This document shows positions 1 through 62,765 of a stretch of DNA of 62,765 bases, piece after piece; position 1 is the first letter of the stretch, and every line of letters begins with the position of its first letter. This stretch comes from an uncultured Gammaproteobacteria bacterium (lineage in GTDB: Bacteria > Pseudomonadota > Gammaproteobacteria > UBA9214), in contig CAWHCQ010000038.1 of the NCBI GenBank assembly GCA_963827755.1, positions 1 to 62,765 on the forward strand. The letters are read 5' to 3'. The notes below the pieces were generated by a model. It worked only from the letters and a program-made list of their open reading frames with translations. It did no database searches and was not told where the DNA came from. Both the position numbers and the translations under genes were made by a program.

Positions 1-880
1 ATGACTACCTCGACTCCCTCCCGGAAACCGGCAAGGTACTGTCCATCAGCACCACCATGAAAATGCTGACTACCCTGAACGAGGGCAAGCCGCTGGATGA
101 TTTTTTCCTGGCGATCCTCTACAAGCGCCTGCCCGAAACTCTGCGCACTAACCTGTTCGCACCCTATCTTTCACAAGATGGTAACCAGCTGCGCTACAGC
201 GTGCGGGTATTCGAATCCGACCCTTCGCTGCAACGCGAGAAGTTGCTGGAAAATATCCAGCGCCAGTTGAGCGACGAGATGGGCCTTGATAAGGAGCAGG
301 TGCACGTAACCGGCATGCTGGTCCTTTACAACAACCTGCTGCAAAGCCTGTTCAATTCGCAGATAAAAACCCTGGGCGCTGTATTCCTCGCCATCATGCT
401 GATGTTCGTGGTCTCTTTTTGCAGCTTCAGGCTGGCCGGCATCACCATCATTCCCAACCTGATCGCCGCCACATCGGTGCTCGGCTTGATGGGCTGGCTG
501 GGCATTCCCCTGGACATCATGACGATCACCATTGCCGCTATCGTCGTCGGCATCGCCGTGGACGATGCCATCCACTATGTACACCGCTTCAAAAAGGAAT
601 TCTGCAAGGATCATGATTACTGGAAAGGCGTGGAACGCAGCCATGACAGCATCGGACGTGCGATGTACTACACCACTATTACCGTCACGCTTGGCTTTGT
701 CATCCTCGCCCTGTCCAACTTCATACCGACGATTTACTTCTCGGCCTTTTAACCGGCTTTTCCATGCTGGTGGCACTGATCGCGAACCTGACCCTGCTGC
801 CTATGCTGATTGCCTGGTTGCAACCGCTGGGCAAATATGAAATACCCGCACAGGCCGAAGGTTCACAGACCCGCGCCTGA
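1..880 (+). CDS. MMPL/RND-superfamily transporter, C-terminal part (5'-truncated by window edge; frameshift near 740)
   Basis: Multiple TM helices with RND motif GIAVDDAIH. After removing 2 nt at ~740 the frame continues YFGLLTGFSMLVALIANLTLLP to TGA at 878-880. Confidence 0.8.
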
Positions 881-891
881 TCAAGCGGGTG

Positions 892-2214
<1,323 letters not shown>

Positions 2215-2276
2215 TCAATTCCGGTAATTACCATTCACCCGGATAGCCCCGTTCCGGCTTCTCCGTGGCATGACCC

Positions 2277-2344
2277 TGTAGGAGCGCCTTGCAGGCGCGA
2301 TTGCCGTGCGTTAACTCCTATCGCGCCTGCAAGGCGCTCCTACA
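2277..2344. repeat. REPIN: inverted pair of GTAG-type REPs
   Basis: 25-bp perfect inverted repeat TGTAGGAGCGCCTTGCAGGCGCGAT / ATCGCGCCTGCAAGGCGCTCCTACA, 18-nt spacer. Confidence 0.9.
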
Positions 2345-2380
2345 CTATAATCGTTGAATTCAGTGTGCTGTGTCTGCCTG

Positions 2381-3565
2381 TCAAAGCGGTTTAACCACCC
2401 AGTCACCCTGTTCATTAACCAGTATCCGGGCACAGCCCATGGCAGCGGCATCACCGACCTGCCCGGGCAAGCCGGAGACGACGCATTCGCCTTGCTGACG
2501 CAGCCTGTGCACGGCAGCGGCCAGTGCAGGGTCATCATCTGCCGGGGCGAATATCGTGTTGCCCGGGGTGGAGAAATCCCGCTGACTCAGATCCAGCAAT
2601 GTTTTCAGATCCATACTGAAGCCGGTCGCGGGCCGTGCACGTCCGAACACCTTACCGATTGAGTCATAACGGCCGCCGCGGGCAATTTCCTGTCCATGGC
2701 CCGGCACAAACATGGCAAACACCATGCCGGTCTGGTACTTGTAAGCCCGCAATTCCGCAAGATCGAAGTTCAGCGTGATGTCAGTGACCCGCTGTTCCAG
2801 CAGTGCGGCAATTTCGCAGAGATTATCCAGCGCCGCCATCACCTCGATTCCGGCACCGGCCAGCTGTTGACGTGCGGCATCCAGCACCTCACCCCCGCCA
2901 TTCAACATGGACAGGGCGGCCAGCCGCCTGCGTTGCGCTTCATCGGCAGGACTCGCTGCCAGCAGCTCATCGATTTCGGTTACCGCCTTGCGCTGCAGCG
3001 CCTCGAACAGGTCGTTTTCCTGCTGCCCGCTCAAGCCCGCCTCCTGTGCAAGCCCGCGAAAAATCCCCACATGGCCGAGGTCAATGTGCACATCCGCGAT
3101 TTTCATCAAAGACAGGGATTCAAGCACCAGCGCAAGAATCTCGACGTCACTCGCGGGTCCGGCGTGTCCGAATAATTCCGCGCCTACCTGCAGGGGACTT
3201 CTTGAGCCGCCGTAGCCATCCGCACGGGTCTGCAACACGGTCCCCAGGTAGCACAGGCGAGAGGGTTCTTCGCGCTGCAGGGGATGCGCATCGATACGCG
3301 CCGCCTGCGGCGTCATGTCCGCACGCAGCCCCATCATGCGCCCGCTGAGCTGGTCGGTAACCTTGAAGGTCTGCAAGTCAAGATCATTGCCGGCGCCGGT
3401 GAGCAGTGATTCCAGGTATTCGATAAAGGGCGGCATCACCAGTGCGTAACCCCAGCGGGAAAACAGGTCGAGCAATTCCCGGCGTGCACACTCAAGCTGC
3501 CATGCCTCCGGCGGCAGGACCTCTTCAATACCTTCCGGCAACAGCCATTGATCTTTCACACTCAT
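2381..3565 (-). CDS. hisZ: ATP phosphoribosyltransferase regulatory subunit
   Basis: WLLPEGIEEVLP start, LRADMTPQAARID, GGRYD; canonical position upstream of purA. Confidence 0.95.
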   Translation of the reverse strand: MSVKDQWLLPEGIEEVLPPEAWQLECARRELLDLFSRWGYALVMPPFIEYLESLLTGAGNDLDLQTFKVTDQLSGRMMGLRADMTPQAARIDAHPLQREEPSRLCYLGTVLQTRADGYGGSRSPLQVGAELFGHAGPASDVEILALVLESLSLMKIADVHIDLGHVGIFRGLAQEAGLSGQQENDLFEALQRKAVTEIDELLAASPADEAQRRRLAALSMLNGGGEVLDAARQQLAGAGIEVMAALDNLCEIAALLEQRVTDITLNFDLAELRAYKYQTGMVFAMFVPGHGQEIARGGRYDSIGKVFGRARPATGFSMDLKTLLDLSQRDFSTPGNTIFAPADDDPALAAAVHRLRQQGECVVSGLPGQVGDAAAMGCARILVNEQGDWVVKPL

Positions 3566-3581
3566 AATGAATTCTGTCTGT

Positions 3582-3773
3582 TTAGCGACGCACGATGTAC
3601 AGCAACACAACACCGCAGATCATACTGACCAGTCCGATATTGCGCAGCGTCCTGTCATCCAGTTGCGACATGGACTCCTGCAGTTTTCGCAACGACTGCG
3701 GACTGATAAACGGCACCATGCCTTCAATCACCAGCACCAGCGCAAGGGCTGCCAGAAGATCACTCCAGTTCAT
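3582..3773 (-). CDS. yjeT: DUF2065 (YjeT-like) small membrane protein
   Basis: ALALVLVIEG..PF..P...LR.IG pattern; lies between hflC and hisZ/purA. Confidence 0.88.
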   Translation of the reverse strand: MNWSDLLAALALVLVIEGMVPFISPQSLRKLQESMSQLDDRTLRNIGLVSMICGVVLLYIVRR

Positions 3774-3808
3774 GATTATGCATCACGACCGAACAATGTC
3801 CTCACCCT

Positions 3809-3840
3809 CCCGGTCGCCTGCATGAATGCGGGCGACCGGG
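3809..3840. other. Intercistronic GC-rich hairpin between hflC and yjeT
   Basis: CCCGGTCGCCTGCAT-GA-ATGCGGGCGACCGGG; no clear U-tract. Confidence 0.5.
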
Positions 3841-3879
3841 CAAAGTGGACGCTGCCGGTTTTCGCTACAGGGTTTACCT

Positions 3880-4747
3880 TTATTTACCGGTAGAGCTGTT
3901 AAAGTACTTGAAAAACTCGGAGTCGGGCTGCAACACCATTATGTCCTGCTTGCTGGCAAGTGCCTCGCGGTAGGCATTCATACTGCGATAGAACTCGTAG
4001 AATTCCGGGTCCTGCCCGTAGGCCTTGCCGAAGATCTCCGTGGCACGGGCGTCACCTTCACCACGGGTGGCTTCAGCATCGCGGCGGGCCTCGGCGAGGA
4101 TGATCGTGCGGTCCCTTTCGGCGATGGCCTGGATCCCCTTGGCAGTTTCCTGTCCTTTCGCGCGGAGCTCCTTGGCGATGCGTTCGCGTTCGGCGCGCAT
4201 GCGCTGGTATACCGCGTTATTAACCTCCTGAGGCAACTCGATCTGCTTGATGCGCACATCGATGACCTCTATACCGAACTGGTTCACCTCGTTATTGCTG
4301 GAGCTGGTCAGGTCCTCCATCATCTGCGCGCGGTCATCGGAAACCACCTGCTTGATGGTGCGCTTGTCAAATTCGAGCTGCAGGCCGTTTTTCACGATCT
4401 GCAACAGCCGCAGGCTCGCCTGGCGCTCGTCGCCGGCAAACGATGTATAATAATCAGCGACATTCTGGATGCGCCATTTAACGAAGAAATCGACGGAAAC
4501 ATTTTTCTTCTCTCCGGTGAGAAAACGCTCCGGCCGGGTATCCAGCGTGAGGATGCGCCTGTCGAACTTGCGCACATTATTAACGAACAAGCGGCTTCAT
4601 GAAGTGCAGGCCCGGCTCGTAGTCCGAATCGATAATTTCACCCAGCTGGAAACGAATCGCAAGCTGGCGTTCGTCAACCACGAAGAACGAGGTCAGCGCG
4701 ACCAGGATCCCCAGCCCCACAAAAACAAATAATGCTCGTATAGCCAT
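3880..4747 (-). CDS. hflC: FtsH modulator HflC (frameshift near 4592)
   Basis: N-terminus MAIRALF...VDERQLAIRFQLGEI...PGLHF joins ORF 3880-4590 (FVNNVRKFDRRILTLD; RMRAERER; FYEFYRS). Start overlaps the hflK stop. Confidence 0.95.
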
Positions 4748-5872
4748 TAGCGGCCTCCTCCGTCTCTGGAACTGGTGCGCCGGCGTATCGTGTCCTGGTC
4801 ATCCTGTTCCGGACTGGTCAGGACCTCGGCATTGCCTGCCGTTGTCCTGGTCCCGCCCGTGTTTTCCATCAGCTTGTCCAGCGGCAGGTACATCAGGCTG
4901 TTGCCATCCTTGACCTGCATGACGACCTTGCTGGTATTGGCGAACACGGTTTCCATGGCGTCCAGGTAGAGGCGCTTGCGCGTCACCTCGGGGCCTTTTC
5001 ATACTCGGCCAGGGTTTGCAGGAAGCGGCTGCTTTCACCTTCCGCCTGTGCAATCACCTGTTCCCGGTAGGCATTGGCCGCCTCGCGCAGGCGGGTGGCA
5101 TCACCGCGCGCCTTCGGCAGGATATCCAGGGCGACGGCCTCGGCCTGGTTCTTGTAGCGGACTTCGTCCTCCTGTGCCTTGATGGCATCCTCGAACGCAC
5201 CCTGCACCTCTTCCGGTGGTTGCGGGTCCTGCAGGTTGACACTGGTCAGGATCAGACCCGGTCTGGTACTTGTCGAGGATTTCCTGGGTCAGGGTCTTGG
5301 TCTGCAGTACGATCGCCCCGCGGCCGCCACTGAGAAACTCATCCATGGCGATCCCGCCGATCACTTCGCGCAAGGCACTTTCCGTGGCCTCCTGCAGGGT
5401 GTAGTCCGGATCACGCACCTGGAACAGGTAGTTCTTCGCATCCCTCACCTGGTATTGCACGGCCAGCTCGACCTGGATGATATTCTCGTCCTTGGTCAGC
5501 ATCTTGGCCCGGTGACTGACGGTACGCAGCCGGTCCACATCTACCTGTCGAACGGTTTCAAGACCGCGCAGGTACCAGTGCGGTCCCGGCCCGGTAACCT
5601 CGTTGAATTTGCCGAGGCGCAACTCCACGCCGCGTTCGGCAGGATCGACGATATAGATACCTGACAACAATCCAGGCCGCCAGCGCGAGGATGGCTACCA
5701 GGCCGAAGCTGAACGGGTTGCTGCCACCGCCCTTGCCGCCTTTCTTGCCGAAGAAACCATTCATGCGCTCGCGCATCTTGCGCGCAATTTCATCAAGGTC
5801 CGGCGGGCCGTCACCACTGCCACCGCCACCCCACGGGTCTTTGCTACCCTTGCCCGGTTCGTTCCAAGCCAT
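4747..5872 (-). CDS. hflK: FtsH modulator HflK (frameshifts near 5670, 5257, 4988)
   Basis: MAWNEPG...GPPDLDE, MLTKDENII, VQGAFEDAIKAQED and RLYLDAME pieces distributed over four ORFs. Confidence 0.95.
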
Positions 5873-5891
5873 AATTTACTCCAGTCAGACC

Positions 5892-5931
5892 AAAAAAATA
5901 CCGGCACACGCCAATGCGTGTCGCATGCCGG
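5892..5931 (-). terminator. Possible intrinsic terminator/attenuator between hflX and hflK
   Basis: Minus strand CCGGCA..CACGC-ATTG-GCGTG-TGCCGG followed by TATTTTTTT. Confidence 0.5.
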
Positions 5932-5945
5932 CCAATCGGTTAAGT

Positions 5946-7266
5946 TTAAGAAGCTTGCGCAGTACCTGCAAGAAAATCCACGTCATCGGCAGCATGAAAG
6001 GAACAGTCGTCGCCGGTTTCGCGCAGTAATTTATCCACGTTACGTTGTGCCATACAGATTTCCAGCCACCAGCTGCCCTGCTCGTCAACGTGTTCGGACA
6101 GGACCTGGCCGATTTCGTACAGGGATGAGCGGGTGCTGCCCGCGGATACCGGCAGATGCAGCCAGCCATGTACCTGGGCACCCTGGAAATGCTCCTGCAG
6201 GGCGGTTGCCAGCAAGTCCAGTCCTGCCCCGGTGACCGCCGATACCCAGACCTTGTCAATCCGGCCGTCTTCGGCAATATTCCAGCCGCGGCTCCGCGTC
6301 CGAAAGATCTATCTTGTTGTACACCCTGATCTGGGGAATATCCTCTGCGCCGATTTCCTGCAGCACCGCGTTGACCTGTTCGATATGGGCATTCTTTTCC
6401 TTGTCCTGCGCATCGATGACATGCAGCAGCAGGTCCGCCTTGCAGGTCTCCTCGAGCGTGGCGCGAAAGGCCGCCACCAGTTCATGCGGCAGGTGGCGGA
6501 TAAAACCCACCGTATCCGCCAGTATCAGTGCACCGACGCCCTCGACATCGATACGCCGCAGGGTCGGGTCCAGCGTCGCGAACAGCTGGTCGGCTACAAA
6601 GGCATCGGCCCCGGTCAGGGTATTGAATAACGTTGATTTACCGGCATTGGTATAACCCACCAGCGAGACCGTCGACACCTCGGCGCGCTGGCGTGCACGC
6701 CGCCCCTGGTTACGCTGCTTCTCCACTTTTTCCAGGCGCCGGTTGATCACCTTGATACGGGCATTGAGCATACGCCGGTCGGATTCAAGCTGGGTTTCGC
6801 CCGGTCCGCGCAGACCGATACCGCCCTTCTGGCGTTCCAGGTGGGTCCAGCCGCGCACCAGGCGGGTGGACAGGTGCCGCAACTGCGCCAGTTCTACCTG
6901 CAGCTTGCCCTCGAACGAACGCGCACGCTGGGCAAAGATGTCGAGAATCAAACCGGTGCGCGCCAGTACACGGCAGGACAGCTTGCTCTCGAGGTTGCGC
7001 TCCTGGCTGGGACTGAGCGCGTGATCAAAGATCACCAGTTCGGCTTCGTGCTGCCTGACCGCCGCGAGTATTTCCTCCGCCTTGCCGGCACCCACGAACA
7101 GGCGCGGTTCCGGGCGGCTGCGCGTACCCGTTACCGTGGCAACCGGCAGCGCTCCGGCTGAACGGACAAGTTCTGTGAATTCCTGAAGATCCTCGCGGTC
7201 GCTATCACCGGCAAAGTTCACATGGACCAGTACGGCCCGTTCTCCACTCTCAGGGCGTTCGAACAA
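5946..7266 (-). CDS. hflX: Ribosome-rescue GTPase HflX (frameshift near 6280)
   Basis: GYTNAGKST, FATLDPT, DTVGFI, NKID; C-terminus continues VWVSAVTGAGLDLL in another frame. Confidence 0.97.
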
Positions 7267-7295
7267 ACAGACACCCCGTCATGCAAATACGCAAA

Positions 7296-7556
7296 TCAGG
7301 CATTTCCCGGCTGGGTCTCGGCTTCATCATCAGGGGCACCGCTTTGAATGCGCACGTTGCGCGCCGGCACCACGGTGGAAATGGCATGCTTGTAAACCAT
7401 CTGGCTGACCGCGTTCTTCAGCAACACGACGAACTGGTCAAATGATTCGATCTGTCCCTGCAGCTTGATGCCATTTACCAGGTAGATCGATACCGGGACT
7501 CTCTCTTTGCGCAGTGCATTCAGAAACGGGTCCTGCAAAGATTGTCCTCTGTTCAT
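7296..7556 (-). CDS. hfq: RNA chaperone Hfq
   Basis: [31 protein letters not shown]...YKHAIST. Confidence 0.99.
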
Positions 7557-7648
7557 TTTTTCTCTCCTTTTTATATCGCGTTTGCGACTGTTCTTTTTCC
7601 TGACAGGCCGTATTGGCCTCTTTCACCGTAAGTCCTTCTCTTATAATA

Positions 7649-8626
7649 CTAAAACTCCGGCACAATCACACAGCCTAATTTGGCTGATCCAGCCACTGCG
7701 TCAAACATTCGGCGATTCGAGCGGCCAGGTAACGGGGTCCCGGCAGCAAAGTTCAGCAGGCCCTGTTCACCGCGCAGCCAGGTCAGCTGTCGCCTGGCAT
7801 ACTGTCGCGTGGCCACTATAGCCTGTTCCCGCATCTCGTCATAGCCGGTCTCTCCGGCCAGATACGCCAGGATCTGCCGGTAACCGACCGCCCGCATGGC
7901 CGGAAGTTCGGCCGCCAGATCGCCCCGCTGTCGAAGTTTGCGCACCTCTTCCACAAACCCCGCGTCCAGCATGGATTGAAACCGGCTTTCGATACGCGCG
8001 TGCAGCAACGCCCGGTCTTCGGGGATCAGCGCCAGTTTGAGCAGGCGGTAGGGCAAGGCGCCGGACCGGCCCCGGGCATGGAAGCGGCTGATGGGCAGGC
8101 CACTGATTTCAAAGACTTCCAGTGCCCGCTGGATACGCTGCGGATCTGTCGGCTTGATGCGGGCCGCAGCCTGCGGATCAATCCCGGCCAGCCGGGCGTG
8201 CAGTGATGCCCAGCCCGACTGCCGGGCCTCGGCCTCCAGCCGCGCGCGGATTTGCGGATCGGCCGCCGGCATGCCGGACAGGCCCTGTTCCAGGGCCCGA
8301 AAATACAGGAAGGTCCCGCCGACCAGCAACGGGATACGTCCCCGCGCCGTGATCCCGGCCATCGCCTGCAAGGCATCCTCACAGAAGTCCGCTGCCGAGT
8401 AGGCCTCTGCCGGGTCGCGAATATCGATCAGATGATGGGGCGCCGTTTGCAGTACATCAGCACCCGGCTTGGCTGTGCCGACATCCATGCCCCGGTATAC
8501 CAGTGCCGAGTCGACGCTGACGATCTCCAGCGGAAACCGCTTCACCAGTTCAACCGCGACGGCCGTTTTTCCGGACGCCGTCGGGCCCATCAGGAAGACG
8601 GCAGGTGGCTGTGGCTTGGCTTGCAC
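7649..8626 (-). CDS. miaA: tRNA dimethylallyltransferase (true stop possibly 7675 after a late frameshift)
   Basis: [37 protein letters not shown]. Confidence 0.97.
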
Positions 8627-8639
8627 TATAAAAACCCGG

Positions 8640-8880
8640 CTCGCGCAAAGACGCAAAGAAAAGTTGAATACATTATGATGCTGTTTCCTGCATGTCGCGG
8701 GATCGGCTACCCAAAGCACCGTAGGAGCCAGCGCCAGCTGGCGAATTATTCACGCACCGTTCGCGAGCTTGCGCTCGCTCCTACACGTGCAACGCCGTGC
8801 CCCGACCTGGAATGTGGCCCGGATGAAGCAAAGCGAAATCCGGGAAGGCCCGGGCTACGCTGCTGGCGCCTTTGCGTCTG
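8640..8880. repeat. Nested REP/BIME mosaic between mutL and miaA
   Basis: REPIN GTAGGAGCCAGCGCCAGCTGGCGAA...TTCGCGAGCTTGCGCTCGCTCCTAC (8721-8784); second family GTGGCCCGGATGAAGCAAAGCGAAATCCGGG...CCCGGGCTAC (8814-8858); outer CGCAAAGACGCAAAG / GGCGCCTTTGCGTCT. Confidence 0.8.
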
Positions 8881-8893
8881 TGCACGACACCTG

Positions 8894-10669
8894 TCAACGT
8901 CCGCGCAAGAACAGCTTGTCCAACTCCGGCAGGCTGATCTGTATCCAGGTCGGCCGGCCGTGATTGCACTGGCCACTGCGTTCGGTGCGTTCCATTTCGC
9001 GCAGCAGGGCGTTCATTTCATCGATCGTCAGGCGCCGGTTGGCCCGCACCGAGCCGTGGCAGGCCATGGTGGAAAATAAATCATTAATGCAGTCCTGCAC
9101 CCGCTGGCTGCTGCCGTGTTCCAGCAGGTCAGACAGCACATCGCGCACCAGGGTGGCAATGTCCGCCTCGTGCAACAGCGACGGCACTTGGCGGACCACC
9201 ACCTGCTCCGGACCCATACGGTCGACCTCGAATCCCAGTGCAGCAAACCAGTCCCGTTTTTCCTCGCACACCCCGGCCTCCCGCTGGCTGACCTCCAGGC
9301 TCACGGGAACCAGCAGCGGCTGGCTGCGTATGCCCTCGCCCTGTTGGGCAGTTTTCAGGCCCTCGTAGGTGATGCGCTCGTGTGCCGCATGCATATCCAC
9401 CAGCACCAGGCCGTCTGCATTCTGCGCGAGAATATACACACCGTGTAACTGGGCGAGCGCAAAGCCAAGTGGAAAACCGTCACCGGCATCCGCAGCGGCG
9501 ACTGCAGTAGCCGGTGTGTTAGCCACCGGGTGCAGGGCCGCGTAGCGGGTCACCTGCTCCTGCACACCGAGGCGCATGCTTGCCTGTGACGGCGCCGCAC
9601 CCGGCGCGCGCTGCACGTTCAACTGCTGCAACGGCCGGGCCGGCAATGGACCGGGTTGATCGGCAGCCGGCCGGACATCGGCCAGTGCATCGTGCAGGGT
9701 CCGGTACAGGTAGTCATGTACCAGGCGGCTGTCACGAAAGCGCACCTCGTGCTTGGTCGGGTGCGCATTCACATCCACACTGGCCGGATCGATTTCAAGG
9801 AACAGCACGTAAGCCGGGTGACGCCCGTGAAACAGCACATCCTGGTAGGCCTGGCGGATGGCGTGCGTGACCAGCTTGTCGCGCACCATGCGGCGGTTGA
9901 CATAGAAATACTGCATGTCCGCCTGGCTGCGGGAAAACGTCGGCAGGGCCACCCAGCCATGCAGGGACAGGCCGGCGGCGGCATGCTCAACGTAGATGGC
10001 CTGCTCCATGAAGGCCTTGCCACACAGGTCGGCAACCCGGCGCTGCTGCTGTTCCCGGGTCGTGGCCTCGGGCAGGTGAAACACCGTCCGCTGGTTGTGC
10101 TGCAGCTTCAGGGCAACGGAAAAGCTGCCAAGCGCAATGCGCCGCACCACGTTTTCAATATGCTTGAACTCGGTTGTCTCGGTGCGCAGAAACTTGCGCC
10201 TGGCGGGCGTATTGAAAAACAGGTCCTTCACATCGATCGTGGTACCGGGCGTATGCGCAACCGGTGTTGCCTCAGCAACTGATTCCGAACCATCGCCGCA
10301 GACGCTCCAGCCGGAATCCGCACCCCGGGTACGTGAACTGAGCTGCAGACGCGATACCGAGGCGATGCTCGGCAAGGCCTCGCCGCGAAAGCCGAGGCTG
10401 CCGACGGATTCGAGGTCTTCCAGCGAGGAGATCTTGCTGGTGGCATGACGGGTCAGGGCCAGGGACAACTCGTCGTACGCTATGCCGCTGCCGTCATCGC
10501 GCACTCGAATACGCTGCTTGCCGCCCTGTTCGATATCCACCTCGACGGCACGCGCCCCGGCGTCAATACTGTTTTCCAGTAATTCCTTGACGACGGACGC
10601 CGGCCGCTCGATCACTTCACCGGCAGCAATCTGGTTTATCAGCTGGGAAGGAAGTACCTGGATGGGCAT
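8894..10669 (-). CDS. mutL: DNA mismatch repair endonuclease MutL
   Basis: [19 protein letters not shown], endonuclease motif [18 protein letters not shown]. Confidence 0.98.
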
Positions 10670-10769
10670 TGGACAGGGGCAACGGGCAGTGGATCTGCTG
10701 CGCATGATAGCGCTAGTGGTGAGTGCAGAATAGTGGCTGGACGACCCGACAGCCGGCTGGCCGTTGACA

Positions 10770-12074
10770 CTAACCGCCCTGTGAAGGCGGTATTCGCAGG
10801 GTTTCGCCGACCCGCAGCCGGTCACCTTTGAGGCCGTTATAACCCCGCAGACGGTTCAGGCTGACCTGGTGCCGCAGCGCAATATGACTCAGGGTATCAC
10901 CGCTCTTGACCACATACTGGCGGGCAAGGCGGGTTCCAGGCGGCGGGTGCTTGCCGAAATATTCCTGTATGCCGCGCAACATGGCACGCGCCACAAGCTG
11001 CTGGTGTTTTTTGCTGCGCAGTTTCTTTTCTTCCTGCGGGTTGGAAATAAACGCTGTTTCGACCAGTATCGACGGGATATCCGGCGATTTCAGCACCACG
11101 AACCCGGCCTGCTGCACACTGGACTTGTGCGTCTTGCCGATACCCTTGAGTTCACCCAGCAGATTGTCGGCCACCTCGAGGCTGGCCTCGATGGTTGCCG
11201 TCTGCGAGAGATCGAGCAGGACCTCGGCCAGCAGGTCATCCTTGTCATCGAGGCTCACTCCACCGGCAAGGTCCGACGAATTCTCCTTCTCTGCCAGCCA
11301 GCGGGCCATTTCCGAGGTTGCGCCCCGGTTGGAGAGGACAAACACGGAAGAGCCGCTGGCGCGGTGATCGCGAAAGCCGTCCGCATGAATGGAAATGAAC
11401 AGGTCGGCATTGAGTTGCCGCGCCTTGTCGATACGCTGGCGCAGGCCGATGTAGTAATCGCCCTCGCGTATCAGGACCGCCTTCATCCCGGGCTCTTTGT
11501 TGATCAGGTCCTTGAGCCGTCGGGCAATTGAATAGACGACGTCCTTTTCACGGGTTCCATGGCGACCGATCGCACCCGGATCCTCACCGCCATGACCGGC
11601 ATCGATGGCTATAATCAGGTCGCGCGAGGTGATTTTCATGTCGGCAACCGTCTTCTTGACGACCGCCGCCTTGTCCGCATCTGTTTTGTTGTAGAGGTCG
11701 ACGACCAGGCGATGGCCGTACTCCCTGTTTGGCTTGAGGATGAAGCTGCTGGGACGAACGCCCTGTTTCAGATCCAGCACGATGCGCAGCACGTCAGGTG
11801 TGTTCATTGCCGCACGCATGCCACTGATCAGGCCGGCGCTGACATTGCCGGTCTTGAGCGAGGCCTTCGCCTGCGCGCCGCTTATATCGATGACCAGGCG
11901 TTCGGGGTTATGCAGGGTGAACAGCTCATGCTGCACCGGGCCATCGGTATCGAACACCACACGGGTGTGGTCGGGGGCGGTCCACAGGCGGATGTCCTCG
12001 ACTTGAACCGGGGCGGCAAGGACGAGGCCTTGCACGGCCAGCCAGAGACACCATCCTGTAAGCAACTTCTTCAT
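10770..12074 (-). CDS. amiB: N-acetylmuramoyl-L-alanine amidase (AMIN + Amidase_3 + LysM)
   Basis: Signal peptide, [27 protein letters not shown]-terminal LysM; tsaE-amiB-mutL synteny. Confidence 0.93.
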
Positions 12075-12209
12075 AGAAAGCCCGACACCCGATTTCCCAC
12101 AAGGATTTTGCAGAATATAGCCACATTCTGCCATAGATTGCAAGAAATACCCTTTAATCTCGATGAGATAGGGGGTATACCTGAAAAACAATCGAGGTCA
12201 TGCAGGCGG

Positions 12210-12662
12210 CTAAACAGCTTGCAGCGTAGTCAAGAGATGCTCACCTGCTGCGGATAGCGGCTCCAGCGTTACCCGGCGCCCCGCCCTGCGATGCTCGATA
12301 CCGACCCGCAAATCGGCAGCCGGCATAACACCGGCGCCCCGCTCCGGCCACTCCACCAGCAACAGCGCCTTTTCTGCCAGCAGATCGCGCAGACCCAGGT
12401 CTTCAAGTTCCTGGGGATCAGCGAGCCTGTACAGGTCAAGGTGATAGACCGCCCCGGAATCCAGCAGGTACGGCTCTATCAGGGTATAGGTCGGACTCCT
12501 GACCTTGCCCGAATGTCCCAGGGCACGCAGCAAGCCGCGTGCCAGGGTTGTTTTGCCGGCGCCCAGCTCACCCTCAAGGTAGATAATGCCTGCCGTGCGC
12601 GCCTCCGCCAGCCGCGCCCCCAACGCCTCCATGGCCGCGGCATCCGCGACGTCCAGGATCAC
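12210..12662 (-). CDS. tsaE: t6A biosynthesis ATPase TsaE
   Basis: GELGAGKTT, SPTYTLIEPY, HLDLYRL, VEWP. Confidence 0.97.
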   Translation of the reverse strand: MILDVADAAAMEALGARLAEARTAGIIYLEGELGAGKTTLARGLLRALGHSGKVRSPTYTLIEPYLLDSGAVYHLDLYRLADPQELEDLGLRDLLAEKALLLVEWPERGAGVMPAADLRVGIEHRRAGRRVTLEPLSAAGEHLLTTLQAV

Positions 12663-14167
12663 TCCGCATCCCCGGCAGTATTCATGACAGGACGTATCGC
12701 CGCGATCACATCACCCGCCGTCATGCCACGCTCACCCTGCCGGGCGGCGCGATCACCGGCACAGGCATGCACACACACCCCGGCCACGGCCGCATCCGCC
12801 AGCGGCAGGCCCTGGGCGATCAAGCCGGCAATCACGCCACTTAATACGTCACCCATGCCCGCCGTTGCCATACCGGGGTTACCCTTCGCGCAGACCGACA
12901 GCTCACTGTCTGCGCCGTTGATGAGCGTGCCGGCGCCTTTCAATACGACAACGGCGTGGTATTGCCGGCCAAGGGCCGTAATGGCAGCAAAGCGGTCCGA
13001 CTGCACCACTCCGGCCGAAAACCCCAGCAAGCGCCCCGCTTCACCCGGGTGCGGTGTCAGTATGCTGTTTTCACAGGGCGCGGGGTCCTTCGCCAGGTAG
13101 TTCAGTGCATCGGCATCCAGCACCCGCGGCAGCCGCGACTCCAGCACGACCGGCATGAGGGCATGTGCCCATGCCGATTGCCCCAGTCCCGGACCGGCGA
13201 CAATCACCGTCGCCCGTTGCAGCAATTCCCGAAGCTGCAGCGGACCGGTGACCGCGTGGGCCATCAACTCGGGGCAGGCGGCAGCCAATACCGCCGCATG
13301 CTCCGCACAGGTCGCCAGGCTGACACGGCCGGCACCGGTTCGCAGCGCCGCCTCGGCACTGAGCCGGACCGCACCGGCCATCCCCGGACCGCCGCCGAGC
13401 ACCAGCACATGGCCGAAGTCGCCCTTGTGCGCAGCGCGTGAGCGCGGCCCCGCGAGCAGCCCGAGCGGCGGCCGGGTGAAAAGCCTGCAATCGGGGTTAA
13501 CGCTGGCGTAAACGGCGGCAGGCACGTCGAGATCCGCGAAACTGACGCTGCCGGTATACTGCGGCCCCTGCCCGGTATAAAGCCCGCGCTTGCGGCCGAT
13601 AAACGTCATGGTTTTCGCCGCCCGCACCGCAACGCCCATGACCGTGCCGCTGTCGGCATTCAGGCCACTCGGAATATCGATCGCCAGCACCGGGACTGCC
13701 GCGGCATTGATCGCCAGCACGACATCGCGCCAGCCGCCCTCGAGCGCGTGGTGCAGCCCGGTGCCGAGCATGGCATCGACAATGACATCGGCGTCTGCAA
13801 GGGCATCCGCCGAAAACGGCACGATCGCGCCCCCGGCCTCGAGATAGTCGCTGCGCGCCGTCAGGGCATCCCCGCTGATTCGCCCGGGGTCACCGACCTG
13901 CATCACTCGCACCTGCAGACCGGCCGCCAGCGCCAGCCGCGCCATGACAAAACCATCACCACCGTTATTCCCGGTCCCGCACACAACAACGAGGTTGCGC
14001 GCATCCGGCCAGCGTGCCTCGAGGCAGTCCCGGCAGGCCCCGGCCGCACGCGTCATCAGGGTATAGCCCGGAATGCCGGCCTCCTCGATGGCGAGGCGGT
14101 CGAGTTCACGCACCTGTTCGGCGGTGTACAGGGGAAGCCCCTGCAGGCGAGGATCATTGATATGCAT
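12659..14167 (-). CDS. nnr: Bifunctional NAD(P)HX epimerase/dehydratase
   Basis: GTGNNGGDG, DIPSG, HKGDFG, TPHPGEA, GMGDVLSG. Confidence 0.96.
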   Translation of the reverse strand: MHINDPRLQGLPLYTAEQVRELDRLAIEEAGIPGYTLMTRAAGACRDCLEARWPDARNLVVVCGTGNNGGDGFVMARLALAAGLQVRVMQVGDPGRISGDALTARSDYLEAGGAIVPFSADALADADVIVDAMLGTGLHHALEGGWRDVVLAINAAAVPVLAIDIPSGLNADSGTVMGVAVRAAKTMTFIGRKRGLYTGQGPQYTGSVSFADLDVPAAVYASVNPDCRLFTRPPLGLLAGPRSRAAHKGDFGHVLVLGGGPGMAGAVRLSAEAALRTGAGRVSLATCAEHAAVLAAACPELMAHAVTGPLQLRELLQRATVIVAGPGLGQSAWAHALMPVVLESRLPRVLDADALNYLAKDPAPCENSILTPHPGEAGRLLGFSAGVVQSDRFAAITALGRQYHAVVVLKGAGTLINGADSELSVCAKGNPGMATAGMGDVLSGVIAGLIAQGLPLADAAVAGVCVHACAGDRAARQGERGMTAGDVIAAIRPVMNTAGDAE

Positions 14168-14258
14168 AGGCGCCTTCAAATGCGTGTATTCTGTTGACAC
14201 TGCCTGTCGGCAAGCAGGCTCAACATACCGTGAAGCACACGCACAAATCCAGTACCGC

Positions 14259-15341
14259 ATGAGCGAAGAACCCGGACAAACCGAGCCGACGCCGGATTAC
14301 ACCGCGCTGGCGCAATCGATCAAGCGCTGGGGCATGGAACTTGGTTTCCAGCAACTGGGCATTGCCGACACGGATCTTGCCGCCGACGAGGCACATTTAC
14401 TGCAATGGCTGAAGGCAGGCAGGCATGGCGACATGCACTACATGCAGCGTCATGGCACCCGCCGCAGCCGCCCTGGCGAGCTGCTGCCCGGCACCATCCG
14501 GGTAATCAGCGCACGCATGAATTACTGGCCGGCGGATGCACGGCAAACCGATGCCGTCCTCGATGACCCGGCACTGGCCTACCTGTCCCGTTATGCGCTC
14601 GGTCGTGACTATCACAAGGTACTGCGCAAGCGGCTGCAAAAGCTGGCAGACAGGATCGAGGCGCACACCGGCCCCTTTGCCTACCGCGTTTTTTCAGACA
14701 GTGCACCGGTACTTGAAAAGGCGCTGGCACAGAATGCCGGGGTCGGCTGGATTGGCAAACATACGAACCTGATCAATGAACAGGGCGGCTCCTGGTTCTT
14801 CCTCGGCGAGTTGTACACCAGCCTGCCGCTGCCAACCGATGCCAGGGCCGTGAACCATTGCGGCCGCTGCCAGGCCTGCATCGATGCCTGCCCGACCGGG
14901 GCCATTGTTGCGCCCTACGAGCTGGATGCACGCCTGTGCATTTCCTATCTCACCATCGAACTGCGCGGCTCCATACCCGAGCAGCTGCGCCCGTTGATCG
15001 GCAACCGCGTCTATGGCTGCGATGATTGCCAGCTGGTTTGCCCCTGGAACCGCTTCTCGAGCCCCAGCGGCGAAACCGATTTTCAGCCCCGCCACGGCCT
15101 CGACGCCAGCAGCCTGGTACGCCTGTTCCGCTGGGAGCAGGCAGACTTCGACCGCTATACACAAGGCAGCGCCATCCACCGCATCGGCCACGAATGCTGG
15201 CTTCGCAATATTGCAGTCGGACTGGGAAATGCCGCCAGCAGCGACGCAGTGGTCGCCGCCCTGCAGGCCCGGCGCGGGCATCCCTCGGCACTGGTGCGCG
15301 AACATGTGGAATGGGCGTTGCAACAACATGGTCGTGAATAA
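14259..15341 (+). CDS. queG: Epoxyqueuosine reductase
   Basis: YALGRDYH, DSAPVLEK, CGRCQACIDACPT, GCDDCQLVCPWN; divergent from nnr. Confidence 0.97.
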   Translation: MSEEPGQTEPTPDYTALAQSIKRWGMELGFQQLGIADTDLAADEAHLLQWLKAGRHGDMHYMQRHGTRRSRPGELLPGTIRVISARMNYWPADARQTDAVLDDPALAYLSRYALGRDYHKVLRKRLQKLADRIEAHTGPFAYRVFSDSAPVLEKALAQNAGVGWIGKHTNLINEQGGSWFFLGELYTSLPLPTDARAVNHCGRCQACIDACPTGAIVAPYELDARLCISYLTIELRGSIPEQLRPLIGNRVYGCDDCQLVCPWNRFSSPSGETDFQPRHGLDASSLVRLFRWEQADFDRYTQGSAIHRIGHECWLRNIAVGLGNAASSDAVVAALQARRGHPSALVREHVEWALQQHGRE

Positions 15342-15349
15342 GCCCACCA

Positions 15350-15527
15350 TACAGGTACGCCTTCGTAGGACGGGTAACGCGCAGCGTACCCGTCGCGGGC
15401 TCGCGATAGTTCTCTTCTAAAACAGACCAACTGTTTGACGGGTACGTCGCTAGCGCTCCTTTACCCATGCCTACAGGTACGACCGCTCGTCGTAGGACGG
15501 GTATTCGCGAGCTAGCGCTCGCTCTAC
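15350..15527. repeat. BIME-like REP cluster between convergent queG and rsmI
   Basis: GTAGGACGGGTAACGCGCAGCGTACCCGTC (15365), inverted partner ending TACCCATGCCTAC (15474), second GTAGGACGGGTA (15492) fused to TTCGCGAGCTAGCGCTCGCTCTAC. Confidence 0.8.
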
Positions 15528-16392
15528 GGGCCGCCGTCTGTTTCTCTTTGATAGCCAGGCCGGCCTCGTAGAGTCGGTTTTTTGACAGGCCGGTGATTTT
15601 CGCGGCCAGTGCGGCTGCCTGCTTCAGCGGCAACTCGTCCATGAGGATACTCAATACCCGTTCAGAATCCGCGTCGATCGCCGCATCGCGCGCCGGCGCA
15701 CCCTGCAGCATGACAACAAATTCCCCTTTTTGCTGATTACTGTCGGCCTGCACCCAGTCGGCAAGCTCGCCAAGGGTGCCGTCGCGGATGGTCTCAAAGG
15801 TCTTGGTCAGCTCGCGTGCAACCGTGGCCTGGCGGTCTGGCCCCATGGCCTCAGCCATGGCCTGCAGACATTCACAAATACGGTGACTGGACTCGTAAAA
15901 CACCAGTGTGCGCATCTCGGCTGCCAGTTCACGCAGGCGCCGGGCACGCGCCACCGGGCGGGACGGCAGAAACCCCTCGAACACAAAACGGTCGGTCGGC
16001 AGTCCCGCAACCGACAGGGCCGCAATACAGGCACTCGGACCCGGCAGGGGTATCACTCGAATACCGGCCTGGCGTGCGGCGCGCACCAGGTAAAAACCCG
16101 GGTCACTGATCAGCGGCGTCCCGGCGTCGGAAACCAGCGCCACGTCATCGCCACCAAGCAGCGTCTTCAATAATTTGTCGGTAGCATCCTGCTCATTATG
16201 ATCATGCAGGGCAATCAGGCGGGCCACGATGCCGTAATGCGCCAGCAGTTTTCGGCTATGACGGGTGTCTTCTGCAGCAATCAGCGGGACGGTCTTCAAT
16301 ACCTGCAGCGCCCGCAGCGAGATATCCTCCAGGTTGCCGATCGGTGTTGCCACGATATACAGCACACCGGGTTTCTTGCTGCCTGTGCCCAT
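15512..16392 (-). CDS. rsmI: 16S rRNA C1402 2'-O-methyltransferase (3' end approximate; raw ORF reads through the REP)
   Basis: LYIVATPIGNLEDIS, AEDTR, VSDAGTPLISDPG, ARELTKTFE; divergent from lpoA. Confidence 0.95.
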
Positions 16393-16522
16393 GGGCGTGA
16401 ATCCTAGCAAAAATCGTCAAAGCGGGTGCTGCATCCCTTAAATGGTGGACGCAGTAATGGCTTTTCAGTAGAGTCACTGGCAGCTGATTTCCATTGACGA
16501 TCCAACACAGTAGCGGCGACCC

Positions 16523-18433
16523 ATGCCTGTATCCACATGCCTGACTGCATGCAGAAATGCAGTAATCCTGATTCTGCTTGTTAGCCTGTTGCAAGCCTGC
16601 AGCTCCACCGCCCCGCGGCAACCTGCCGCTACCAGGAGCCCGCTCTACCAGCAGGCAGAAATGCACGAAGCCCGGGGTGATTACCAGGCTGCGGCGCGCA
16701 TTTATCTGCAGCTTGCAACACAGGCCGGCGGCAACGAGAAGCACGCCCTGCAGCTGACGGCGGCCGGCAGTCTGATTCGTGCTGCTGACTACAAGGCGGC
16801 GATGGCAATCCTTGATGCCCTGCCGCTCAGCAGTCTCAACCTGTTGAACATGCAGCATTACGATGTCAACCGGGCCGAGATCGCGGTGCGCGAACAACGC
16901 CCGGACAGAGCACTGGCGATCCTGCAGGTCGTTCCCCTCAGCGGACCCTATGTGGCAGACATACACCGGCTGCGAGCAGAGGCCTACCTGCAGAAGAACC
17001 AGTTTTTCCCGAGCGCGCGTGAAAGGATACTGCTTGACCCGTTGATAACCGACCCCGAGAAAAGGCTGAACAATGAATACCTGATCTGGGGATCCCTGAA
17101 CAAGCTCACAGACGCCGAACTGCAAGACTATCGCAGCGCACCTCCCCCCGACCCGGTCAGTGGCTGGATCGAACTGCTGGAACTGACGCGCCTCTACCTG
17201 CAACAACCGGATGTCATGAAAGAGGTCACACCCCGGTGGCAGCAGCGTTATCCCCTCCATCCGGCCAACCTGGGTTTTATTGATGCCATACTGGGGACCA
17301 TGCAGCTGGCGGGCCAACCTCCCGGGCAGCTGGCGCTCTTATTGCCGCTGACCGGCAACTTCGCGGATGCGGCTCACGCAATACGTGATGGTTTGTTCGC
17401 GGCCTACTATGATTCCCCCGATTCGGCCGTACATCCCCGTTTGCGCGTCTACGATACCGGGGAGACCCAGGAAAGTGCCCTGGCCGCCTATCAACAGGCC
17501 GTTACCGAGGGTGCGCAATTCGTGATAGGCCCGTTACGCAAAGAGGACGTGCTGGCCGTTGCCCGGCAGGAAAATCTCCCGGTACCGGTACTCGCGCTCA
17601 ACCATGTACAGGGGTTGGCACCAGCAGGTAATGCCTTCTACCAGTTCGGCCTGGCACCCGAGGACGAGGCACGGGAAGTTGCCCGCACGGCCTGGCAATA
17701 TGGCCACCGGCGCAGCCTTGCCATGATTCCGGACAATAGCTGGGGTGAGCGTGTCTATGCGGCATTTGCCGCTGCATGGCAGGCTCTTGGTGGCGAGATC
17801 CTCGAGGTGCAACGCTATGACGCAACACAAACCGACCACGGCGAGGCAATAAGTGCCTTACTTAACCTGAATGCCAGCAAGGCAAGACATCTGCAGGTTT
17901 CCCGCTTGCTCGGGACAAAACTGGAATTTGAACCGCGCCGCCGCCGGGACGTCGATTTTGTATTCCTGCTTGCCTCCCCCCTCCAGGCACGACTGATTCG
18001 CCCACAATTGAGTTTTTATCGCGCCTCCTCGGTTCCCGTCTATGCAACCTCACAGGTGTATACCGGCGAGCCCGACAGGGACAAGGATATCGATCTGAAC
18101 GACATCATATTCTGTGACATGCCGTGGGTGCTGGAGCAAAACAGCGACTGGTTGCACCTGCAGCAGGCCATCAGCGAATACTGGCCTGAAAATTCAAGCC
18201 GCTATAAACGACTCTACGCTCTGGGTATCGATGCCTACCGGATAATTCCCTATATCACCCAGCTGGGCGGCGGTATGTTCGGCACCTATCACGGTGTCAG
18301 CGGCAACCTTTCCCTTGACGAGCAGGGACAGATTAACCGCACCCTGCGCTGTGCGATATTCCGCAATGGGCTGCCGGACCTGCTGCAACCCGTTGCCGGG
18401 CAGGAATACACGACGAACATCGATACACCCTGA
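16523..18433 (+). CDS. lpoA: Penicillin-binding protein activator LpoA (LppC family lipoprotein)
   Basis: Lipobox LQAC, ALLLPLTG, IGPLRK, FGLAPEDEA, RLYALGIDAY; rsmI-lpoA-yraN synteny. Confidence 0.92.
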   Translation: MPVSTCLTACRNAVILILLVSLLQACSSTAPRQPAATRSPLYQQAEMHEARGDYQAAARIYLQLATQAGGNEKHALQLTAAGSLIRAADYKAAMAILDALPLSSLNLLNMQHYDVNRAEIAVREQRPDRALAILQVVPLSGPYVADIHRLRAEAYLQKNQFFPSARERILLDPLITDPEKRLNNEYLIWGSLNKLTDAELQDYRSAPPPDPVSGWIELLELTRLYLQQPDVMKEVTPRWQQRYPLHPANLGFIDAILGTMQLAGQPPGQLALLLPLTGNFADAAHAIRDGLFAAYYDSPDSAVHPRLRVYDTGETQESALAAYQQAVTEGAQFVIGPLRKEDVLAVARQENLPVPVLALNHVQGLAPAGNAFYQFGLAPEDEAREVARTAWQYGHRRSLAMIPDNSWGERVYAAFAAAWQALGGEILEVQRYDATQTDHGEAISALLNLNASKARHLQVSRLLGTKLEFEPRRRRDVDFVFLLASPLQARLIRPQLSFYRASSVPVYATSQVYTGEPDRDKDIDLNDIIFCDMPWVLEQNSDWLHLQQAISEYWPENSSRYKRLYALGIDAYRIIPYITQLGGGMFGTYHGVSGNLSLDEQGQINRTLRCAIFRNGLPDLLQPVAGQEYTTNIDTP

Positions 18434-18435
18434 GA

Positions 18436-18795
18436 ATGAATAAAATCGACACCGGCAAGGATGCCGAAGACCATGCCTGTCGCTACCTGCAGGCACGGGG
18501 ACTGCAACTTGTGCAGCGCAACTACCATAGCCGGCGCGGGGAAATCGACCTCGTCATGCAGGACAGGGACAGCCTGGTCTTCGTTGAGGTACGATACCGC
18601 CGCCAGTCACGCTTCGGCTCTGCCGCAGAGAGCGTCGACCGGCGTAAACAGTCAAAACTGATAGCCTGTGCCAGTCATTACCTGCAGGCGTTTCCCGGGA
18701 TTGCACGGCAACCCTGCCGGTTTGACGTGGTATCGATCGGTGCAAACCAGGACAGCATCGAGTGGATAAGAAATGCGTTTGACGCCCAGGAGTGA
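18436..18795 (+). CDS. yraN: YraN family (UPF0102) protein
   Basis: RNY...GEIDLVM...LVFVEVRYR, CRFDVV, WIRNAF. Confidence 0.93.
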   Translation: MNKIDTGKDAEDHACRYLQARGLQLVQRNYHSRRGEIDLVMQDRDSLVFVEVRYRRQSRFGSAAESVDRRKQSKLIACASHYLQAFPGIARQPCRFDVVSIGANQDSIEWIRNAFDAQE

Positions 18796-19398
<603 letters not shown>

Positions 19399-19407
19399 CT
19401 CGAATCA

Positions 19408-19995
19408 ATGAACGCACTCAAGGTATTTTTTGCTGTTTTTCTGACCACCCTGCTGCTGAACGGCTGTGCACCGCTTGTTGTGGGCGGGGCCGCAGCCACC
19501 GGCGTGAACATCGCCCATGACCGGCGCACCGTGGGCACCTACATCGACGACGAAGGCATCGAACTGAAGGCCGGTGCGGCGATTCGCCGGGAGAAGGAGC
19601 TGAGCAGCCAGATTCACATCAATATCATCAGCATCAATGGCGTGGTACTGCTGGTTGGCCAGGCACCAACCGAGGCCCTGCGACAGCAGGCCGCTGCAAT
19701 TACCCGGGGAATCGAGAAGGTGCGCCTGGTGCACAATGAAATGACGGTCGCCGCACCGAATTCGCTGATGACGCGCAGCAGCGATTCGGTCATTACAACG
19801 AAAGTGAAGGCCAGCCTGATCGGCATCAAGGGTCACGACGACCTGGATGTTACGCGCGTCAAGGTCGTTACCGAGAACGGCACCGTGTTCCTGATGGGGC
19901 TTCTCTACCATGCCGAGGCCGATGCGGTCACGGAACGTGCCAGCCAGGTGAGCGGTGTACAGAAAGTGGTCAAGTTGTTCGAGTACCTGGATTGA
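19408..19995 (+). CDS. dolP: Dual-BON lipoprotein (DolP/YraP)
   Basis: Lipobox LNGC, DRRTVGTYIDDEGIE, VKVVTENGTVFLMG. Confidence 0.9.
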   Translation: MNALKVFFAVFLTTLLLNGCAPLVVGGAAATGVNIAHDRRTVGTYIDDEGIELKAGAAIRREKELSSQIHINIISINGVVLLVGQAPTEALRQQAAAITRGIEKVRLVHNEMTVAAPNSLMTRSSDSVITTKVKASLIGIKGHDDLDVTRVKVVTENGTVFLMGLLYHAEADAVTERASQVSGVQKVVKLFEYLD

Positions 19996-20072
19996 CATCC
20001 CCTCCCGGCGACACGGTGTATGCAAGCGGTCAGTGCAACACCCCGCAAGCAGGCGCGACCCGGCAGACCGTT

Positions 20073-21080
20073 CTAGCGAGCGCTGTTCAGGCCAACGAAA
20101 CTGCCACCGTTCGTTTCCGCCAGCCGGCGCATCAGCGCGGCGTAGCGCACGGCATTCACCGGGAGATTCTGCCCCGTGCCAAACAGCACCGGGAAGCCGA
20201 CTGTATGGATACGCACGCGCCGCTTGCCGGACTTGTCGGCGCGATTGAGCTGCGCCACGGTGTCGACCACGGCCTGGATGGAACCGCGCGCAAAATCGTC
20301 GCCGAACACGTACAGGCTGATGCGCTTGTCCTGCGCATGGAAGCGACGGATGGCAGCCTCGATGCCTTCCACGGGACTTGAATTGGAAAAAGGCTGCCAG
20401 CCGGAGAGCCGCGTGATGATGGCCCTGCGGCGCGCCGGCGTGTCGGGTATCCACTTGCCCTGGTACTGCGAGAACATGTAGTCACCCATGTCGTTCATTA
20501 CCTGGATGCCCTTGACCCGCGGGTAAATGTCCAGCACCTCGGTGACCTTCTTCAACACCAGCGGCCAGGCATTCTGCTGCATGGAACCGGAGGTGTCGAT
20601 AATGAAAATAATGTACTCGCTGTCGACCGGCACCCCGCCGATGGTGGCCGCCAGTTTTTTGCGCTGGTAGCTGCTGCCCAGCAGGCGCCGCATTTCCTCC
20701 GTCAGTTCCTGTTTCGCAGACGCCAGCTGCTTCTCGATAATGGTCTGCGCATCATGCTCGTTGCGGGTGGTGGCGTACTGGCCACGAATCGTCGACATGT
20801 CGCCCTGGAGGCGCGCCAGTTTGTCGCGCTGCTCCGACAGCTGCTCTCGCCGGGCAGTCAGGTCACGGTTGAACACCGTGGTCTCGCCCCGGATCTCGTG
20901 CAGTTCGGCTTCCAGTTTCGCCACCAGTCCGCTGAGGTCAACCGCCAGCTGTTCGATGACATGCGGTTCTGAAATCTTGACGATCACCAGCAACAGGATG
21001 ATCGCGCCGAAACCGCAGGAAACCACATCCAGGAAGGACAGGTTGAAGATGTCGATGCTGCGGCGGCTACGCCGTCTCAT
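20073..21080 (-). CDS. Single-TM coiled-coil + vWA protein with ExbD/MotB-like N-terminus (paralog 1)
   Basis: Basic N-terminus, FNLSFLDVVSCGFGAIILLLVI TM helix, coiled coil, MIDAS-type IIDTSGSM and later FGDD. Confidence 0.85.
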   Translation of the reverse strand: MRRRSRRSIDIFNLSFLDVVSCGFGAIILLLVIVKISEPHVIEQLAVDLSGLVAKLEAELHEIRGETTVFNRDLTARREQLSEQRDKLARLQGDMSTIRGQYATTRNEHDAQTIIEKQLASAKQELTEEMRRLLGSSYQRKKLAATIGGVPVDSEYIIFIIDTSGSMQQNAWPLVLKKVTEVLDIYPRVKGIQVMNDMGDYMFSQYQGKWIPDTPARRRAIITRLSGWQPFSNSSPVEGIEAAIRRFHAQDKRISLYVFGDDFARGSIQAVVDTVAQLNRADKSGKRRVRIHTVGFPVLFGTGQNLPVNAVRYAALMRRLAETNGGSFVGLNSAR

Positions 21081-22168
21081 GGCCAGTCCCGCGCCGGTGT
21101 CATAAAGGAACCGCTCGTTTCCTGTGCGAGTTTCCAGAATGCCGCCGCTGCCCAGGCATCACCTTCCATCGGCAGCAGTACCGTATTCACCGGGATGCCG
21201 GACGGCAGCACACGCATCGCCGCCTGAAAGTGTTGCAGACGTTCGGCGCCGGACACCGTGGTTGCGCCTGGTTTGCCGCGCCCCTGCGTCGGCAGGCCAT
21301 CGGTGACCAGCAGGATATTGTCCGGCCGCGGCGACAGCTTTCCCGCAACCGCGAACGCATGGTACAGGCTGGTGCCATCGCCCGGCACGGTCTGGCGCAG
21401 GGCACCGATGGCGGCGTCCACGTCCTTGCGGCTGGAGGCCTGCAGCCAGTTGCCGTCGGTGCCGCTGACGGCGGCGCCGGCCCGCGTGTTGAAGGTATAG
21501 AGCTGAAACTTCGCCGTGGAAGGCAGGTTGCTGACCAGCCAGTCGGCGGTTTTCAATGCACGCTGCCACTTGGGTGCACTGCGTTTGACGGCCGCATTCA
21601 TATTGCGCTTGCGCACCACGTTGATAATGGTCTCGTCGAGCATACTGGCCGAGACGTCCACCAGCAGCAGCACCCGCTTGCCGCCCATCTTCAGCCCGGT
21701 GAGATACTGGCGGTCACCCTCCCCCTTGACCTCGCGAACCCTGGTACCGCTGTCTTGCTCTGCCGGCTGCGCCGCACCGAGGCGTTTATTCTCTTCATCC
21801 TGGTTCTTCAGATCAGACGCTAACTCATTGATATGTTGTCGACTTGCCAGGGTTTCGTTATCCATGCGTGCCACTTCGATCTCGAGCTTCCTGACGGTCT
21901 CGATGATGCGCTCGGCCTCGCCCTGCGTCGTGACCAGTTCACTGTCGGTGGCAGCCAGGCTGTTTTGGGCCGTCACCATATCCTCGCGGCCGACGATCAC
22001 TTCCTGCTCGAGGCGGACCACTTCGGAGCGCAGGTCCGCAAACACGGCATTGCGCGCGCGCACGGTGTCGGTATTGAGGATCAGCACCAGCAGCACCACG
22101 GCGCCGAAGCCGCAGAACATGATGTCGAGGAACGACAGTGAAAAGGGTGAAACGGGACGGCGTTTCAT
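21077..22168 (-). CDS. Single-TM coiled-coil + vWA protein with ExbD/MotB-like N-terminus (paralog 2)
   Basis: FSLSFLDIMFCGFGAVVLLVLIL TM helix, coiled coil, LVDVSASM, GTSL, LVTDGLP; 4-bp overlap with paralog 1. Confidence 0.85.
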   Translation of the reverse strand: MKRRPVSPFSLSFLDIMFCGFGAVVLLVLILNTDTVRARNAVFADLRSEVVRLEQEVIVGREDMVTAQNSLAATDSELVTTQGEAERIIETVRKLEIEVARMDNETLASRQHINELASDLKNQDEENKRLGAAQPAEQDSGTRVREVKGEGDRQYLTGLKMGGKRVLLLVDVSASMLDETIINVVRKRNMNAAVKRSAPKWQRALKTADWLVSNLPSTAKFQLYTFNTRAGAAVSGTDGNWLQASSRKDVDAAIGALRQTVPGDGTSLYHAFAVAGKLSPRPDNILLVTDGLPTQGRGKPGATTVSGAERLQHFQAAMRVLPSGIPVNTVLLPMEGDAWAAAAFWKLAQETSGSFMTPARDWP

Positions 22169-22193
22169 AATATTGTCCGGCCGCGCGCGCCGC

Positions 22194-22988
22194 TCAGCTG
22201 CGCAGGCGCCGGATCAGCCAGTGATCGACATAACGTTCGCTGTCGAGCACCAGGCGCTCCTGCATCAGCTGCAGCTGGTGCACAAAAAACATCAGGACGA
22301 TGCTGATGACCAGTGCGATGAAGGTCGAGTTGAAGGCCACACCCAGGCTGGCGGTGACCCCGGTAATGTCGCCCTCGACGGCACGGTGCGCCTGCCCGAG
22401 GGCGTCACCGATGCCACGGACGGTGCCGATAAAACCCACCGAGGGAATGGCCCAGGCAATGTAGCGGATGATGGACAGCTCGGACTCCAGGCGATCACCT
22501 TCCGAGTCGCACAGATCGCGCGCCGCCGTCGAGACGTTTTGTACATTGCGGGTCGCGGCAAAGCGCTCGATGGCGGTCAGCAGCGTGCGCGGCAGCAGGT
22601 AGTGCTGCATGGACGCCGGCAGCGACTGGATGCGCCCGGACAGGTCGCGGGTGTCTTCCGGGCCGATGGGCAACTCCGCAGGCAGGCGCAGCAGGTCCTG
22701 GTCGAGCAGCTTCTGCTGACGCCAGGTCATCCGGCCCTTGAAACCGAGAATGGAAAAGGCCCACAGCATGAGGACAAAACAGGTTTCCTGTTCGTAGTCC
22801 TTGACGACCACGAAGAATGACCGCTGTTGAACATAGCCGGGGTCGGACTGCATCTGCAGTGCCTCCTGCCCGATGAAGGCATTGGCCTGCGGCCGGATGA
22901 AGCTGACATAGAGCGCATGCACCAGGATGAATGCAATCAGCAGTGAAAATATCTGGTAAAAGAATTCAACGGGGAAGCCTCTGTTCAT
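22194..22988 (-). CDS. MotA/TolQ/ExbB proton-channel family protein
   Basis: IPSVGFIGTVRGI and LGVAFNSTFIAL channel helices; about four TM segments. Confidence 0.9.
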   Translation of the reverse strand: MNRGFPVEFFYQIFSLLIAFILVHALYVSFIRPQANAFIGQEALQMQSDPGYVQQRSFFVVVKDYEQETCFVLMLWAFSILGFKGRMTWRQQKLLDQDLLRLPAELPIGPEDTRDLSGRIQSLPASMQHYLLPRTLLTAIERFAATRNVQNVSTAARDLCDSEGDRLESELSIIRYIAWAIPSVGFIGTVRGIGDALGQAHRAVEGDITGVTASLGVAFNSTFIALVISIVLMFFVHQLQLMQERLVLDSERYVDHWLIRRLRS

Positions 22989-23023
22989 GGCGCGTCTCTT
23001 CCTGTGTCAGGTCGGGTAGTCAT

Positions 23024-23263
23024 TCAAATATCCACGGGGAACGACACGGCGCTGTCGGCGCCGATCTTCTCCGTGGGGGTAAAGGTGGCCGCGGGTTTGC
23101 GCACCGGCCGAGGGTCCTGTCTGGCCGGGGGACCGGGTTGCTCCGTGGCAGTCTCCGTGGCTGTTGCCGGCTGCTTTTCGTCCTCCGCGGCCAGGGCGTA
23201 CGGCGCCCCTGTTGCAGCCAGACAGCCAAGCACCACGACAAGTCCTGAAAAACGCACCATCAT
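23024..23263 (-). CDS. Small exported protein (~79 aa) with Pro/Thr-rich linker and distinct C-terminal tail
   Basis: Signal peptide ending ALA-A, disordered linker, C-terminus FTPTEKIGADSAVSFPVDI; in operon orientation. Confidence 0.65.
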   Translation of the reverse strand: MMVRFSGLVVVLGCLAATGAPYALAAEDEKQPATATETATEQPGPPARQDPRPVRKPAATFTPTEKIGADSAVSFPVDI

Positions 23264-23361
23264 CGATCCCCTGTCACTCGCACGCAGGTTGCGTGTATCC
23301 GTTGGGCAAAACATTTCATCCACCGCGGTTGCAAAGCTGTCATCGCGCTCGATGGCCGCAG

Positions 23362-25773
23362 CTACTCCGCATAGCGCGCCACACGAAAACCGAGATCGGG
23401 CCGCGCCGTGCGGCTGTAGTCGCGGTAACTCAGGCGCAACTCCGAGATCGTCCCCTGGCGCCAGCTCGAACCGCGCACCACGTGGTGCTCGCCGGACACC
23501 GGTCCCAGCGGATCACGTACCGGTTTGCCGGCCTCACCCGGATACACGGCATAGTAATCGTGCATCCACTCGGCCACGTTGCCGCCGAGATCATGAAACC
23601 CCGCCGGCCAGGCCGCAAAGCTGCCCACTGCTGCTGCGACCCGGTGGCCGTCATTGTAGTCCGGAACGGTATTGGCAAGGGTGTCGGCAATGCTGGCATC
23701 GGCAAAATTGCCAACGACCTCCGTCGGCGGGAAAGTTCCGCTCCACGGGTAACGCTGTTCCGACTGGCGTGTATGCCTGCGCGCGACGTAGGCCCACTCC
23801 GCCTCGCTCGGCAGACGATAACCGCTTGCCAGCGGCAACACCGCCTGCAATCGTCCATTGACCTCGGCATAGGCCGGCGGCAACCCTTCACGGCCGCTCA
23901 ACCAGTTGCAGTAGCGGGCCGCATCCTCCCAGCTTACATTCACCACCGGCTGCCTGTCGGCATTCAGGCTCACGCCCTCGGATGAACCCGAACTGTGCGC
24001 AGGCTTGAACTGCCGGTACTCTGCATTGCTCACTTCTCTGCTCGCCAGGTAGAAGGGGCGCGTCAACTCTACCAGCCGTTCACTTTCATTGGCACGGCGC
24101 CCGGCATCGCGCCGCGATGCCCCCATGCGGAAATTCCCCTGCGGGCGCACCAGTTGCAACGGCTGACCGTCCGCACTTTTCCTGACAGCGGGCGTGGCGG
24201 CCGCCTGTTGCACGCTGCGCGCCTGCGCCTCGGTCAGCAGGGTGACATCGACATTCCGGCTGCTGCCGCTGCGCGGCGTGACCGTGACGGTTTTCGAGAC
24301 ATAGCCGGCTTTGCGAAATACCAGCGTGTGACTGCGCGTCGTCAGCTGCAGACGTTGCGTGGCCTTGCCGACATCCCTGCCGTCAACCTGCAAGGTTGCA
24401 TCCCCCGGCTGCGCGGTCACGAACACAATGCCGTACTCCGGTTTCAGTTTCGCATCGAGAGACTGCTCCTCGTCCGCTGCCAGCTGCAGTTGCTTCTCGT
24501 AGCGCCGGTAGCCCGGCCGTGTCAGGCGCAGGGTGTGTTCGACATTCGAGGCAAGCAACAGGGTAACCGGCGTGGTCCCGTTAAAGACACCATCGACACT
24601 CACACTGGCCCCCGCGGGATCACTGCCGAGCACCAGCCTGCCATCGGCCGGCTGCAAGCGGAACGTATCGAGCACCAGCTCGGCACCGGCCTGAACCACC
24701 TGCTGCAGCGACAGCGGCTTGTGTTTTTCAAGTGTCAGCAAAAGGCTGCGCTCGCCCTGCAGGAGCTCGGTATCCAGCGGCGTTACGCCGATCTCTGCAC
24801 CATCCACCTGCACGGATGCACCCTGCGGCAGGCTGTCGATGTGTACCCTGGCCCAGGCCGGCTGCAGGACAAGCGTTACACGCTGGGCCTCGCCCTTGCC
24901 GGCCACGGTCAGCAACTGTTCGACCGGCAGGTAGCGCGCCGTTTCGATACGCAGCCGCCGGCTTCCGCCGGGGATCTCCGCGACCTTGTCGCCGTCAACC
25001 GGCACCTCCATATCATCGATAAACAGTCTGAACGGGATATCCGGCTGCAGCTCGATACCGACCCGGCCGGGCAGCTCCTCGAACGCCAGATCGAACATCT
25101 GCAACCCGCCCGCAAGCACCTCGATGGTCTGCCGCAGCGGGCGGTAACCCGCACGTTCCGCGGTGACCGTGTAACGGCCGGGCAGGATCAGTTGACGCTC
25201 ACCGATGGAGACCGCCGGCGGGAATCCCTTCAGCGCCTGGCGTTCCGGTTGCGGTGTAATCCGCAACGTCACCGGTGTGGCCAGCAGCACGAACACGACC
25301 GCCAGCAGTAACAGAATGAACACACCGAGGGCGATCCTTCTCAGGGTGCGCTGACCCTGTGCAGGCACGGGCGTCTGCGGCACCTCCGGAAGCGACCGGT
25401 TATTCAGCGGCAGCGGCGAATCGGCCGGCGGGACCAGTACCGGTGCAGCGGCCCGCTTCTGTACAGTGATGTGGACCTGGTCACCCTGAACCTGCCAGTG
25501 GATGACCGACTCCCCGACCTCGACCACGTCACCCGACTTCAGCCACTTCGATGCTGCCAGGTGTTCGTGATTGTGAAACAGCGGTGTTTCCGTTTCGGTC
25601 GGCTGGATGAAGGCATGGCCGTCGGTCAACCCGATATGCGCCACGACGGCAGCGCCCGGCAGACCGGGCAGCACGATGCCGCCCTGCCCCGTGCCGCCGA
25701 TGGACAGTGGCAGGTCCGCAGCACCGAGGCGGCGCTCCCCGTGCGCATCATGGACAAAATAGACGTGGCTCAA
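23362..25773 (-). CDS. FHA-like / TM / multi-PEGA / FGE-sulfatase-fold (SUMF1-like) membrane protein
   Basis: S.P.GA.V.VDG...G.TP PEGA repeats; FRMG, EVSNAEY, PVVNVSWEDA..YCNWL, YRLPSEAEW, DLGGNVAEW, RGSSW, GFR. TTG start overlaps the upstream stop. Confidence 0.88.
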   Translation of the reverse strand: MSHVYFVHDAHGERRLGAADLPLSIGGTGQGGIVLPGLPGAAVVAHIGLTDGHAFIQPTETETPLFHNHEHLAASKWLKSGDVVEVGESVIHWQVQGDQVHITVQKRAAAPVLVPPADSPLPLNNRSLPEVPQTPVPAQGQRTLRRIALGVFILLLLAVVFVLLATPVTLRITPQPERQALKGFPPAVSIGERQLILPGRYTVTAERAGYRPLRQTIEVLAGGLQMFDLAFEELPGRVGIELQPDIPFRLFIDDMEVPVDGDKVAEIPGGSRRLRIETARYLPVEQLLTVAGKGEAQRVTLVLQPAWARVHIDSLPQGASVQVDGAEIGVTPLDTELLQGERSLLLTLEKHKPLSLQQVVQAGAELVLDTFRLQPADGRLVLGSDPAGASVSVDGVFNGTTPVTLLLASNVEHTLRLTRPGYRRYEKQLQLAADEEQSLDAKLKPEYGIVFVTAQPGDATLQVDGRDVGKATQRLQLTTRSHTLVFRKAGYVSKTVTVTPRSGSSRNVDVTLLTEAQARSVQQAAATPAVRKSADGQPLQLVRPQGNFRMGASRRDAGRRANESERLVELTRPFYLASREVSNAEYRQFKPAHSSGSSEGVSLNADRQPVVNVSWEDAARYCNWLSGREGLPPAYAEVNGRLQAVLPLASGYRLPSEAEWAYVARRHTRQSEQRYPWSGTFPPTEVVGNFADASIADTLANTVPDYNDGHRVAAAVGSFAAWPAGFHDLGGNVAEWMHDYYAVYPGEAGKPVRDPLGPVSGEHHVVRGSSWRQGTISELRLSYRDYSRTARPDLGFRVARYAE

Positions 25774-27197
25774 ATCAGTTCCACGCAACGCACCAGCAAC
25801 GACGGACGAGACATACCCGGGCGTACCCTGAATACCTTGCGTACATCACGATAACCAGGCCGGCTGCCGACGACGGTATAGTCACCCGGCAGCAATTCCA
25901 GCTGATGCGTGTCGAACTGGCCGAGTCGCCCGACGCGATAGATCGCCACGCTGGTCGCACCGTCCGAGTTCAGGGTAACCGCAACCGGCGTGCCGGCCCG
26001 GCTCACCAGTTCGCGCAGTGCCGTGATTTTTTTTGCCAGCCGCGGTTCACCCTGCGGCGCCTCGCTGGCGCTGGCAAGCAACTGTCTGGCATTGGCCAGC
26101 GGTTCGGTCGAGAACACCCGGACCGGGTTGTCAAGATAGTGATCGAACTGTGCGTGCAACGCGATCCGCTGCTCTGCACGGCGCATCCCCTCGCGGGCAA
26201 AACCTGCCACCGGGTCGATGTCCAGCGCCTTGCGGTACAATCCAGCGGCGGCCTGCCAGTCTTCGGCCGCGACCCTGTTCGACGCCTGCCGGCGCAACAT
26301 TTTCAGCGCGGCCTGCATCCGCATCTGCTCCAGGCGTTGCCGCGCATCCCGGACCACGGAATCACCGGGCCGCAGGCGTCCGGCCGCGGCCAGTGCCTTG
26401 CCGGCCGCACCCGTCTGGCCGGCATCCAGTGATGCCAGCGCCCGGGTCATGGCTGCATTGAAATCACGTGCATTGATCTGTGCGCTCACCCGTTGCAGCG
26501 CCGCCGCGGCCTGCGCATGGTCCGCATCCAGCTGCACCGCCTCCCGGTAGGCCGCCGCGGCCGCCTCGAAATTGCCGTTGGCTTCCGCGGCCTGCCCCCG
26601 GTTTATCTGCTCGATGACGGCCCTGCGGCTGTGCGCCCGTGCAAGACCACGCGTGGCAAACGGGTGCCCGGCCTCGATAGCCAGTGCCGCTTCATATCGG
26701 GAGATGGCCGTGGAGGCATCATTCTCCGCCAGTGCACGGGCGGCCTCATCAAGTGCCGTGGCCAGCAGCGACGCCCGGTTGTCGACAAGCAGCTGCAGGC
26801 GGTCGAGGCCTGCCCGATAGTCCCGGGCCGCCGCAGCGAATTGCCGCTGTGTAAAATAACGGTCGCCACTGGCTACCAGCGCGGCCGCGGCACCCCACTC
26901 CGGCTCACCCCAGGCCGCGGCATTATCGAGCTCCATCCTGGCACGCTGTTGCAGGTAAGCCTGCAGGGCCCGGCGCGCCGTGTCGCGCGCTGCCGCGCTG
27001 TCACCGGCCGCCGGGGCCGGCATATCTTCCAGCATGGCGGTCTCGTCGACCGGGCCAACCAGGTCCGGAAGCAGGAAGATCACGACCATCCCCAGCAAAA
27101 GCAACGCGGCCAGCATGGCCAACGGCCAGCGCTGGTTCGCGGACGTAGTCGCAGCAGGCGGCCGCCCGGGTGGCTGCAAGGTGGTTGAATCCGTCAT
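25770..27197 (-). CDS. Membrane-anchored TPR-like helical protein with C-terminal PEGA-like domain
   Basis: N-terminal TM, repeated A...Y..AL..DP TPR patterns, C-terminal L.PGDYTVVGSRPGYRDVR. Confidence 0.8.
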   Translation of the reverse strand: MTDSTTLQPPGRPPAATTSANQRWPLAMLAALLLLGMVVIFLLPDLVGPVDETAMLEDMPAPAAGDSAAARDTARRALQAYLQQRARMELDNAAAWGEPEWGAAAALVASGDRYFTQRQFAAAARDYRAGLDRLQLLVDNRASLLATALDEAARALAENDASTAISRYEAALAIEAGHPFATRGLARAHSRRAVIEQINRGQAAEANGNFEAAAAAYREAVQLDADHAQAAAALQRVSAQINARDFNAAMTRALASLDAGQTGAAGKALAAAGRLRPGDSVVRDARQRLEQMRMQAALKMLRRQASNRVAAEDWQAAAGLYRKALDIDPVAGFAREGMRRAEQRIALHAQFDHYLDNPVRVFSTEPLANARQLLASASEAPQGEPRLAKKITALRELVSRAGTPVAVTLNSDGATSVAIYRVGRLGQFDTHQLELLPGDYTVVGSRPGYRDVRKVFRVRPGMSRPSLLVRCVELI

Positions 27198-27235
27198 ACC
27201 GGGTTGTTCGCGGACGTCCAGGTTGACAGCCACGG

Positions 27236-28441
27236 TCAGGAACCGGCCAGGCCGGTCTCGGAGACATAGATGCGCTTCAGCAGGGCACGCCACCGGGCGT
27301 ATTGCACTTCGGCCGATCCGGTCAGTTCGTGGGTCTCGCCCTCCACCTCGACGACCATCGGCCGGGCCTCGGAGGAGAAGGATTCATCCAGCTCGATAAT
27401 GGCATCGCGATGGATTTTGGTTTCCGACGACTTGTCGAAACCGGTCTTGATGGCGTATGCGCCGCCCAGCACCAGGACATCACGCAGCACGCCGGAACCG
27501 GCATTGTTGCCGTCGCTCGAGGCCTCGATGGCGACGGCGCCAATGATGGCCGCCGCACCCAGCAGCTTGCGCTTCAGTGCCTCGCGTTCCAGTTCACGCA
27601 GGTTGGTGGCCTCCTCGCTGCGTGCCTTGCGCCACTGTGTGTAGGGCTCCTCCATTTGCCGGGTGAAATTATCGAAATGACCGTTCAGAGTGTCGATCAG
27701 CATAAAGTCCCGGTCGCGGATGGCCAATACCCGCTGGTACATCGGGTCATCTGCCGCCGGCAGGTGCATGACCCTGACCGTATCCTGGTCTGTTTCCAGG
27801 TAACCATTGAAGGCGTCCGGTGCGAGGTCTTCCGCAAAGTGCAGAGCGGCAACCCGGCGGATAGCCGAGGTTTCTGCAGCATCCAGCCTGACGCGGACTT
27901 CGGCAAGGTCATTGGCAATGGTGTTGTAGAGCGACTGGAATACCTCACTGCCATTACTGCCGCTTTGCAGGTATCGCGTGTACTCGATTTCTTCCCGGTA
28001 GGTACGCCTGAACCACTCGCGCCCGGTTGCATCCAGCGCCTTTATTTCCAGTACCAGGCGCTCGCCGTCGGATTCCAGGATGGTGCCGCGCACCAGCAGC
28101 TCGCTGCCCGTGGTGTCCTGCGGCACCATGCGCACGGCACCCCAGTAACCGGTGCTTTCCATTGTGGTGCGCAGTTGTTCCGGCAGATAACGGGCCTCGG
28201 CCTCGCGAATATCCATGGAAAGTCCCATGGCCTTGTCTTCATCGTCCGGAAGTTTGCCCGGGTCGAACAACTCCACCCAGACATCCAGCAGCTGCTCTTC
28301 AGGCAACTCGGTAACCGCCTTGTTCAGAGGCACCTTGCCATCAACATTGCGTGCCGGTCCAAGCGTGCTGCAGCCGTGCAGCAGCGCGAACAGCAGGAAC
28401 AGAAATACTGGCTTGCTAAATCTCATGGTATTGGCCTTCAT
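27236..28441 (-). CDS. Hypothetical lipoprotein
   Basis: Lipobox LLHGC; 401-aa ORF whose start abuts the upstream stop. Confidence 0.8.
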   Translation of the reverse strand: MKANTMRFSKPVFLFLLFALLHGCSTLGPARNVDGKVPLNKAVTELPEEQLLDVWVELFDPGKLPDDEDKAMGLSMDIREAEARYLPEQLRTTMESTGYWGAVRMVPQDTTGSELLVRGTILESDGERLVLEIKALDATGREWFRRTYREEIEYTRYLQSGSNGSEVFQSLYNTIANDLAEVRVRLDAAETSAIRRVAALHFAEDLAPDAFNGYLETDQDTVRVMHLPAADDPMYQRVLAIRDRDFMLIDTLNGHFDNFTRQMEEPYTQWRKARSEEATNLRELEREALKRKLLGAAAIIGAVAIEASSDGNNAGSGVLRDVLVLGGAYAIKTGFDKSSETKIHRDAIIELDESFSSEARPMVVEVEGETHELTGSAEVQYARWRALLKRIYVSETGLAGS

Positions 28442-29217
28442 CAGCGTGTGCCTTGCTTGTACTTGCGGTATTCCTCCCAGAGTTTCTTCTTCAGTTCGGG
28501 GTCGGTCTCCTTCTCGGCAGCCTCGCGCAGTTGCCGCGCCACCACGTCATCATCACTGCCGTCCGGGATATCCGGCGGTGTTCCCGGTCCGCCGCCCTGG
28601 CGCTGTGCCCCGCGGCCCGCCCCGCGGCCGTAACTGGTATCGCTGCCACCCTCCGGGTTCGCCCCGGATTTGCCTGCTGCACTTTCAGCACCTTCTGCGC
28701 CTTCTGCACCTTCTGTACCTTCAGTGCCTTCCCCTGTGCCTGCAGCGCCTGTGCCGCCACCGGCAGCATCCGTCATGGGCGCCGCGGCCCTGATGCGATC
28801 CTGTTCGCGCAGCAGCATTTCATCAAACTCACCAAGGCCGGCAAACAATTCTGCATCGAAGGCAGCGAGCTGTTCATCCATGGTTTTCTCCGCCGCCTGG
28901 TCGATCGCTGCGGGGGCGAGAAATAGCGGCGGCTGCAACGGACAGCCCAGATCAGGCGACATTTGAAGACCGGCCTCGGCCAGCGCCACGCAGTCCTCGG
29001 CAACCTGGCGGTGCAGGCGGGCGACATAGCTGGCATAGTCAGCGGCTTCTACACCATTAAGACTGCCACGCTGCCGCCGTGCATGAAAATCCTGCTCGGC
29101 AGCATTCAGGGCGGCATGGTCGATGTGCAAGCGGTCAAGCAGCTGCAGATTATCGGCAGCCGACCCGCAGCTTGCCAGCAACAATCCTGCCATTATCAAT
29201 AATCTATCATGCTTCAC
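28441..29217 (-). CDS. Hypothetical exported (possibly lipo-)protein with Gly-rich linker and acidic helical C-terminus
   Basis: LLLASC N-terminus; GTEGAE linker; PPDIPDGSDDDVVARQLREAAEKETDPELKKKLWEEYRKYK. Confidence 0.75.
   Translation of the reverse strand: MKHDRLLIMAGLLLASCGSAADNLQLLDRLHIDHAALNAAEQDFHARRQRGSLNGVEAADYASYVARLHRQVAEDCVALAEAGLQMSPDLGCPLQPPLFLAPAAIDQAAEKTMDEQLAAFDAELFAGLGEFDEMLLREQDRIRAAAPMTDAAGGGTGAAGTGEGTEGTEGAEGAEGAESAAGKSGANPEGGSDTSYGRGAGRGAQRQGGGPGTPPDIPDGSDDDVVARQLREAAEKETDPELKKKLWEEYRKYKQGTR
28685..28740. repeat. Coding 9-bp tandem repeat (G-A/T-E)n
   Basis: Units of the CCTTCTGCA/CCTTCTGTA/CCTTCAGTG type encoding GEGTEGTEGAEGAEGAE on the minus strand. Confidence 0.75.
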
Positions 29218-29292
29218 AGCATCTCCCGCGTCCCCGAAACACTCATACCATGTTAATACGCATGACACTTATAGAGGAAACGCATTCCACCG

Positions 29293-29367
29293 GATTCCCG
29301 GGAATCGGGCTAAAATCAACATTTTTTAACAATTTCCCCACGCTACCGGTCTCGATTCCGGGAATCG
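29293..29367. promoter_or_regulatory. Two copies of palindrome GATTCC(C)GGGAATC upstream of the vWA/ExbB operon (candidate operators)
   Basis: GATTCCCGGGAATC at 29293-29306 and CGATTCCGGGAATCG at 29353-29367, flanking an AT-rich tract. Confidence 0.45.
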
Positions 29368-29444
29368 TTGATCCTGGTGGTTCGACTGTTTATTGCGGGA
29401 TACATTCCCCTGGACTTCCGGGTCAGGCAAGAAAGGTCATTCCT

Positions 29445-30071
29445 TCAGCGCCCGGCAGTGACGAGTTTCAGGGCCAGGCCAAGGAACACGGCTCCAGCCA
29501 CCCGGTTCATGACGATCTGCGCACGCGTCGACGTTCGCAGCCGGTTGCCCAGAAAGCCGGCGGCCCATGCTATCGAACCGAACACAATGAGCGTTGCCAT
29601 TATGAACAGCGCACCGAAATAAAATAGTTGCAGCGTCAGCGAGCCTCGCGCCGGATCTGCGAACTGCGGAAGAAATGCCAGAAAAAAGATCGCGACCTTC
29701 GGATTTGTGACGTTCATGATGACTCCACGCGCATACAGCCGGGATCTGCTTGCAGCCGGGGTATGGTTTTGGGGAATATCAGATGCGCCTGCCCGAAAGG
29801 CCAGCCATGCAAGATAAAGCAGGTAGGCGGCTCCCAGTATCTTCAGGAAATTAAACGCCGTAACAGAGGTCTGAAAAACTGCGGCCACTCCCAGGGACAC
29901 CGCCGTGGTATGAACAAGGATACCCGTGCAGAGACCCATGGTTACTACCAACCCGGCCACGCGGCCATGAAGCGCACTTTGCGTGAGTACGAAGATGTTG
30001 TCGGGACCGGGTGCCAGCGCTAAAGCAATCGACGCAGCGAAAAAAACACAGACGATATCGAACGGGATCAT
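29445..30071 (-). CDS. LysE/RhtB family translocator
   Basis: APGPDNIFV, GAAYLLYLA, NVTNPKVAIFFLAFLPQF. Confidence 0.93.
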   Translation of the reverse strand: MIPFDIVCVFFAASIALALAPGPDNIFVLTQSALHGRVAGLVVTMGLCTGILVHTTAVSLGVAAVFQTSVTAFNFLKILGAAYLLYLAWLAFRAGASDIPQNHTPAASRSRLYARGVIMNVTNPKVAIFFLAFLPQFADPARGSLTLQLFYFGALFIMATLIVFGSIAWAAGFLGNRLRTSTRAQIVMNRVAGAVFLGLALKLVTAGR

Positions 30072-30257
30072 TTTCGGAACTCCACAGCCTGAAGCCTGCG
30101 ATGAATATCTTCGAGTGACAATGATGTCAACAGCGGGCAAACGTTACCGCACATCCAGGCCGGGTTTCGCAGGAGCCGGCGACAGCTCGCGAATCTTTCT
30201 GCAATCCATGAAACCCTTCGCCAGTTGTCGCCGGCTCCTGCTAATGGCGGACCAGCC

Positions 30258-31655
30258 TCAGTGTTTCTTCTTCACATGCCGCATCAAACGGCTCTTGCGC
30301 TTCAGCTGGCGTCCCGTCAACTTGTTTTTACGGCCTTTAAAGGGGTTGTCCCCGGTGCGGAACTCGATCCGTATCGGCGTGCCGGTGATTTTCAGCGCTG
30401 CACGAAAGGCATTCACCAGGTAGCGTTTGTAGGTCTCGGGGACCTGCCTTGTCTGGTTGCCATGGATAACGATGACCGGGGGGTTCTTGCCGCCCTGGTG
30501 GGCATAGCGCAACTTGATGCGGCGCCCGCGTACCATAGGCGGCTGGTGCGCCTCTACAGCGCGTTCCAGGATCCTGTTTAAAGCAGGGGTTGCCAGCTCG
30601 CGCATGGCCGAGGCATAGGCCTTGTTGATCTGCGGGAACAGGTCACCGACGCCGGTCCCGTGCAGCGCTGATATGAAACAGGTTGTTGCAAAGTCGAGAA
30701 ACGGCAGCCTGCGCTCCAGCTGCCCGGCAATCCGGCCGCGGTCATAGTCATCCAGACCGTCCCACTTGTTTACCGCGACAATCAGCGCCCGCCCCTTTTC
30801 GGCGATATAACCGGCAAGATTCGCATCCTGCTCGCTGATCTCCAGTTGCGCATCCAGCACCAGGATGACCACGTGGGCTGCATCGACGGCCTGCAGCGTC
30901 TTGATGACACTGAATTTCTCGATGGCCTGGCTGACGCGTGAGCGACGCCGCACCCCGGCCGTATCGATCAGCGTATAGGCCTGGCCGTCACGCTCGAAGG
31001 GGATAAAGATACTGTCACGGGTAGTGCCCGGCTGGTCGAAGGCGAGCACCCGCTGCTCGCCCATGATCCGGTTGATCAAGGTGGACTTGCCGACATTGGG
31101 CCGGCCGACGATGGCAACGCGGATGCGTTCATCGTCGGGCTCCGTGGCGGGGGAATCGTCTGCCGCCGGCAGTTGCTGCAGTGCAACTGCCATCAGAGCG
31201 GCGACGCCTCGCCCGTGGGCGGCGGCAATCGCCCGGGGCTCGCCGATACCGAGCGCATGAAATTCCGCCAGTGATGCCCCGGCATCGATCCCGTCGGTCT
31301 TGTTCACCACCAGCACGCGCGGCTTTCCGGTGCGCCGCAGTGCTTTGGCGACCACTTCATCAGCCGCGGTCAGGCCCTCGCGCCCGTCAACCAGAAAAAA
31401 TACCAGGTCTGCTTCTTCAACGGCCTGCCAGGACTGCTGCGCCATCAGGTTATCCAGGTCTTCCCCGGTCTCCGACAGCCCGCCGGTATCGACTACGATA
31501 TACGGACGATCTCCAATCGTGCCATCCCCGTACTTACGGTCACGCGTCAGCCCCGGAACATCGGCGACCAGCGCATCCCGCGTCCCGGTCAATCGATTGA
31601 ATAACGTGGACTTGCCCACATTCGGGCGGCCCACCAGGGCGATTACCGGTAACAT
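30258..31655 (-). CDS. der: Ribosome biogenesis GTPase Der (EngA)
   Basis: Two [10 protein letters not shown]-domains; [10 protein letters not shown]. Confidence 0.98.
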
Positions 31656-31731
31656 TGAACTGTACTTGATGCAGACTCAGGGATAGTTGATAAAAAGCAG
31701 TGCCCGGCAATATGTCCCGGCAACGAGGCAA

Positions 31732-32892
31732 TCAGCCCCCGGGCAAGGCATAGGCGGCCAGCGTGCCGCTGTTACCATAGACATAAAGGATATCGTTTTG
31801 CACCAGTGGCCTGGCTGAAATACCCTTCGAGTCAACCTTCACACGTCCGACAATGTGGCCGTCCTGGCGTGACAACAGGTGCAGGTAACCCTCAAAATCA
31901 CCCACGGCAACGTACTGCCCGAAAGGTACGGGCGCCGTCAGGCTGCGATGCTGCAGCTGGTTCAGCTTCCAGACAGACGCGCCGCTGTTACGCGTCAGCG
32001 CCCACACATGGCTCATGTCATCGGTCACGTATACCTGTGAAAAATCCACGCCGAGCCCTGCGTGTGAAGACATGTCCCGTTTCCAGCCGGCTTCACCATT
32101 TTGCAGATTGATAACGGCAATATGACCCTGAAAAGTCGCGACGTAGACGGCATTACCGACAATAACCGGATCAGCATCGATGTCGATCATGCGCTCCAGC
32201 TCGGAACGACCGCTGGGGATCGCGATATTGCTCTCCCAGAGGGCAAACCCCTTCTCGGCGCTGATTGCGGCCAGCTTGCCGTTGGAGAATCCCGCCACAA
32301 CCAGTCCGTGCTCGACAGCCGGCGTACTGGTTCCGCGCAGCGTCAGCACCGGCACCGAGCGGTCGTAAACCCAGAGTTGCTGGCCGTCGGTCTTGTTCAG
32401 TGCAGTAATGTTGCCATCCGCTGCCTGCACTATGACCCTGCCGATATCGATCCTCGGCACCGAGAGCACTTCACTGCTGACACGGGCCTTCCACAGCAGT
32501 TCACCATTCGAGGCGTCCAGTGCCAGCACCTCGGCATCGCTTGTCCCGACAAGGACGACGCCTTCACCGGCGCCCGGCCCTGCTGAAATAAGCACATCCG
32601 TTTTCACCTCCCAGTTGCGCTTGCCCGTTTTGGCATCGAAGGCGGCCACACGGCCCTTGCGATCGGCGACGAACACCTGGTCGTAACTGACAACCGGCAC
32701 CAGCTTGATGAACTGCTCGTCATAGCCGACGCCGACACGTTCACTCCAGAGCTTCTTGAGGCTGACTTCCTCTGTCAGCTTTTCCAGTTCTGCCGGTGGT
32801 TCCGAGTTGTCACTGTCACCGAAAATAGACGACATGGTAGAGCAGCCTGTCAACAGGCCTGCAAGCAGGAAAACACCAGCCAACTTTTTCAC
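31732..32892 (-). CDS. bamB: Outer membrane protein assembly factor BamB
   Basis: Lipobox LTGC, PQQ-like repeats, LTLRGTSTP, ELERMIDID; yfgM-bamB-der synteny. Confidence 0.96.
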   Translation of the reverse strand: MKKLAGVFLLAGLLTGCSTMSSIFGDSDNSEPPAELEKLTEEVSLKKLWSERVGVGYDEQFIKLVPVVSYDQVFVADRKGRVAAFDAKTGKRNWEVKTDVLISAGPGAGEGVVLVGTSDAEVLALDASNGELLWKARVSSEVLSVPRIDIGRVIVQAADGNITALNKTDGQQLWVYDRSVPVLTLRGTSTPAVEHGLVVAGFSNGKLAAISAEKGFALWESNIAIPSGRSELERMIDIDADPVIVGNAVYVATFQGHIAVINLQNGEAGWKRDMSSHAGLGVDFSQVYVTDDMSHVWALTRNSGASVWKLNQLQHRSLTAPVPFGQYVAVGDFEGYLHLLSRQDGHIVGRVKVDSKGISARPLVQNDILYVYGNSGTLAAYALPGG

Positions 32893-33551
32893 TTCGCCAC
32901 CTCGTTTTTGACATTGCTGATTGCCAGTACATTTTCATATTTGAGCCGCAGCAGGCTGGATTCGGGGTTGTTTGCGGGCGTAGCCGCCAGCGCGCGCTGG
33001 TATGCCTCACTCGCCGCGGTTGCATTGTTACGGGCGCTGTGAATATCCCCGGAAACCTCGTCGTAGAGGCTGTCAAAAGCCGTCGTATTGCGGGGCTGCT
33101 GCAGCAGCGCCTCCGCTTCATCCAGTTGCTGCCGTGCAACCAGCACGCGGGCAAGGCGCAGGCGGGCCGTCTCCCTGACCACATCAATGTCGGCATTATC
33201 CAGCACCCATCGAAGTTGCTGGCCGGCAGCATTCAGGTCACCGTCCTGCGAGCGGATTTTTGCCAGCGCCAGTGCCGCAAGCGCGGCATACGGCGTTGAG
33301 TTGTACTGCGTAATAAGGATATCCGCCCGCTCGTTGACAAGCTGCCTGTCATCCCTGTCGAGCCCCTGCAGCATGGTGCTGTAGATTGTCGAAGCCTGCC
33401 CGGCAACGTTCTCCTGGTAGGCCAGCCAGGCCCTGAATCCAAATACACAGGCAAGTCCGAGCGCCACACCGACAATTATCGATGTGCCATTGTCACTCCA
33501 CCACTTTTTGAGTTCAGCAATCTGCTGCTCTTCTGTTTCATTAGCCATCAA
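32889..33551 (-). CDS. yfgM: YfgM family ancillary SecYEG subunit
   Basis: TEEQQIAELKKWWSDNG, TM helix, TPR-like region. Confidence 0.93.
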   Translation of the reverse strand: MMANETEEQQIAELKKWWSDNGTSIIVGVALGLACVFGFRAWLAYQENVAGQASTIYSTMLQGLDRDDRQLVNERADILITQYNSTPYAALAALALAKIRSQDGDLNAAGQQLRWVLDNADIDVVRETARLRLARVLVARQQLDEAEALLQQPRNTTAFDSLYDEVSGDIHSARNNATAASEAYQRALAATPANNPESSLLRLKYENVLAISNVKNEVAK

Positions 33552-33595
33552 CCACTCCTGTTAGCACTATTTTCATTGTTCAATATGCAGCCGCT

Positions 33596-34882
33596 TCATG
33601 CCAGCCGCTCCATCCCGAGCAGATCACGCAGGCGGCCGGCCGTCTCCGACTGGGTGCAGACCTGCTGCGCGGACTCGCTGCGTAACGGCTTGAGCACTAC
33701 ATTACCCTGCTCTGCCTCGTCGTCGCCCATCACCAGCGCATACTGCGCACCACTCTTGTCCGCACGCTTGAACTGGCTCTTGAAACTTCCGTTGCCGCAA
33801 TTCGTCAGCAGGCGCAGCCCGGGAATGAGATTGCGCAGTTCGTCGGCAAATACCAGCCCCCTGTGAACGGCCCTGTCGCCGTTCAAAACAAGGTAGACAT
33901 GTGGAGAACTGTCCGGCAACGCGGCCCCGCCTGTCGCCAGCAGGGCCAACAGACGTTCCAGGCCCAGTGCAAAACCGAAGGCCGGGGTGGATTTCCCGCC
34001 AAGGTATTCAACCAGGCCATCATAGCGGCCACCGGCGCAAATCGTGCCCTGCGCCCCGAGACTGCCAGTCACCCATTCAAAAACGGTCCTCGTATAGTAA
34101 TCCAGTCCCCGCACCAGGCGTGGATTCACTTCGTAGCTGACCCCGGCTGCATCCAGCAGCAGGCAGAGTGTCTCGAAGTGCCTGCGGGACGCTTCGTCAA
34201 GATAATCCGGCAAGCTGGGCGCCGCCGCGATCAAGGCCTGCATATCCGGGTTCTTGCTATCCAGTATGCGCAACGGGTTGCCCTGCAGACGCCTCAGGCT
34301 GTCTTCATCGAGGCTGGATTTTTGCCCGCTGAAGTAGTCGACAAGTACATCACGATAAGCGGCACGCGAGGCCGGCGTTCCCAGTGAATTGATTTGCAGC
34401 ACCACATCCCTGATGCCCAGGCGCTTCCACATTCGGGCCGTCATCAGCAACATCTCTGCATCGACATCCGGGCCTTCCATGCCGAACGCTTCCACCCCGA
34501 GCTGGTGAAACTGGCGATAACGTCCCTTTTGCGGCCGCTCGTGCCGGAACATCGGCCCCCGGTACCAGAGGCGCTGTACCTGGTTGTGCAAAAGGCCATG
34601 CTCCATGCAGGCGCGCACACAACTGGCCGTAGCCTCGGGTCGCAGGGTCAGGCTGTCGCCGTTGCGGTCATCGAAAGTGTACATCTCCTTCTCGACAATA
34701 TCGGTCACTTCCCCGATGGAGCGCTTGAACAGCTCGGTCTTCTCCAGCAGGGGCAACCTGATTTCGCTATAGCCGTAGGCGTGCACGACATCACGCAGCG
34801 TATCTTCAAGATACTGCCAGGCTGAAGACTCCCCGGGGAGTATGTCTTTCATGCCACGAATGGCCTGAATCGTATTCGCCAT
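33596..34882 (-). CDS. hisS: Histidine--tRNA ligase
   Basis: [41 protein letters not shown]. Confidence 0.98.
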
Positions 34883-34983
34883 GATCTACACGCGTTAACT
34901 GTAAAAAAAGCAGGCCGGGCGCAGGGCCGGACTGACCTGTGGTGCCGTTGCAGGAGTGACCCGGTTACCCGCTACCCGCTTTG

Positions 34984-35496
34984 TTAACCATTGCCGGCAC
35001 TTTCGCTTGCCGGTGGTAATTCAAGGCGGCCCGGCACCTGCTCTGTGGCCGACTCGCGTTGCGAGTCGATGATTCGCTCCATAAACGGCCAGGCCAGCCA
35101 TAAAAGAATGGCTGCCAGCAGCAGGATAATCACATTACGGATCAGCCTGATTGAGCGCAGCTTGACTGCCGGTAGCCGGGTGTTTGTCCTGAACACAGTC
35201 AATGGTGGCGGCTCACCCGCCTGCTCGCTGTAATCCCTGATCAGTTCCTCGACCGGCAGGTCCACAAGTCGCCCGTAACTTTTCAGATATCCCTGTACGA
35301 AGATGGGTGAGGGCAGCTTGTCCCGCTCATCATTCTCGAGCGCCCTGACGACGGCCAGGTCAAGGTGTAACTCCTGCGCGACTTTTTCGACAGTGAGCTT
35401 GCGCATTTTCCTGGCGGCAGCAAGCTGCGCACCAATCGTCGCACGGGAGTCCATTGCCCCGCCTTCCAGTGCATTATTTCCGGGTGCGTCGCTCAT
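34984..35496 (-). CDS. rodZ: RodZ-like HTH + TM protein, short form
   Basis: HTH_25-type G..L..AR...LE.D..P..FVQGYLKSYGRL followed by TM; no large periplasmic domain. Confidence 0.75.
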   Translation of the reverse strand: MSDAPGNNALEGGAMDSRATIGAQLAAARKMRKLTVEKVAQELHLDLAVVRALENDERDKLPSPIFVQGYLKSYGRLVDLPVEELIRDYSEQAGEPPPLTVFRTNTRLPAVKLRSIRLIRNVIILLLAAILLWLAWPFMERIIDSQRESATEQVPGRLELPPASESAGNG

Positions 35497-36247
35497 TTTC
35501 CCATGTCTTCAGGCGCTTGACTTCATCACTGTCGGGGAAAGTATTTCCAAGCATCATTGCATAGTTACCCCAGGCCCGATGATCGCCCAGCTCATACTCG
35601 GTACGAATTGCCAGCCAGAGGCTCTCGGCAGAGTGCTGCGCAACCTCCTGGTAGCGCTGTATATAGCCACGCGTACTCATGTAATTTCCTTTTGAGTAAC
35701 TGATGAGCCCCATTTGCAGCAGGGCCGGTGCAAAACGCGGATCCTTGGCCAGCGCCTGGCGAAAGAATTCCTCGGCTTTAGTCATATCCGGTATGCGCAT
35801 CGCGCACAGGCCGGCATTGGTGAGCGGCAGGCTTGGAACAGGATAGAACGCATTGTTCGCGGCCAGCAGGAATTCCGTCTCGGCCTCCTGGTAACGCCCC
35901 GTGGTGCAGAGAAACTGGCCGTAATTATTGTGTCCTCTTGCGTAGTCAGGACTTAACTCCAGGGTTTTTTTGTAATGGTCTTCAGCCTTGGCGGTCTCAC
36001 CGACCTGCTCGTATAAAATCGCTATGGCCTCATGCGTCTGCGGCCTGTCAGGCTGCAGTTTCAGGGCCTTCTCGAGCTTCAGATGCGCCATCTCGTAATT
36101 GCCTTCCTGCATGTAGGTGAGACCCAGCTGCGTATTTGCCTGCGCTGCCAGCTCCTTGTTCACCCGCGGGTTTTCCCGCTCGTTCACCGATGCACACGCC
36201 GACAGGACAAGCGCCATAATCACAATCATGCCAGTACTTGTTTTCAT
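35474..36247 (-). CDS. pilW: Type IV pilus biogenesis/stability lipoprotein PilW (PilF)
   Basis: Lipobox LSAC, TPRs, [13 protein letters not shown]; rlmN-pilW-rodZ synteny. Confidence 0.92.
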
Positions 36248-37353
36248 GCCTCACCTACCTGGATGTTTATAAGGTTACGGGCGCGCCGCCGTGTACGGTC
36301 CATGAACTGCCCGGCAAGCTGGCCGCAGGCCGCATCGATGTCATCGCCCCGGGTCCTGCGCGTAATGGTGACGATACCGGCACGATTGAGAATTTCGAAA
36401 AACCGGTCGATGCGCGCATCCGGACTGCGCCGGTAGCGTGTCTCGGGGAACGGGTTGAAGGGAATCAGGTTAACCTTTGCCGGCACGCCTTCCAGTATCC
36501 TCGCCAGCTGCCTGGCATGCATATCACTGTCGTTGATACCGTCCAGCATGACATATTCGAAGGTCACCCGGCGCCTGCTGTCCCCGACATAATCCTTGCA
36601 GGCCTGCAGCAGTTCAGCAATCGGATATTTTTTATTCAGCGGTACCAGTTCGTTGCGCAGCAGGTCATGCGGCGCATGCAGGGAAACCGCCAGGCTGACA
36701 TCACAGTCGGCAAGCAGCTTGCCAATCGCCGGAATGACGCCTGCCGTACTCAGGGTGACACGCCGCTTTGACAGGCCGTAGCCGAAATCATCCAGCATAA
36801 TGCGCATGGCGCGAATCACATTATCGTAATTCAGCAACGGCTCGCCCATGCCCATCATCACAATATTCGAAATATAACGCGGCCCGGCCAGCGTTTGCCC
36901 GAGTGCCTTTGCTGCAATCCACACCTGCGCAATAATCTCGCCGGTAGACAGGTTGCGGTTAAAGCCCTGTTGGGCAGTGGAACAGAAACTGCAGTTGAGT
37001 ATACAACCCACCTGTGATGACACACACAGGGTACCGCGCTCTGCCTCGGGGATATAAACAGTCTCGATGCAATTCCCGTCTGCCAGGCGCAACAGCCATT
37101 TACGCGAACCGTCATCGGACAGACTGTCTGTAACAATCTCCGGCAAACATATCGCGGCGCAGTCCTGCAGATCGTTGCGCAGGCCCTTGCTGATATTGGT
37201 CATGGACTCGAAATCGGCAACGCCATGGCCATAGACCCATTGCATGAACTGCGTGGCACGAAAAGGCTTCTCACCGCGATCGACAAAGAACTCCACCAGC
37301 CCTTCGCGGTCCAGGTCCAGCAGGTTGCTTGTCGGTGTCTCGGCCATGCTCAT
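36244..37353 (-). CDS. rlmN: Dual-specificity RNA methyltransferase RlmN
   Basis: [30 protein letters not shown]. Confidence 0.98.
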
Positions 37354-37368
37354 GCTCTCACATCATTA

Positions 37369-37800
37369 CTAGCGGGTGCGGGCACAGAGTTCGTCGTCAC
37401 TGAAGAAGTATTTGATTTCCTCGGCAGCCGTTTTCGGGGCATCGGATCCATGCACGGCGTTTTCATCCACCGTCGTTGCAAAGTCCGCACGAATCGTACC
37501 CGGGGCGGCCTCTGCCGGGTTGGTGGCACCCATCAGTTCACGGTTCTTGTTGATGGCATTCTCGCCTTCCAGCACCTGTACTACCACGGGACCGGAAATC
37601 ATGAATTCCACCAGGTCGTTATAAAAAGGCCGCTCCTTGTGAACCGCGTAGAAACCCTGCGCCTGCTGCTTGCTGAGCTGCAGCATCCTGGAGGCGATAA
37701 TACGCAACCCGTTCTTTTCAAAACGGGAGATGATTTCGCCAATCACATTTTTGCCGACCGCATCCGGCTTGATGATTGAAAAGGTACGTTCAATTGCCAT
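37369..37800 (-). CDS. ndk: Nucleoside diphosphate kinase
   Basis: [27 protein letters not shown]. Confidence 0.99.
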
Positions 37801-37983
37801 GCATGACTCCGTGTAAATAATTCTCTAACAGGAAACCCGCCTGAAAACGGGAGCTTAGTGAGTAATTTCAACCCGGTAGTTTAAGCCGCTGGCAACTTTC
37901 AGGCAACGAAAGAGTTGCTGCTTTGGACATGAAAATGGCCCATTGGATGGGCCATTCAGGATAAAACCAGCCTTTGCGACTGT

Positions 37984-38070
37984 GTAGCCCGTCTGAAGCA
38001 GAGCGCAATCCGGGAACTTACCGAAACGGTTTCCCCGGATTACGGCCCGTTGGGCCTTCATTCGGGCTGC
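37984..38070. repeat. REPIN, GTAGCCCG..TGAAGC..GC.ATCCGGG family
   Basis: GTAGCCCGTCTGAAGCAGAGCGCAATCCGGG paired with CCCGGATTACGGCCCGTTGGGCCTTCATTCGGGCTGC; related to 8814-8858. Confidence 0.75.
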
Positions 38071-38076
38071 TGCAGG

Positions 38077-38946
38077 TCAGGAAAACACCCGCTGCGCGGT
38101 CTTGCCGATGTCTGCCGGGTTGCGAACCACGTGAACGCCGAGTTCCTCCATCAGGTCCATCTTGGCATTCGCGGTGTCCGCCTCGCCCGAGATGATGGCC
38201 CCGGCATGGCCCATGCGGCGACCGGGCGGTGCGGAGACACCCGCCACAAAACCGACAACCGGCTTGCTCATGTTCTGTTTCGCCCATTTTGCCGCCTCAA
38301 CCTCCTGCGGCCCGCCGATTTCGCCAATCATGATGACGGCCTCCGTCTCGGGGTCTTGCTCGAAGGCCTGCAACACGGTGACAAAGTCGGTGCCATTGAC
38401 GGGATCGCCGCCGATACCGACGGAGGTGGTCTGCCCCATGCCCAGTTCGGACATCTGCTGGACCGCCTCGTAGTTGAGCGTCCCCGAGCGCGAGACCACG
38501 CCGATTCGGCCCGGCGTGTAGATATGCGACGGCATGATGCCGACCTTGCAGGCGTCCGGTGTAATGATGCCCGGGGTATTGGGGCCGATGATGATGGCAT
38601 CCTTGTCGGCGGCATAACGTTTCACGCGGACCATGTCCTGTACGGGTATGCCGTCTGCAATCACGACAATGACACCGATACCCGCCTCCAGCGCCTCCAT
38701 GATGGCATCGGCCGCGAACGGTGGCGGCACGAAAATACCGCTGACATCCGCGCCCGTTTCTTCTATCGCCTGGCTGACGGTGTCGAACACGGGCAGGCCC
38801 AGGTGCGTCTGTCCGCCCTTGCCCGGCGTCACGCCGCCGACCACGGTGGTCCCGTGCTGCATCGACTCTTGTGCATGAAAGGTCGCATGTTGCCCGGTAA
38901 AGCCCTGGATAATGACCCGTGAATGCTTGTGAACGAAGACACTCAT
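38077..38946 (-). CDS. mtkB: Malate--CoA ligase (malate thiokinase) alpha subunit, SucD family
   Basis: QGFTG, GGVTPGKGG, SRSGTL, MGHAGA. Malate specificity inferred from linkage to mcl. Confidence 0.8.
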   Translation of the reverse strand: MSVFVHKHSRVIIQGFTGQHATFHAQESMQHGTTVVGGVTPGKGGQTHLGLPVFDTVSQAIEETGADVSGIFVPPPFAADAIMEALEAGIGVIVVIADGIPVQDMVRVKRYAADKDAIIIGPNTPGIITPDACKVGIMPSHIYTPGRIGVVSRSGTLNYEAVQQMSELGMGQTTSVGIGGDPVNGTDFVTVLQAFEQDPETEAVIMIGEIGGPQEVEAAKWAKQNMSKPVVGFVAGVSAPPGRRMGHAGAIISGEADTANAKMDLMEELGVHVVRNPADIGKTAQRVFS

Positions 38947-40112
38947 GCTGAAGCCTCCAGCGTTGCCATGACTTTCGTCGCGGCATCATCGAGGTTATCC
39001 GCCATGATGAAGGGGAAACCGGAGGCCGCGAGTATCGGGCCGCCTTTTTCCACGTTGGTCCCTGCCAGGCGCACCACGATCGGAATCCTGATATCGAGAT
39101 CGCGCATCGCCTGCACCAGCCCTTCTGCAATCCAGTCACAGCGGTTGATGCCGGCGAAGATATTGACGAGGATGGTTTTTACATTCGGGTCCTGCAGCAC
39201 GATACGAAACGCATTACCGACCTTCTCGGGCGAGGCGCCGCCGCCGACATCGAGAAAATTGGCCGGCTTGCCATGATGAAAGCTGATCGCGTCCATGGTC
39301 GCCATGGCAAGACCGGCGCCGTTGACGATACAACCGACGTTGCCGTCCAGGGCGATGTAATTCAGGCCATGGCCGGAGGCCTCGACTTCCTTGGAATCCT
39401 CTTCATCGAAATCGCGCAGTTCGGTGATGGCCGGCCGGCGGTACATGGCGTTGCTGTCGAACGACATCTTCGCATCCAGCGCCATCAATTTACCGCCCTC
39501 GATCTCGGCCAGCGGGTTGATCTCGGCCAGCAGGGCATCCTTGTCCCGAAAGCAGCGATACAGTGCCTGCATCAGCTTCGAGGCCTCGCCGATCTGCTTG
39601 CCGCTCAAACCGATTCTGGCGGCGATCTTGCGGCACTGGAAACCGGGCAGGCCGATGGCAGGATCGATGGCTTCGCGAATCACCCGTTCGGGATTCGTCT
39701 TTGCAACTTCCTCGATATTCATTCCACCGGATGCCGAGGCAATCACGGTGATGCGTTGCGTGGCACGATCAATCACCAGGCCGAGGTAATATTCCTTTTT
39801 GATGTCACAGGCCTGCTCGACGAGTACCCGCTGCACCAGGCGTCCCTGCTTGTCTGTCTGCGGCGTGACCAGGTGCATGCCGATCATTTCTTCAGTAAAC
39901 TGCCTGACCTCGTCGATCGATGAGGCCACCTTGACGCCGCCGCCCTTGCCACGGCCACCGGCATGAATCTGCGCCTTTACGACCCAGCGTTCACCGCCCA
40001 GTTCTTCTGCGATGGTGGCAGCATTGTTAACGTTGTGCGCAACGCGCCCGTCCGGAACCGGAACGCCATAGCCGCGCAACAGTTCCTTGGTCTGGTATTC
40101 ATGTATATTCAA
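38943..40112 (-). CDS. mtkA: Malate--CoA ligase beta subunit, SucC family
   Basis: MNIHEYQ, KAQIHAGGRGK, GCIVNGAGLAMATMD, NIFAGINRCDWIA. Confidence 0.82.
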   Translation of the reverse strand: MNIHEYQTKELLRGYGVPVPDGRVAHNVNNAATIAEELGGERWVVKAQIHAGGRGKGGGVKVASSIDEVRQFTEEMIGMHLVTPQTDKQGRLVQRVLVEQACDIKKEYYLGLVIDRATQRITVIASASGGMNIEEVAKTNPERVIREAIDPAIGLPGFQCRKIAARIGLSGKQIGEASKLMQALYRCFRDKDALLAEINPLAEIEGGKLMALDAKMSFDSNAMYRRPAITELRDFDEEDSKEVEASGHGLNYIALDGNVGCIVNGAGLAMATMDAISFHHGKPANFLDVGGGASPEKVGNAFRIVLQDPNVKTILVNIFAGINRCDWIAEGLVQAMRDLDIRIPIVVRLAGTNVEKGGPILAASGFPFIMADNLDDAATKVMATLEASA

Positions 40113-40135
40113 GCCGGGTCTCCGTCTTTTATTGT

Positions 40136-41110
40136 TTACTGGCGGGCAGCAAGCGAAGATTCGATCTGCGCAGCCTTGTCCACCATCACCTGGGCCTGGC
40201 GAATCGATGCCGCATCGATGAGGCGGCCATCCAGCGAAACAGCACCCTTGCCCTGTGTCGCCGCCTCACTCATTGCCTCGAGGATACGGCGCGCACGGGT
40301 CACCTCGCTGTCCGGCGGTGTGAATACTTCATTGGCCAGTGCAATCTGGGACGGATGAATGGCCCATTTACCTTCCACACCAAGCGCTGCAACACTGCGC
40401 GCAACGGCCTTGAAACCTTCCGGGTCACCGATGTCGCCAAAGGGTCCGTCAATCGGCCGCAGGCCATAGGCACGGCAGGCAACCACCATGCGCGAAATCG
40501 CAAAGTGCCACTGGTCACCCCAGTGACGTTCACGGGCACCCTCGTTATCGGGATGCGTAAGCATGAAGTAATCGGGGTTTGCACCACCCATGTTGGTAGT
40601 GCGCGCCTGTGTTGAAGCCGCGTAATCGGCAACCCCGAAGACCATGGCTTCAAGGCGTTCCGGACAGGTCTGGGCAATGGCCTCCACGTTTGCCATGCCG
40701 AGGGCCGTTTCAATCAGGATGTGTATATTGATCGGCTTGTAGCCTTTCGCCATCTCGATCTGCTCAAGCATGGTCGAAACAAACAGGATATCGGCGGGTG
40801 TATTCACCTTCGGGATAAGAATGGTGTCGAGCTTGTCACCGGCCTGCTCGACCACATCGACGATATCACGGTAGCAATAATGGGTATCAAGACCATTGAT
40901 GCGCACGGACACCGCGGTTTGCGACCAGTCCAGGTCATTCAGCGCCTCGATCACGTTCTTGCGCGCCTGCACCTTGTCATCCGGCGCCACCGCATCTTCC
41001 AGGTCAAGAAACACCAGGTCAGCGCCGGCGCCGGGGGCCTTCTCGAGCATGCGGGGGTTGCTGCCGGGAACAGCCAGTTCGCTGCGATGCAGCCGATTTC
41101 TTACAGCCAT
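40136..41110 (-). CDS. mcl: Malyl-CoA lyase (CitE/HpcH family)
   Basis: RLHRSELAVPGSNP, FLDLEDAVAPDDK.QARKN.I.ALNDLDW, FGVADYAAS, RPIDGPFGD, GKWAIHPSQI, matching methylotroph-type Mcl as recalled. Confidence 0.88.
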   Translation of the reverse strand: MAVRNRLHRSELAVPGSNPRMLEKAPGAGADLVFLDLEDAVAPDDKVQARKNVIEALNDLDWSQTAVSVRINGLDTHYCYRDIVDVVEQAGDKLDTILIPKVNTPADILFVSTMLEQIEMAKGYKPINIHILIETALGMANVEAIAQTCPERLEAMVFGVADYAASTQARTTNMGGANPDYFMLTHPDNEGARERHWGDQWHFAISRMVVACRAYGLRPIDGPFGDIGDPEGFKAVARSVAALGVEGKWAIHPSQIALANEVFTPPDSEVTRARRILEAMSEAATQGKGAVSLDGRLIDAASIRQAQVMVDKAAQIESSLAARQ

Positions 41111-41146
41111 GGTCTACCTCTAAATTATGTGAAATACAAAACGTCA

Positions 41147-41163
41147 GGTCATTCAGAATGACC
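41147..41163. promoter_or_regulatory. Perfect inverted repeat upstream of mcl (candidate operator)
   Basis: GGTCATTC-A-GAATGACC, ~37 nt upstream of the mcl start. Confidence 0.35.
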
Positions 41164-41357
41164 CGGGGAATCTATCCAGCGGGATAAAACCGGCAGGAAC
41201 AAGGCCGCGTAATATACAAGGTTGGCGGGTTTAATGGAAATACGCGGCCATTCGGAAGCAGGCACAGCCGCTGAAATCCTGCAGGCAGGACTGCCCCCGG
41301 CCGCTTTCCTGTTTTTAACTTTTCAACAACTTAGCCGCAATTTATGCGGAATGTTTT

Positions 41358-41558
41358 TCAATCACGCTCTTCAATCCACGCCATCTGGATACCTTCAAGG
41401 ATCCGTTCGCCGCAATGCTCGGGATCATCGTCGAAGTCATCCAGCGCCAGTACCCACTCACGCAGCTCGACGAAGTTGATCTGCAGGGGATCGACATCCG
41501 GGTGCAGCTCTTCCAGCTCGATCGCAATATCCAGCACATCCGTCCATTTCAGTCCCAT
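41358..41558 (-). CDS. iscX: Fe-S assembly protein IscX
   Basis: LKWTD..DIAIEL...HPDVDP, FDDDP...GERILE.IQMAW. Confidence 0.95.
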   Translation of the reverse strand: MGLKWTDVLDIAIELEELHPDVDPLQINFVELREWVLALDDFDDDPEHCGERILEGIQMAWIEERD

Positions 41559-41594
41559 AACACGCTCTCCTGCAATGCCTGTTTAAAAAACCGG

Positions 41595-41933
41595 CTAATG
41601 GTTCTCGCTCACCATGTTGATGGTGTACTTGGGAATCTCGACGACCAGGTCCTGGTCAGCCACCATGACCTGGCAGCTCAGGCGTGAATCCGGGTCCAGG
41701 CCCCAGGCCCGGTCGAGCAGGTCATCTTCTTCCTCTTCCGATTCGGGCAGCGATGCACCACCCTCGCGGATATAGACATGACAGGTCGTACAGGCGCAGG
41801 ATTTTTCACAGGCATGTTCGATCTCGATGCCGTTCTTCAATGCAGCATCACAGATAGTCATGCCCGGCTCGGCCTCGATGACAGCGCCTTCCGGACATAT
41901 TTCCTCATGCGGTAAAAAAATAATCTGTGGCAT
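41595..41933 (-). CDS. fdx: ISC 2Fe-2S ferredoxin
   Basis: HACEKSCACTTCH, SRLSCQ. Confidence 0.97.
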   Translation of the reverse strand: MPQIIFLPHEEICPEGAVIEAEPGMTICDAALKNGIEIEHACEKSCACTTCHVYIREGGASLPESEEEEDDLLDRAWGLDPDSRLSCQVMVADQDLVVEIPKYTINMVSENH

Positions 41934-41972
41934 ATTTATATCGATCCCGGTAATTACTTCAACAACAACTCA

Positions 41973-43851
41973 TCAGGACTCAAATTCATCAAGCACGGTG
42001 TCCCGCCATCGCCTCGCGGATACTGGTGTTCATGCGGCGCTCGACATAGCCGCTACTGGCCTTCTCGACCGCCTCTATCGCCTGCTTGATGGCGCGATAA
42101 TCATCACCCTTGCGCTGCTCCTCGAGCCTTGCAGCCGCCGCATCGATTGCTCTGCGTTCGTCATCGCCAAGCAGCTTGTCACCATCCACCGCCAGTGCAG
42201 CCTGCAACGCCTCCAGCACGCGGTCCGCCTCCACCTGCTCTTCGCGCAGGCGGCGCGCATCCCGGTCATCGAGCGCATACTCCATGGAATCCCTGAGCAT
42301 AGTCTCGATTTCCGTGTCGCTCAAACCGTAGGACGGCTTTACCTCGATACTGGTCTTGACCGCCCGGGTCTGTTCTTCAGCCGTCACATTCAGCAGGCCG
42401 TCCGCATCCACCTGGAAGGTCACCTTGATGCGCGCCGCCCCCGCCACCATCGGCGGAATATCGTGCAGTTCGAATTTTGCCAGCGAACGGCAATCCTCGA
42501 CCAGTTCGCGCTCGCCCTGCACAACATGCAGTGACATGGCCGTCTGGCCGTCCTTGAAAGTGGTGAACTCCTGTGCCCGTGCCACGGGAATCGTCGCGTT
42601 GCGTGGAATGATCTTCTCGGTCAGGCCGCCCATGGTCTCGATCCCGAGCGACAGCGGGATGACGTCCAGCAACAGCATATCTTCATCCGCCTGGTTACCC
42701 GCGAGGATATCAGCCTGGATCGCCGCGCCCACGGCAACCACCTTGTCGGGATCGATGTCCAGCATCGGCTCGGCTGCAAAGAATTCCGCCACCCGTTCAC
42801 GCACCAGCGGCACCCGGGTCGAACCACCCACCAGTACCACGGAGTCGATATCGCGCGCGCGCAAACCGGCATCACGCAAGGCGCGTCGACAGGGCACGAG
42901 GGTCTTCTCCACAAGTTTGGCGATCAACTCATCGAACTGCTTGCGCGTCAGGGTAACATTCCAGTCGGAACCATCCGGCAGTTGCCCGCTTACCTCCGTT
43001 GCCTCCTGCGTCGACAGGGCCTCCTTGGCGGCACGCGATGCCTGCAGCAGGTGCCGAATCTGTGAATGACCGGCATCGTCTGCAATGCCGGCCTGCTGCA
43101 TGAGCCAGTTAGCCAGCAGGCGATCGATGTCATCGCCGCCGAGCGCGCTGTCACCGGCCGTCGACAGGACCTCGAAGACACCCTTGTTCAGGTTGAGAAT
43201 GGAAATATCAAAGGTACCGCCACCCAGGTCGTATATGGCAACCCGCCCCTCGGCACCCTGGTCGAGGCCGTAGGCAACGGCCGCCGCCGTGGGCTCATTG
43301 AGCAGGCGCAGCACGTTTAACCCGGCCAGCCTGCCGGCATCCCGGGTTGCCTGGCGCTGTGCATCGTCGAAATAGGCCGGGACGGTAATCACCACGCCGT
43401 GCAATTCACCGCCGAGCGTTTCTTCTGCTCGCGCCTTGAGGACGCGAAGAATCTCGGCTGACACCTCGACCGGGCTGACATCGCCGCCGGCAGTATGCAG
43501 CAGCGGCATACCGCTCGACCCGGCAACGAACTCATAGGGCAGGCGGCTGCCGATATGCCTGACATCAGCAATGCCACGCCCCATCAGACGCTTCACCGAT
43601 GCAATCGTATTCAGGGGGTCTTGCGTCGCCGCATCCAGGGCAGCCTGCCCGACGAGTGGTCCCGCCCCGGCAGAGTAACGCACGACCGACGGCAACAGGT
43701 GATTGCCGTCTTTATCCGCCAGTGTCTCCGCGACACCGCTGCGCACACTGGCAACCAGCGAGTTGGTCGTTCCAAGATCAATGCCGGCGGCAAGCCGGTG
43801 TTGATGCGGCGCCGTCGATTGACCCGGTTCTGATATTTGCAGAAGTGCCAT
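41973..43851 (-). CDS. hscA: Fe-S chaperone HscA (late frameshift; restored end HRVDEFES)
   Basis: [36 protein letters not shown]. Confidence 0.97.
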
Positions 43852-43872
43852 CTGGTATCTCTTTAAATGCCT

Positions 43873-43928
43873 TGCAGGACCGAATTTATTCGGCCAATCC
43901 CGACCGGTCGAATGAATTCGACCCTACA
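43873..43928. repeat. REPIN, GTAGGGTCGAATTCATTCGACC family
   Basis: TGCAGGACCGAATTTATTCGGCC ... GGTCGAATGAATTCGACCCTACA between hscB and hscA. Confidence 0.75.
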
Positions 43929-43952
43929 GTTCTTCCGCAATTCGTGGCCGGG

Positions 43953-44519
43953 CTACCCACCAATACGCCGGGCAAGTTCATCTTCCAGGTCGGCTTCCAG
44001 TTCCCCGGCCTCTGCCTGCAAGCGCCTGAAGAACTGCATCCTGGTCAGGGTATCTGCCGCGGCATCGAGGCTGGCGGCATCGGCCCTTGCAAACTGGCCA
44101 CGCAATTTATCGACAAGCGCGTCGATATCGGCAGCAATCCTGTCCATGATCCTGCCAAGCGCCGGCATTGCATCGTCACTGCCTCGAACCCCGGCCAGCG
44201 CCTCGCGCAACTCCATCTGCTCCATCAAAAATTCCGTATCGCTGCTGGTGTTGTGTTCATCATCAAACTCACGGCCATCGAGTTCCAGCAAATAACGCCC
44301 GCGCTTCAGGGGGTCTTTAAGAACCTGGTATCCCTCGTTGATTTGTGTTGCCTGCTGCATCGAGATACGTCGTTCCTGGTCACTTGCATTGACATAGCGG
44401 TCAGGGTGCACGCTGCGCTGAAGCGCACGGTAATTCCGGTCAAGCAGCCCCGTGTCCACATCAAAAGACTGCGGCAGACCAAAAAGATCAAAGTGGGTTG
44501 TGGAAGAAACCGCATCCAT
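43953..44519 (-). CDS. hscB: Fe-S co-chaperone HscB
   Basis: J-domain HPD, FLMEQMELRE. Confidence 0.96.
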   Translation of the reverse strand: MDAVSSTTHFDLFGLPQSFDVDTGLLDRNYRALQRSVHPDRYVNASDQERRISMQQATQINEGYQVLKDPLKRGRYLLELDGREFDDEHNTSSDTEFLMEQMELREALAGVRGSDDAMPALGRIMDRIAADIDALVDKLRGQFARADAASLDAAADTLTRMQFFRRLQAEAGELEADLEDELARRIGG

Positions 44520-44566
44520 TTCAGATACAACCAGGTAATGAGACAGAAATCAGCAGTCCACCGATA

Positions 44567-44890
44567 TCAGATATTAAAACTCTCCCCGCAGCCGCATTCA
44601 TCCTTGACGTTGGGGTTTCTGAACTGGAAGCCTTCATTCAGCCCTTCCTTTGCATAATCCAGCTCGGTGCCGTCCAGGTAAACCAGGCTCTTCGGGTTGA
44701 CCAGTATCTTTACATCATGGTCTTCGAAGACGACATCATCATCCTCGACCTCGTCCGCATACTCCATGACATAGGCCATTCCCGAACAACCCGTGGTTTT
44801 TACCCCAAGGCGCAATCCCACGCCCTTGCCACGCTTTTCAAGAAAATTCCTTACGCGTTCTGCAGCAGCAGTAGTCAGTGTTATCGCCAT
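44567..44890 (-). CDS. iscA: A-type Fe-S carrier IscA
   Basis: [30 protein letters not shown]. Confidence 0.97.
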
Positions 44891-44902
44891 AATCCGGTCC
44901 CG

Positions 44903-46123
44903 CTAGTGCGCAGCCCACTTTACCGTGTTCAGGTCAATGCCGTCTTTGTACATATCCCAGAGCGGTGACAGTTCACGCAACTTGGTAACCTTCTCCTTGA
45001 CCTTTGCGATAACGTAATCAACCTCCTCTGCTGTCGTAAAACGACCGATGGTAAAACGCAGCGAACTGTGCGCCAGCTCATCATTTCTGCCAAGCGCCCT
45101 GAGGACATAGGAAGGCTCCAGGCTTGAACTCGTGCAGGCAGAACCGGAAGAAACCGCCATATCCTTGAGCGCCATGATCAGGCTCTCGCCTTCGACATAA
45201 TTAAAACTCACGTTCAGATTACCGCTGATCCTGTGGTCCAGGTCACCGTTGAGATAGACCTCTTCCATGTCATTCAGGCCACTCCAGAGCCGGTCGCGCA
45301 ACACCATGATACGTTTGTCCTCTTCGGCCATCTCTTCCTTCGCAATACGGAACGCCTCGCCCATGCCGACCAGCTGATGCGTCGCCAGTGTCCCGGAACG
45401 CATGCCGCGTTCATGACCGCCGCCGTGCATCTGGGCCTCCAGCCGAACGCGTGGCTTGCGGCGCACATACAGGGCGCCGACCCCCTTCGGGCCGTAAATC
45501 TTGTGGGCGGAAAATGACATCAGGTCGACTTTCAGTTTTGCAAGGTCGATCCCGATCTTGCCGGCACTCTGGGCGGCGTCGACATGAAAGATGATCTTGC
45601 GTTCTCGACAGATTTCGCCGATGGCGGCAATGTCCTGGATCACGCCGATTTCGTTGTTAACATGCATGATGCTCACCAGGATGGTGTCTTCGCGCAGGGC
45701 ATCCCTGAATTTTTCCAGGTCAAGCAGGCCATTCGCCTGCGGATCCAGGTAGGTGACCTCAAAACCCTCGCGTTCCAGCTGGCGGCAGGTATCCAGCACC
45801 GCCTTGTGCTCGGTCTTCAGGGTGACAATATGTTTGCCGCTTTTCTGATAAAAATGCGCGGCACCCTTGATGGCGAGATTGTTGGACTCGGTAGCACCCG
45901 ATGTCCAGACGATCTCCTTCGGATCGGCATTGATCAGCGCTGCCACGTGGGAGCGTGCCAGTTCGACGGCCTCTTCGGCCTTCCAGCCGAACTCGTGTGA
46001 ACGTGATGCAGGGTTGCCAAACTTCCCCTGGCGCGTCAGGTAGCTGCACATCAGCTCCGCGACACGCTCGTCTACAGGTGTCGTTGCCGAATAGTCCATG
46101 TAAATAGGTATGCTAATGTTCAT
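44903..46123 (-). CDS. iscS: Cysteine desulfurase IscS
   Basis: [35 protein letters not shown]. Confidence 0.98.
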
Positions 46124-46161
46124 GACGATATCATCCAGTGTGAATTCCCGGGCGGCCGCTC

Positions 46162-46638
46162 TCAGGCCACCGTTTTTCTCAATCCAGGCGCGCCCGCTAT
46201 TCCAACAGATTGCTGTCGACGCACCAGCGCACTTACCCTGTCACGTTGAAGAAAACCGGCCAGGGTAATACCGTCGAGAAAACCAAAAATCTCGTTGCCG
46301 AGCTTGTTCCACAGTTCGTGGGTCAGACAGCGCTCGCCGTCCTGGCAATTCTCATTGCCTTCGCAGGACGTTGCATCAATACCCTCACCAATGGCATTGA
46401 TTACCATGGCAACGGATATTTCATCCGGCGGCCGCGACAGGCAGTAACCACCGCCGGGACCGCGCAGCCCCTCTACCAGGCCATTCTTGCGCAAACGTGC
46501 GAATAATTGCTCAAGATAGGACAGGGAAATGGACTGGGACTCGGAGATGTCCGCCAGCGTCACAGGACCGCCCTCATAGTGGATCGCGAGATCCAGCATG
46601 GCAGCCACTGCATAACGTCCCTTGGTTGATAAGCGCAT
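46162..46638 (-). CDS. iscR: Fe-S cluster regulator IscR
   Basis: [28 protein letters not shown]-x5-C-x5-C-LTH ligands. Confidence 0.95.
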
Positions 46639-46680
46639 ATTCACTGTCCACCGGCCCGGTTAAACACCGGCCTGCCCATA

Positions 46681-46705
46681 ATAACCTACTAAAATACTCA
46701 GGTAC
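46681..46705 (-). promoter_or_regulatory. IscR type-1 binding site (autoregulation)
   Basis: Minus strand GTACCTGAGTATTTTAGTAGGTTAT resembles consensus ATASYYGACTRWWWYAGTCRRSTAT, directly upstream of iscR. Confidence 0.7.
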
Positions 46706-46781
46706 TAATTATGGGGCAGTCCTGCGGCACAGGCAAGCGCCGGGACCTGCCAAGAAGAGATATACGGGGGAAGTATTTGCT

Positions 46782-47303
46782 TCAGGATTCGACAGTAAGC
46801 AGGGATTGCTCAACGATTTCCGGAATGTTGTCGACAGGCAGGATAATCCTCCCCGGAATACAGCGGTGACCCTGCATCAGGCTGTAACCCAGCCATTTCT
46901 GCAGAAAACGGTTCATATGCCATTTCTCTGCCAGGGAATAGTGGTTATACATCCTGTTGTAGAGGGCATTGCGCACGCCACGCCGTCGCCCGCAGGAAAT
47001 GACTTCCCCGACCTGGGCGTCGTGATACATGCGTACCCGCATGTCCGGTGCCGGGAAACGACCGTGCCTGTCAGTGAAGTAGTAGGTCAGGTGCAGCGTG
47101 GTAGTGAACCTGCAGCGTTCGGCGATCCGCACGTGCAGATCCAGCGCACCGGCAACCCTGGAAATCATCTCGTTTGGCACGGCATCGAGATCAGGCACCA
47201 GGTTACGCAGGCGGATGTAATTGCACTCGTACAGCTCCATCAAGCCCGCAAAGTTTTTTGAGGGTATGCCGTGATGCAGAATTTGTCTTACCGTACAGTG
47301 CAC
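46782..47303 (-). CDS. DUF1249 (YqiB-like) protein
   Basis: LMELYECNYIRL, CRFTT, VRMYHDAQVGEV, EKWHMNRFL.KWL. Confidence 0.82.
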   Translation of the reverse strand: MHCTVRQILHHGIPSKNFAGLMELYECNYIRLRNLVPDLDAVPNEMISRVAGALDLHVRIAERCRFTTTLHLTYYFTDRHGRFPAPDMRVRMYHDAQVGEVISCGRRRGVRNALYNRMYNHYSLAEKWHMNRFLQKWLGYSLMQGHRCIPGRIILPVDNIPEIVEQSLLTVES

Positions 47304-47432
47304 ATTCAGACCATTTCATTTATGAAAGTGAGTTCAGCCGTGTAGCCTGCTGAAGTGATAGTATTTCATACCATATCGGCGATAATAAACATATCTTGAC
47401 CAGACTTACACGGTTGACAATTGTCACTATAC

Positions 47433-48887
47433 ATGCCAGAAACCAGCATCATATCCCTGCTGCACAAGCATCTGCCCGAACAGTGCATACTGTCGCGTCC
47501 TGAAGAATTGCGCCCCTACGAGTGCGACGGTCTGTCTGCCTACCGCCAGCAACCCATGGTGGTTGTCATTCCGAAAACCCTGGAACAGGTGCAGACAACT
47601 CTGCGCCTGTGTTCGCAGCAGCAGGTGCCTGTCGTTGCCCGCGGTGCAGGCACCGGGCTTTCAGGTGGCGCACTGCCGTTGGAGGCCGGCGTATTGCTGG
47701 TGCTTGCGCGTTTTAATCGCATCATGGCAATCGATCCGCTCAACCGGGTTGCACAGGTCCAGCCCGGCGTCACCAACCTTGCAATTTCAAAGGCCGCCGA
47801 AGCCCATGGCCTGTACTACGCACCCGACCCCTCTTCGCAGATCGCCTGCTCGATCGGGGGAAACGTTGCGGAAAATGCAGGCGGCATTCACTGCCTCAAG
47901 TACGGTCTGACCGTGCATAACATTCTCGCGCTCGAGGTACTCACCATGGAGGGTGAAGTACTGACCATCGGCAGCCAGGCGCTCGACAGTCCCGGCTACG
48001 ACCTGCTGGCCCTGATGACCGGCTCGGAGGGCCTGCTCGGCGTCATCACCGCGATCACCGTGAAACTGTTGCCGCTGCCTGAAACCGCGCAGGTTGTACT
48101 TGCTGCGTTTGCATCGGTCGATGCCGCCGGTGCGGCCGTGACCGCCGTCATCGCCAGCGGCATCATTCCGGCAGGACTCGAATTGCTCGACCGGCCTGCC
48201 ATCCATGCCGTGGAAAAATTCAAGCACTGCGGCTACCCCGAAGATGCGGCGGCTATCCTGCTCTGCGAGGTCGACGGCAGCCATGAAGACGTTGCCGCCC
48301 AGATCGAACAGGTCAACAGGATTTTCACGCAGGCGGGTGCATTCGAGCAGCGGGTCTCGCAAAACGAGGAACAGCGCCAGGACTTCTGGGTCGGCAGAAA
48401 GGCCGCCTTCCCGGCCATGGGGCGCCTGTCGCCGGACTACTACTGCATGGACGGCACCATCCCCCGAAAACAGCTTGCGCGGGTGCTCAATGAAATCGAG
48501 ACGATGTCGCAACAATACGGCCTGCCCATCTGCAACGTCTTCCACGCGGGCGACGGCAACCTGCACCCCCTGATCCTCTATGATGCCAACAAGCCCGGGG
48601 AACTGGAACGCACCGAGGAACTCGGCGGTAAAATTCTCGAGTTGTGCATTGCCGTCGGCGGCACCATCACCGGCGAGCACGGTGTTGGCCTGGAGAAGAT
48701 CAACCAGATGTGCGTGCAGTTCAACAGCGCCGAACTGCAGCAGTTTCATGCCGTGAAACAGGCCTTCGATCCCGGGGAGTTGCTCAACCCCGGCAAGGCC
48801 ATCCCCACCCTGCATCGCTGTGCCGAGTTCGGTGCCATGCATGTCCACGACGGCAAACTGCCGCATCCCGAACTTGAACGCTTTTAA
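47433..48887 (+). CDS. glcD: Glycolate oxidase subunit GlcD
   Basis: ARGAGTGLSGGALP, YAPDPSSQIACSIGGN, HCLKYG, FHAGDGNLHPLI, GEHGVG, C-terminal PELERF. Confidence 0.95.
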   Translation: MPETSIISLLHKHLPEQCILSRPEELRPYECDGLSAYRQQPMVVVIPKTLEQVQTTLRLCSQQQVPVVARGAGTGLSGGALPLEAGVLLVLARFNRIMAIDPLNRVAQVQPGVTNLAISKAAEAHGLYYAPDPSSQIACSIGGNVAENAGGIHCLKYGLTVHNILALEVLTMEGEVLTIGSQALDSPGYDLLALMTGSEGLLGVITAITVKLLPLPETAQVVLAAFASVDAAGAAVTAVIASGIIPAGLELLDRPAIHAVEKFKHCGYPEDAAAILLCEVDGSHEDVAAQIEQVNRIFTQAGAFEQRVSQNEEQRQDFWVGRKAAFPAMGRLSPDYYCMDGTIPRKQLARVLNEIETMSQQYGLPICNVFHAGDGNLHPLILYDANKPGELERTEELGGKILELCIAVGGTITGEHGVGLEKINQMCVQFNSAELQQFHAVKQAFDPGELLNPGKAIPTLHRCAEFGAMHVHDGKLPHPELERF

Positions 48888-48896
48888 TCGGGCCCG

Positions 48897-49952
48897 ATGA
48901 ACGATTACCGGCCCATCAGCGAACGCATCCGCGATGCGCACTCTGAACGTACGGCGCTTGCCATCCGGGGCGGCGGCAGCAAGGACTTTTACGGCCGCCG
49001 CACACGCGGAGAAACCCTGGCGATCAACGACTACCGCGGCATTCTCGACTACACGCCTTCGGAGCTGGTGATCTCTGCGCGGGCGGGCACACCCCTGGCG
49101 GAACTGGAAGAAAGCCTTGCGCAACAGGGCCAGATGCTGCCGTTCGAACCCCCGCATTTCGGCGAACACGCCACCCTGGGCGGGACCATCGCCTGCGGCC
49201 TGTCCGGTCCGCGCCGCCCCTATGCCGGTGCCGCGCGTGACTTCGTGCTCGGCGTCAACTGCATCAACGGCAAGGGCGAATACCTGCGCTTTGGCGGACA
49301 GGTGATGAAGAATGTTGCCGGCTATGACCTGTCGCGCACCCTTACCGGTTCGCTCGGCACGCTCGCCGTGCTGCTCGACATTCACCTCAAGGTATTGCCA
49401 CACCCGGAAACCAGCACCACGCTCAGACAGGTCTGCAGCGCAACCGGGGCCGTGCAACGCATGAACCAGTGGGCAGGGAAACCCGTGCCCCTCTCCGCCG
49501 GCTGTTACCTGGACGGCGCACTCTACGTGCGTTTGTCAGGCACTGACCGCGGCGTACAGGCCGCGGCCGACACCCTCGGCGGTGACGTGCTCGATACGGG
49601 CGAAGCCTTCTGGAAAGACCTGCGCGAACAGCGCCTCGATTTCTTTGCCGGGGACATACCTTTGTGGCGGCTGTCCGTCGCACCGGCCTGCGAGGCGCTG
49701 CAACTGGACGGCAGCTGGCTGATCGACTGGGGCGGCGCACAGCGCTGGTTACGGAGCGACCTGCCGGCCGGCACGATCCATGCGGCGGCGGCCGCGGCCG
49801 GCGGACACGCCACCCTGTTCAGGGGCGGCGATCGCGATGCAGGGATATTCCAGCCGCTGACGCCGGCACTGCTGGCGCTGCACCAGCGCATCAAGCACAG
49901 CTTTGACCCCGCCGGAATCCTCAATCCGGGCAGGATGTACCCGGACCTGTAA
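48897..49952 (+). CDS. glcE: Glycolate oxidase FAD subunit GlcE
   Basis: GGGSKDFYG, LPFEPP, GGQVMKNVAGYDLSR, IDWGGAQRW, FDPAGILNPGRM. Confidence 0.95.
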   Translation: MNDYRPISERIRDAHSERTALAIRGGGSKDFYGRRTRGETLAINDYRGILDYTPSELVISARAGTPLAELEESLAQQGQMLPFEPPHFGEHATLGGTIACGLSGPRRPYAGAARDFVLGVNCINGKGEYLRFGGQVMKNVAGYDLSRTLTGSLGTLAVLLDIHLKVLPHPETSTTLRQVCSATGAVQRMNQWAGKPVPLSAGCYLDGALYVRLSGTDRGVQAAADTLGGDVLDTGEAFWKDLREQRLDFFAGDIPLWRLSVAPACEALQLDGSWLIDWGGAQRWLRSDLPAGTIHAAAAAAGGHATLFRGGDRDAGIFQPLTPALLALHQRIKHSFDPAGILNPGRMYPDL

Positions 49953-49955
49953 CGC

Positions 49956-51191
49956 ATGCAAACGACACTGACAGCCGCACTGCTGGAAACCGCCAGCGGA
50001 CAGGAAGCCGATGAAATCCTGCGCACCTGCGTCCATTGCGGCTTCTGCAATGCCACCTGCCCCACCTACCAGCTGACCGGCGACGAACTCGACGGCCCGC
50101 GGGGGCGTATCTACCAGATCAAGCAGGTACTGGAAGGCGCCGCCCCGACAAGAGCGACGCAATTGCACCTCGATCGCTGCCTGACCTGCCGGGCCTGTGA
50201 AACCACCTGCCCGTCCGGGGTCGAGTATCATTACCTGCTGGACACCGGCCGCGAACTGGTCGGGCAAGGCGTGACACGCCCCTTGCGGGAACGTTTCATG
50301 CACGCCGTGCTGCTCGCCCTGCTGCCCCGGCCGTCACGCTTCAAGCCGTTACTGCGGCTCGGCCAGTCGGTGCGCCCGCTGTTGCCGGCCGCGCTTAAAC
50401 GCCGCATTCCGGCCTACCGTAAACCCGGTCACTTCACAGCAAGGCAACCACATGCGCGCAGCATGCTGCTACTCGACGGTTGCGTACAACCGCTGCTGGC
50501 ACCACAGATCAACCTGGCCACCCGGCGGGTACTCGATGCACTTGGTATCAGTAGTCAGATTGCAGACAAGGCCGGATGCTGCGGCGCGGTCAGTCACCAC
50601 CTCAATGCACCGAATGATGCCCGGGACTTCATGCGTAACAATATCGATGCCTGGTGGCCCGCCATCGAGCAGGGTGCAGAGGCCATCGTCATTACTGCCA
50701 GTGGCTGCGCACCGATGGTGAAGGAGTATGGCCGCTTGCTGGCAGACGACCCGCGATATGCCGAACGGGCCTCCCGGGTCAGCGCACTGGCACGGGATGT
50801 CAGCGAAATCATTGCAGACGAAGATCCGGCCGGCCGTCTGCAGCGCCCGAAAGGCCTTACCCGGATTGCCTTTCATTCCCCCTGCACCCTGCAACACGGC
50901 CAGGGCCTGGACGGGTGCGTCGAGAAAATTCTGCACCAGGCCGGGTTTGAATTGACAACGGTGGCCGACAGTCACTTATGCTGCGGCTCGGCGGGCACCT
51001 ACTCCATCCTGCAGCCGGCGCTGGCAAACAGCCTGCGTGACAACAAACTGGATGCGCTGCAGGCCGGACAACCCGAACTCATCGCCACCGCCAACATCGG
51101 CTGCCTGATGCACATGCAGCCGCACAGCCAGGTGCCGATGCGGCACTGGATAGAATTACTGGCCACACTCATCCCCGAGGAACACCCATGA
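49956..51191 (+). CDS. glcF: Glycolate oxidase Fe-S subunit GlcF
   Basis: CVHCGFCNATCP, CLTCRACETTCP, two CCG domains. Confidence 0.95.
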   Translation: MQTTLTAALLETASGQEADEILRTCVHCGFCNATCPTYQLTGDELDGPRGRIYQIKQVLEGAAPTRATQLHLDRCLTCRACETTCPSGVEYHYLLDTGRELVGQGVTRPLRERFMHAVLLALLPRPSRFKPLLRLGQSVRPLLPAALKRRIPAYRKPGHFTARQPHARSMLLLDGCVQPLLAPQINLATRRVLDALGISSQIADKAGCCGAVSHHLNAPNDARDFMRNNIDAWWPAIEQGAEAIVITASGCAPMVKEYGRLLADDPRYAERASRVSALARDVSEIIADEDPAGRLQRPKGLTRIAFHSPCTLQHGQGLDGCVEKILHQAGFELTTVADSHLCCGSAGTYSILQPALANSLRDNKLDALQAGQPELIATANIGCLMHMQPHSQVPMRHWIELLATLIPEEHP

Positions 51192-52007
51192 ACAGCAGCC
51201 GACCTGCCCCTGCTTATCGAGCCAGATATACTCGAAAATTCATTAACTTGCGACAATCTCCTGATTGTCGACCTGAGCAAGGCCGAGACCTATCGCAAGC
51301 TGCATATTCCCGGGGCCGTGCACCTCGACTACGTGCACATCACCGCCGGCCGGAAACCGGTGATGGGTCTGCTTCCCGAAAGCGAAGTCCTCGACACCCT
51401 GTTCTCCTCCCTCGGCATTGACGAGCACACCCACGTGGTCGCCTGTGACGACGAAGGCGGTGGCCGTGCCGCCCGCCTGCTGTGGACGCTGGAGATGGCC
51501 GGCCACAAACATTTCTCGCTGCTGAACGGGGGTCTGCATGCCTGGGCCAATGAAGGCCATGCACATACGGATGAAGCGGTCACACCGGTTGCAAAGGATT
51601 TTCATACTCATTACAACGACACACCCAGCGCAGACAGCGGCTACATCCTCGAGCGGCTTGGCAATGCCGACACCTGCCTGCTGGATGTACGCAGCCCGAA
51701 TGAATATAAAGGCATAAAAAAGTATGCCGAGCGCGCCGGACACATCCCGGGCGCCGTCAATATCGAATGGACGCAGATGATGGACCAGTCACGCAACCTG
51801 CGTTTCCGGCCTGACGGGGAATTGCTTGCCCTGCTTGAATCCGTTGGCGTCACCGCCGACAGGGAAGTCATCGTCTACTGCCAGACCCACCACCGCTCGG
51901 CACACAGCTACATCGTGCTCAAGCACCTCGGCTATAAACAGCTGAAAGGCTATCCCGGTTCCTGGTCGGACTGGGGGAACAACGCGGAGTTACCGGTCGA
52001 GATGTGA
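51188..52007 (+). CDS. rhdA: Tandem-domain rhodanese/sulfurtransferase, RhdA type (frameshift near 51197)
   Basis: Restored N-terminus ADLPLLIEP...HIPGAV; GHIPGAVN; active-site loop CQTHHRS; YPGSWSDW. ATG overlaps the glcF stop. Confidence 0.85.
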
Positions 52008-52046
52008 TTTTTTTGGTTTGCCCTGGCGGGCGAGGCTATTCTTCGT

Positions 52047-52730
52047 TGTTGGGGCGCCTTGCAGGCGCTGGTTTTATTTGGATGCGGGCTCTCGCGCCCG
52101 CCGGCGAGATACTTTTCTTTGCTCCGCCAAAGAAAAGTATCCAAAAGAAAGGCGACCCGGAGGCCTGCACCGCTGACGCCGGGTTCCCTGCGCTTCTCGC
52201 GAAAACCGGCGCATGCGCAACTCGCAATCTCGCTGCGCTCGAAAGCTCAAACAGGGCGCATGCTTCATCCGGTTTTCACTGCGATGCTCGGCTGCGCCTA
52301 CGGGAGGGGTAGATCAAACCCCCAACTCAGTGAGTATGGGGGGTTGATCTACCCCTCCCGTAGCACTCACCGAGTACCGCAGCCAATCCGGGGAATAGCC
52401 GCGCACCCTGTCTGAGCTTTCGAGCGCAGCGAGATTGCGAGTTGTGCGCGGCCCCCGGATTGGCGAGGAACGCAGGGGACCGTATTAGGCAAGACAGCGT
52501 TGCTGTCTTGCCTAATACGGTGAGTGCTCCGGGTGCCCTTCTCTTTGGGTACTTTCTCTTGGGCAAGCAAGAGAAAGTATCTCGCCGCGCGGGCGCGAGA
52601 GCCCGCATCCAAATAAAACCGCGCCTGCAAGGCGCTCCAACAAAGAAATCGGCGAAGCAAAGAAAAGTACCTCGCCGGCGGGCGCGAAAGCCCGCATACA
52701 ATAAAACCGCGCCTGCAAGGCGCCCCAACA
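52047..52730. repeat. ~600-bp imperfect palindrome of two inverted structured elements plus a third partial copy
   Basis: Copy A 52047-52329 (+), copy B 52331-52642 (-), partial copy 52651-52730 (-). Each outer end is GTTGG(A/G)GCGCCTTGCAGGCGC. Confidence 0.9.
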
Positions 52731-52735
52731 CCAAT

Positions 52736-53281
52736 TCAACCCCGAATAAAATACTCCCGGTAATACAACATCTCGCGAATCGAATCGCGGGTGTCATCCA
52801 GTGCAAGGTGCGTGCTGCTCTTGGTAAATCCCTTCGCCAGTTGCGGTGACCAGCGCGTCACCAGTTCCTTGATGGTGCTTACATCGAGATTGCGGTAATG
52901 GAAGTAGGCCTCCAGCTCGGGCATGCAGCGGGCCATGAAGCGCCGGTCCTGGCAGATACTGTTGCCGCACATGGGTGATACACCCTTGCCGACATACTGG
53001 CTCAGGAAATCAATGGTCTGCTGTTCCGCCTGCTTCTCGGTCAGGGTGCTTTTGCGTACCCGCTCCGTCAGTCCGGACAGGCCATGCTGGCGGGTATTCC
53101 ATTCATCCATCCCGTGCAGGACATCATCGGACTGGTGAATCGCCAGCACCGGGCCCTCGGCAAGGATATTCAGCTGGCCATCCGTGACCACCGTGGCAAT
53201 CTCGATAATCAGGTCCGCCGTCGTATCCAGGCCGGTCATTTCGAGGTCAATCCAGATCAGGTTGTTGGGGTCTTGCTTCAT
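52736..53281 (-). CDS. orn: Oligoribonuclease
   Basis: [43 protein letters not shown]. Confidence 0.98.
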
Positions 53282-53371
53282 GTGCTGGTTCATCCTTCCA
53301 AAGATTGTGGTTGAGTCGCATTGTATCAGAGGCTAACCTCATGCCTACTCGTTTCAGGTACACAACCGATT

Positions 53372-54634
53372 ATGCATACTTTTACGCTTCTGTTTCTGTT
53401 CGCACTGGCAGGATCCGTACTGCTTCGCTTCTGGCTTGCCGGCCGGCATCTTGCCCATGTCCGCAAACACCGCGACACGGTCCCCGCATCATTTGCAAAG
53501 CGCATCCCGATCAGCGACCACCACAAGGCCGCGGACTACACGCTCACCAACACACGCATCGGCATGCTTGAACTGGCCTACGGAAGCCTGCTGTTGCTGG
53601 GATGGACCCTCGGCGGCGGTCTTGAATGGCTGAACACGGCATGGATCAAGGCCGGCCTCGGGGCACTGTCGACCGGCACCGGCGTGATTCTCAGCGCATT
53701 TTTCATCATGACCGTGCTGGAGTTGCCCTTCAGTCTCTATCACACCTTCGTGGTGGAAGAACGCTTCGGCTTCAACCGCTCGACGCCGTCGGTTTTCATT
53801 GCCGACCTGCTCAAGCAGGCCGCCCTGCTGCTCGTCATCGGCGGCCCGATGATCGTGCTGGCCCTGTGGATCATGGATGCGGCAGGTGAACGCTGGTGGC
53901 TGTACCTGTGGGCGGCGTGGATGTCTTTCTCGCTGCTGATGTTCTGGGCCTACCCGGCCGTGATTGCGCCGCTGTTCAACAAGTTTTCACTGCTGGACAA
54001 CGAGGCATTGCAGCAGCGCATCCAGGCCCTGCTGGATAAATGCGGATTTCGCAGCAAGGGGATTTATGTCATGGACGGCTCGAAGCGCTCGGGGCACGGC
54101 AATGCCTATTTCACGGGTATAGGACGCAACAAGCGGATCGTTTTTTTCGACACCCTGCTCGACTCGCTCAAGGCGGAGGAAATCGAGGCAGTACTTGCCC
54201 ATGAGCTCGGGCATTTCAAACTCAAACACGTGCAAAAACGCTTTCTGTCCATGGCCGCACTCAGCCTTGCCGGGCTGGCAATACTCGGCTGGCTACACGG
54301 CCAGACGTGGTTTTATAACGGCCTCGGCATCAGCCAGCCGTCAGACTGGATGGCCCTGCTGCTGTTCATGATGGTGATGCCGGTATTCACCTTTTTCCTG
54401 CAGCCGCTGATGTCGCTGCTTTCCAGGAAGCATGAATTCGAGGCCGATGCCTATGCGGTCGCGCAGTCCAGCGGCAGCGACCTGATCCACGCGCTGGTGA
54501 AAATGTACCGCGAGAATGCCAGTACGCTGACGCCTGACCCGCTGTTTTCGGCCTTCCACGACTCGCACCCGCCGGCACCGGTGCGCATCGCCCGTATATC
54601 GGCTAATATAGGGACAACAGCATCCGGAGGCTGA
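53372..54634 (+). CDS. M48 family (Ste24-like) membrane metallopeptidase
   Basis: DGSKRSGHGNAYFTG, AVLAHELGH, HEFEADAYA, SHPP...RI. Confidence 0.95.
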   Translation: MHTFTLLFLFALAGSVLLRFWLAGRHLAHVRKHRDTVPASFAKRIPISDHHKAADYTLTNTRIGMLELAYGSLLLLGWTLGGGLEWLNTAWIKAGLGALSTGTGVILSAFFIMTVLELPFSLYHTFVVEERFGFNRSTPSVFIADLLKQAALLLVIGGPMIVLALWIMDAAGERWWLYLWAAWMSFSLLMFWAYPAVIAPLFNKFSLLDNEALQQRIQALLDKCGFRSKGIYVMDGSKRSGHGNAYFTGIGRNKRIVFFDTLLDSLKAEEIEAVLAHELGHFKLKHVQKRFLSMAALSLAGLAILGWLHGQTWFYNGLGISQPSDWMALLLFMMVMPVFTFFLQPLMSLLSRKHEFEADAYAVAQSSGSDLIHALVKMYRENASTLTPDPLFSAFHDSHPPAPVRIARISANIGTTASGG

Positions 54635-54636
54635 CT

Positions 54637-54918
54637 ATGAATTACAAAACCCTGAACCTGGCAGCACTGGTGGCGGTACTGGCTGTCGCGCCCGTGCAGG
54701 CCGCCGACGTCAGTCATGGAAAATCCTTGCAGGAGAAAAACTGCATGGGCTGTCATGACGACAGTATGTACACCCGCAAGAACCGCAAGGTAAGCACCCT
54801 GGCCGGCCTGCAAAAACAGGTGAGGCGCTGTGAACTGTCACTCGGACTGCAGTGGTTTGACGACGATGTCGCTGCCGTCACCGAGTACCTGAATACCAGT
54901 TTCTACAATTACAAGTGA
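54637..54918 (+). CDS. Small periplasmic monoheme cytochrome c (green-heme-protein-like)
   Basis: Signal peptide, CMGCH, additional Cys in QVRRCE. Confidence 0.8.
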   Translation: MNYKTLNLAALVAVLAVAPVQAADVSHGKSLQEKNCMGCHDDSMYTRKNRKVSTLAGLQKQVRRCELSLGLQWFDDDVAAVTEYLNTSFYNYK

Positions 54919-55274
54919 CCGGCACAAGCGTCTGCGACCTGGGCAACCGGCACTGCAAGCCCTGCGAGGGCGGTGTCGCGCCACTCGATGCCGGGCAGGC
55001 AAAGGGCCTGCTCGCCGAGTTGCACGGTGACTGGTCAATCGATGCAAGCGGCAAGGAAATCAGCCGCACCTGCCTGTTCAAAAATTATTACCAGACCATG
55101 GCCTTCGTCAATGCCCTTGCCTGGATCGCCCATGCCGAGGACCACCACCCGGATATCGAGGTGGGCTACAAGACCTGCCTGGTCCGCTACAGCACCCACG
55201 CCATCGGCGGCCTGTCCGAAAACGACTTTATCTGCGCGTCAAAAATAGACGCCCTGCTGCCCGCGACCGAATAA
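54915..55274 (+). CDS. phhB: Pterin-4a-carbinolamine dehydratase
   Basis: CKPCEGG, EDHHPD, THAIGGLSENDFICASKID. Confidence 0.93.
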   Translation: MTGTSVCDLGNRHCKPCEGGVAPLDAGQAKGLLAELHGDWSIDASGKEISRTCLFKNYYQTMAFVNALAWIAHAEDHHPDIEVGYKTCLVRYSTHAIGGLSENDFICASKIDALLPATE

Positions 55275-55286
55275 CCACGGCCCGGC

Positions 55287-56231
55287 ATGTCCAACGATCC
55301 AGACCCCTCCACCCGACCAGACACAGACAACCCGGAAAACACAGCAGGCGAGCGCCGCAGCGGCCTCGTCGTCGTCAACTATGGCAAGCAACAGCTGCTG
55401 GAAGACGCGGCCGGTAACCTGCACCGCTGCGTGGCGCGCCGCGGGCTGGAACAGCTGGTCTGCGGTGACGAAGCTGAATGGCTGCCGACCGGACAGGGCG
55501 AAGGCGTTATCGAGGTGCTGCTGCCACGCCGCAACGTGCTGCAGCGGGTGGACAAGAATGATAGCGAGCGGCCGCTGGTGGCCAACATCGACCAGCTCGT
55601 CATCGAGGCCGCCGCGGAACCGGCACTCGACACCTTCCTGATCGACAAGTATACCGTCGCCGCCGAGCTGGCGAATTGCAGCGCGCTGATCGTCGTCAAC
55701 AAGGCCGACCTGCTGGGCAGCGAGCAACGCCACAGCATCGAGTCGCTGTTTGGCGAATTCAATGCCATCGGCTATGCCACCCTGTTCACCAGCGCGAAGG
55801 AAAATACCGGCATCGACGAACTGGCCGAACACCTGTCCGGTAAAACCAGCATCTTTGTCGGCCAGAGCGGCGTCGGCAAATCATCGCTGATCAAGCGGCT
55901 GTTGCCGGAACTCGACATCGTGACCGGCAAACTCTCGCAAGCCTCCGGACAGGGCAGGCACACCACCACCGCCACCACCCTCTACCACCTGCCGCACGGC
56001 GGCAGACTGATCGATTCACCGGGGGTACGCGACTTCAAGCTCGGCAAGGTCAGCCCCCTTGTACTGGGCAACGGCTTTCGTGAATTCCACGAGCTGCAGG
56101 CAGGCTGCAAGTTCAATGACTGCTCGCACTTGTCCGAACCCGGTTGCGTCATTACCAGCGCCGTGGAAAGCGGCACAATCAGCCGCCGCCGGTATGAAAG
56201 CTACCGGCAACTGCTCGCCAGCATGGAATGA
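55287..56231 (+). CDS. rsgA: Ribosome small subunit-dependent GTPase A
   Basis: NKADL, GQSGVGKSS, GRHTTT, DSPG, zinc finger CKFNDCSH.SEPGC. Confidence 0.97.
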   Translation: MSNDPDPSTRPDTDNPENTAGERRSGLVVVNYGKQQLLEDAAGNLHRCVARRGLEQLVCGDEAEWLPTGQGEGVIEVLLPRRNVLQRVDKNDSERPLVANIDQLVIEAAAEPALDTFLIDKYTVAAELANCSALIVVNKADLLGSEQRHSIESLFGEFNAIGYATLFTSAKENTGIDELAEHLSGKTSIFVGQSGVGKSSLIKRLLPELDIVTGKLSQASGQGRHTTTATTLYHLPHGGRLIDSPGVRDFKLGKVSPLVLGNGFREFHELQAGCKFNDCSHLSEPGCVITSAVESGTISRRRYESYRQLLASME

Positions 56232-56402
56232 TGCCTTCACGGCAGGCCATCAGTCCTTTGTACATGCCGGGTTGATATAGTATCTTTCGCCAGGGGGATC
56301 CTCACTATTACCGCCTTCGGACGCGAAAGCGGAAGTCAGATTTTCCAGCTGTATTTTGCGCTGTGCTGTCACGTGACATGGAATAAACCGGAGAGGAAGC
56401 TG

Positions 56403-58630
56403 ATGGAACAAAGAAAATATTACCCACTATCGCATCACTGGAACCTCGTCTCACTGGTGCTGGGCCTGCTGCTGTCGGCATTGCCGCTGACGGCCTGGTC
56501 TGCACTCGAAGCAGCTACCGCCACGCCCGTGATCAGTGAACAGCAGGCGATTGGCCTGGCATTGAACCGTATCGAGACTGGCAAAGAAGCAATTACCGTG
56601 ACCAACCGTCGTCACCGTGCGCTGTTTGACAGACGCGGCGTGCAATTTACCCCGCACCGGGGCCCGGACTGGAACTGGCGATTGACGCACATCAACAATG
56701 CCCGGCAGGCAGCGGTGGCACCAACCCGGAGTGCGCCAGACGCGGTGGACTTTGCCCGCGGTGGTCTGATCGAGCGCTACCTGATCAAGGCGGCCACGAT
56801 CGAACAGCGCTTTGTACTGGAGCGCCCCTGGCCACTGGACCGGGACCTGGTTATTACCGGCGCCATCAACAGCAAGGGCAAGATGGAGCCAACCGCGCAG
56901 GGCTGGGTGTGGCGTGACGCATCGGGTGTTGTGACGCTGGGCCAGGTAACGGTGTTCGATGCCACGGGCAAGGTGTTGCCGGCACGGATGCAGGTGACGG
57001 ACACGCACAGCACCATCCAGGTAGCCGCCAGCGGACCTGGCCGGTGCGGTCTACCCGGTGACCGTTGATCCGGAGATCGGCACCAATGACTTCCGCATTT
57101 CCGACATGGGCACCGGATGGCAATGTCAGCTTTGCTGCCCTCAATCCGGCCGTGGCTTACAACGCCATGAACAACGAGTACCTGGTGGTGTGGTCAGGCG
57201 ATGACGACACGGCCCCGCTGGTGGATGAGGAGTTCGAGATCTTTGGACAGCGCATCGATGCGGCGACAGGCGCCGCGATTGGCACGAATGACTTCCGCAT
57301 CTCCGACATGGGCACCGGATGGCAATGTCAGCTATGATGCCTTCAGCACCGGCCGTGGCCTGGAACGCCACGGACAACGAGTACCTGGTGGTGTGGGCAG
57401 GCGATGACGACACGGCCCCGCTGGTGGATGAGGAGTTCGAGATCTTTGGACAGCGCATCAATGCGGCGACGGTGCCGAGATTGGCACCAATGACTTCCGC
57501 ATCTCCGACATGGGCACCGGATGGCAATGTCAGCTTTGCTGCCTTCAACCCGGCCGTGGCTTACAACGCCACGGACAACGAGTACCTGGTGGTGTGGGAA
57601 GGCGATGACGACACGGCCCCGCTGGTGGATGAAGAGTTCGAGATCTTTGGCCAACGCATCAATGCGGCGACAGGTGCCGAGATTGGCACGAATGACTTCC
57701 GCATCTCCGACATGGGCACCGGATGGCAATGTCAGCTTTGCCGCCCTCAGACCCGGCCGTGGCCTGGAACGCCACGGACAACGAGTACCTGGTGGTGTGG
57801 GAAGGCGATGACAACACGGCCCCGCTGGTGGATGAAGAGTTCGAGATCTTTGGCCAGCGCGTCAATGCGGCGACGGCGCCGAGATTGGCACCAATGACTT
57901 CCGCATCTCCGACATGGGCACCGGATGGCAATATCAGCTTTGCTGCCTTCAACCCGGCCGTGGCTTACAACGCCACGACCAACGAGTACCTGGTGGTGTG
58001 GGAAGGCGATGACGACACGGCCCCGCTGGTGGATGAGGAGTTCGAGATCTTTGGACAACGCATCGACTGCGGCGACGGCACCGAGATTGGCACCAATGAC
58101 TTCCGCATCTCCGACATGGGCCCGGATGGCGATGTCAGCTATGATGCCTTCAGCACCGGCCGTGGCCTGGAACTTGACGGCCAACGAGTACCTGGTGGTG
58201 TGGTCAGGCGATGACGACACGGCCCCGCTGGTGAATGAGGAGTTCGAGATCTTCGGCCAACGCGTCGATGCGGGCGGTACCGAGATTGGCACCAATGACT
58301 TCCGGCTCTCCGACATGGGCCCGGATGGCAATGTCAGCTTTGATGCCTTCAGCCCGGCCGTGGCCTGGAACGCCACGGCCAACGAGTACCTGGTGGTGTG
58401 GGCAGGCGATGACGACACGGCCCCGCTGGTGGATGGAGGAGTTCGAGATCTTCGGCCAGTTGTTCAGCCCGGTTACGACAGGCGGTGGCGGCGGCATTAC
58501 CGGCGGCGGTTCCGGTGGCAGCGGGCACTGCAGCCTCGCGAGTGACGATGCCGCCTTTGACCCGACCCTGTGGCTGCTGGTGCTGGTCTCTGTCATCTAC
58601 CTGCGGCAGCGACGCTTACGCGCCGGATAG
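56403..58630 (+). CDS. Exported repeat protein: signal peptide, N-domain ending YPVTVDP, seven 67-aa repeats (putative beta-propeller), JDVT-CTERM-like tail; multiply frameshifted in this assembly
   Basis: RBS GGAGAGG before ATG 56403. Reconstructed repeat DFRISDMGPDGNVSFAAFNPAVAYNATDNEYLVVWEGDDDTAPLVDEEFEIFGQRINAATGAEIGTN; tail GGSGHCSL...FDPTLWLLVLVSVIYLRQRR. Confidence 0.75.
57088..58459 (+). repeat. Seven near-identical ~201-nt coding tandem repeats
   Basis: GACTTCCG unit starts at 57088, 57290, 57492, 57694, 57896, 58098, 58297. Confidence 0.95.
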
Positions 58631-58644
58631 GGCCGGCAGCAGCG

Positions 58645-58749
58645 ATGCCGCGTAACCGGAAACCGGCCTGCACCAGGCAAGCACTGCTGCTCGCCTGGCT
58701 GCTTTCCGGGACAGTGTTTGCCGCGACTGAAAACCTGCCCCGGACCTGA
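58645..58749 (+). pseudogene. Possible gene remnant consisting of little more than a signal peptide
   Basis: MPRNRKPACTRQALLLAWLLSGTVFA-ATENLPRT*, ending just before a REP cluster. Confidence 0.35.
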
Positions 58750-58765
58750 AGGTGTTCGCGAGACG

Positions 58766-58874
58766 TTCGCGAGCTGGCGCTCGCTCCTACACGGTGAGTC
58801 CCGATAAATTGTAGGAGCCAGCGCCAGCTGGCGAAGTGCTCGCGAGGTGTTCGCGAGCTATCGCTCGCTCCTAC
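58766..58874. repeat. Three alternating GTAG REPs (same family as 8721-8784)
   Basis: TTCGCGAGCTGGCGCTCGCTCCTAC, GTAGGAGCCAGCGCCAGCTGGCGAA, TTCGCGAGCTATCGCTCGCTCCTAC. Confidence 0.88.
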
Positions 58875-59218
58875 TACCCCGGCGGCCAGTGCATGGGCCT
58901 GCCGCCCAGCAGATGCAGGTGAATGTGATACACCGACTGCCCCGCCCCGGCGTTGCAGTTCATCACCATGCGGTAACCCGGTGCGGCAATACCCTCTTCC
59001 CCGGCAATCTTTTTGGCGGCAAGGTATAACTTGCCAACGACAGCGGCATTGTCCTCGTCCAGGTCATTCGTGGTTGCGATATGCGCCTTCGGAATCACCA
59101 GTACATGCACCGGCGCCTGCGGGTTTACATCACGAAATGCGAGCACTGTTTCATCCTCGTAGACCACGTCCGGCTGGATTTCACCGGCAACCATTTTGCA
59201 GAACAGACAATCTGACAT
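58874..59218 (-). CDS. hinT: Histidine triad nucleotide-binding protein
   Basis: DCLFCK, AFRDVNPQAPVH, GQSVYHIHLH, WPPG. Confidence 0.95.
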   Translation of the reverse strand: MSDCLFCKMVAGEIQPDVVYEDETVLAFRDVNPQAPVHVLVIPKAHIATTNDLDEDNAAVVGKLYLAAKKIAGEEGIAAPGYRMVMNCNAGAGQSVYHIHLHLLGGRPMHWPPG

Positions 59219-59232
59219 AGACAAGCTCCGGG

Positions 59233-59829
59233 CTAGATTTCAAGTCGGCCTGAAAAGGCATGGGACAGCGTGCTGCTGTCAATGTATTCCAGTTCACCAC
59301 CCATGGGCACGCCGTGCGCAATACGGGTCGTACGGATGCCATGGGCACGCGCCATCTCGCTGACAAAATGCGCCGTGGCCTCGCCTTCAACCGTCGGGTT
59401 GGTCGCCAGGATCATCTCGCTGACCTGCCCGGTTGCAAGGCGCGCCTCGAGCAGATCCAGGCCGAGGGCATCGGGGCCGATGCCATCCAGCGGCGAGAGG
59501 TGCCCCATGAGCACGAAATACAGCCCCTTGTAACCGGTTGACTGTTCCAGCGCCTGGACATCGGCCGGCGTCTCGACGATACATAACTGGCTGCGGTCAC
59601 GCCGGTGGTTTGCGCACAGGCCGCAAACTGCAGTCTCCGTCAGGGTGCGGCACTCGCTGCAATGGCCGACCTTCTCCATCGCCTCGTTCAATGCCGCGGC
59701 CAGCTGGCGGCCGCCGTCACGGTTATGCTCGAGCAAATGAAATGCCATGCGCTGTGCCGATTTCGGCCCGACGCCCGGCAGACAACGCAGGCATTCGACC
59801 AGGCGCTCGATGAGCCGCGAGCTGCTCAC
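59233..59829 (-). CDS. recR: Recombination mediator RecR
   Basis: [12 protein letters not shown]4 zinc finger, [12 protein letters not shown]. Confidence 0.98.
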
Positions 59830-59905
59830 CGGCCAGCCCCGCTGCCGGGCCCGGCATGAACGCGCAATCCCCGACTGGTAAAGACGCCCGCGTGCAACAT
59901 AGTCG

Positions 59906-60229
59906 CTAGAAGGGCAGCTTCATGCCCGGCGGGAGATTGATGCCGCTGGTCAGTCCGGACATCCGTTCCTGCGTCGTTGCCTCGACCTTGTGCGCGGCAT
60001 CATTGATCGCTGCCGCAACCAGGTCCTCGAGCATGTCCTTGTCATCCTGCAGCAGGCTGTCATCGATGACGACACGGCGCACCTCGTGCTTGCCGGTCAT
60101 CGTCACCTTGACCAGCCCGCCACCGGCTTCGCCGGTCACCTCCAGGCTGGCAAGCTCCGCCTGCGCCTTCTCCATGCTGGCCTGCATTTCCTGCGCCTGT
60201 TTCATCAGGTTACCCAATCCGCCTTTCAT
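59906..60229 (-). CDS. ybaB: YbaB/EbfC nucleoid-associated protein
   Basis: [38 protein letters not shown]. Confidence 0.96.
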
Positions 60230-60335
60230 AATGTCTTCCTCGATTTACCCATATCATAAATTAACAACAGCATGCGTGGATCGCATCGCGCTTTGAGAAG
60301 CGCTCCTGCAATGGCATGACCGCTTATTTGCGCCA

Positions 60336-62003
60336 TCATTTCGGCCGGATCGAATCCACTTGTACCGCGCCGCCAAAGGCATCCTGTATGGCGCGGATAT
60401 TTTCATCATTTTCGATCGAATCCTGCGCCTGTTGCTGGCGTTCTTTCTGTTCGCGGCTGCGCCGGCCTGCCGGTGTTTCGTGCGGCAGATCGCCCTCTTT
60501 TGCAATCTTTACCCTGACCGTGCGCTGGAAATGCGTACACAGCGCCTGCTCCAGTTGCTGCGTGCGCTCCTTGTTCAGCAGGGAGGAATGCGCAGGATCC
60601 AGGGAAAGCCGGACGCAGTCATCTTCCATGCCGTGGAAGGCACAATGCTGCGCCATTTGCCCGGCCATGCCCTTCAGCGTGATGGCTCCGATAATGCCGC
60701 TCCAGGCCTCGGCATTGTCCGATGACGTGGCGGCTGGTGCCTGCCCTGCAACTGTAGCCGGCGCGGCAGGTACCTCCCGTGCCTCCGGAGCTTTCTGCAC
60801 AGCCGCTGCTGTTTGCACGGCAGGTTTTGCCGGCGGCTGTTTGCGCGCCGGCGCCGCAGCCTTCTTCACCTGCGGTTTCGCAGGCGACGCCTGGGCCGCG
60901 ACCGGTTTCGACGGTGCCGCCCCCGGGCGAAACGCCAGCATGCGCAACAGCAGCATCTCGAGTCCACCGCGCGGCTGCGGTGACAGCGACAGGTCACGCC
61001 GCCCGATCAGTCCGATCTGGTAATACAGCTGGACATCTTCAGCAGACAGGCGCCCGGCCAGTGCCAGCACCGCATCGCGGTCGCCAAGGCTGTCATCGAT
61101 CGCATCGGGCAGGGCCTGGGCAATCGCGATACGCTGCAACAGCGCGATCATATCCGCCAGCAGGGCCGCATAGTCCGGCGCGAAATCATCTGCCTTGTCG
61201 ATCTCGTTCATCAACTGCCGGGCATCATTTTCCGCCAGGGCATCGAACAGTCGATAGACCACATCGCGGTCGATGGTGCCAAGCATGCTGCGCACCTCGG
61301 CCTCCTTCAATTCACCATCGCCGAAGGCAATCGCCTGGTCCAGCAGGCTCAGGGCGTCGCGCATGCTGCCATCGGCGGCCTGCGCCAGCTGGCGCACGGC
61401 ATTGCTGTCGGCCTTGATGTTTTCCGCCGTGAGGATCGTTTCAAGTTGCGCAGTAATCTGCGCCAGCGTCAGGCGCTTCAGGTTGAACTGCAGGCAGCGT
61501 GACAGCACGGTCACCGGCAAACGCTGCGGGTCGGTCGTCGCCAGCAGGAACTTGACGTGCGGTGGCGGCTCTTCCAGCGTCTTCAGCAAGGCATTGAAGC
61601 TGTGCGTCGACAGCATGTGCACTTCATCGATCAGGTAGACCTTGTAGCGCCCGCGGGTCGGTGCGTACTGCACGTTCTCGAGCAGGTCGCGGGTGTCCTC
61701 GACCTTGGTGCGCGAGGCGGCATCGACCTCGATAAGGTCGACAAAGCGGCCGCTGTCGATTTCCTCGCAGGCGCTGCAGGCGCCACAGGGCGTGGAACCC
61801 ACCCCGGCCTCGCAATTCAGCGCCTTGGAAAGAATCCGCGCGATGCTGGTCTTGCCGACCCCGCGGGTGCCGCTGAACAGGTAGGCATGATGCAGGCGGT
61901 CATTGTCCAGCGCATTCACCAGCGCGCGCCGCACATGCTCCTGCCCGACCAGCTCGGAAAACGTACGCGGGCGCCATTTACGCGCCAAAACCTGGTAGCT
62001 CAT
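60336..62003 (-). CDS. dnaX: DNA polymerase III subunit gamma/tau
   Basis: MSYQVLARKWRP, GTRGVGKT, IDEVHML, SRC. Confidence 0.98.
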   Translation of the reverse strand: MSYQVLARKWRPRTFSELVGQEHVRRALVNALDNDRLHHAYLFSGTRGVGKTSIARILSKALNCEAGVGSTPCGACSACEEIDSGRFVDLIEVDAASRTKVEDTRDLLENVQYAPTRGRYKVYLIDEVHMLSTHSFNALLKTLEEPPPHVKFLLATTDPQRLPVTVLSRCLQFNLKRLTLAQITAQLETILTAENIKADSNAVRQLAQAADGSMRDALSLLDQAIAFGDGELKEAEVRSMLGTIDRDVVYRLFDALAENDARQLMNEIDKADDFAPDYAALLADMIALLQRIAIAQALPDAIDDSLGDRDAVLALAGRLSAEDVQLYYQIGLIGRRDLSLSPQPRGGLEMLLLRMLAFRPGAAPSKPVAAQASPAKPQVKKAAAPARKQPPAKPAVQTAAAVQKAPEAREVPAAPATVAGQAPAATSSDNAEAWSGIIGAITLKGMAGQMAQHCAFHGMEDDCVRLSLDPAHSSLLNKERTQQLEQALCTHFQRTVRVKIAKEGDLPHETPAGRRSREQKERQQQAQDSIENDENIRAIQDAFGGAVQVDSIRPK

Positions 62004-62054
62004 ATATATAGCATCGATTAGGGTCAATTAAGAGGTGTGACGACCCGGGAATAA

Positions 62055-62166
62055 GGTGACCTGCACCAGCCACACCCCGGCACTCGAATCCACTGCTGCC
62101 GCTGCTCCCTTCCAGGCCTGACGGGGTTCACAGCTTCTCGTCGCGAGGGGACCGGCACAAGCCACC
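62055..62166 (-). ncRNA. ffs: Signal recognition particle RNA (4.5S)
   Basis: Minus strand GAACCCCGTCAGGCCTGGAAGGGAGCAGC domain-IV motif within a long hairpin; canonical position upstream of dnaX. Ends approximate. Confidence 0.9.
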
Positions 62167-62371
62167 GCCGGCATTATCGCAGATATCGGCCGTGAATTGC
62201 CACGGGTCATAATGTGCAAACGCATTGCGCTCACGCTTGAATCCGCATGGCTTGAACGCCTGCAGTTCGCACGACAAGGCTCCCGGTCAAGGTTAATTGA
62301 ACCGGCCATCGATAAAGTCGCCGCCGCGGATACACAATGACGCACCCGGTACCACACTTGCAACTGTTTGA

Positions 62372-62765
62372 TCAGTTCGCCTGCAGCTTGAGTGCATCCT
62401 GCAAAGGCTGCAGAAAGGCCGCGTAGTTACGCCAATAATCCAGCGAATCCTTATAGATCGGCTTATTGACCTGAGCCGAGCTGGCGGTAACCGAACGGCT
62501 GCCCGATTTGTCATGCGCCAGACAGCTATCATGCCAAGGCAACTCACAGAAATTCAGCAGCTTTTCGATTTCCTGCTGCGGGTTACTCACCAGCGCCTCG
62601 TACTCTACGTCATGGACAAAACCCGGCAATACCGCATGCCAGTGCGATATCAGCTCCTGATACATGCGGTAATATTGACCAAGCTCGACCAGATCATAGC
62701 AATAGGGATGCGAACCGGAAAACAGGTGCTTGAACAGGGACAGGCAGGTATCCATCGGATGCCGA
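62372..62765 (-). CDS. Sulfotransferase-family protein, C-terminal part (truncated by window edge)
   Basis: DTCLS.F...F, YEALV..P..EI..LL.FC.L.W, V.TASS.QV..PIY..S...WR.Y pattern of TPR-sulfotransferases. Confidence 0.82.
   Translation of the reverse strand, partial: RHPMDTCLSLFKHLFSGSHPYCYDLVELGQYYRMYQELISHWHAVLPGFVHDVEYEALVSNPQQEIEKLLNFCELPWHDSCLAHDKSGSRSVTASSAQVNKPIYKDSLDYWRNYAAFLQPLQDALKLQAN

Follow-up and report, generated by a model that had tools for sequence, protein, structure and literature searches.

On balance, we think that the eight genes described here probably encode one conserved trans-envelope machine powered by proton (ion) motive force. ORF calling in the window (the whole stretch of DNA that was analyzed, 62,765 nucleotides) identified a cassette of eight co-oriented, tightly packed minus-strand open reading frames at 20073-29268. 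All eight genes that a sequence-only reading of this DNA had claimed at 20073-29217, co-oriented and packed, were found in place on that strand. The cassette and its neighbors are as follows.

19408-19995, plus strand: gene on the dolP side, known as an open reading frame only
20073-21080, minus strand: g8, open reading frame
21077-22168, minus strand: g7, open reading frame
22194-22988, minus strand: g6, open reading frame
23024-23323, minus strand: g5, open reading frame
23362-25788, minus strand: g4, open reading frame
25770-27293, minus strand: g3, open reading frame
27236-28441, minus strand: g2, open reading frame
28441-29268, minus strand: g1, open reading frame with an in-frame GTG at 29217, the start used in the earlier reading
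29445-30140, minus strand: LysE-type gene, known as an open reading frame only
30258-31655, minus strand: der, known as an open reading frame only

The g1 stop and the g2 start have 1 nt in common, the coordinates of g3 and g4 overlap by 19 nt and those of g7 and g8 by 4 nt, and the spacers are 35 nt between g5 and g6 and 25 nt between g6 and g7. The start/stop overlaps at g1/g2, g3/g4, and g7/g8 are present both in the window and at many other loci. The GTG at 29217 is the likely start of g1, and g3 probably starts downstream of the GTG at 27293. The cassette sits between dolP and der, genes that are close together in four congeners.

The motor assignment starts from g6, which matched MotA_ExbB (PF01618) in Pfam with an E value of 2.1e-14 and 53.8 bits, compared to a cut-off of 22.9. 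Its invariant residues (P182, G185, G188, T189, V190, G192, A218, and T222) align with the same genome's own ExbB and TolQ, including the channel threonines T189 and T222, and its sequence identifies g6 as a MotA/TolQ/ExbB-family channel subunit, presumably the pentameric A subunit. The protein has a family-specific N-terminal extension of ~95 residues and belongs to a distinct subfamily, with 144 representative clusters at E<=1e-30 versus 2777 at E<=1e-3. Among the four PF01618 genes in the genome, three adjoin a PF02472 gene and g6 alone does not. A profile search for PF02472 (ExbD) gave zero matches on the window's contig, and no canonical ExbD/TolR lies beside this motor.

The products of g7 and g8 are paralogues that replace ExbD/TolR. 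In each, a membrane helix bearing an Asp is joined by a coiled-coil stalk to a vWA head of the MIDAS type, and we presume the two proteins to be B-type (axle) subunits 1 and 2. In g7, an N-terminal helix containing the invariant Asp15 leads into ~110 residues of coiled coil and then a periplasmic vWA head, which Pfam recognized as VWA_2 (30.0 bits versus a cut-off of 27). Asp15 is invariant in 19 orthologues, as are head residues D171, S173, S175, T266, and D290, which we take to be a complete MIDAS signature. In g8, a coiled coil separates an invariant F16-L17-D18 from a vWA-like head, in which D162-T-S164-G-S166 is invariant. The Asp-bearing helix motif of both proteins aligns with ExbD and TolR from their own genome, and the Asp falls in register. 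For g8, Pfam gave no family beyond coiled-coil noise, and its profile found no vWA chain among PDB sequences; its putative vWA assignment comes from paralogy with g7 over the whole protein (hhalign probability 99.65%, E 3.9e-25, 321 columns) and the invariant DxSxS motif. The earlier proposal of two TM-coiled-coil-vWA proteins was therefore confirmed by Pfam for g7 and by paralogy to g7, not directly by Pfam or PDB, for g8.

A motor core of this kind is already in print as a prediction. The main text of a 2025 paper in Mol Biol Evol (PMC12204202) presents a TolQ-like protein and a heterologous pair of "TPH-vWA" proteins as an in silico predicted motor core, reporting that tolQ-like genes without tolR/exbD co-occur with heterologous TMH-vWA gene pairs bearing a conserved Asp, and that AF3 models put the helix inside the pentamer. 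Going by the features described there, that family, which has an Idiomarina seed and is found mainly in Proteobacteria and in some Verrucomicrobia, is like the window in having a tolQ-like gene without syntenic tolR/exbD and a heterologous membrane-anchored vWA pair, whose helix has a conserved proton-binding Asp and no SHLS motif. The terms PEGA, FGE, and sulfatase are absent from the main text, so g1-g5, their C-terminal motifs, and the PorK-like head are not described in that part of the paper; its Fig. 4c and supplements may show neighbors. Our literature searches found no paper on accessory genes g1-g5. The earlier statement that no functional description is known agrees with these results, with the qualification that the motor core itself has been predicted in print.

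The cassette shares with ExbB-ExbD-TonB and TolQ-TolR-TolA the A-subunit Pfam family, the two channel threonines, the B-helix Asp, and a presumed role in energy transmission to the outer membrane. In contrast to those systems, it lacks the ExbD/TolR periplasmic domain, TonB/TolA, a TonB-dependent receptor, and Pal/TolB, and it has the force transducer fused directly to the axle. Myxococcus Agl-Glt, as presented in parts of PMC9946355 and PMC11761067, is likewise a TolQ-family motor with TPR and lipoprotein partners and a functionally involved vWA domain. However, AglRQS has canonical TolR-like subunits and CglB, the vWA adhesin, is an outer-membrane lipoprotein, whereas the cassette lacks a PF02472 protein and has its vWA domains on the axle in the inner membrane. 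The Agl/Glt comparison drawn in the sequence-only reading is a poor fit because the cassette has no TolR-like subunits.

Gene neighborhoods link this motor to the accessory genes. Among the related loci, 56 had 9 kb or more of upstream sequence; 46 of these kept the order g1-g4 plus g6-g8, co-oriented, and a further 5 of the 56 were missing only g1, so g2-g8 were together in 51. The syntenic loci span Gammaproteobacteria, Desulfobacterota, and Acidobacteriota, and the same gene order was seen in a relative that belongs to this class but to a different family and whose g6 is 39% identical. This strict synteny across several phyla sets the eight-gene grouping above chance and bears out the co-conservation that a gene-neighborhood search had been proposed to check: g6-g8 travel with g1-g5 across phyla. 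Of 32 loci that were examined for the g7-g8 pair (a count that includes L029, from unpublished genome G063), 31 have g7 immediately upstream of g8, and the remaining locus ends at a contig edge. An extra gene of ~420 amino acids lies between g6 and g7 in 51/55 loci of relatives; the window has no such gene, and its version of the cassette may therefore be reduced.

The exceptions to this order bear on whether there are instead two independent, often adjacent modules, a motor (g6-g8) and an envelope module for scaffolding or signaling (g1-g5) that includes an FHA layer, which we regard as very improbable. At 2 of the 56 loci (L093 and L107) g6-g8 are the only genes kept together, and g3-g4 lie at another place in the same genomes; at a Verrucomicrobia locus (L096) g8 is found among unrelated genes; the two cluster halves therefore need not be physically coupled. 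However, the split genomes still have both modules, the great majority of loci keep g2-g8 together as counted above, and g5 is packed tightly between g4 and g6.

Within a single machine, g3 and g4 are candidates for an inner-membrane scaffold. The g3 product appears to be a bitopic protein of the inner membrane whose periplasmic part includes a TPR-like helical region. In the window's protein TPR_1 scored 25.6 bits, under the Pfam cut-off of 27.8, while 15 of 18 orthologues matched TPR families, 2 CarboxypepD_reg, and 2 PEGA at E<=0.01. The best-conserved part of g3 is a C-terminal block, a beta-domain of ~80 residues that is PEGA/CarboxypepD_reg-like. Since PEGA was found in only 2 of the 18, the PEGA label given to g3 earlier is weak. 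The g4 layout comprises a cytoplasmic FHA-fold domain, one TM helix, PEGA repeats (three stretches, E 1.1e-40), and a C-terminal FGE-sulfatase-fold domain (E 7.1e-40, both by Pfam). The Pfam FHA model had no match in the window's g4 and matched weakly in two orthologues (E 0.011 and 0.012). The fold of the predicted N-terminal model (pLDDT 86.9) confirms the FHA-like N terminus suggested earlier, as the 40 PDB hits listed were FHA domains or FHA-containing proteins, with probabilities of 0.97-1.00, except the last, a spliceosome entry. This cytoplasmic domain suggests regulation or docking from the cell interior.

The closest solved relatives of the g4 head were PorK and a "putative lipoprotein" (E of ~4e-15), with true FGEs at ~1e-11, and its best NCBIfam model was GldK, findings that fit the GldK/GldJ lead given by the sequence-only reading. 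All 19 aligned g4-family sequences lack a Cys between RGxSW and LGFR, the interval that we take to hold the catalytic Cys pair of FGE, so by alignment the head would be PorK/GldK-like without that pair. An apparatus for secretion or surface motility analogous to the type IX/gliding core is thus a possible reading, though an unlikely one; g4 would form a PorK-like ring under the outer membrane, and a rotating g7/g8 axle would drive that ring, or a track, by which a surface protein or polymer encoded elsewhere is exported or moved. The order of FGE-fold gene, motor A, and motor B parallels the gldK-gldL-gldM order of Bacteroidota, PorK-PorL-PorM-PorN (GldKLMN) likewise has an ion-driven motor encoded beside a non-catalytic FGE-fold protein and long, periplasm-spanning B subunits, and the fold class of g2 (below) holds the ring-forming export lipoproteins PelC and CsgG. 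However, g4 scored 100.3 bits with the GldK model, far under the equivalog cut-off of 350, and the GldL, GldM, and GldN models of NCBIfam matched none of g6-g8; g6 is a PF01618 (TolQ/ExbB-like) protein in place of GldL, and g7/g8 are coiled-coil-vWA proteins in place of GldM. Unlike a type IX core, the cassette has no GldN, no SprA-like translocon, and no cargo bearing a type IX C-terminal domain, its g4 is anchored by an inner-membrane TM helix with a cytoplasmic FHA domain and is not lipidated, and its carriers are Proteobacteria, Desulfobacterota, and Acidobacteriota, not Bacteroidota.

The other three products of the cassette are exported. The g2 protein is a lipoprotein of 401 amino acids with a Cys24 that is invariant in 18 orthologues. 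Under the E. coli rule, a Ser at position +2 directs lipoproteins to the outer membrane, and from this residue we infer that g2 is probably located there. Pfam gave no family beyond coiled-coil noise for g2 or g5, and the Atlas matches of g2 were hypothetical proteins only. The AlphaFold model of g2 (pLDDT 76.6, pTM 0.77) has an N-terminal alpha/beta domain followed by a long hairpin of helices, whose tip (residues 295-329, pLDDT <50) is hydrophobic and rich in Gly/Ala. VIA-align matched g2 to the FlgT/LPHT ring (Z 11.6), TolB (Z 10.9), PelC (Z 10.9, rmsd 2.3 over 110 residues), and the CsgG complex (Z 9.9), and Foldseek returned the same families with weak E values; the modeled N-terminal domain would belong to the PelC/FlgT/TolB-N/CsgG/LptE fold class.

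The g1 protein, for which there was no Pfam or NCBIfam family, has a lipobox (LASC) in the window, which some orthologues lack, and a long, disordered Gly/Glu-rich region. In an alignment of 16 orthologues, conservation was confined to a C-terminal segment of ~45 residues with 15 invariant residues (consensus DIPDGxDDDVVARQLREAAExExDPELREKLWEEYRKYK). The small g5 protein begins with a signal peptide and continues through a variable linker of low complexity to a C terminus with the near-invariant motif [FY]-x-P-[ST]-E-x-[IV]-x-x-[DE]-x-x-V-x-[FY]-P-x-D-I (FTPTEKIGADSAVSFPVDI in the window), in which E85, V93, P96, D98, and I99 are invariant in 20 sequences. A regex search of 61 loci placed this motif between g4 and g6 in 55; of the other six, five have close variants, and L117 showed none.

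These proteins are also relevant to a Tol-Pal-like role in outer-membrane tethering or maintenance, in which the motor would pull the g1/g2 lipoproteins and stabilize or remodel the outer membrane, for example, in division or stress; we rate this as rather improbable. The best fold matches of g2 include the TolB N-domain, the exported, tethered g1 has a conserved motif of docking type, and in the main text of PMC12204202 the vWA proteins are presented as transducing force at the outer membrane. However, canonical TolQR/ExbBD-type pairs are still in the genome, Pfam found no OmpA/Pal-type peptidoglycan-binding domain, and the cassette is accessory. Its distribution is patchy in the genus, with strong g6 matches in 12/24 congeners, and g8 was found in 36 of 400 genomes of the class, a count that includes unpublished genome G063.

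Patchiness and a variable genomic site would also suit a Zorya-type anti-phage or conflict system, in which a MotAB-like motor senses envelope perturbation. The GC content of the cluster is 0.633, versus 0.596 in the remaining window, and some cross-phylum identities are high, such as 69% for g8 and a "Desulfuromonadales" MAG. Like ZorAB, an orphan MotAB-like 5:2 motor with accessory distribution, the cassette has an orphan MotA-family motor (with an inferred 5:2 stoichiometry) and long coiled coils. In contrast, the coiled coil of Zorya belongs to ZorA and lies in the cytoplasm, with ZorB as the peptidoglycan-binding subunit, whereas in the cassette it is the B subunits that have the coiled coil, in the periplasm. 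As claimed earlier, no AAA+ ATPase or nuclease was found, and Pfam and NCBIfam gave no other effector; ZorC/D-type effectors are missing, and PADLOC matched nothing beyond coiled-coil noise for g8. Of the eight products, five are structural proteins that are exported or periplasmic, and gene content is rigid across phyla, unlike that of typical defense islands. We consider a defense role highly doubtful.

Cross-phylum co-occurrence, the channel Thr, the membrane Asp, the lack of an ExbD/TolR neighbor, and the lack of a PADLOC defense-family match support the distinct ion-motive-force-driven trans-envelope apparatus that had been proposed. In the machine we favor, a g6 pentamer would surround a g7:g8 heterodimeric axle (5:2), and proton flow via the Thr/Asp site would turn or pull this axle, whose coiled coil would take both vWA heads across the periplasm. 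The heads could catch an acidic ligand via their metal sites, the best candidates being the invariant C-terminal motifs of periplasmic g5 and tethered, exported g1. Translationally coupled g3 and g4 would form an inner-membrane-anchored, periplasm-spanning scaffold of TPR, PEGA stalk, and PorK-like head, and g2, the PelC/FlgT/TolB-N-like lipoprotein, would make up the outer-membrane end with g1. Such a layout, with an FGE-fold ring protein followed by motor A and motor B, would by analogy be closer to the GldKLMN core of type IX secretion and gliding than to Ton or Tol. The machine could exert force on a lipoprotein assembly of the outer membrane or handle a surface polymer or protein; such an output is a guess, since the eight-gene cluster has no outer-membrane beta-barrel and no obvious cargo.

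The cassette is widespread among sediment and marine bacteria. Expression is possible, as contigs in one metatranscriptomic library are near-identical to stretches of g7 (0 differences in 249 nt and 2 in 251 nt) and of g4 (7 differences in 406 nt), although DNA can occur in such libraries. The window's cassette is a typical member of the predicted motor family, to which we add here the C-terminal motifs of g5 and g1, the predicted folds of g2 and of the FHA-like N terminus of g4, and the placement between dolP and der.

Eight genes on the minus strand, g1 to g8, make up the cassette, and their coordinates confirm the sequence-only reading of eight closely packed ORFs lying on one strand between a BON-type gene and a LysE-type ORF:

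29445-30140, minus strand: LysE-type flanking ORF
28441-29268, minus strand: g1, ORF for an exported protein (29217, the start proposed earlier, is an in-frame GTG)
27236-28441, minus strand: g2, lipoprotein, 401 aa
25770-27293, minus strand: g3, TM-TPR protein
23362-25788, minus strand: g4, FHA-PEGA-FGE protein, 808 aa
23024-23323, minus strand: g5, small exported protein
22194-22988, minus strand: g6, channel-type protein, 264 aa
21077-22168, minus strand: g7, vWA protein, 363 aa
20073-21080, minus strand: g8, vWA protein, 335 aa
19408-19995, plus strand: BON-type flanking gene

Within the cassette, g1 and g2 overlap by one base, g3 and g4 by 19 nt, and g7 and g8 by 4 nt, while spacers of 35 nt and 25 nt separate g5 from g6 and g6 from g7, respectively. 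Pfam matched no family in g1, g2, g5, or g8. Promoter and terminator scans returned 5 and 10 predictions, against 2.4 and 8.2 expected from shuffled sequence, respectively, which is no useful excess. Beyond the cassette, between the LysE-type ORF and der, we found a 28-nt inverted repeat (30166-30244) with arms that are 89% complementary and 23 nt apart.

The g6 protein matches the MotA_ExbB family (PF01618; E 2.1e-14, 53.8 bits against a Pfam cut-off of 22.9), and on NCBIfam the tolQ and exbB2 models score faintly, with nothing more. In all 13 family members compared, the last two TM helices keep two channel-lining residues, T189 and T222, which align in register with Thr residues of ExbB and TolQ from the same genome; we take them to be equivalent to the E. 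coli channel residues. The protein also carries a P-x-x-G-x-x-G-T-V-x-G motif and an N-terminal extension of ~95 residues specific to its family, and the subfamily is distinct, with 144 representative clusters at an E of ≤1e-30 out of 2,777 at ≤1e-3. Among PDB sequences, the g6 profile matched TolQ, ExbB, and MotA chains, with E-values that are inflated by the presence of the genome's own TolQ and ExbB in the profile.

There are four PF01618 genes in the genome, three of them adjacent to a PF02472 (ExbD/TolR) gene and g6 standing without one. No PF02472 match was found on the window's contig, and the genome's three matches lie on other contigs beside the other PF01618 genes. An earlier likening of the cassette to the Agl-Glt motor, which uses TolQ-like together with TolR-like (PF02472) subunits, is therefore not upheld, since the window has no PF02472 match. 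Two of the genome's three paired PF01618/PF02472 sets are near-identical TolR/TolQ genes on separate contigs (C45:106-1230 and C5:6732-7472 of the window's genome, G000, compared as L131 and L132), with the same TolR sequence over the first ~60 residues; this duplication is consistent with heterogeneity among strains or with contamination, estimated at 5.4% for the assembly.

Of the two vWA proteins, g7 scores above the Pfam VWA_2 cut-off (30.0 bits against 27), and g8 is paralogous to it over the full length (hhalign probability 99.65%, E 3.9e-25, 321 columns); their genes are neighbors in 31 of the 32 loci compared. Both proteins begin with a basic stretch followed by a single TM helix of the form ...LSFLD(I/V)..CGFGA.... 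The trans-pore helices of g7 and g8 (...SLSFLDIMFCGFGA... and ...NLSFLDVVSCGFGA...) contain an Asp and no His, and the SHLS motif of TonB and TolA is missing from them. This membrane Asp is invariant (D15 in g7, across 19 sequences, and D18 in g8), and when the genome's own ExbD (...LTPLIDVVF...) and TolR (...VVPYIDVML...) were aligned to g7 and g8, it was the sole invariant column of the helix. Each protein also has a coiled coil of ~100 to 110 residues, and a MIDAS-type DxSxS motif is invariant in both heads (D171/S173/S175 in g7 and D162/S164/S166 in g8), with T266 and D290 additionally conserved in the g7 head. A search of PDB sequences with the g8 profile returned no vWA chain, and coiled-coil chains alone were matched. 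The g6 protein shares PF01618 and two channel Thr residues with the MotA/TolQ/ExbB subunits of 5:2 motors, and g7 and g8 share the N-terminal Asp helix of the axle subunits. At the level of sequence, these comparisons demonstrate that g6 is a MotA/TolQ/ExbB-family channel and that the predicted axle proteins g7 and g8 replace the canonical B subunit at this locus.

The cassette is found well beyond the window. Half of the 24 other genomes of the genus (12) have a strong g6 match (E < 1e-50), and the order g1-g2-g3-g4-g6-g7-g8 recurs in a genome from another family of the class (g6 identity, 39%). When 400 genomes were drawn evenly from the class, 36 had g8 (~9%; 29 of 320 genera), with the genome of the window and the unpublished G063 both counted in. 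Scanning a single genome for each species gave 222 relatives, and the best 80 of these were analyzed with 10-kb flanks. By record titles, these 80 comprise ~61 Gammaproteobacteria or Pseudomonadota, 12 "delta"/Desulfobacterota, 4 Acidobacteriota (including "Ca. Sulfomarinibacteraceae," which we take to be placed in that phylum), 1 Verrucomicrobia, and 2 unclassified records. Synteny was counted in the 56 loci among them that extend 9 kb or more upstream of g8. Seven genes (g1, g2, g3, g4, g6, g7, and g8) are co-oriented in 46 of the 56 loci, bearing out the proposed co-conservation. In a further 5 loci only g1 of these is missing, 2 have g3, g4, g6, g7, and g8, 2 (L093 and L107) have g6, g7, and g8 alone, and 1 has g7 and g8 alone. 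Both L093 and L107 have g3-g4 elsewhere in their own genomes, and unrelated genes surround g8 in the Verrucomicrobia locus (L096). These neighborhoods show that the predicted parts g1 to g8 are co-inherited. Together with the family and Thr pair of g6 and the Asp helices of g7 and g8, this co-inheritance supports the earlier proposal of an envelope apparatus driven by ion motive force.

Most related loci have an additional gene, gX (~420 aa): in 51 of 55, it lies in the 1.1 to 1.9 kb that separate g6 from g7 (for example, L089:7649-8908). It matches no Pfam family, and its Atlas neighbors include FHA-bearing clusters. Four close loci (L044, L048, L051, and L052) lack gX, as does the window, and a search with the L089 copy did not find it elsewhere in the window's genome, the assembly of which is 91.8% complete. 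We considered the FHA domain of g4 as a substitute for the missing gX and rejected it, as the best BLASTP match between gX and g4 had an E of 0.45 and several lineages hold both a long g4 and gX.

A motor of this kind has been predicted in silico. According to the main text of PMC12204202 (Mol Biol Evol 2025), vWA genes of the TolQ-like/TPH-vWA family mostly form heterologous pairs, TPH-vWA proteins have a TolR/ExbD-like trans-pore helix with a conserved Asp, and AF3 models place the Asp residues inside a threonine ring. The TPH-vWA motors described there have a tolQ-like gene without a syntenic tolR or exbD gene, as holds for g6, and paired membrane-anchored vWA genes next to it, with an Asp helix and no SHLS motif, as holds for g7 and g8; this likeness is judged on the features described. 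Within this motor family predicted in print, the locus is a typical representative, slightly reduced in that it has no gX. The terms "PEGA," "FGE," and "sulfatase" are absent from the main text of that paper, vWA goes unmentioned in the available text of a paper on MotAB diversity (PMC12505986), and full-text searches turned up no publication that treats the accessory genes alongside the motor. The motor core is not new to the literature; within the reach of our searches, the accessory half is unpublished. The description of the cassette as a distinct envelope machine with no functional account is supported, with the qualification that the motor core was already predicted in the main text of PMC12204202.

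In the accessory half, g4 matches PEGA (E 1.1e-40) and FGE-sulfatase (E 7.1e-40) in Pfam, with three PEGA stretches after the TM helix in the window copy and five in the L089 orthologue. Its cytoplasmic N-domain was modeled as an FHA beta-sandwich (pLDDT 86.9), the top Foldseek matches being the FHA domains of Ki67, Rv0020c, and GarA and the YscD N-domain (probability, 0.97 to 1.00), and the listed PDB matches are FHA almost throughout. The canonical FHA phosphothreonine-binding motif consists of a conserved Gly-Arg and Ser-x-x-His. In an alignment of 11 g4 sequences, P27, G31, A50, N73, L83, and D87 are invariant, G31 is not followed by a conserved Arg, and the position expected for the Ser is taken by Ala (mapped by eye); the domain is probably without the Arg and Ser of this motif.

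The solved relatives of the periplasmic g4 head are led by PorK/GldK (E ~4e-15), with true FGEs behind (~1e-11), and GldK (TIGR03525) is its best NCBIfam model at 100.3 bits, below the equivalog cut-off of 350; the earlier comparison with GldK/GldJ holds to this extent. Besides this lower score, g4 is anchored by a TM helix and not a lipobox, whereas PorK/GldK of the type IX core is a ring lipoprotein. No NCBIfam model for GldL/PorL, GldM/PorM, GldN/PorN, or any other Gld/Por protein matched g6, g7, or g8. Catalytic FGEs have a Cys pair near the C terminus, presumably to be expected between the RGxSW and LGFR motifs of g4. In contrast, none of 19 aligned g4 sequences has a Cys in this interval, and alignments of true FGE chains to the g4 head stop at query residue 240 to 252 of 271. 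Taken as profile and motif evidence, these data argue for a non-catalytic FGE fold in the g4 head whose kinship with PorK/GldK, at the fold level, is real. Neither the Zorya models (ZorA/ZorB) nor other PADLOC models matched the eight proteins beyond coiled-coil noise in g8 (LmuB, E 0.0046; DndD, E 0.0082).

The g2 lipoprotein has an invariant Cys24 and was modeled with a pLDDT of 76.6 and a pTM of 0.77. Its N-terminal domain resembles FlgT of the LPHT ring (Z 11.6), the TolB N-domain (Z 10.9), PelC (Z 10.9; rmsd 2.3 over 110 residues), CsgG (Z 9.9), PqiC/DUF330, LptE, and TraT, with weak agreement from Foldseek, and many of these fold relatives are lipoproteins that assemble into rings beneath the outer membrane. 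After this domain comes a long helical hairpin, the hydrophobic tip of which (residues 295 to 329) is poorly modeled. The g3 protein has one TM helix and a well-conserved C-terminal beta-domain. Its proposed TM-TPR-PEGA architecture is sustained for TPR, which is detected in 15 of 18 orthologues though sub-threshold in Pfam for the window copy, and is weak for PEGA, which is matched faintly in 2 of 18.

Both remaining proteins are exported and have conserved C termini. The g1 protein is mostly disordered, with its last ~45 residues near-invariant across phyla; the copy in the window has a lipobox, and the signal peptide of some orthologues is a plain one. Between g4 and g6 in almost all loci, g5 is a small ORF in which a signal peptide and then a variable linker precede a motif, [FY]xP[ST]Ex[IV]xx[DE]xxVx[FY]PxDI, that ends the protein. 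Of 61 loci, 55 matched this expression and five others have close variants; none was seen in L117. Within g5, E85, V93, P96, D98, and I99 are invariant. Complex prediction for mature g5 with the g4 FGE-fold head and the g7 and g8 heads gave partner scores of 0.70, 0.72, and 0.76; controls gave 0.00 (twice) with the partner replaced and 0.74 with the g4 head replaced, a margin short of 0.20. With three or more chains, such a score may stem from a chain that was kept, and the prediction speaks neither for nor against any binding. Some loci have insertions next to g5. In L061, from the Olavius-associated "Delta 1," two small ORFs between g4 and g5 (4696-5155) resemble, by eye, an antitoxin of the ribbon-helix-helix kind and a toxin of the RelE/ParE type, which would make them a toxin-antitoxin pair inserted in the operon. 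An insert of 2.5 to 3 kb lies at the same position in L074 (4147-6069, a 640-aa ORF with a signal peptide) and L108 (~3 kb), and g5 with its motif follows the insert.

The dolP and der genes are 1.1 to 1.8 kb apart in the cassette-free congeners G002, G008, and G017 and equally close in G023, which has the cassette on a different contig. In the window, this interval (19995-30258) spans ~10 kb and holds the cassette and the LysE-type ORF (compared with the stretches L133 to L136); the ORF was undetected at an E of ≤1e-8 in the equivalent interval of four congeners. The GC content of the cluster is 0.633, versus 0.596 for the remaining window, and g8 is 66 to 69% identical to copies from MAGs labeled Desulfuromonadales/Deltaproteobacteria (L054 and L055) versus 52 to 58% identical to many gammaproteobacterial copies, reflecting either recent cross-phylum transfer or mis-binned MAG contigs. 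Together, the dolP-der interval, GC content, and cross-phylum identity point to what may be an accessory, horizontally moving chromosomal cassette. A tblastn search of 72,556 plasmid records found no g8 match at an E of ≤1e-20, and no convincing repeats flank the cassette.

Near-identical DNA is present in sediment and marine-sediment metagenomes (13 runs from 8 studies with a word share of at least 0.2, runs below this being left out of the habitat reading; one of the 13 may be the source sample). The metatranscriptomic library X19 contains contigs with 0 to 7 differences over parts of g7 (21016-21567) and g4 (24491-24896), a weak hint of expression because such libraries may contain DNA; no meaning is attached to the parts of the cluster that have no such contigs.

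In the proposed mechanism, a g6 pentamer would encircle a g7:g8 axle, the stalks of which would bring two metal-dependent binding heads towards the outer membrane. There, the vWA heads would engage the conserved acidic motif of g5, g1, or both, with g3 and g4 as a periplasmic scaffold and g2 and g1 as the outer-membrane end. In type IX loci the gene order is gldK-gldL-gldM, that is, FGE-fold protein, motor A, and motor B. The cassette recalls this order, and for this reason we prefer a picture in which it may follow a type IX-like "motor plus ring" logic. A further reading, which we regard as improbable, is that it is a proton-driven "winch" of a new class, with an architecture that parallels the type IX/gliding core but with parts of TolQ-like and vWA type. 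The MIDAS heads of the rotating g7/g8 axle would then seize the near-invariant acidic C-terminal peptides of a free periplasmic adaptor, g5, and of the tail of tethered g1. This would reel or turn a ring beneath the outer membrane, made of the PorK-like heads of g4 and the PelC-like lipoprotein g2, and so would power the export or movement of a surface component in Proteobacteria, Desulfobacterota, and Acidobacteriota of marine and sediment habitats.

To our knowledge, 5:2 ion motors (MotAB, ExbBD, TolQR, GldLM, and ZorAB) are the sole known means of delivering energy to the periplasm and outer membrane in diderms, and we know of no new 5:2 motor partner set that has not uncovered another envelope process. 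In this motor family, a vWA adhesion-type head is the force transducer and is fused straight to the axle, and the motor is accompanied by fixed periplasm-spanning and outer-membrane parts. The interest of the cassette is that of a widespread envelope machine, with relatives also in records titled Desulfobacterota, Acidobacteriota, and Verrucomicrobia among the best 80 of 222. Since cultured, non-pathogenic carriers exist (by record titles, Microbulbifer echini JCM 30400, Pseudoalteromonas denitrificans DSM 6059, and Seongchinamella unica GH4-78), its function is open to direct testing. Once defined, the output of the cassette would extend the list of energized envelope functions, and the cassette may reveal how a PorK-like ring protein came to serve different motors.

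Follow-up and report, generated by a model that had tools for sequence, protein, structure and literature searches.

Three genes on the minus strand of the window (the whole stretch of DNA that was analysed, 62,765 nucleotides) probably encode an envelope motor that is driven by protons or other ions and built on the 5:2 plan of MotAB, ExbBD and TolQR, composed of a ring subunit, A, and two central subunits, B2 and B1, with vWA heads. The reading of B1 and B2 as the dimeric, Asp-bearing core of such a motor is supported. The analysis establishes the domain make-up of the proteins, the conservation of the Asp, Thr and MIDAS residues, the linkage of the genes and, at the level of a model, a B1–B2 heterodimer. 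The core idea has been published before, as a prediction made by computation (PMC12204202; Mol Biol Evol 2025), and the present finding is an independent rediscovery of it, not a first description. New here is the conserved operon around the motor, with an FGE/PEGA protein, a TPR protein, two lipoprotein-like proteins and a small secreted protein. The features are listed in Table 1.

Table 1. Positions in the window of the motor genes, their key residues and the surrounding operon
Feature	Positions	Strand	Description
B1	20073..21080	(-)	335 aa; basic tail, TM/trans-pore helix, stalk, vWA
B1 MIDAS DTSGS, residues 162-166	20583-20597	(-)	further MIDAS residues S234, D261
B1 TM helix, residues 16-34	20979-21035	(-)	Asp18 codon 21027-21029
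B2	21077..22168	(-)	363 aa; basic tail, TM/trans-pore helix, stalk, vWA
B2 MIDAS DVSAS, residues 171-175	21644-21658	(-)	further MIDAS residues T266, D290
B2 TM helix, residues 13-31	22076-22132	(-)	Asp15 codon 22124-22126
A subunit	22194..22988	(-)	264 aa; TolQ/ExbB-type, presumed pentameric ion-channel ring
A pore threonines	T189 codon 22422-22424; T222 codon 22323-22325	(-)	
Small secreted-type protein	23024..23263	(-)	unannotated; 79 aa from ATG at 23263; ORF runs to 23323
808-aa membrane protein	23362..25788	(-)	PEGA repeats and C-terminal FGE-sulfatase-fold domain
507-aa TPR protein	25770..27293	(-)	one N-terminal hydrophobic segment (57-75)
401-aa lipoprotein-like protein	27236..28441	(-)	N-terminal hydrophobic segment ending ...LLHGCS
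275-aa lipoprotein-like protein	28441..29268	(-)	lipobox-like LASC; acidic low-complexity middle

The A subunit matches the Pfam MotA_ExbB family (PF01618) over residues 137–249 with a score of 53.8 bits (cut-off 22.9). Alignment of the A family (67 sequences) by hhalign gave a probability of 87% (E = 4e-6) with Escherichia coli TolQ and of 35% with ExbB. The AF2 model of A (pLDDT 88.8) retrieved TolQ and ExbB chains as the top Foldseek matches (best TolQ 9ddm_A, E = 6e-4, TM-score 0.67 on the target), with MotA/PomA chains ranking 45th or lower (TM-scores 0.35–0.41). Thr189 and Thr222 are invariant in the 67 sequences and pair in the hhalign alignments with Thr145/Thr178 of TolQ and Thr148/Thr181 of ExbB. 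A is a member of the TolQ/ExbB family that keeps both pore threonines.

B1 and B2 each contain one hydrophobic segment preceded by a basic tail (FLDVVSCGFGAIILLLVIV in B1, residues 16–34 with Asp18; FLDIMFCGFGAVVLLVLIL in B2, residues 13–31 with Asp15), and the tail suggests an N-inside orientation. The motif SFLD..CGFGA lies in this single TM helix of both proteins and is followed by a helical stalk of ∼95 residues, which ends near residue 130 in B1 and residue 127 in B2. The AF2 model of B1 (mean pLDDT 89) consists of an unbroken helix (residues 10–124) and an α/β domain (residues 150–335), for which Foldseek returned vWA domains (BatB 3ibs, vWF A3 and integrin I) with E values of 1e-7 to 1e-5 and TM-scores of ∼0.6 on the target. 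In B2 the Pfam VWA_2 family is matched with 30 bits against a cut-off of 27 (E = 9e-7). The periplasmic part of both proteins is made up of the helical stalk and the vWA domain, without an ExbD/TolR-fold or an OmpA-like peptidoglycan-binding domain. By their similarity (26% identity over 175 residues, E = 3e-13), B1 and B2 are paralogues. The stop codon of B2 and the start codon of B1 overlap by four nucleotides (ATGA), which is consistent with coupled translation.

Across 80 genome loci, the best 80 of 190 relatives, the TM Asp is kept in every B1 orthologue (80 of 80) and in every full-length B2 orthologue (75 of 75). The wider family is large: at E ≤ 1e-3 it yields 1526 cluster representatives, and clustering at 90% identity gives at least 8000 clusters. 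Of the 150 representatives listed, 108 have the N-terminus, and 107 of these carry the Asp, the exception being a Ser in P0145. Across 150 aligned N-termini the Asp, Cys and Gly of the TM motif are invariant at positions i, i+4 and i+7. In 74 B2 orthologues Asp15, Cys19, Gly22, Asp171, Ser173, Ser175 and Asp290 are invariant and Thr266 is conserved to at least 90%; in 77 diverse B1 homologues Cys22, Asp162, Ser164, Ser166, Ser234 and Asp261 are invariant and Asp18 is conserved to at least 90%. Judged from these alignments, the conservation of the Asp and of the motif in B1 and B2 is far beyond chance. The MIDAS columns of the two proteins correspond in a merged alignment, and both combine DxSxS with the further Thr/Ser and Asp of a predicted MIDAS metal site. 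The earlier note, which had been made from the sequence alone, had placed three genes in 20073–22988, an ExbB-like gene and two proteins with a basic tail, a shared TM motif with an Asp, a coiled-coil stalk and a vWA domain with an intact DxSxS; the three minus-strand ORFs were found there and each of these features was borne out.

Complex prediction of B1 with B2 gave an ipSAE of 0.81 (0.81, 0.79 and 0.81 in three runs), compared with 0.00 for the best of three controls, with a contact agreement of at least 69% and a partner pLDDT of at least 75. Of 157 solved complexes 116 attain the mark used in this test, as do two of 215 mismatched pairs; these figures serve as a rough guide here, where our own alignments were used, and coiled coils and close paralogues can pass it without being true partners. 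In the predicted heterodimer B1 and B2 run parallel and in register, with B1 residue n opposite B2 residue n−3. The predicted contacts extend from the TM helices (residues 20, 24 and 31 with 17, 21 and 28) to residues 130 and 127 and include a vWA–vWA contact. Asp18 and Asp15 would thus lie at equal depth. Asp18, Cys22 and Gly25 are absent from the confident interface residues, a result that marks them as uncertain and not as free.

The earlier note had called B1 and B2 ExbD/MotB-like, and no significant likeness of this kind was found in sequence. Pfam found no match in the first 50 residues of either protein, neither ExbD (PF02472) nor the MotB plug, and a search of PDB sequences with the B family profile found no ExbD, TolR or MotB chain at E values up to 10. 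The hhalign probabilities of the B family with E. coli TolR, ExbD and MotB were 2.2, 1.6 and 0.3%, not above a TolA control; in every one of these runs the family Asp fell on the corresponding residue (TolR Asp23, ExbD Asp25 and MotB Asp32). Among the non-family members of a background of 5529 ORFs, TolR, ExbD and MotB ranked 17th, 243rd and 315th, respectively. The resemblance of the B helix to ExbD, TolR and MotB rests on topology, Asp position and gene context, and the similarity in sequence is not significant; `ExbD/MotB-like' therefore describes a probable working mode and not a demonstrated family membership. The heterodimeric motor core proposed in the earlier note stands as a prediction. 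In the window, the Pfam search found no gene of the ExbD/TolR/MotB type (9 + 50 + 95 ORFs). Searches by phmmer of 5523 ORFs from the 80 loci and the window gave no match to E. coli ExbD or TolR and one weak match to MotB, located downstream of B1 (L041 11110–11832, E = 8e-4).

Among loci with room for the gene in question, B2 adjoins B1 in 76 of 77 and A accompanies them in 70 of 71. Gammaproteobacteria, Desulfobacterota and Acidobacteriota are the sources of these loci, which include the culturable, harmless marine species Seongchinamella unica (L034), Microbulbifer echini (L051) and Pseudoalteromonas denitrificans (L059). A Verrucomicrobia MAG (L040) has a B1 homologue with neither A nor B2 within 10 kb. 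None of the 80 loci shares the flanks of the operon in the window, which indicates that the operon travels as a unit. In 62 of 71 loci, A and B2 are separated by an additional gene, which encodes a presumed cytoplasmic protein of ∼420 residues with no Pfam match.

The small gene lies 35 nucleotides upstream of A. Its 79-residue product, which matches no Pfam family, begins like a signal peptide, continues through a low-complexity linker and ends in a conserved acidic motif, F-x-P-S/T-E-x-I-x-x-D-x-x-V-x-F-P-V-D-I-stop (...SFPVDI in the window). In a pattern search, 61 of the 67 eligible loci had this motif immediately upstream of A, and four of the six misses (L024, L030, L034 and L051) were recovered by tblastn. 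The 808-residue protein, present in 61 of 63 loci with room, has an N-terminal cytoplasmic domain of ∼150 residues without a family match, one TM segment (residues 152–170), a single Cys in its entire sequence, and Pfam matches to PEGA (E = 1e-40) and FGE-sulfatase (E = 7e-40). Its best matches among PDB sequences are PorK/GldK-type lipoproteins (E = 7e-14), and it scores 100.3 bits against the NCBIfam GldK model (TIGR03525), below the cut-off of 350. On these scores, PorK/GldK is the nearest relative of the FGE domain, which is not itself a member of that family. The 507-residue protein (59 of 61 loci with room) has a Pfam TPR_1 match that is below its cut-off (E = 1e-5). The 401-residue protein (55 of 59 loci with room) has no match in Pfam, NCBIfam or the PDB and falls into unnamed clusters only in the Atlas. 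The 275-residue protein has a conserved C-terminal stretch of ∼45 residues and was found by tblastn in 46 of 55 loci with room, often through residues ∼228–275 only (55–83% identity). PADLOC gave no relevant match (for example to Zorya ZorAB) for seven operon proteins, apart from two matches at the coiled-coil level (E = 0.005–0.008).

B1 and B2 could instead be ordinary membrane-anchored vWA proteins of the BatA/BatB kind, with A using a TolR or ExbD encoded elsewhere, or none. The lack of significant similarity of the B helix to ExbD, TolR and MotB would fit this, as would the presence of the membrane-tethered BatB among the best structural matches of the B1 head, and since our view is limited to the window, which is part of a genome, a distant tolR or exbD gene is conceivable. 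A mere anchor, however, is not expected to keep an Asp, a Cys and a Gly invariant in both paralogues over several phyla; the three genes remain linked in 70 of 71 loci although their flanks change, and phmmer detected no ExbD-like gene in any copy of the operon. We therefore consider plain anchoring unlikely. It is distinctly unlikely, in turn, that B1 and B2 each homodimerize, giving two motors (A5:B1×2 and A5:B2×2) with different heads. To our knowledge every structurally solved 5:2 motor has a homodimeric B subunit, and the complex test can be passed by near relatives of a true partner as well, but the co-occurrence of B1 and B2 and their ATGA overlap point to a pair, and the two proteins, at only 26% identity, are nevertheless predicted to pair in one register through TM and stalk, from residues 20/17 to 130/127. 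In its excerpted text, PMC12204202 likewise notes `heterologous pairs'.

The basic tail and hydrophobic stretch also resemble a signal peptide, and the VVSC of B1 in the window fits a loose lipobox pattern, in which case the N-terminus would be cleaved, the invariant Cys lipidated and no trans-pore helix left. Phe and Cys are not expected directly before a lipidated Cys, but the residue at this position is Cys in 48, Ser in 24, Thr in five and Ala in one of 78 B1 sequences and Ser in 34, Phe in 19, Thr in ten, Cys in six and Ala in three of 72 B2 sequences. The most hydrophobic 19 residues lie on both sides of the Cys, the TM motif is conserved far above what is expected for a signal peptide, the AF2 helix passes unbroken from the TM segment into the stalk, and TM residues on either side of the Cys are in the predicted B1–B2 contact, all of which makes cleavage extremely improbable. 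Somewhat more room, although still very little, is left for a sensor, in which ligand binding by the vWA domains gates ion flow through A5B2, or the reverse, and a signal reaches cytoplasmic partners (the N-terminal domain of the 808-residue protein or the ∼420-residue protein). Both candidate partners are encoded in the operon, the latter at the loci counted above, and there is a precedent in the FGE-fold protein TagR, modelled in the excerpted text of PMC13713981 as binding a kinase at its periplasmic domain when envelope damage is sensed. Pfam and NCBIfam, however, found no kinase, phosphatase or transcription factor in the operon, and a long rigid stalk with paired heads would be consistent with a mechanical role.

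In the motor that we favor, the TolQ-like A ring, presumed to be pentameric, would encircle the two N-terminal helices of the B1–B2 heterodimer. The invariant Asp residues (Asp18 of B1 and Asp15 of B2) would load and release an ion beside the ring threonines Thr189 and Thr222, and ion flow would turn or pull the B1–B2 pair relative to the ring. B1 and B2 would continue as a parallel two-stranded stalk of ∼14 nm (∼95 residues × 0.15 nm), terminating in a contacting pair of vWA domains with conserved MIDAS. The insertion into the ring, the coupling to ions, the rotation or transmitted force and the nature of the ligand are what we infer. The heads may grip a client through the MIDAS by holding an acidic residue of it, and would thereby pass the force or motion of the motor to this partner. 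Candidate partners from the same operon are the small protein with the acidic motif, the PorK-like FGE domain of the 808-residue protein and the two lipoprotein-like proteins. A broader proposal, possible but doubtful, is that the three motor genes are the engine of a complete, undescribed trans-envelope machine of 8–11 genes in Gammaproteobacteria, Desulfobacterota and Acidobacteriota. The TolQ-like ring would drive a heterodimeric coiled-coil shaft, the vWA heads would clamp the ...SFPVDI-COOH end of the small secreted protein, and a PorK-like FGE/PEGA scaffold together with outer-membrane lipoproteins would be what the machine works against; this would be a proteobacterial counterpart of PorKLMN built from unrelated parts, with a new Asp-Cys-Gly trans-pore helix of an origin independent of ExbD, TolR and MotB.

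Ion-driven 5:2 motors power flagella, TonB-dependent uptake, outer-membrane maintenance, gliding and type 9 secretion (T9SS) and Zorya defence. A further widespread class would widen the range of what such motors couple to, because central subunits of the B1/B2 type end in metal-dependent adhesion domains. A literature search found no experiment on any member of the paired-vWA motor family, and the gene set of the operon provides concrete hypotheses that are testable in the culturable marine carriers.

Compared with TolQR and ExbBD of E. coli, A has a like fold and motif and both pore threonines, and B1 and B2, like TolR (Asp23) and ExbD (Asp25), have a single N-in helix with an Asp near its cytoplasmic end. 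They differ in having a coiled coil and a vWA domain in place of the ExbD/TolR periplasmic domain, in the lack of detectable homology of the B helix and in the predicted heterodimer of paralogues; in addition, the operon showed no evident TolA/TonB-like gene bearing an SHLS helix. The MotAB/PomAB flagellar stator presumably has the 5:2 logic in common, in which an A ring encloses an Asp-bearing B helix, but A is nearer to TolQ/ExbB than to MotA, and B1 and B2 have neither an OmpA-like peptidoglycan-binding domain nor a match to the MotB plug. BatA and BatB of the Bacteroides aerotolerance operon share an N-terminal anchor and a periplasmic vWA domain, whereas Pfam and NCBIfam found no MoxR ATPase or DUF58 partner in the operon described here, and we know of no Bat protein with an Asp-bearing helix paired to a TolQ-like gene.

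The GldK–GldL–GldM–GldN (PorKLMN) system has an analogous order, namely an FGE-fold protein, a motor A subunit and one or more motor B subunits with long periplasmic extensions, and in the PDB and NCBIfam searches PorK/GldK was closest to the FGE domain of the 808-residue protein. The differences are that the GldK match (100 bits) is far below 350, that A, B1 and B2 gave no match to GldL or GldM models, that the FGE protein is not a lipoprotein here but is held in the inner membrane by a TM segment, that no GldN-like protein was found and that A is TolQ-like. The closest counterpart is the `trans-pore-helix vWA' (TPH-vWA) family. As described in the excerpted text of PMC12204202, a computation-only study, its members occur beside tolQ-like genes in Proteobacteria and Verrucomicrobia (seed from Idiomarina loihiensis) as TM-tethered vWA proteins in heterologous pairs, without tolR or exbD, with an Asp in the trans-pore helix and a threonine ring in A; an AF3 model places the Asp pair inside the threonine ring, and the same 5:2-type motor was inferred. 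All of the features listed there (a pair of vWA proteins with Asp-bearing helices, a tolQ-like neighbour and no tolR or exbD) are seen in the window genes, which makes the two alike in their features. Beyond TPH-vWA as that excerpt describes it, the present analysis adds the coiled-coil stalk, the conservation of the MIDAS, the SFLD..CGFGA motif with its invariant Cys and the surrounding operon.

A, the TolQ/ExbB-type subunit of the three-gene core, matches Pfam MotA_ExbB (PF01618) with 53.8 bits (cut-off 22.9). The B2 and B1 genes share four bases (ATGA) and encode paralogues (26% identity over 175 residues, E = 3e-13). In both proteins a basic tail precedes a single hydrophobic segment, FLDVVSCGFGAIILLLVIV in B1 (residues 16-34) and FLDIMFCGFGAVVLLVLIL in B2 (residues 13-31). 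The AF2 model of B1 (mean pLDDT of 89, from an alignment of 77 diverse homologues) consists of a continuous helix (residues 10-124) and an alpha/beta domain (residues 150-335), joined by a short, uncertain linker. The closest Foldseek matches of the alpha/beta domain are vWA domains, e.g. BatB (3ibs), vWF A3, integrin I domains and ANTXR (E of ~1e-7 to 1e-5, TM-score of ~0.6 on the target), and B2 matches Pfam VWA_2 directly. The DxSxS motif is present as DTSGS in B1 (residues 162-166) and as DVSAS in B2 (residues 171-175). Thus, gene layout, motifs, AF2/Foldseek and Pfam results confirm all points of the observation in the earlier note, namely basic tails and transmembrane (TM) segments as judged by sequence and hydrophobicity, a coiled-coil-like stalk after the TM segment, a vWA domain in both proteins and an ExbB-like neighbour. 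PDB sequence searches with full-length B1 and full-length B2 gave no significant match, an Atlas search with residues 1-45 of B1 gave no usable match and PADLOC gave no relevant match.

Genes of the operon and their occurrence upstream of A in the loci of relatives
Feature	Position (nt)	Strand	Description
B1	20073-21080	-	335 aa
B2	21077-22168	-	363 aa
A	22194-22988	-	264 aa
Small unannotated gene	ORF 23024-23323, likely start at the ATG at 23263	-	79 residues; within the 373 nt that separate the 808-aa gene from A
808-aa protein	23362-25788	-	Upstream of A in 61/63 loci with room
TPR protein with N-terminal hydrophobic segment			Upstream of A in 59/61 loci with room
401-aa lipoprotein-like protein			Upstream of A in 55/59 loci with room
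275-aa lipobox-bearing protein	28441-29268	-	Upstream of A in 46/55 loci with room

The A family (67 sequences) is closer to E. coli TolQ (hhalign probability of 87%, E = 4e-6) than to ExbB (35%). The same ranking is obtained with the AF2 model of A (pLDDT of 88.8), for which Foldseek places TolQ chains of E. coli TolAQR structures first (best 9ddm_A, E = 6e-4, TM-score of 0.67 on the target), ExbB chains next and MotA/PomA chains far lower. Thr189 and Thr222 of A are invariant and align with Thr145/Thr178 of TolQ and Thr148/Thr181 of ExbB, threonines that are described as the essential ring around the Asp of the B subunit (PMC12204202). A tblastn search of plasmids with A returned three partial, weak matches. 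No conventional partner for such a ring was detected: Pfam scans of nine, 50 and 95 window ORFs contain no ExbD, MotB-plug or OmpA-type protein, and phmmer searches with E. coli ExbD and TolR, which are of limited sensitivity, found no relative among 5523 ORFs from the window and the 80 loci of relatives that carry B1 homologues. E. coli MotB gave a single weak match in the same ORFs (E = 8e-4); the matched ORF belongs to locus L041, where it lies downstream of B1.

The B1 family is large. With clustering at 90% identity, at least 8000 clusters match (E up to 1e-3), named 'VWA domain-containing protein' or 'hypothetical' where the sources give a name; the 120 matches listed among them are 80-96% identical. 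With clustering at 50% identity, 1526 representatives match within an E-value limit of 1e-3, and 332 within 1e-30. The N-terminal motif is present in 108 of the best 150 representatives (42 are fragmentary or have no such motif), with Asp at the motif position in 107 and Ser in one (cluster representative P0145). A genome scan with one genome per species yielded loci from 190 relatives, the best 80 of which were analysed; these 80 are mostly from Gammaproteobacteria, with Desulfobacterota, Acidobacteriota and a single MAG each of Rhodospirillaceae and Verrucomicrobia also represented. The TM Asp is present in all 80 B1 sequences and in all 75 full-length B2 sequences of these loci, so that its conservation across homologues, proposed as a check of the motor reading, is observed. 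Across 150 aligned N-termini of B1 and B2 together, the Asp, a Cys at +4 and a Gly at +7 are invariant. The MIDAS residues Asp162, Ser164, Ser166, Ser234 and Asp261 of B1 are invariant, as are Asp171, Ser173, Ser175 and Asp290 of B2, while Thr266 of B2 is conserved at a level of at least 90%; the MIDAS columns of the two proteins coincide in a merged alignment.

An alternative, named in the earlier note, is that the N-terminus of B1 and B2 is a cleaved signal peptide, and the sequence VVSC of the window B1, which ends in the invariant Cys, bears a loose likeness to a lipobox. We rejected a lipobox because of the residues that precede the Cys in the two families, which are Cys (48), Ser (24), Thr (5) and Ala (1) in 78 B1 sequences and Ser (34), Phe (19), Thr (10), Cys (6) and Ala (3) in 72 B2 sequences. 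Cleavage is in general unlikely, as the hydrophobic core extends on both sides of the Cys, the helix of the B1 model runs into the stalk without a break and the N-terminal conservation far exceeds what we would expect of a signal peptide. As to the kinship of the helix, Pfam scans of residues 1-50 of both proteins detect neither an ExbD nor a MotB family. The 150 aligned N-termini, used as a profile against 177 635 distinct sequences of the PDB (E up to 10), found no ExbD-, TolR-, MotB- or PomB-like chain; the only two matches, both to a subunit of mitochondrial complex I, are attributed to chance. The hhalign probabilities of the N-terminal family against the single E. coli sequences of TolR (2.2%), ExbD (1.6%) and MotB (0.3%) are not above that of the TolA control; the TolR homologues that were sought for a deeper profile were all 86-100% identical to the E. 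coli protein. When the profile was run against 5529 ORFs, TolR ranked 17th, ExbD 243rd and MotB 315th among the non-family sequences. In all three hhalign alignments the family Asp falls on the functional counterpart position (Asp23 of TolR, Asp25 of ExbD and Asp32 of MotB), and this Asp-on-Asp placement is the sole, suggestive, pointer toward kinship. The comparison of the N-terminus with ExbD/MotB profiles proposed in the earlier note thus gave no significant similarity, and membership of the ExbD/MotB family is not supported at the sequence level. The label 'ExbD/MotB-like' describes the probable mode of action rather than a demonstrated sequence family: it rests on the topology, the position of the Asp, the matching threonines of A and the absence of another partner, and not on demonstrable homology. 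The B1/B2 helix may be a convergent solution.

B1 and B2 co-folded with family alignments give a heterodimer at the model level, as the earlier note had proposed for the core, with an ipSAE of 0.81 (runs of 0.81, 0.79 and 0.81; 0.00 for the highest-scoring of three controls), agreement between runs in at least 69% of contacts and a partner pLDDT of at least 75. Among solved complexes, 116 of 157 come up to the same mark, as do two of 215 mismatched pairs, counts that are only roughly valid here because our own alignments were used; moreover, models of this kind readily pair coiled coils, and a close paralogue of a true partner can pass as well. The predicted interface is parallel with a single register, in which residue n of B1 pairs with residue n-3 of B2. 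It begins within the membrane (B1 20/24/31 with B2 17/21/28), runs on at a spacing of 3-4 residues as far as 130/127 and finishes where the final strands and helices of the two vWA domains touch each other. This register would place Asp18 of B1 and Asp15 of B2 at equal depth. Asp18, Cys22 and Gly25 are absent from the confidently placed interface residues (those not named being uncertain), which hints that they may point outward to the ring.

B2 adjoins B1 in 76 of 77 loci and A is present in 70 of 71, where only loci whose contig extends far enough are counted. The sole exception to both is L040, the Verrucomicrobia MAG, in which the B1 homologue (10001-11002, 53% identity) has unrelated neighbours and neither A nor B2 was found within 10 kb; it may be an orphan copy, or its partners may be encoded elsewhere. 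Upstream of A, the gene order on the same strand is fixed across loci. None of the ten window genes that flank the operon occurs within 10 kb of it in any of the 80 loci; thus the order within the operon is constant, its genomic position is variable and the flanking genes offer no functional clue. In the window the operon sits between two housekeeping clusters, 14950-19995 (rsmI, LppC(LpoA)-like, UPF0102, SIS and dolP-like BON-domain genes) and 30258-34882 (der, BamB-like, TPR_21 and hisS). In 62 of 71 loci a gene of ~420 aa without a Pfam match lies between A and B2 (e.g. L034:7649-8908); it is missing from the window and from nine loci (L001, L002, L004-L008, L036 and L071). In many loci B1 is directly followed by two additional lipoprotein genes and one for an M48-type peptidase (e.g. 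L017:10608-13561; 45, 35 and 28 loci, respectively, by tblastn), all of which are absent from the window and its closest relatives. The window operon is therefore a reduced, eight-gene version. Rfam gave no match in 19000-30500 and a promoter/terminator scan of 19900-23500 found nothing convincing at gene ends. The 401-aa protein has no significant PDB sequence match, and its matches in the Atlas are all unnamed clusters. In the 275-aa protein, conservation is poor outside the last ~45 residues (~228-275), a short C-terminal module that is 55-83% identical in many loci.

The protein encoded by the small gene upstream of A starts like a signal peptide, continues with a low-complexity linker in which Pro, Glu and Thr are abundant and has a C-terminus that reads ...TFTPTEKIGADSAVSFPVDI before the stop codon. 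The C-terminal motif, F-x-P-S/T-E-x-I-x-x-D-x-x-V-x-F-P-V-D-I-stop, was found by pattern to end 3 to 273 nt upstream of the A start in 61 of 67 eligible loci, and tblastn recovers four of the six misses (L024, L030, L034 and L051). Outside the motif the protein is barely conserved. It has no Pfam family match, and the literature search for the motif turned up nothing relevant. As a conserved acidic peptide that would reach the periplasm and whose gene lies beside those of two MIDAS-bearing heads, this C-terminus is an obvious candidate for the ligand of the B1/B2 vWA domains.

The 808-aa protein comprises a cytoplasmic N-terminal domain without a family match, a TM segment (residues 152-170), PEGA repeats and a C-terminal domain of the FGE-sulfatase fold. 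The nearest relatives of this last domain are PorK/GldK, both in NCBIfam (100 bits, far under the cut-off of 350) and in the search of solved structures (E = 7e-14). The 808-aa protein has one Cys in total, at position 627, whereas a cysteine pair is used by true formylglycine-generating enzymes; its FGE-fold domain is therefore probably a binding domain rather than an enzyme.

We consider it reasonably likely that A and the B1-B2 pair form an ion-driven motor with vWA heads. The component proteins, their conservation and linkage and, at the level of a model, the heterodimer are shown above, whereas insertion into the ring, coupling to ions, movement and the partner's identity are inferred. 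Ions would flow through the TolQ-like ring of A and be coupled at the Asp pair of the inserted B1-B2 heterodimer, and this flow would move the dimer with respect to the ring. The stalk, a helix of ~95 residues and thus ~14 nm long at 0.15 nm per residue, would hold the vWA heads deep in the periplasm, where the MIDAS sites may grip an acidic residue of a partner; motion or tension would be passed on through this hold.

This motor-core interpretation agrees with a hypothesis already in print, which the earlier note had thus reached independently. PMC12204202 (Mol Biol Evol 2025) describes TM-tethered vWA proteins, mostly in heterologous pairs (with Idiomarina loihiensis as the seed), that have a predicted TolR/ExbD-like trans-pore helix with a conserved Asp; in AlphaFold3 models the Asp lies within the threonine ring of a TolQ-like pentamer, and for these vWA proteins the account is one of computational prediction only. 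The window genes show all of the features that it lists, being matched by features and not by the seed sequence, and are a further instance of the kind of motor predicted there in 2025. Literature searches returned no further description of the system, and by term search the words vWA and Willebrand are absent from two 5:2 motor surveys (PMC9389320 and PMC12505986). What is added here to the account in PMC12204202 is the conserved operon around the motor, including the small secreted protein; the motor class is widespread, and both make it easier to approach. The succession of FGE-fold protein, motor A and motor B parallels gldK-gldL-gldM of the type IX secretion/gliding core, and we regard this parallel as an analogy rather than as membership. 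Another precedent, for an FGE-fold protein that acts as a binding partner in the periplasm, concerns PpkA, whose periplasmic domain we take to be a vWA domain. TagR, itself an FGE-fold protein, is modelled as binding the periplasmic domain of PpkA (PMC13713981).
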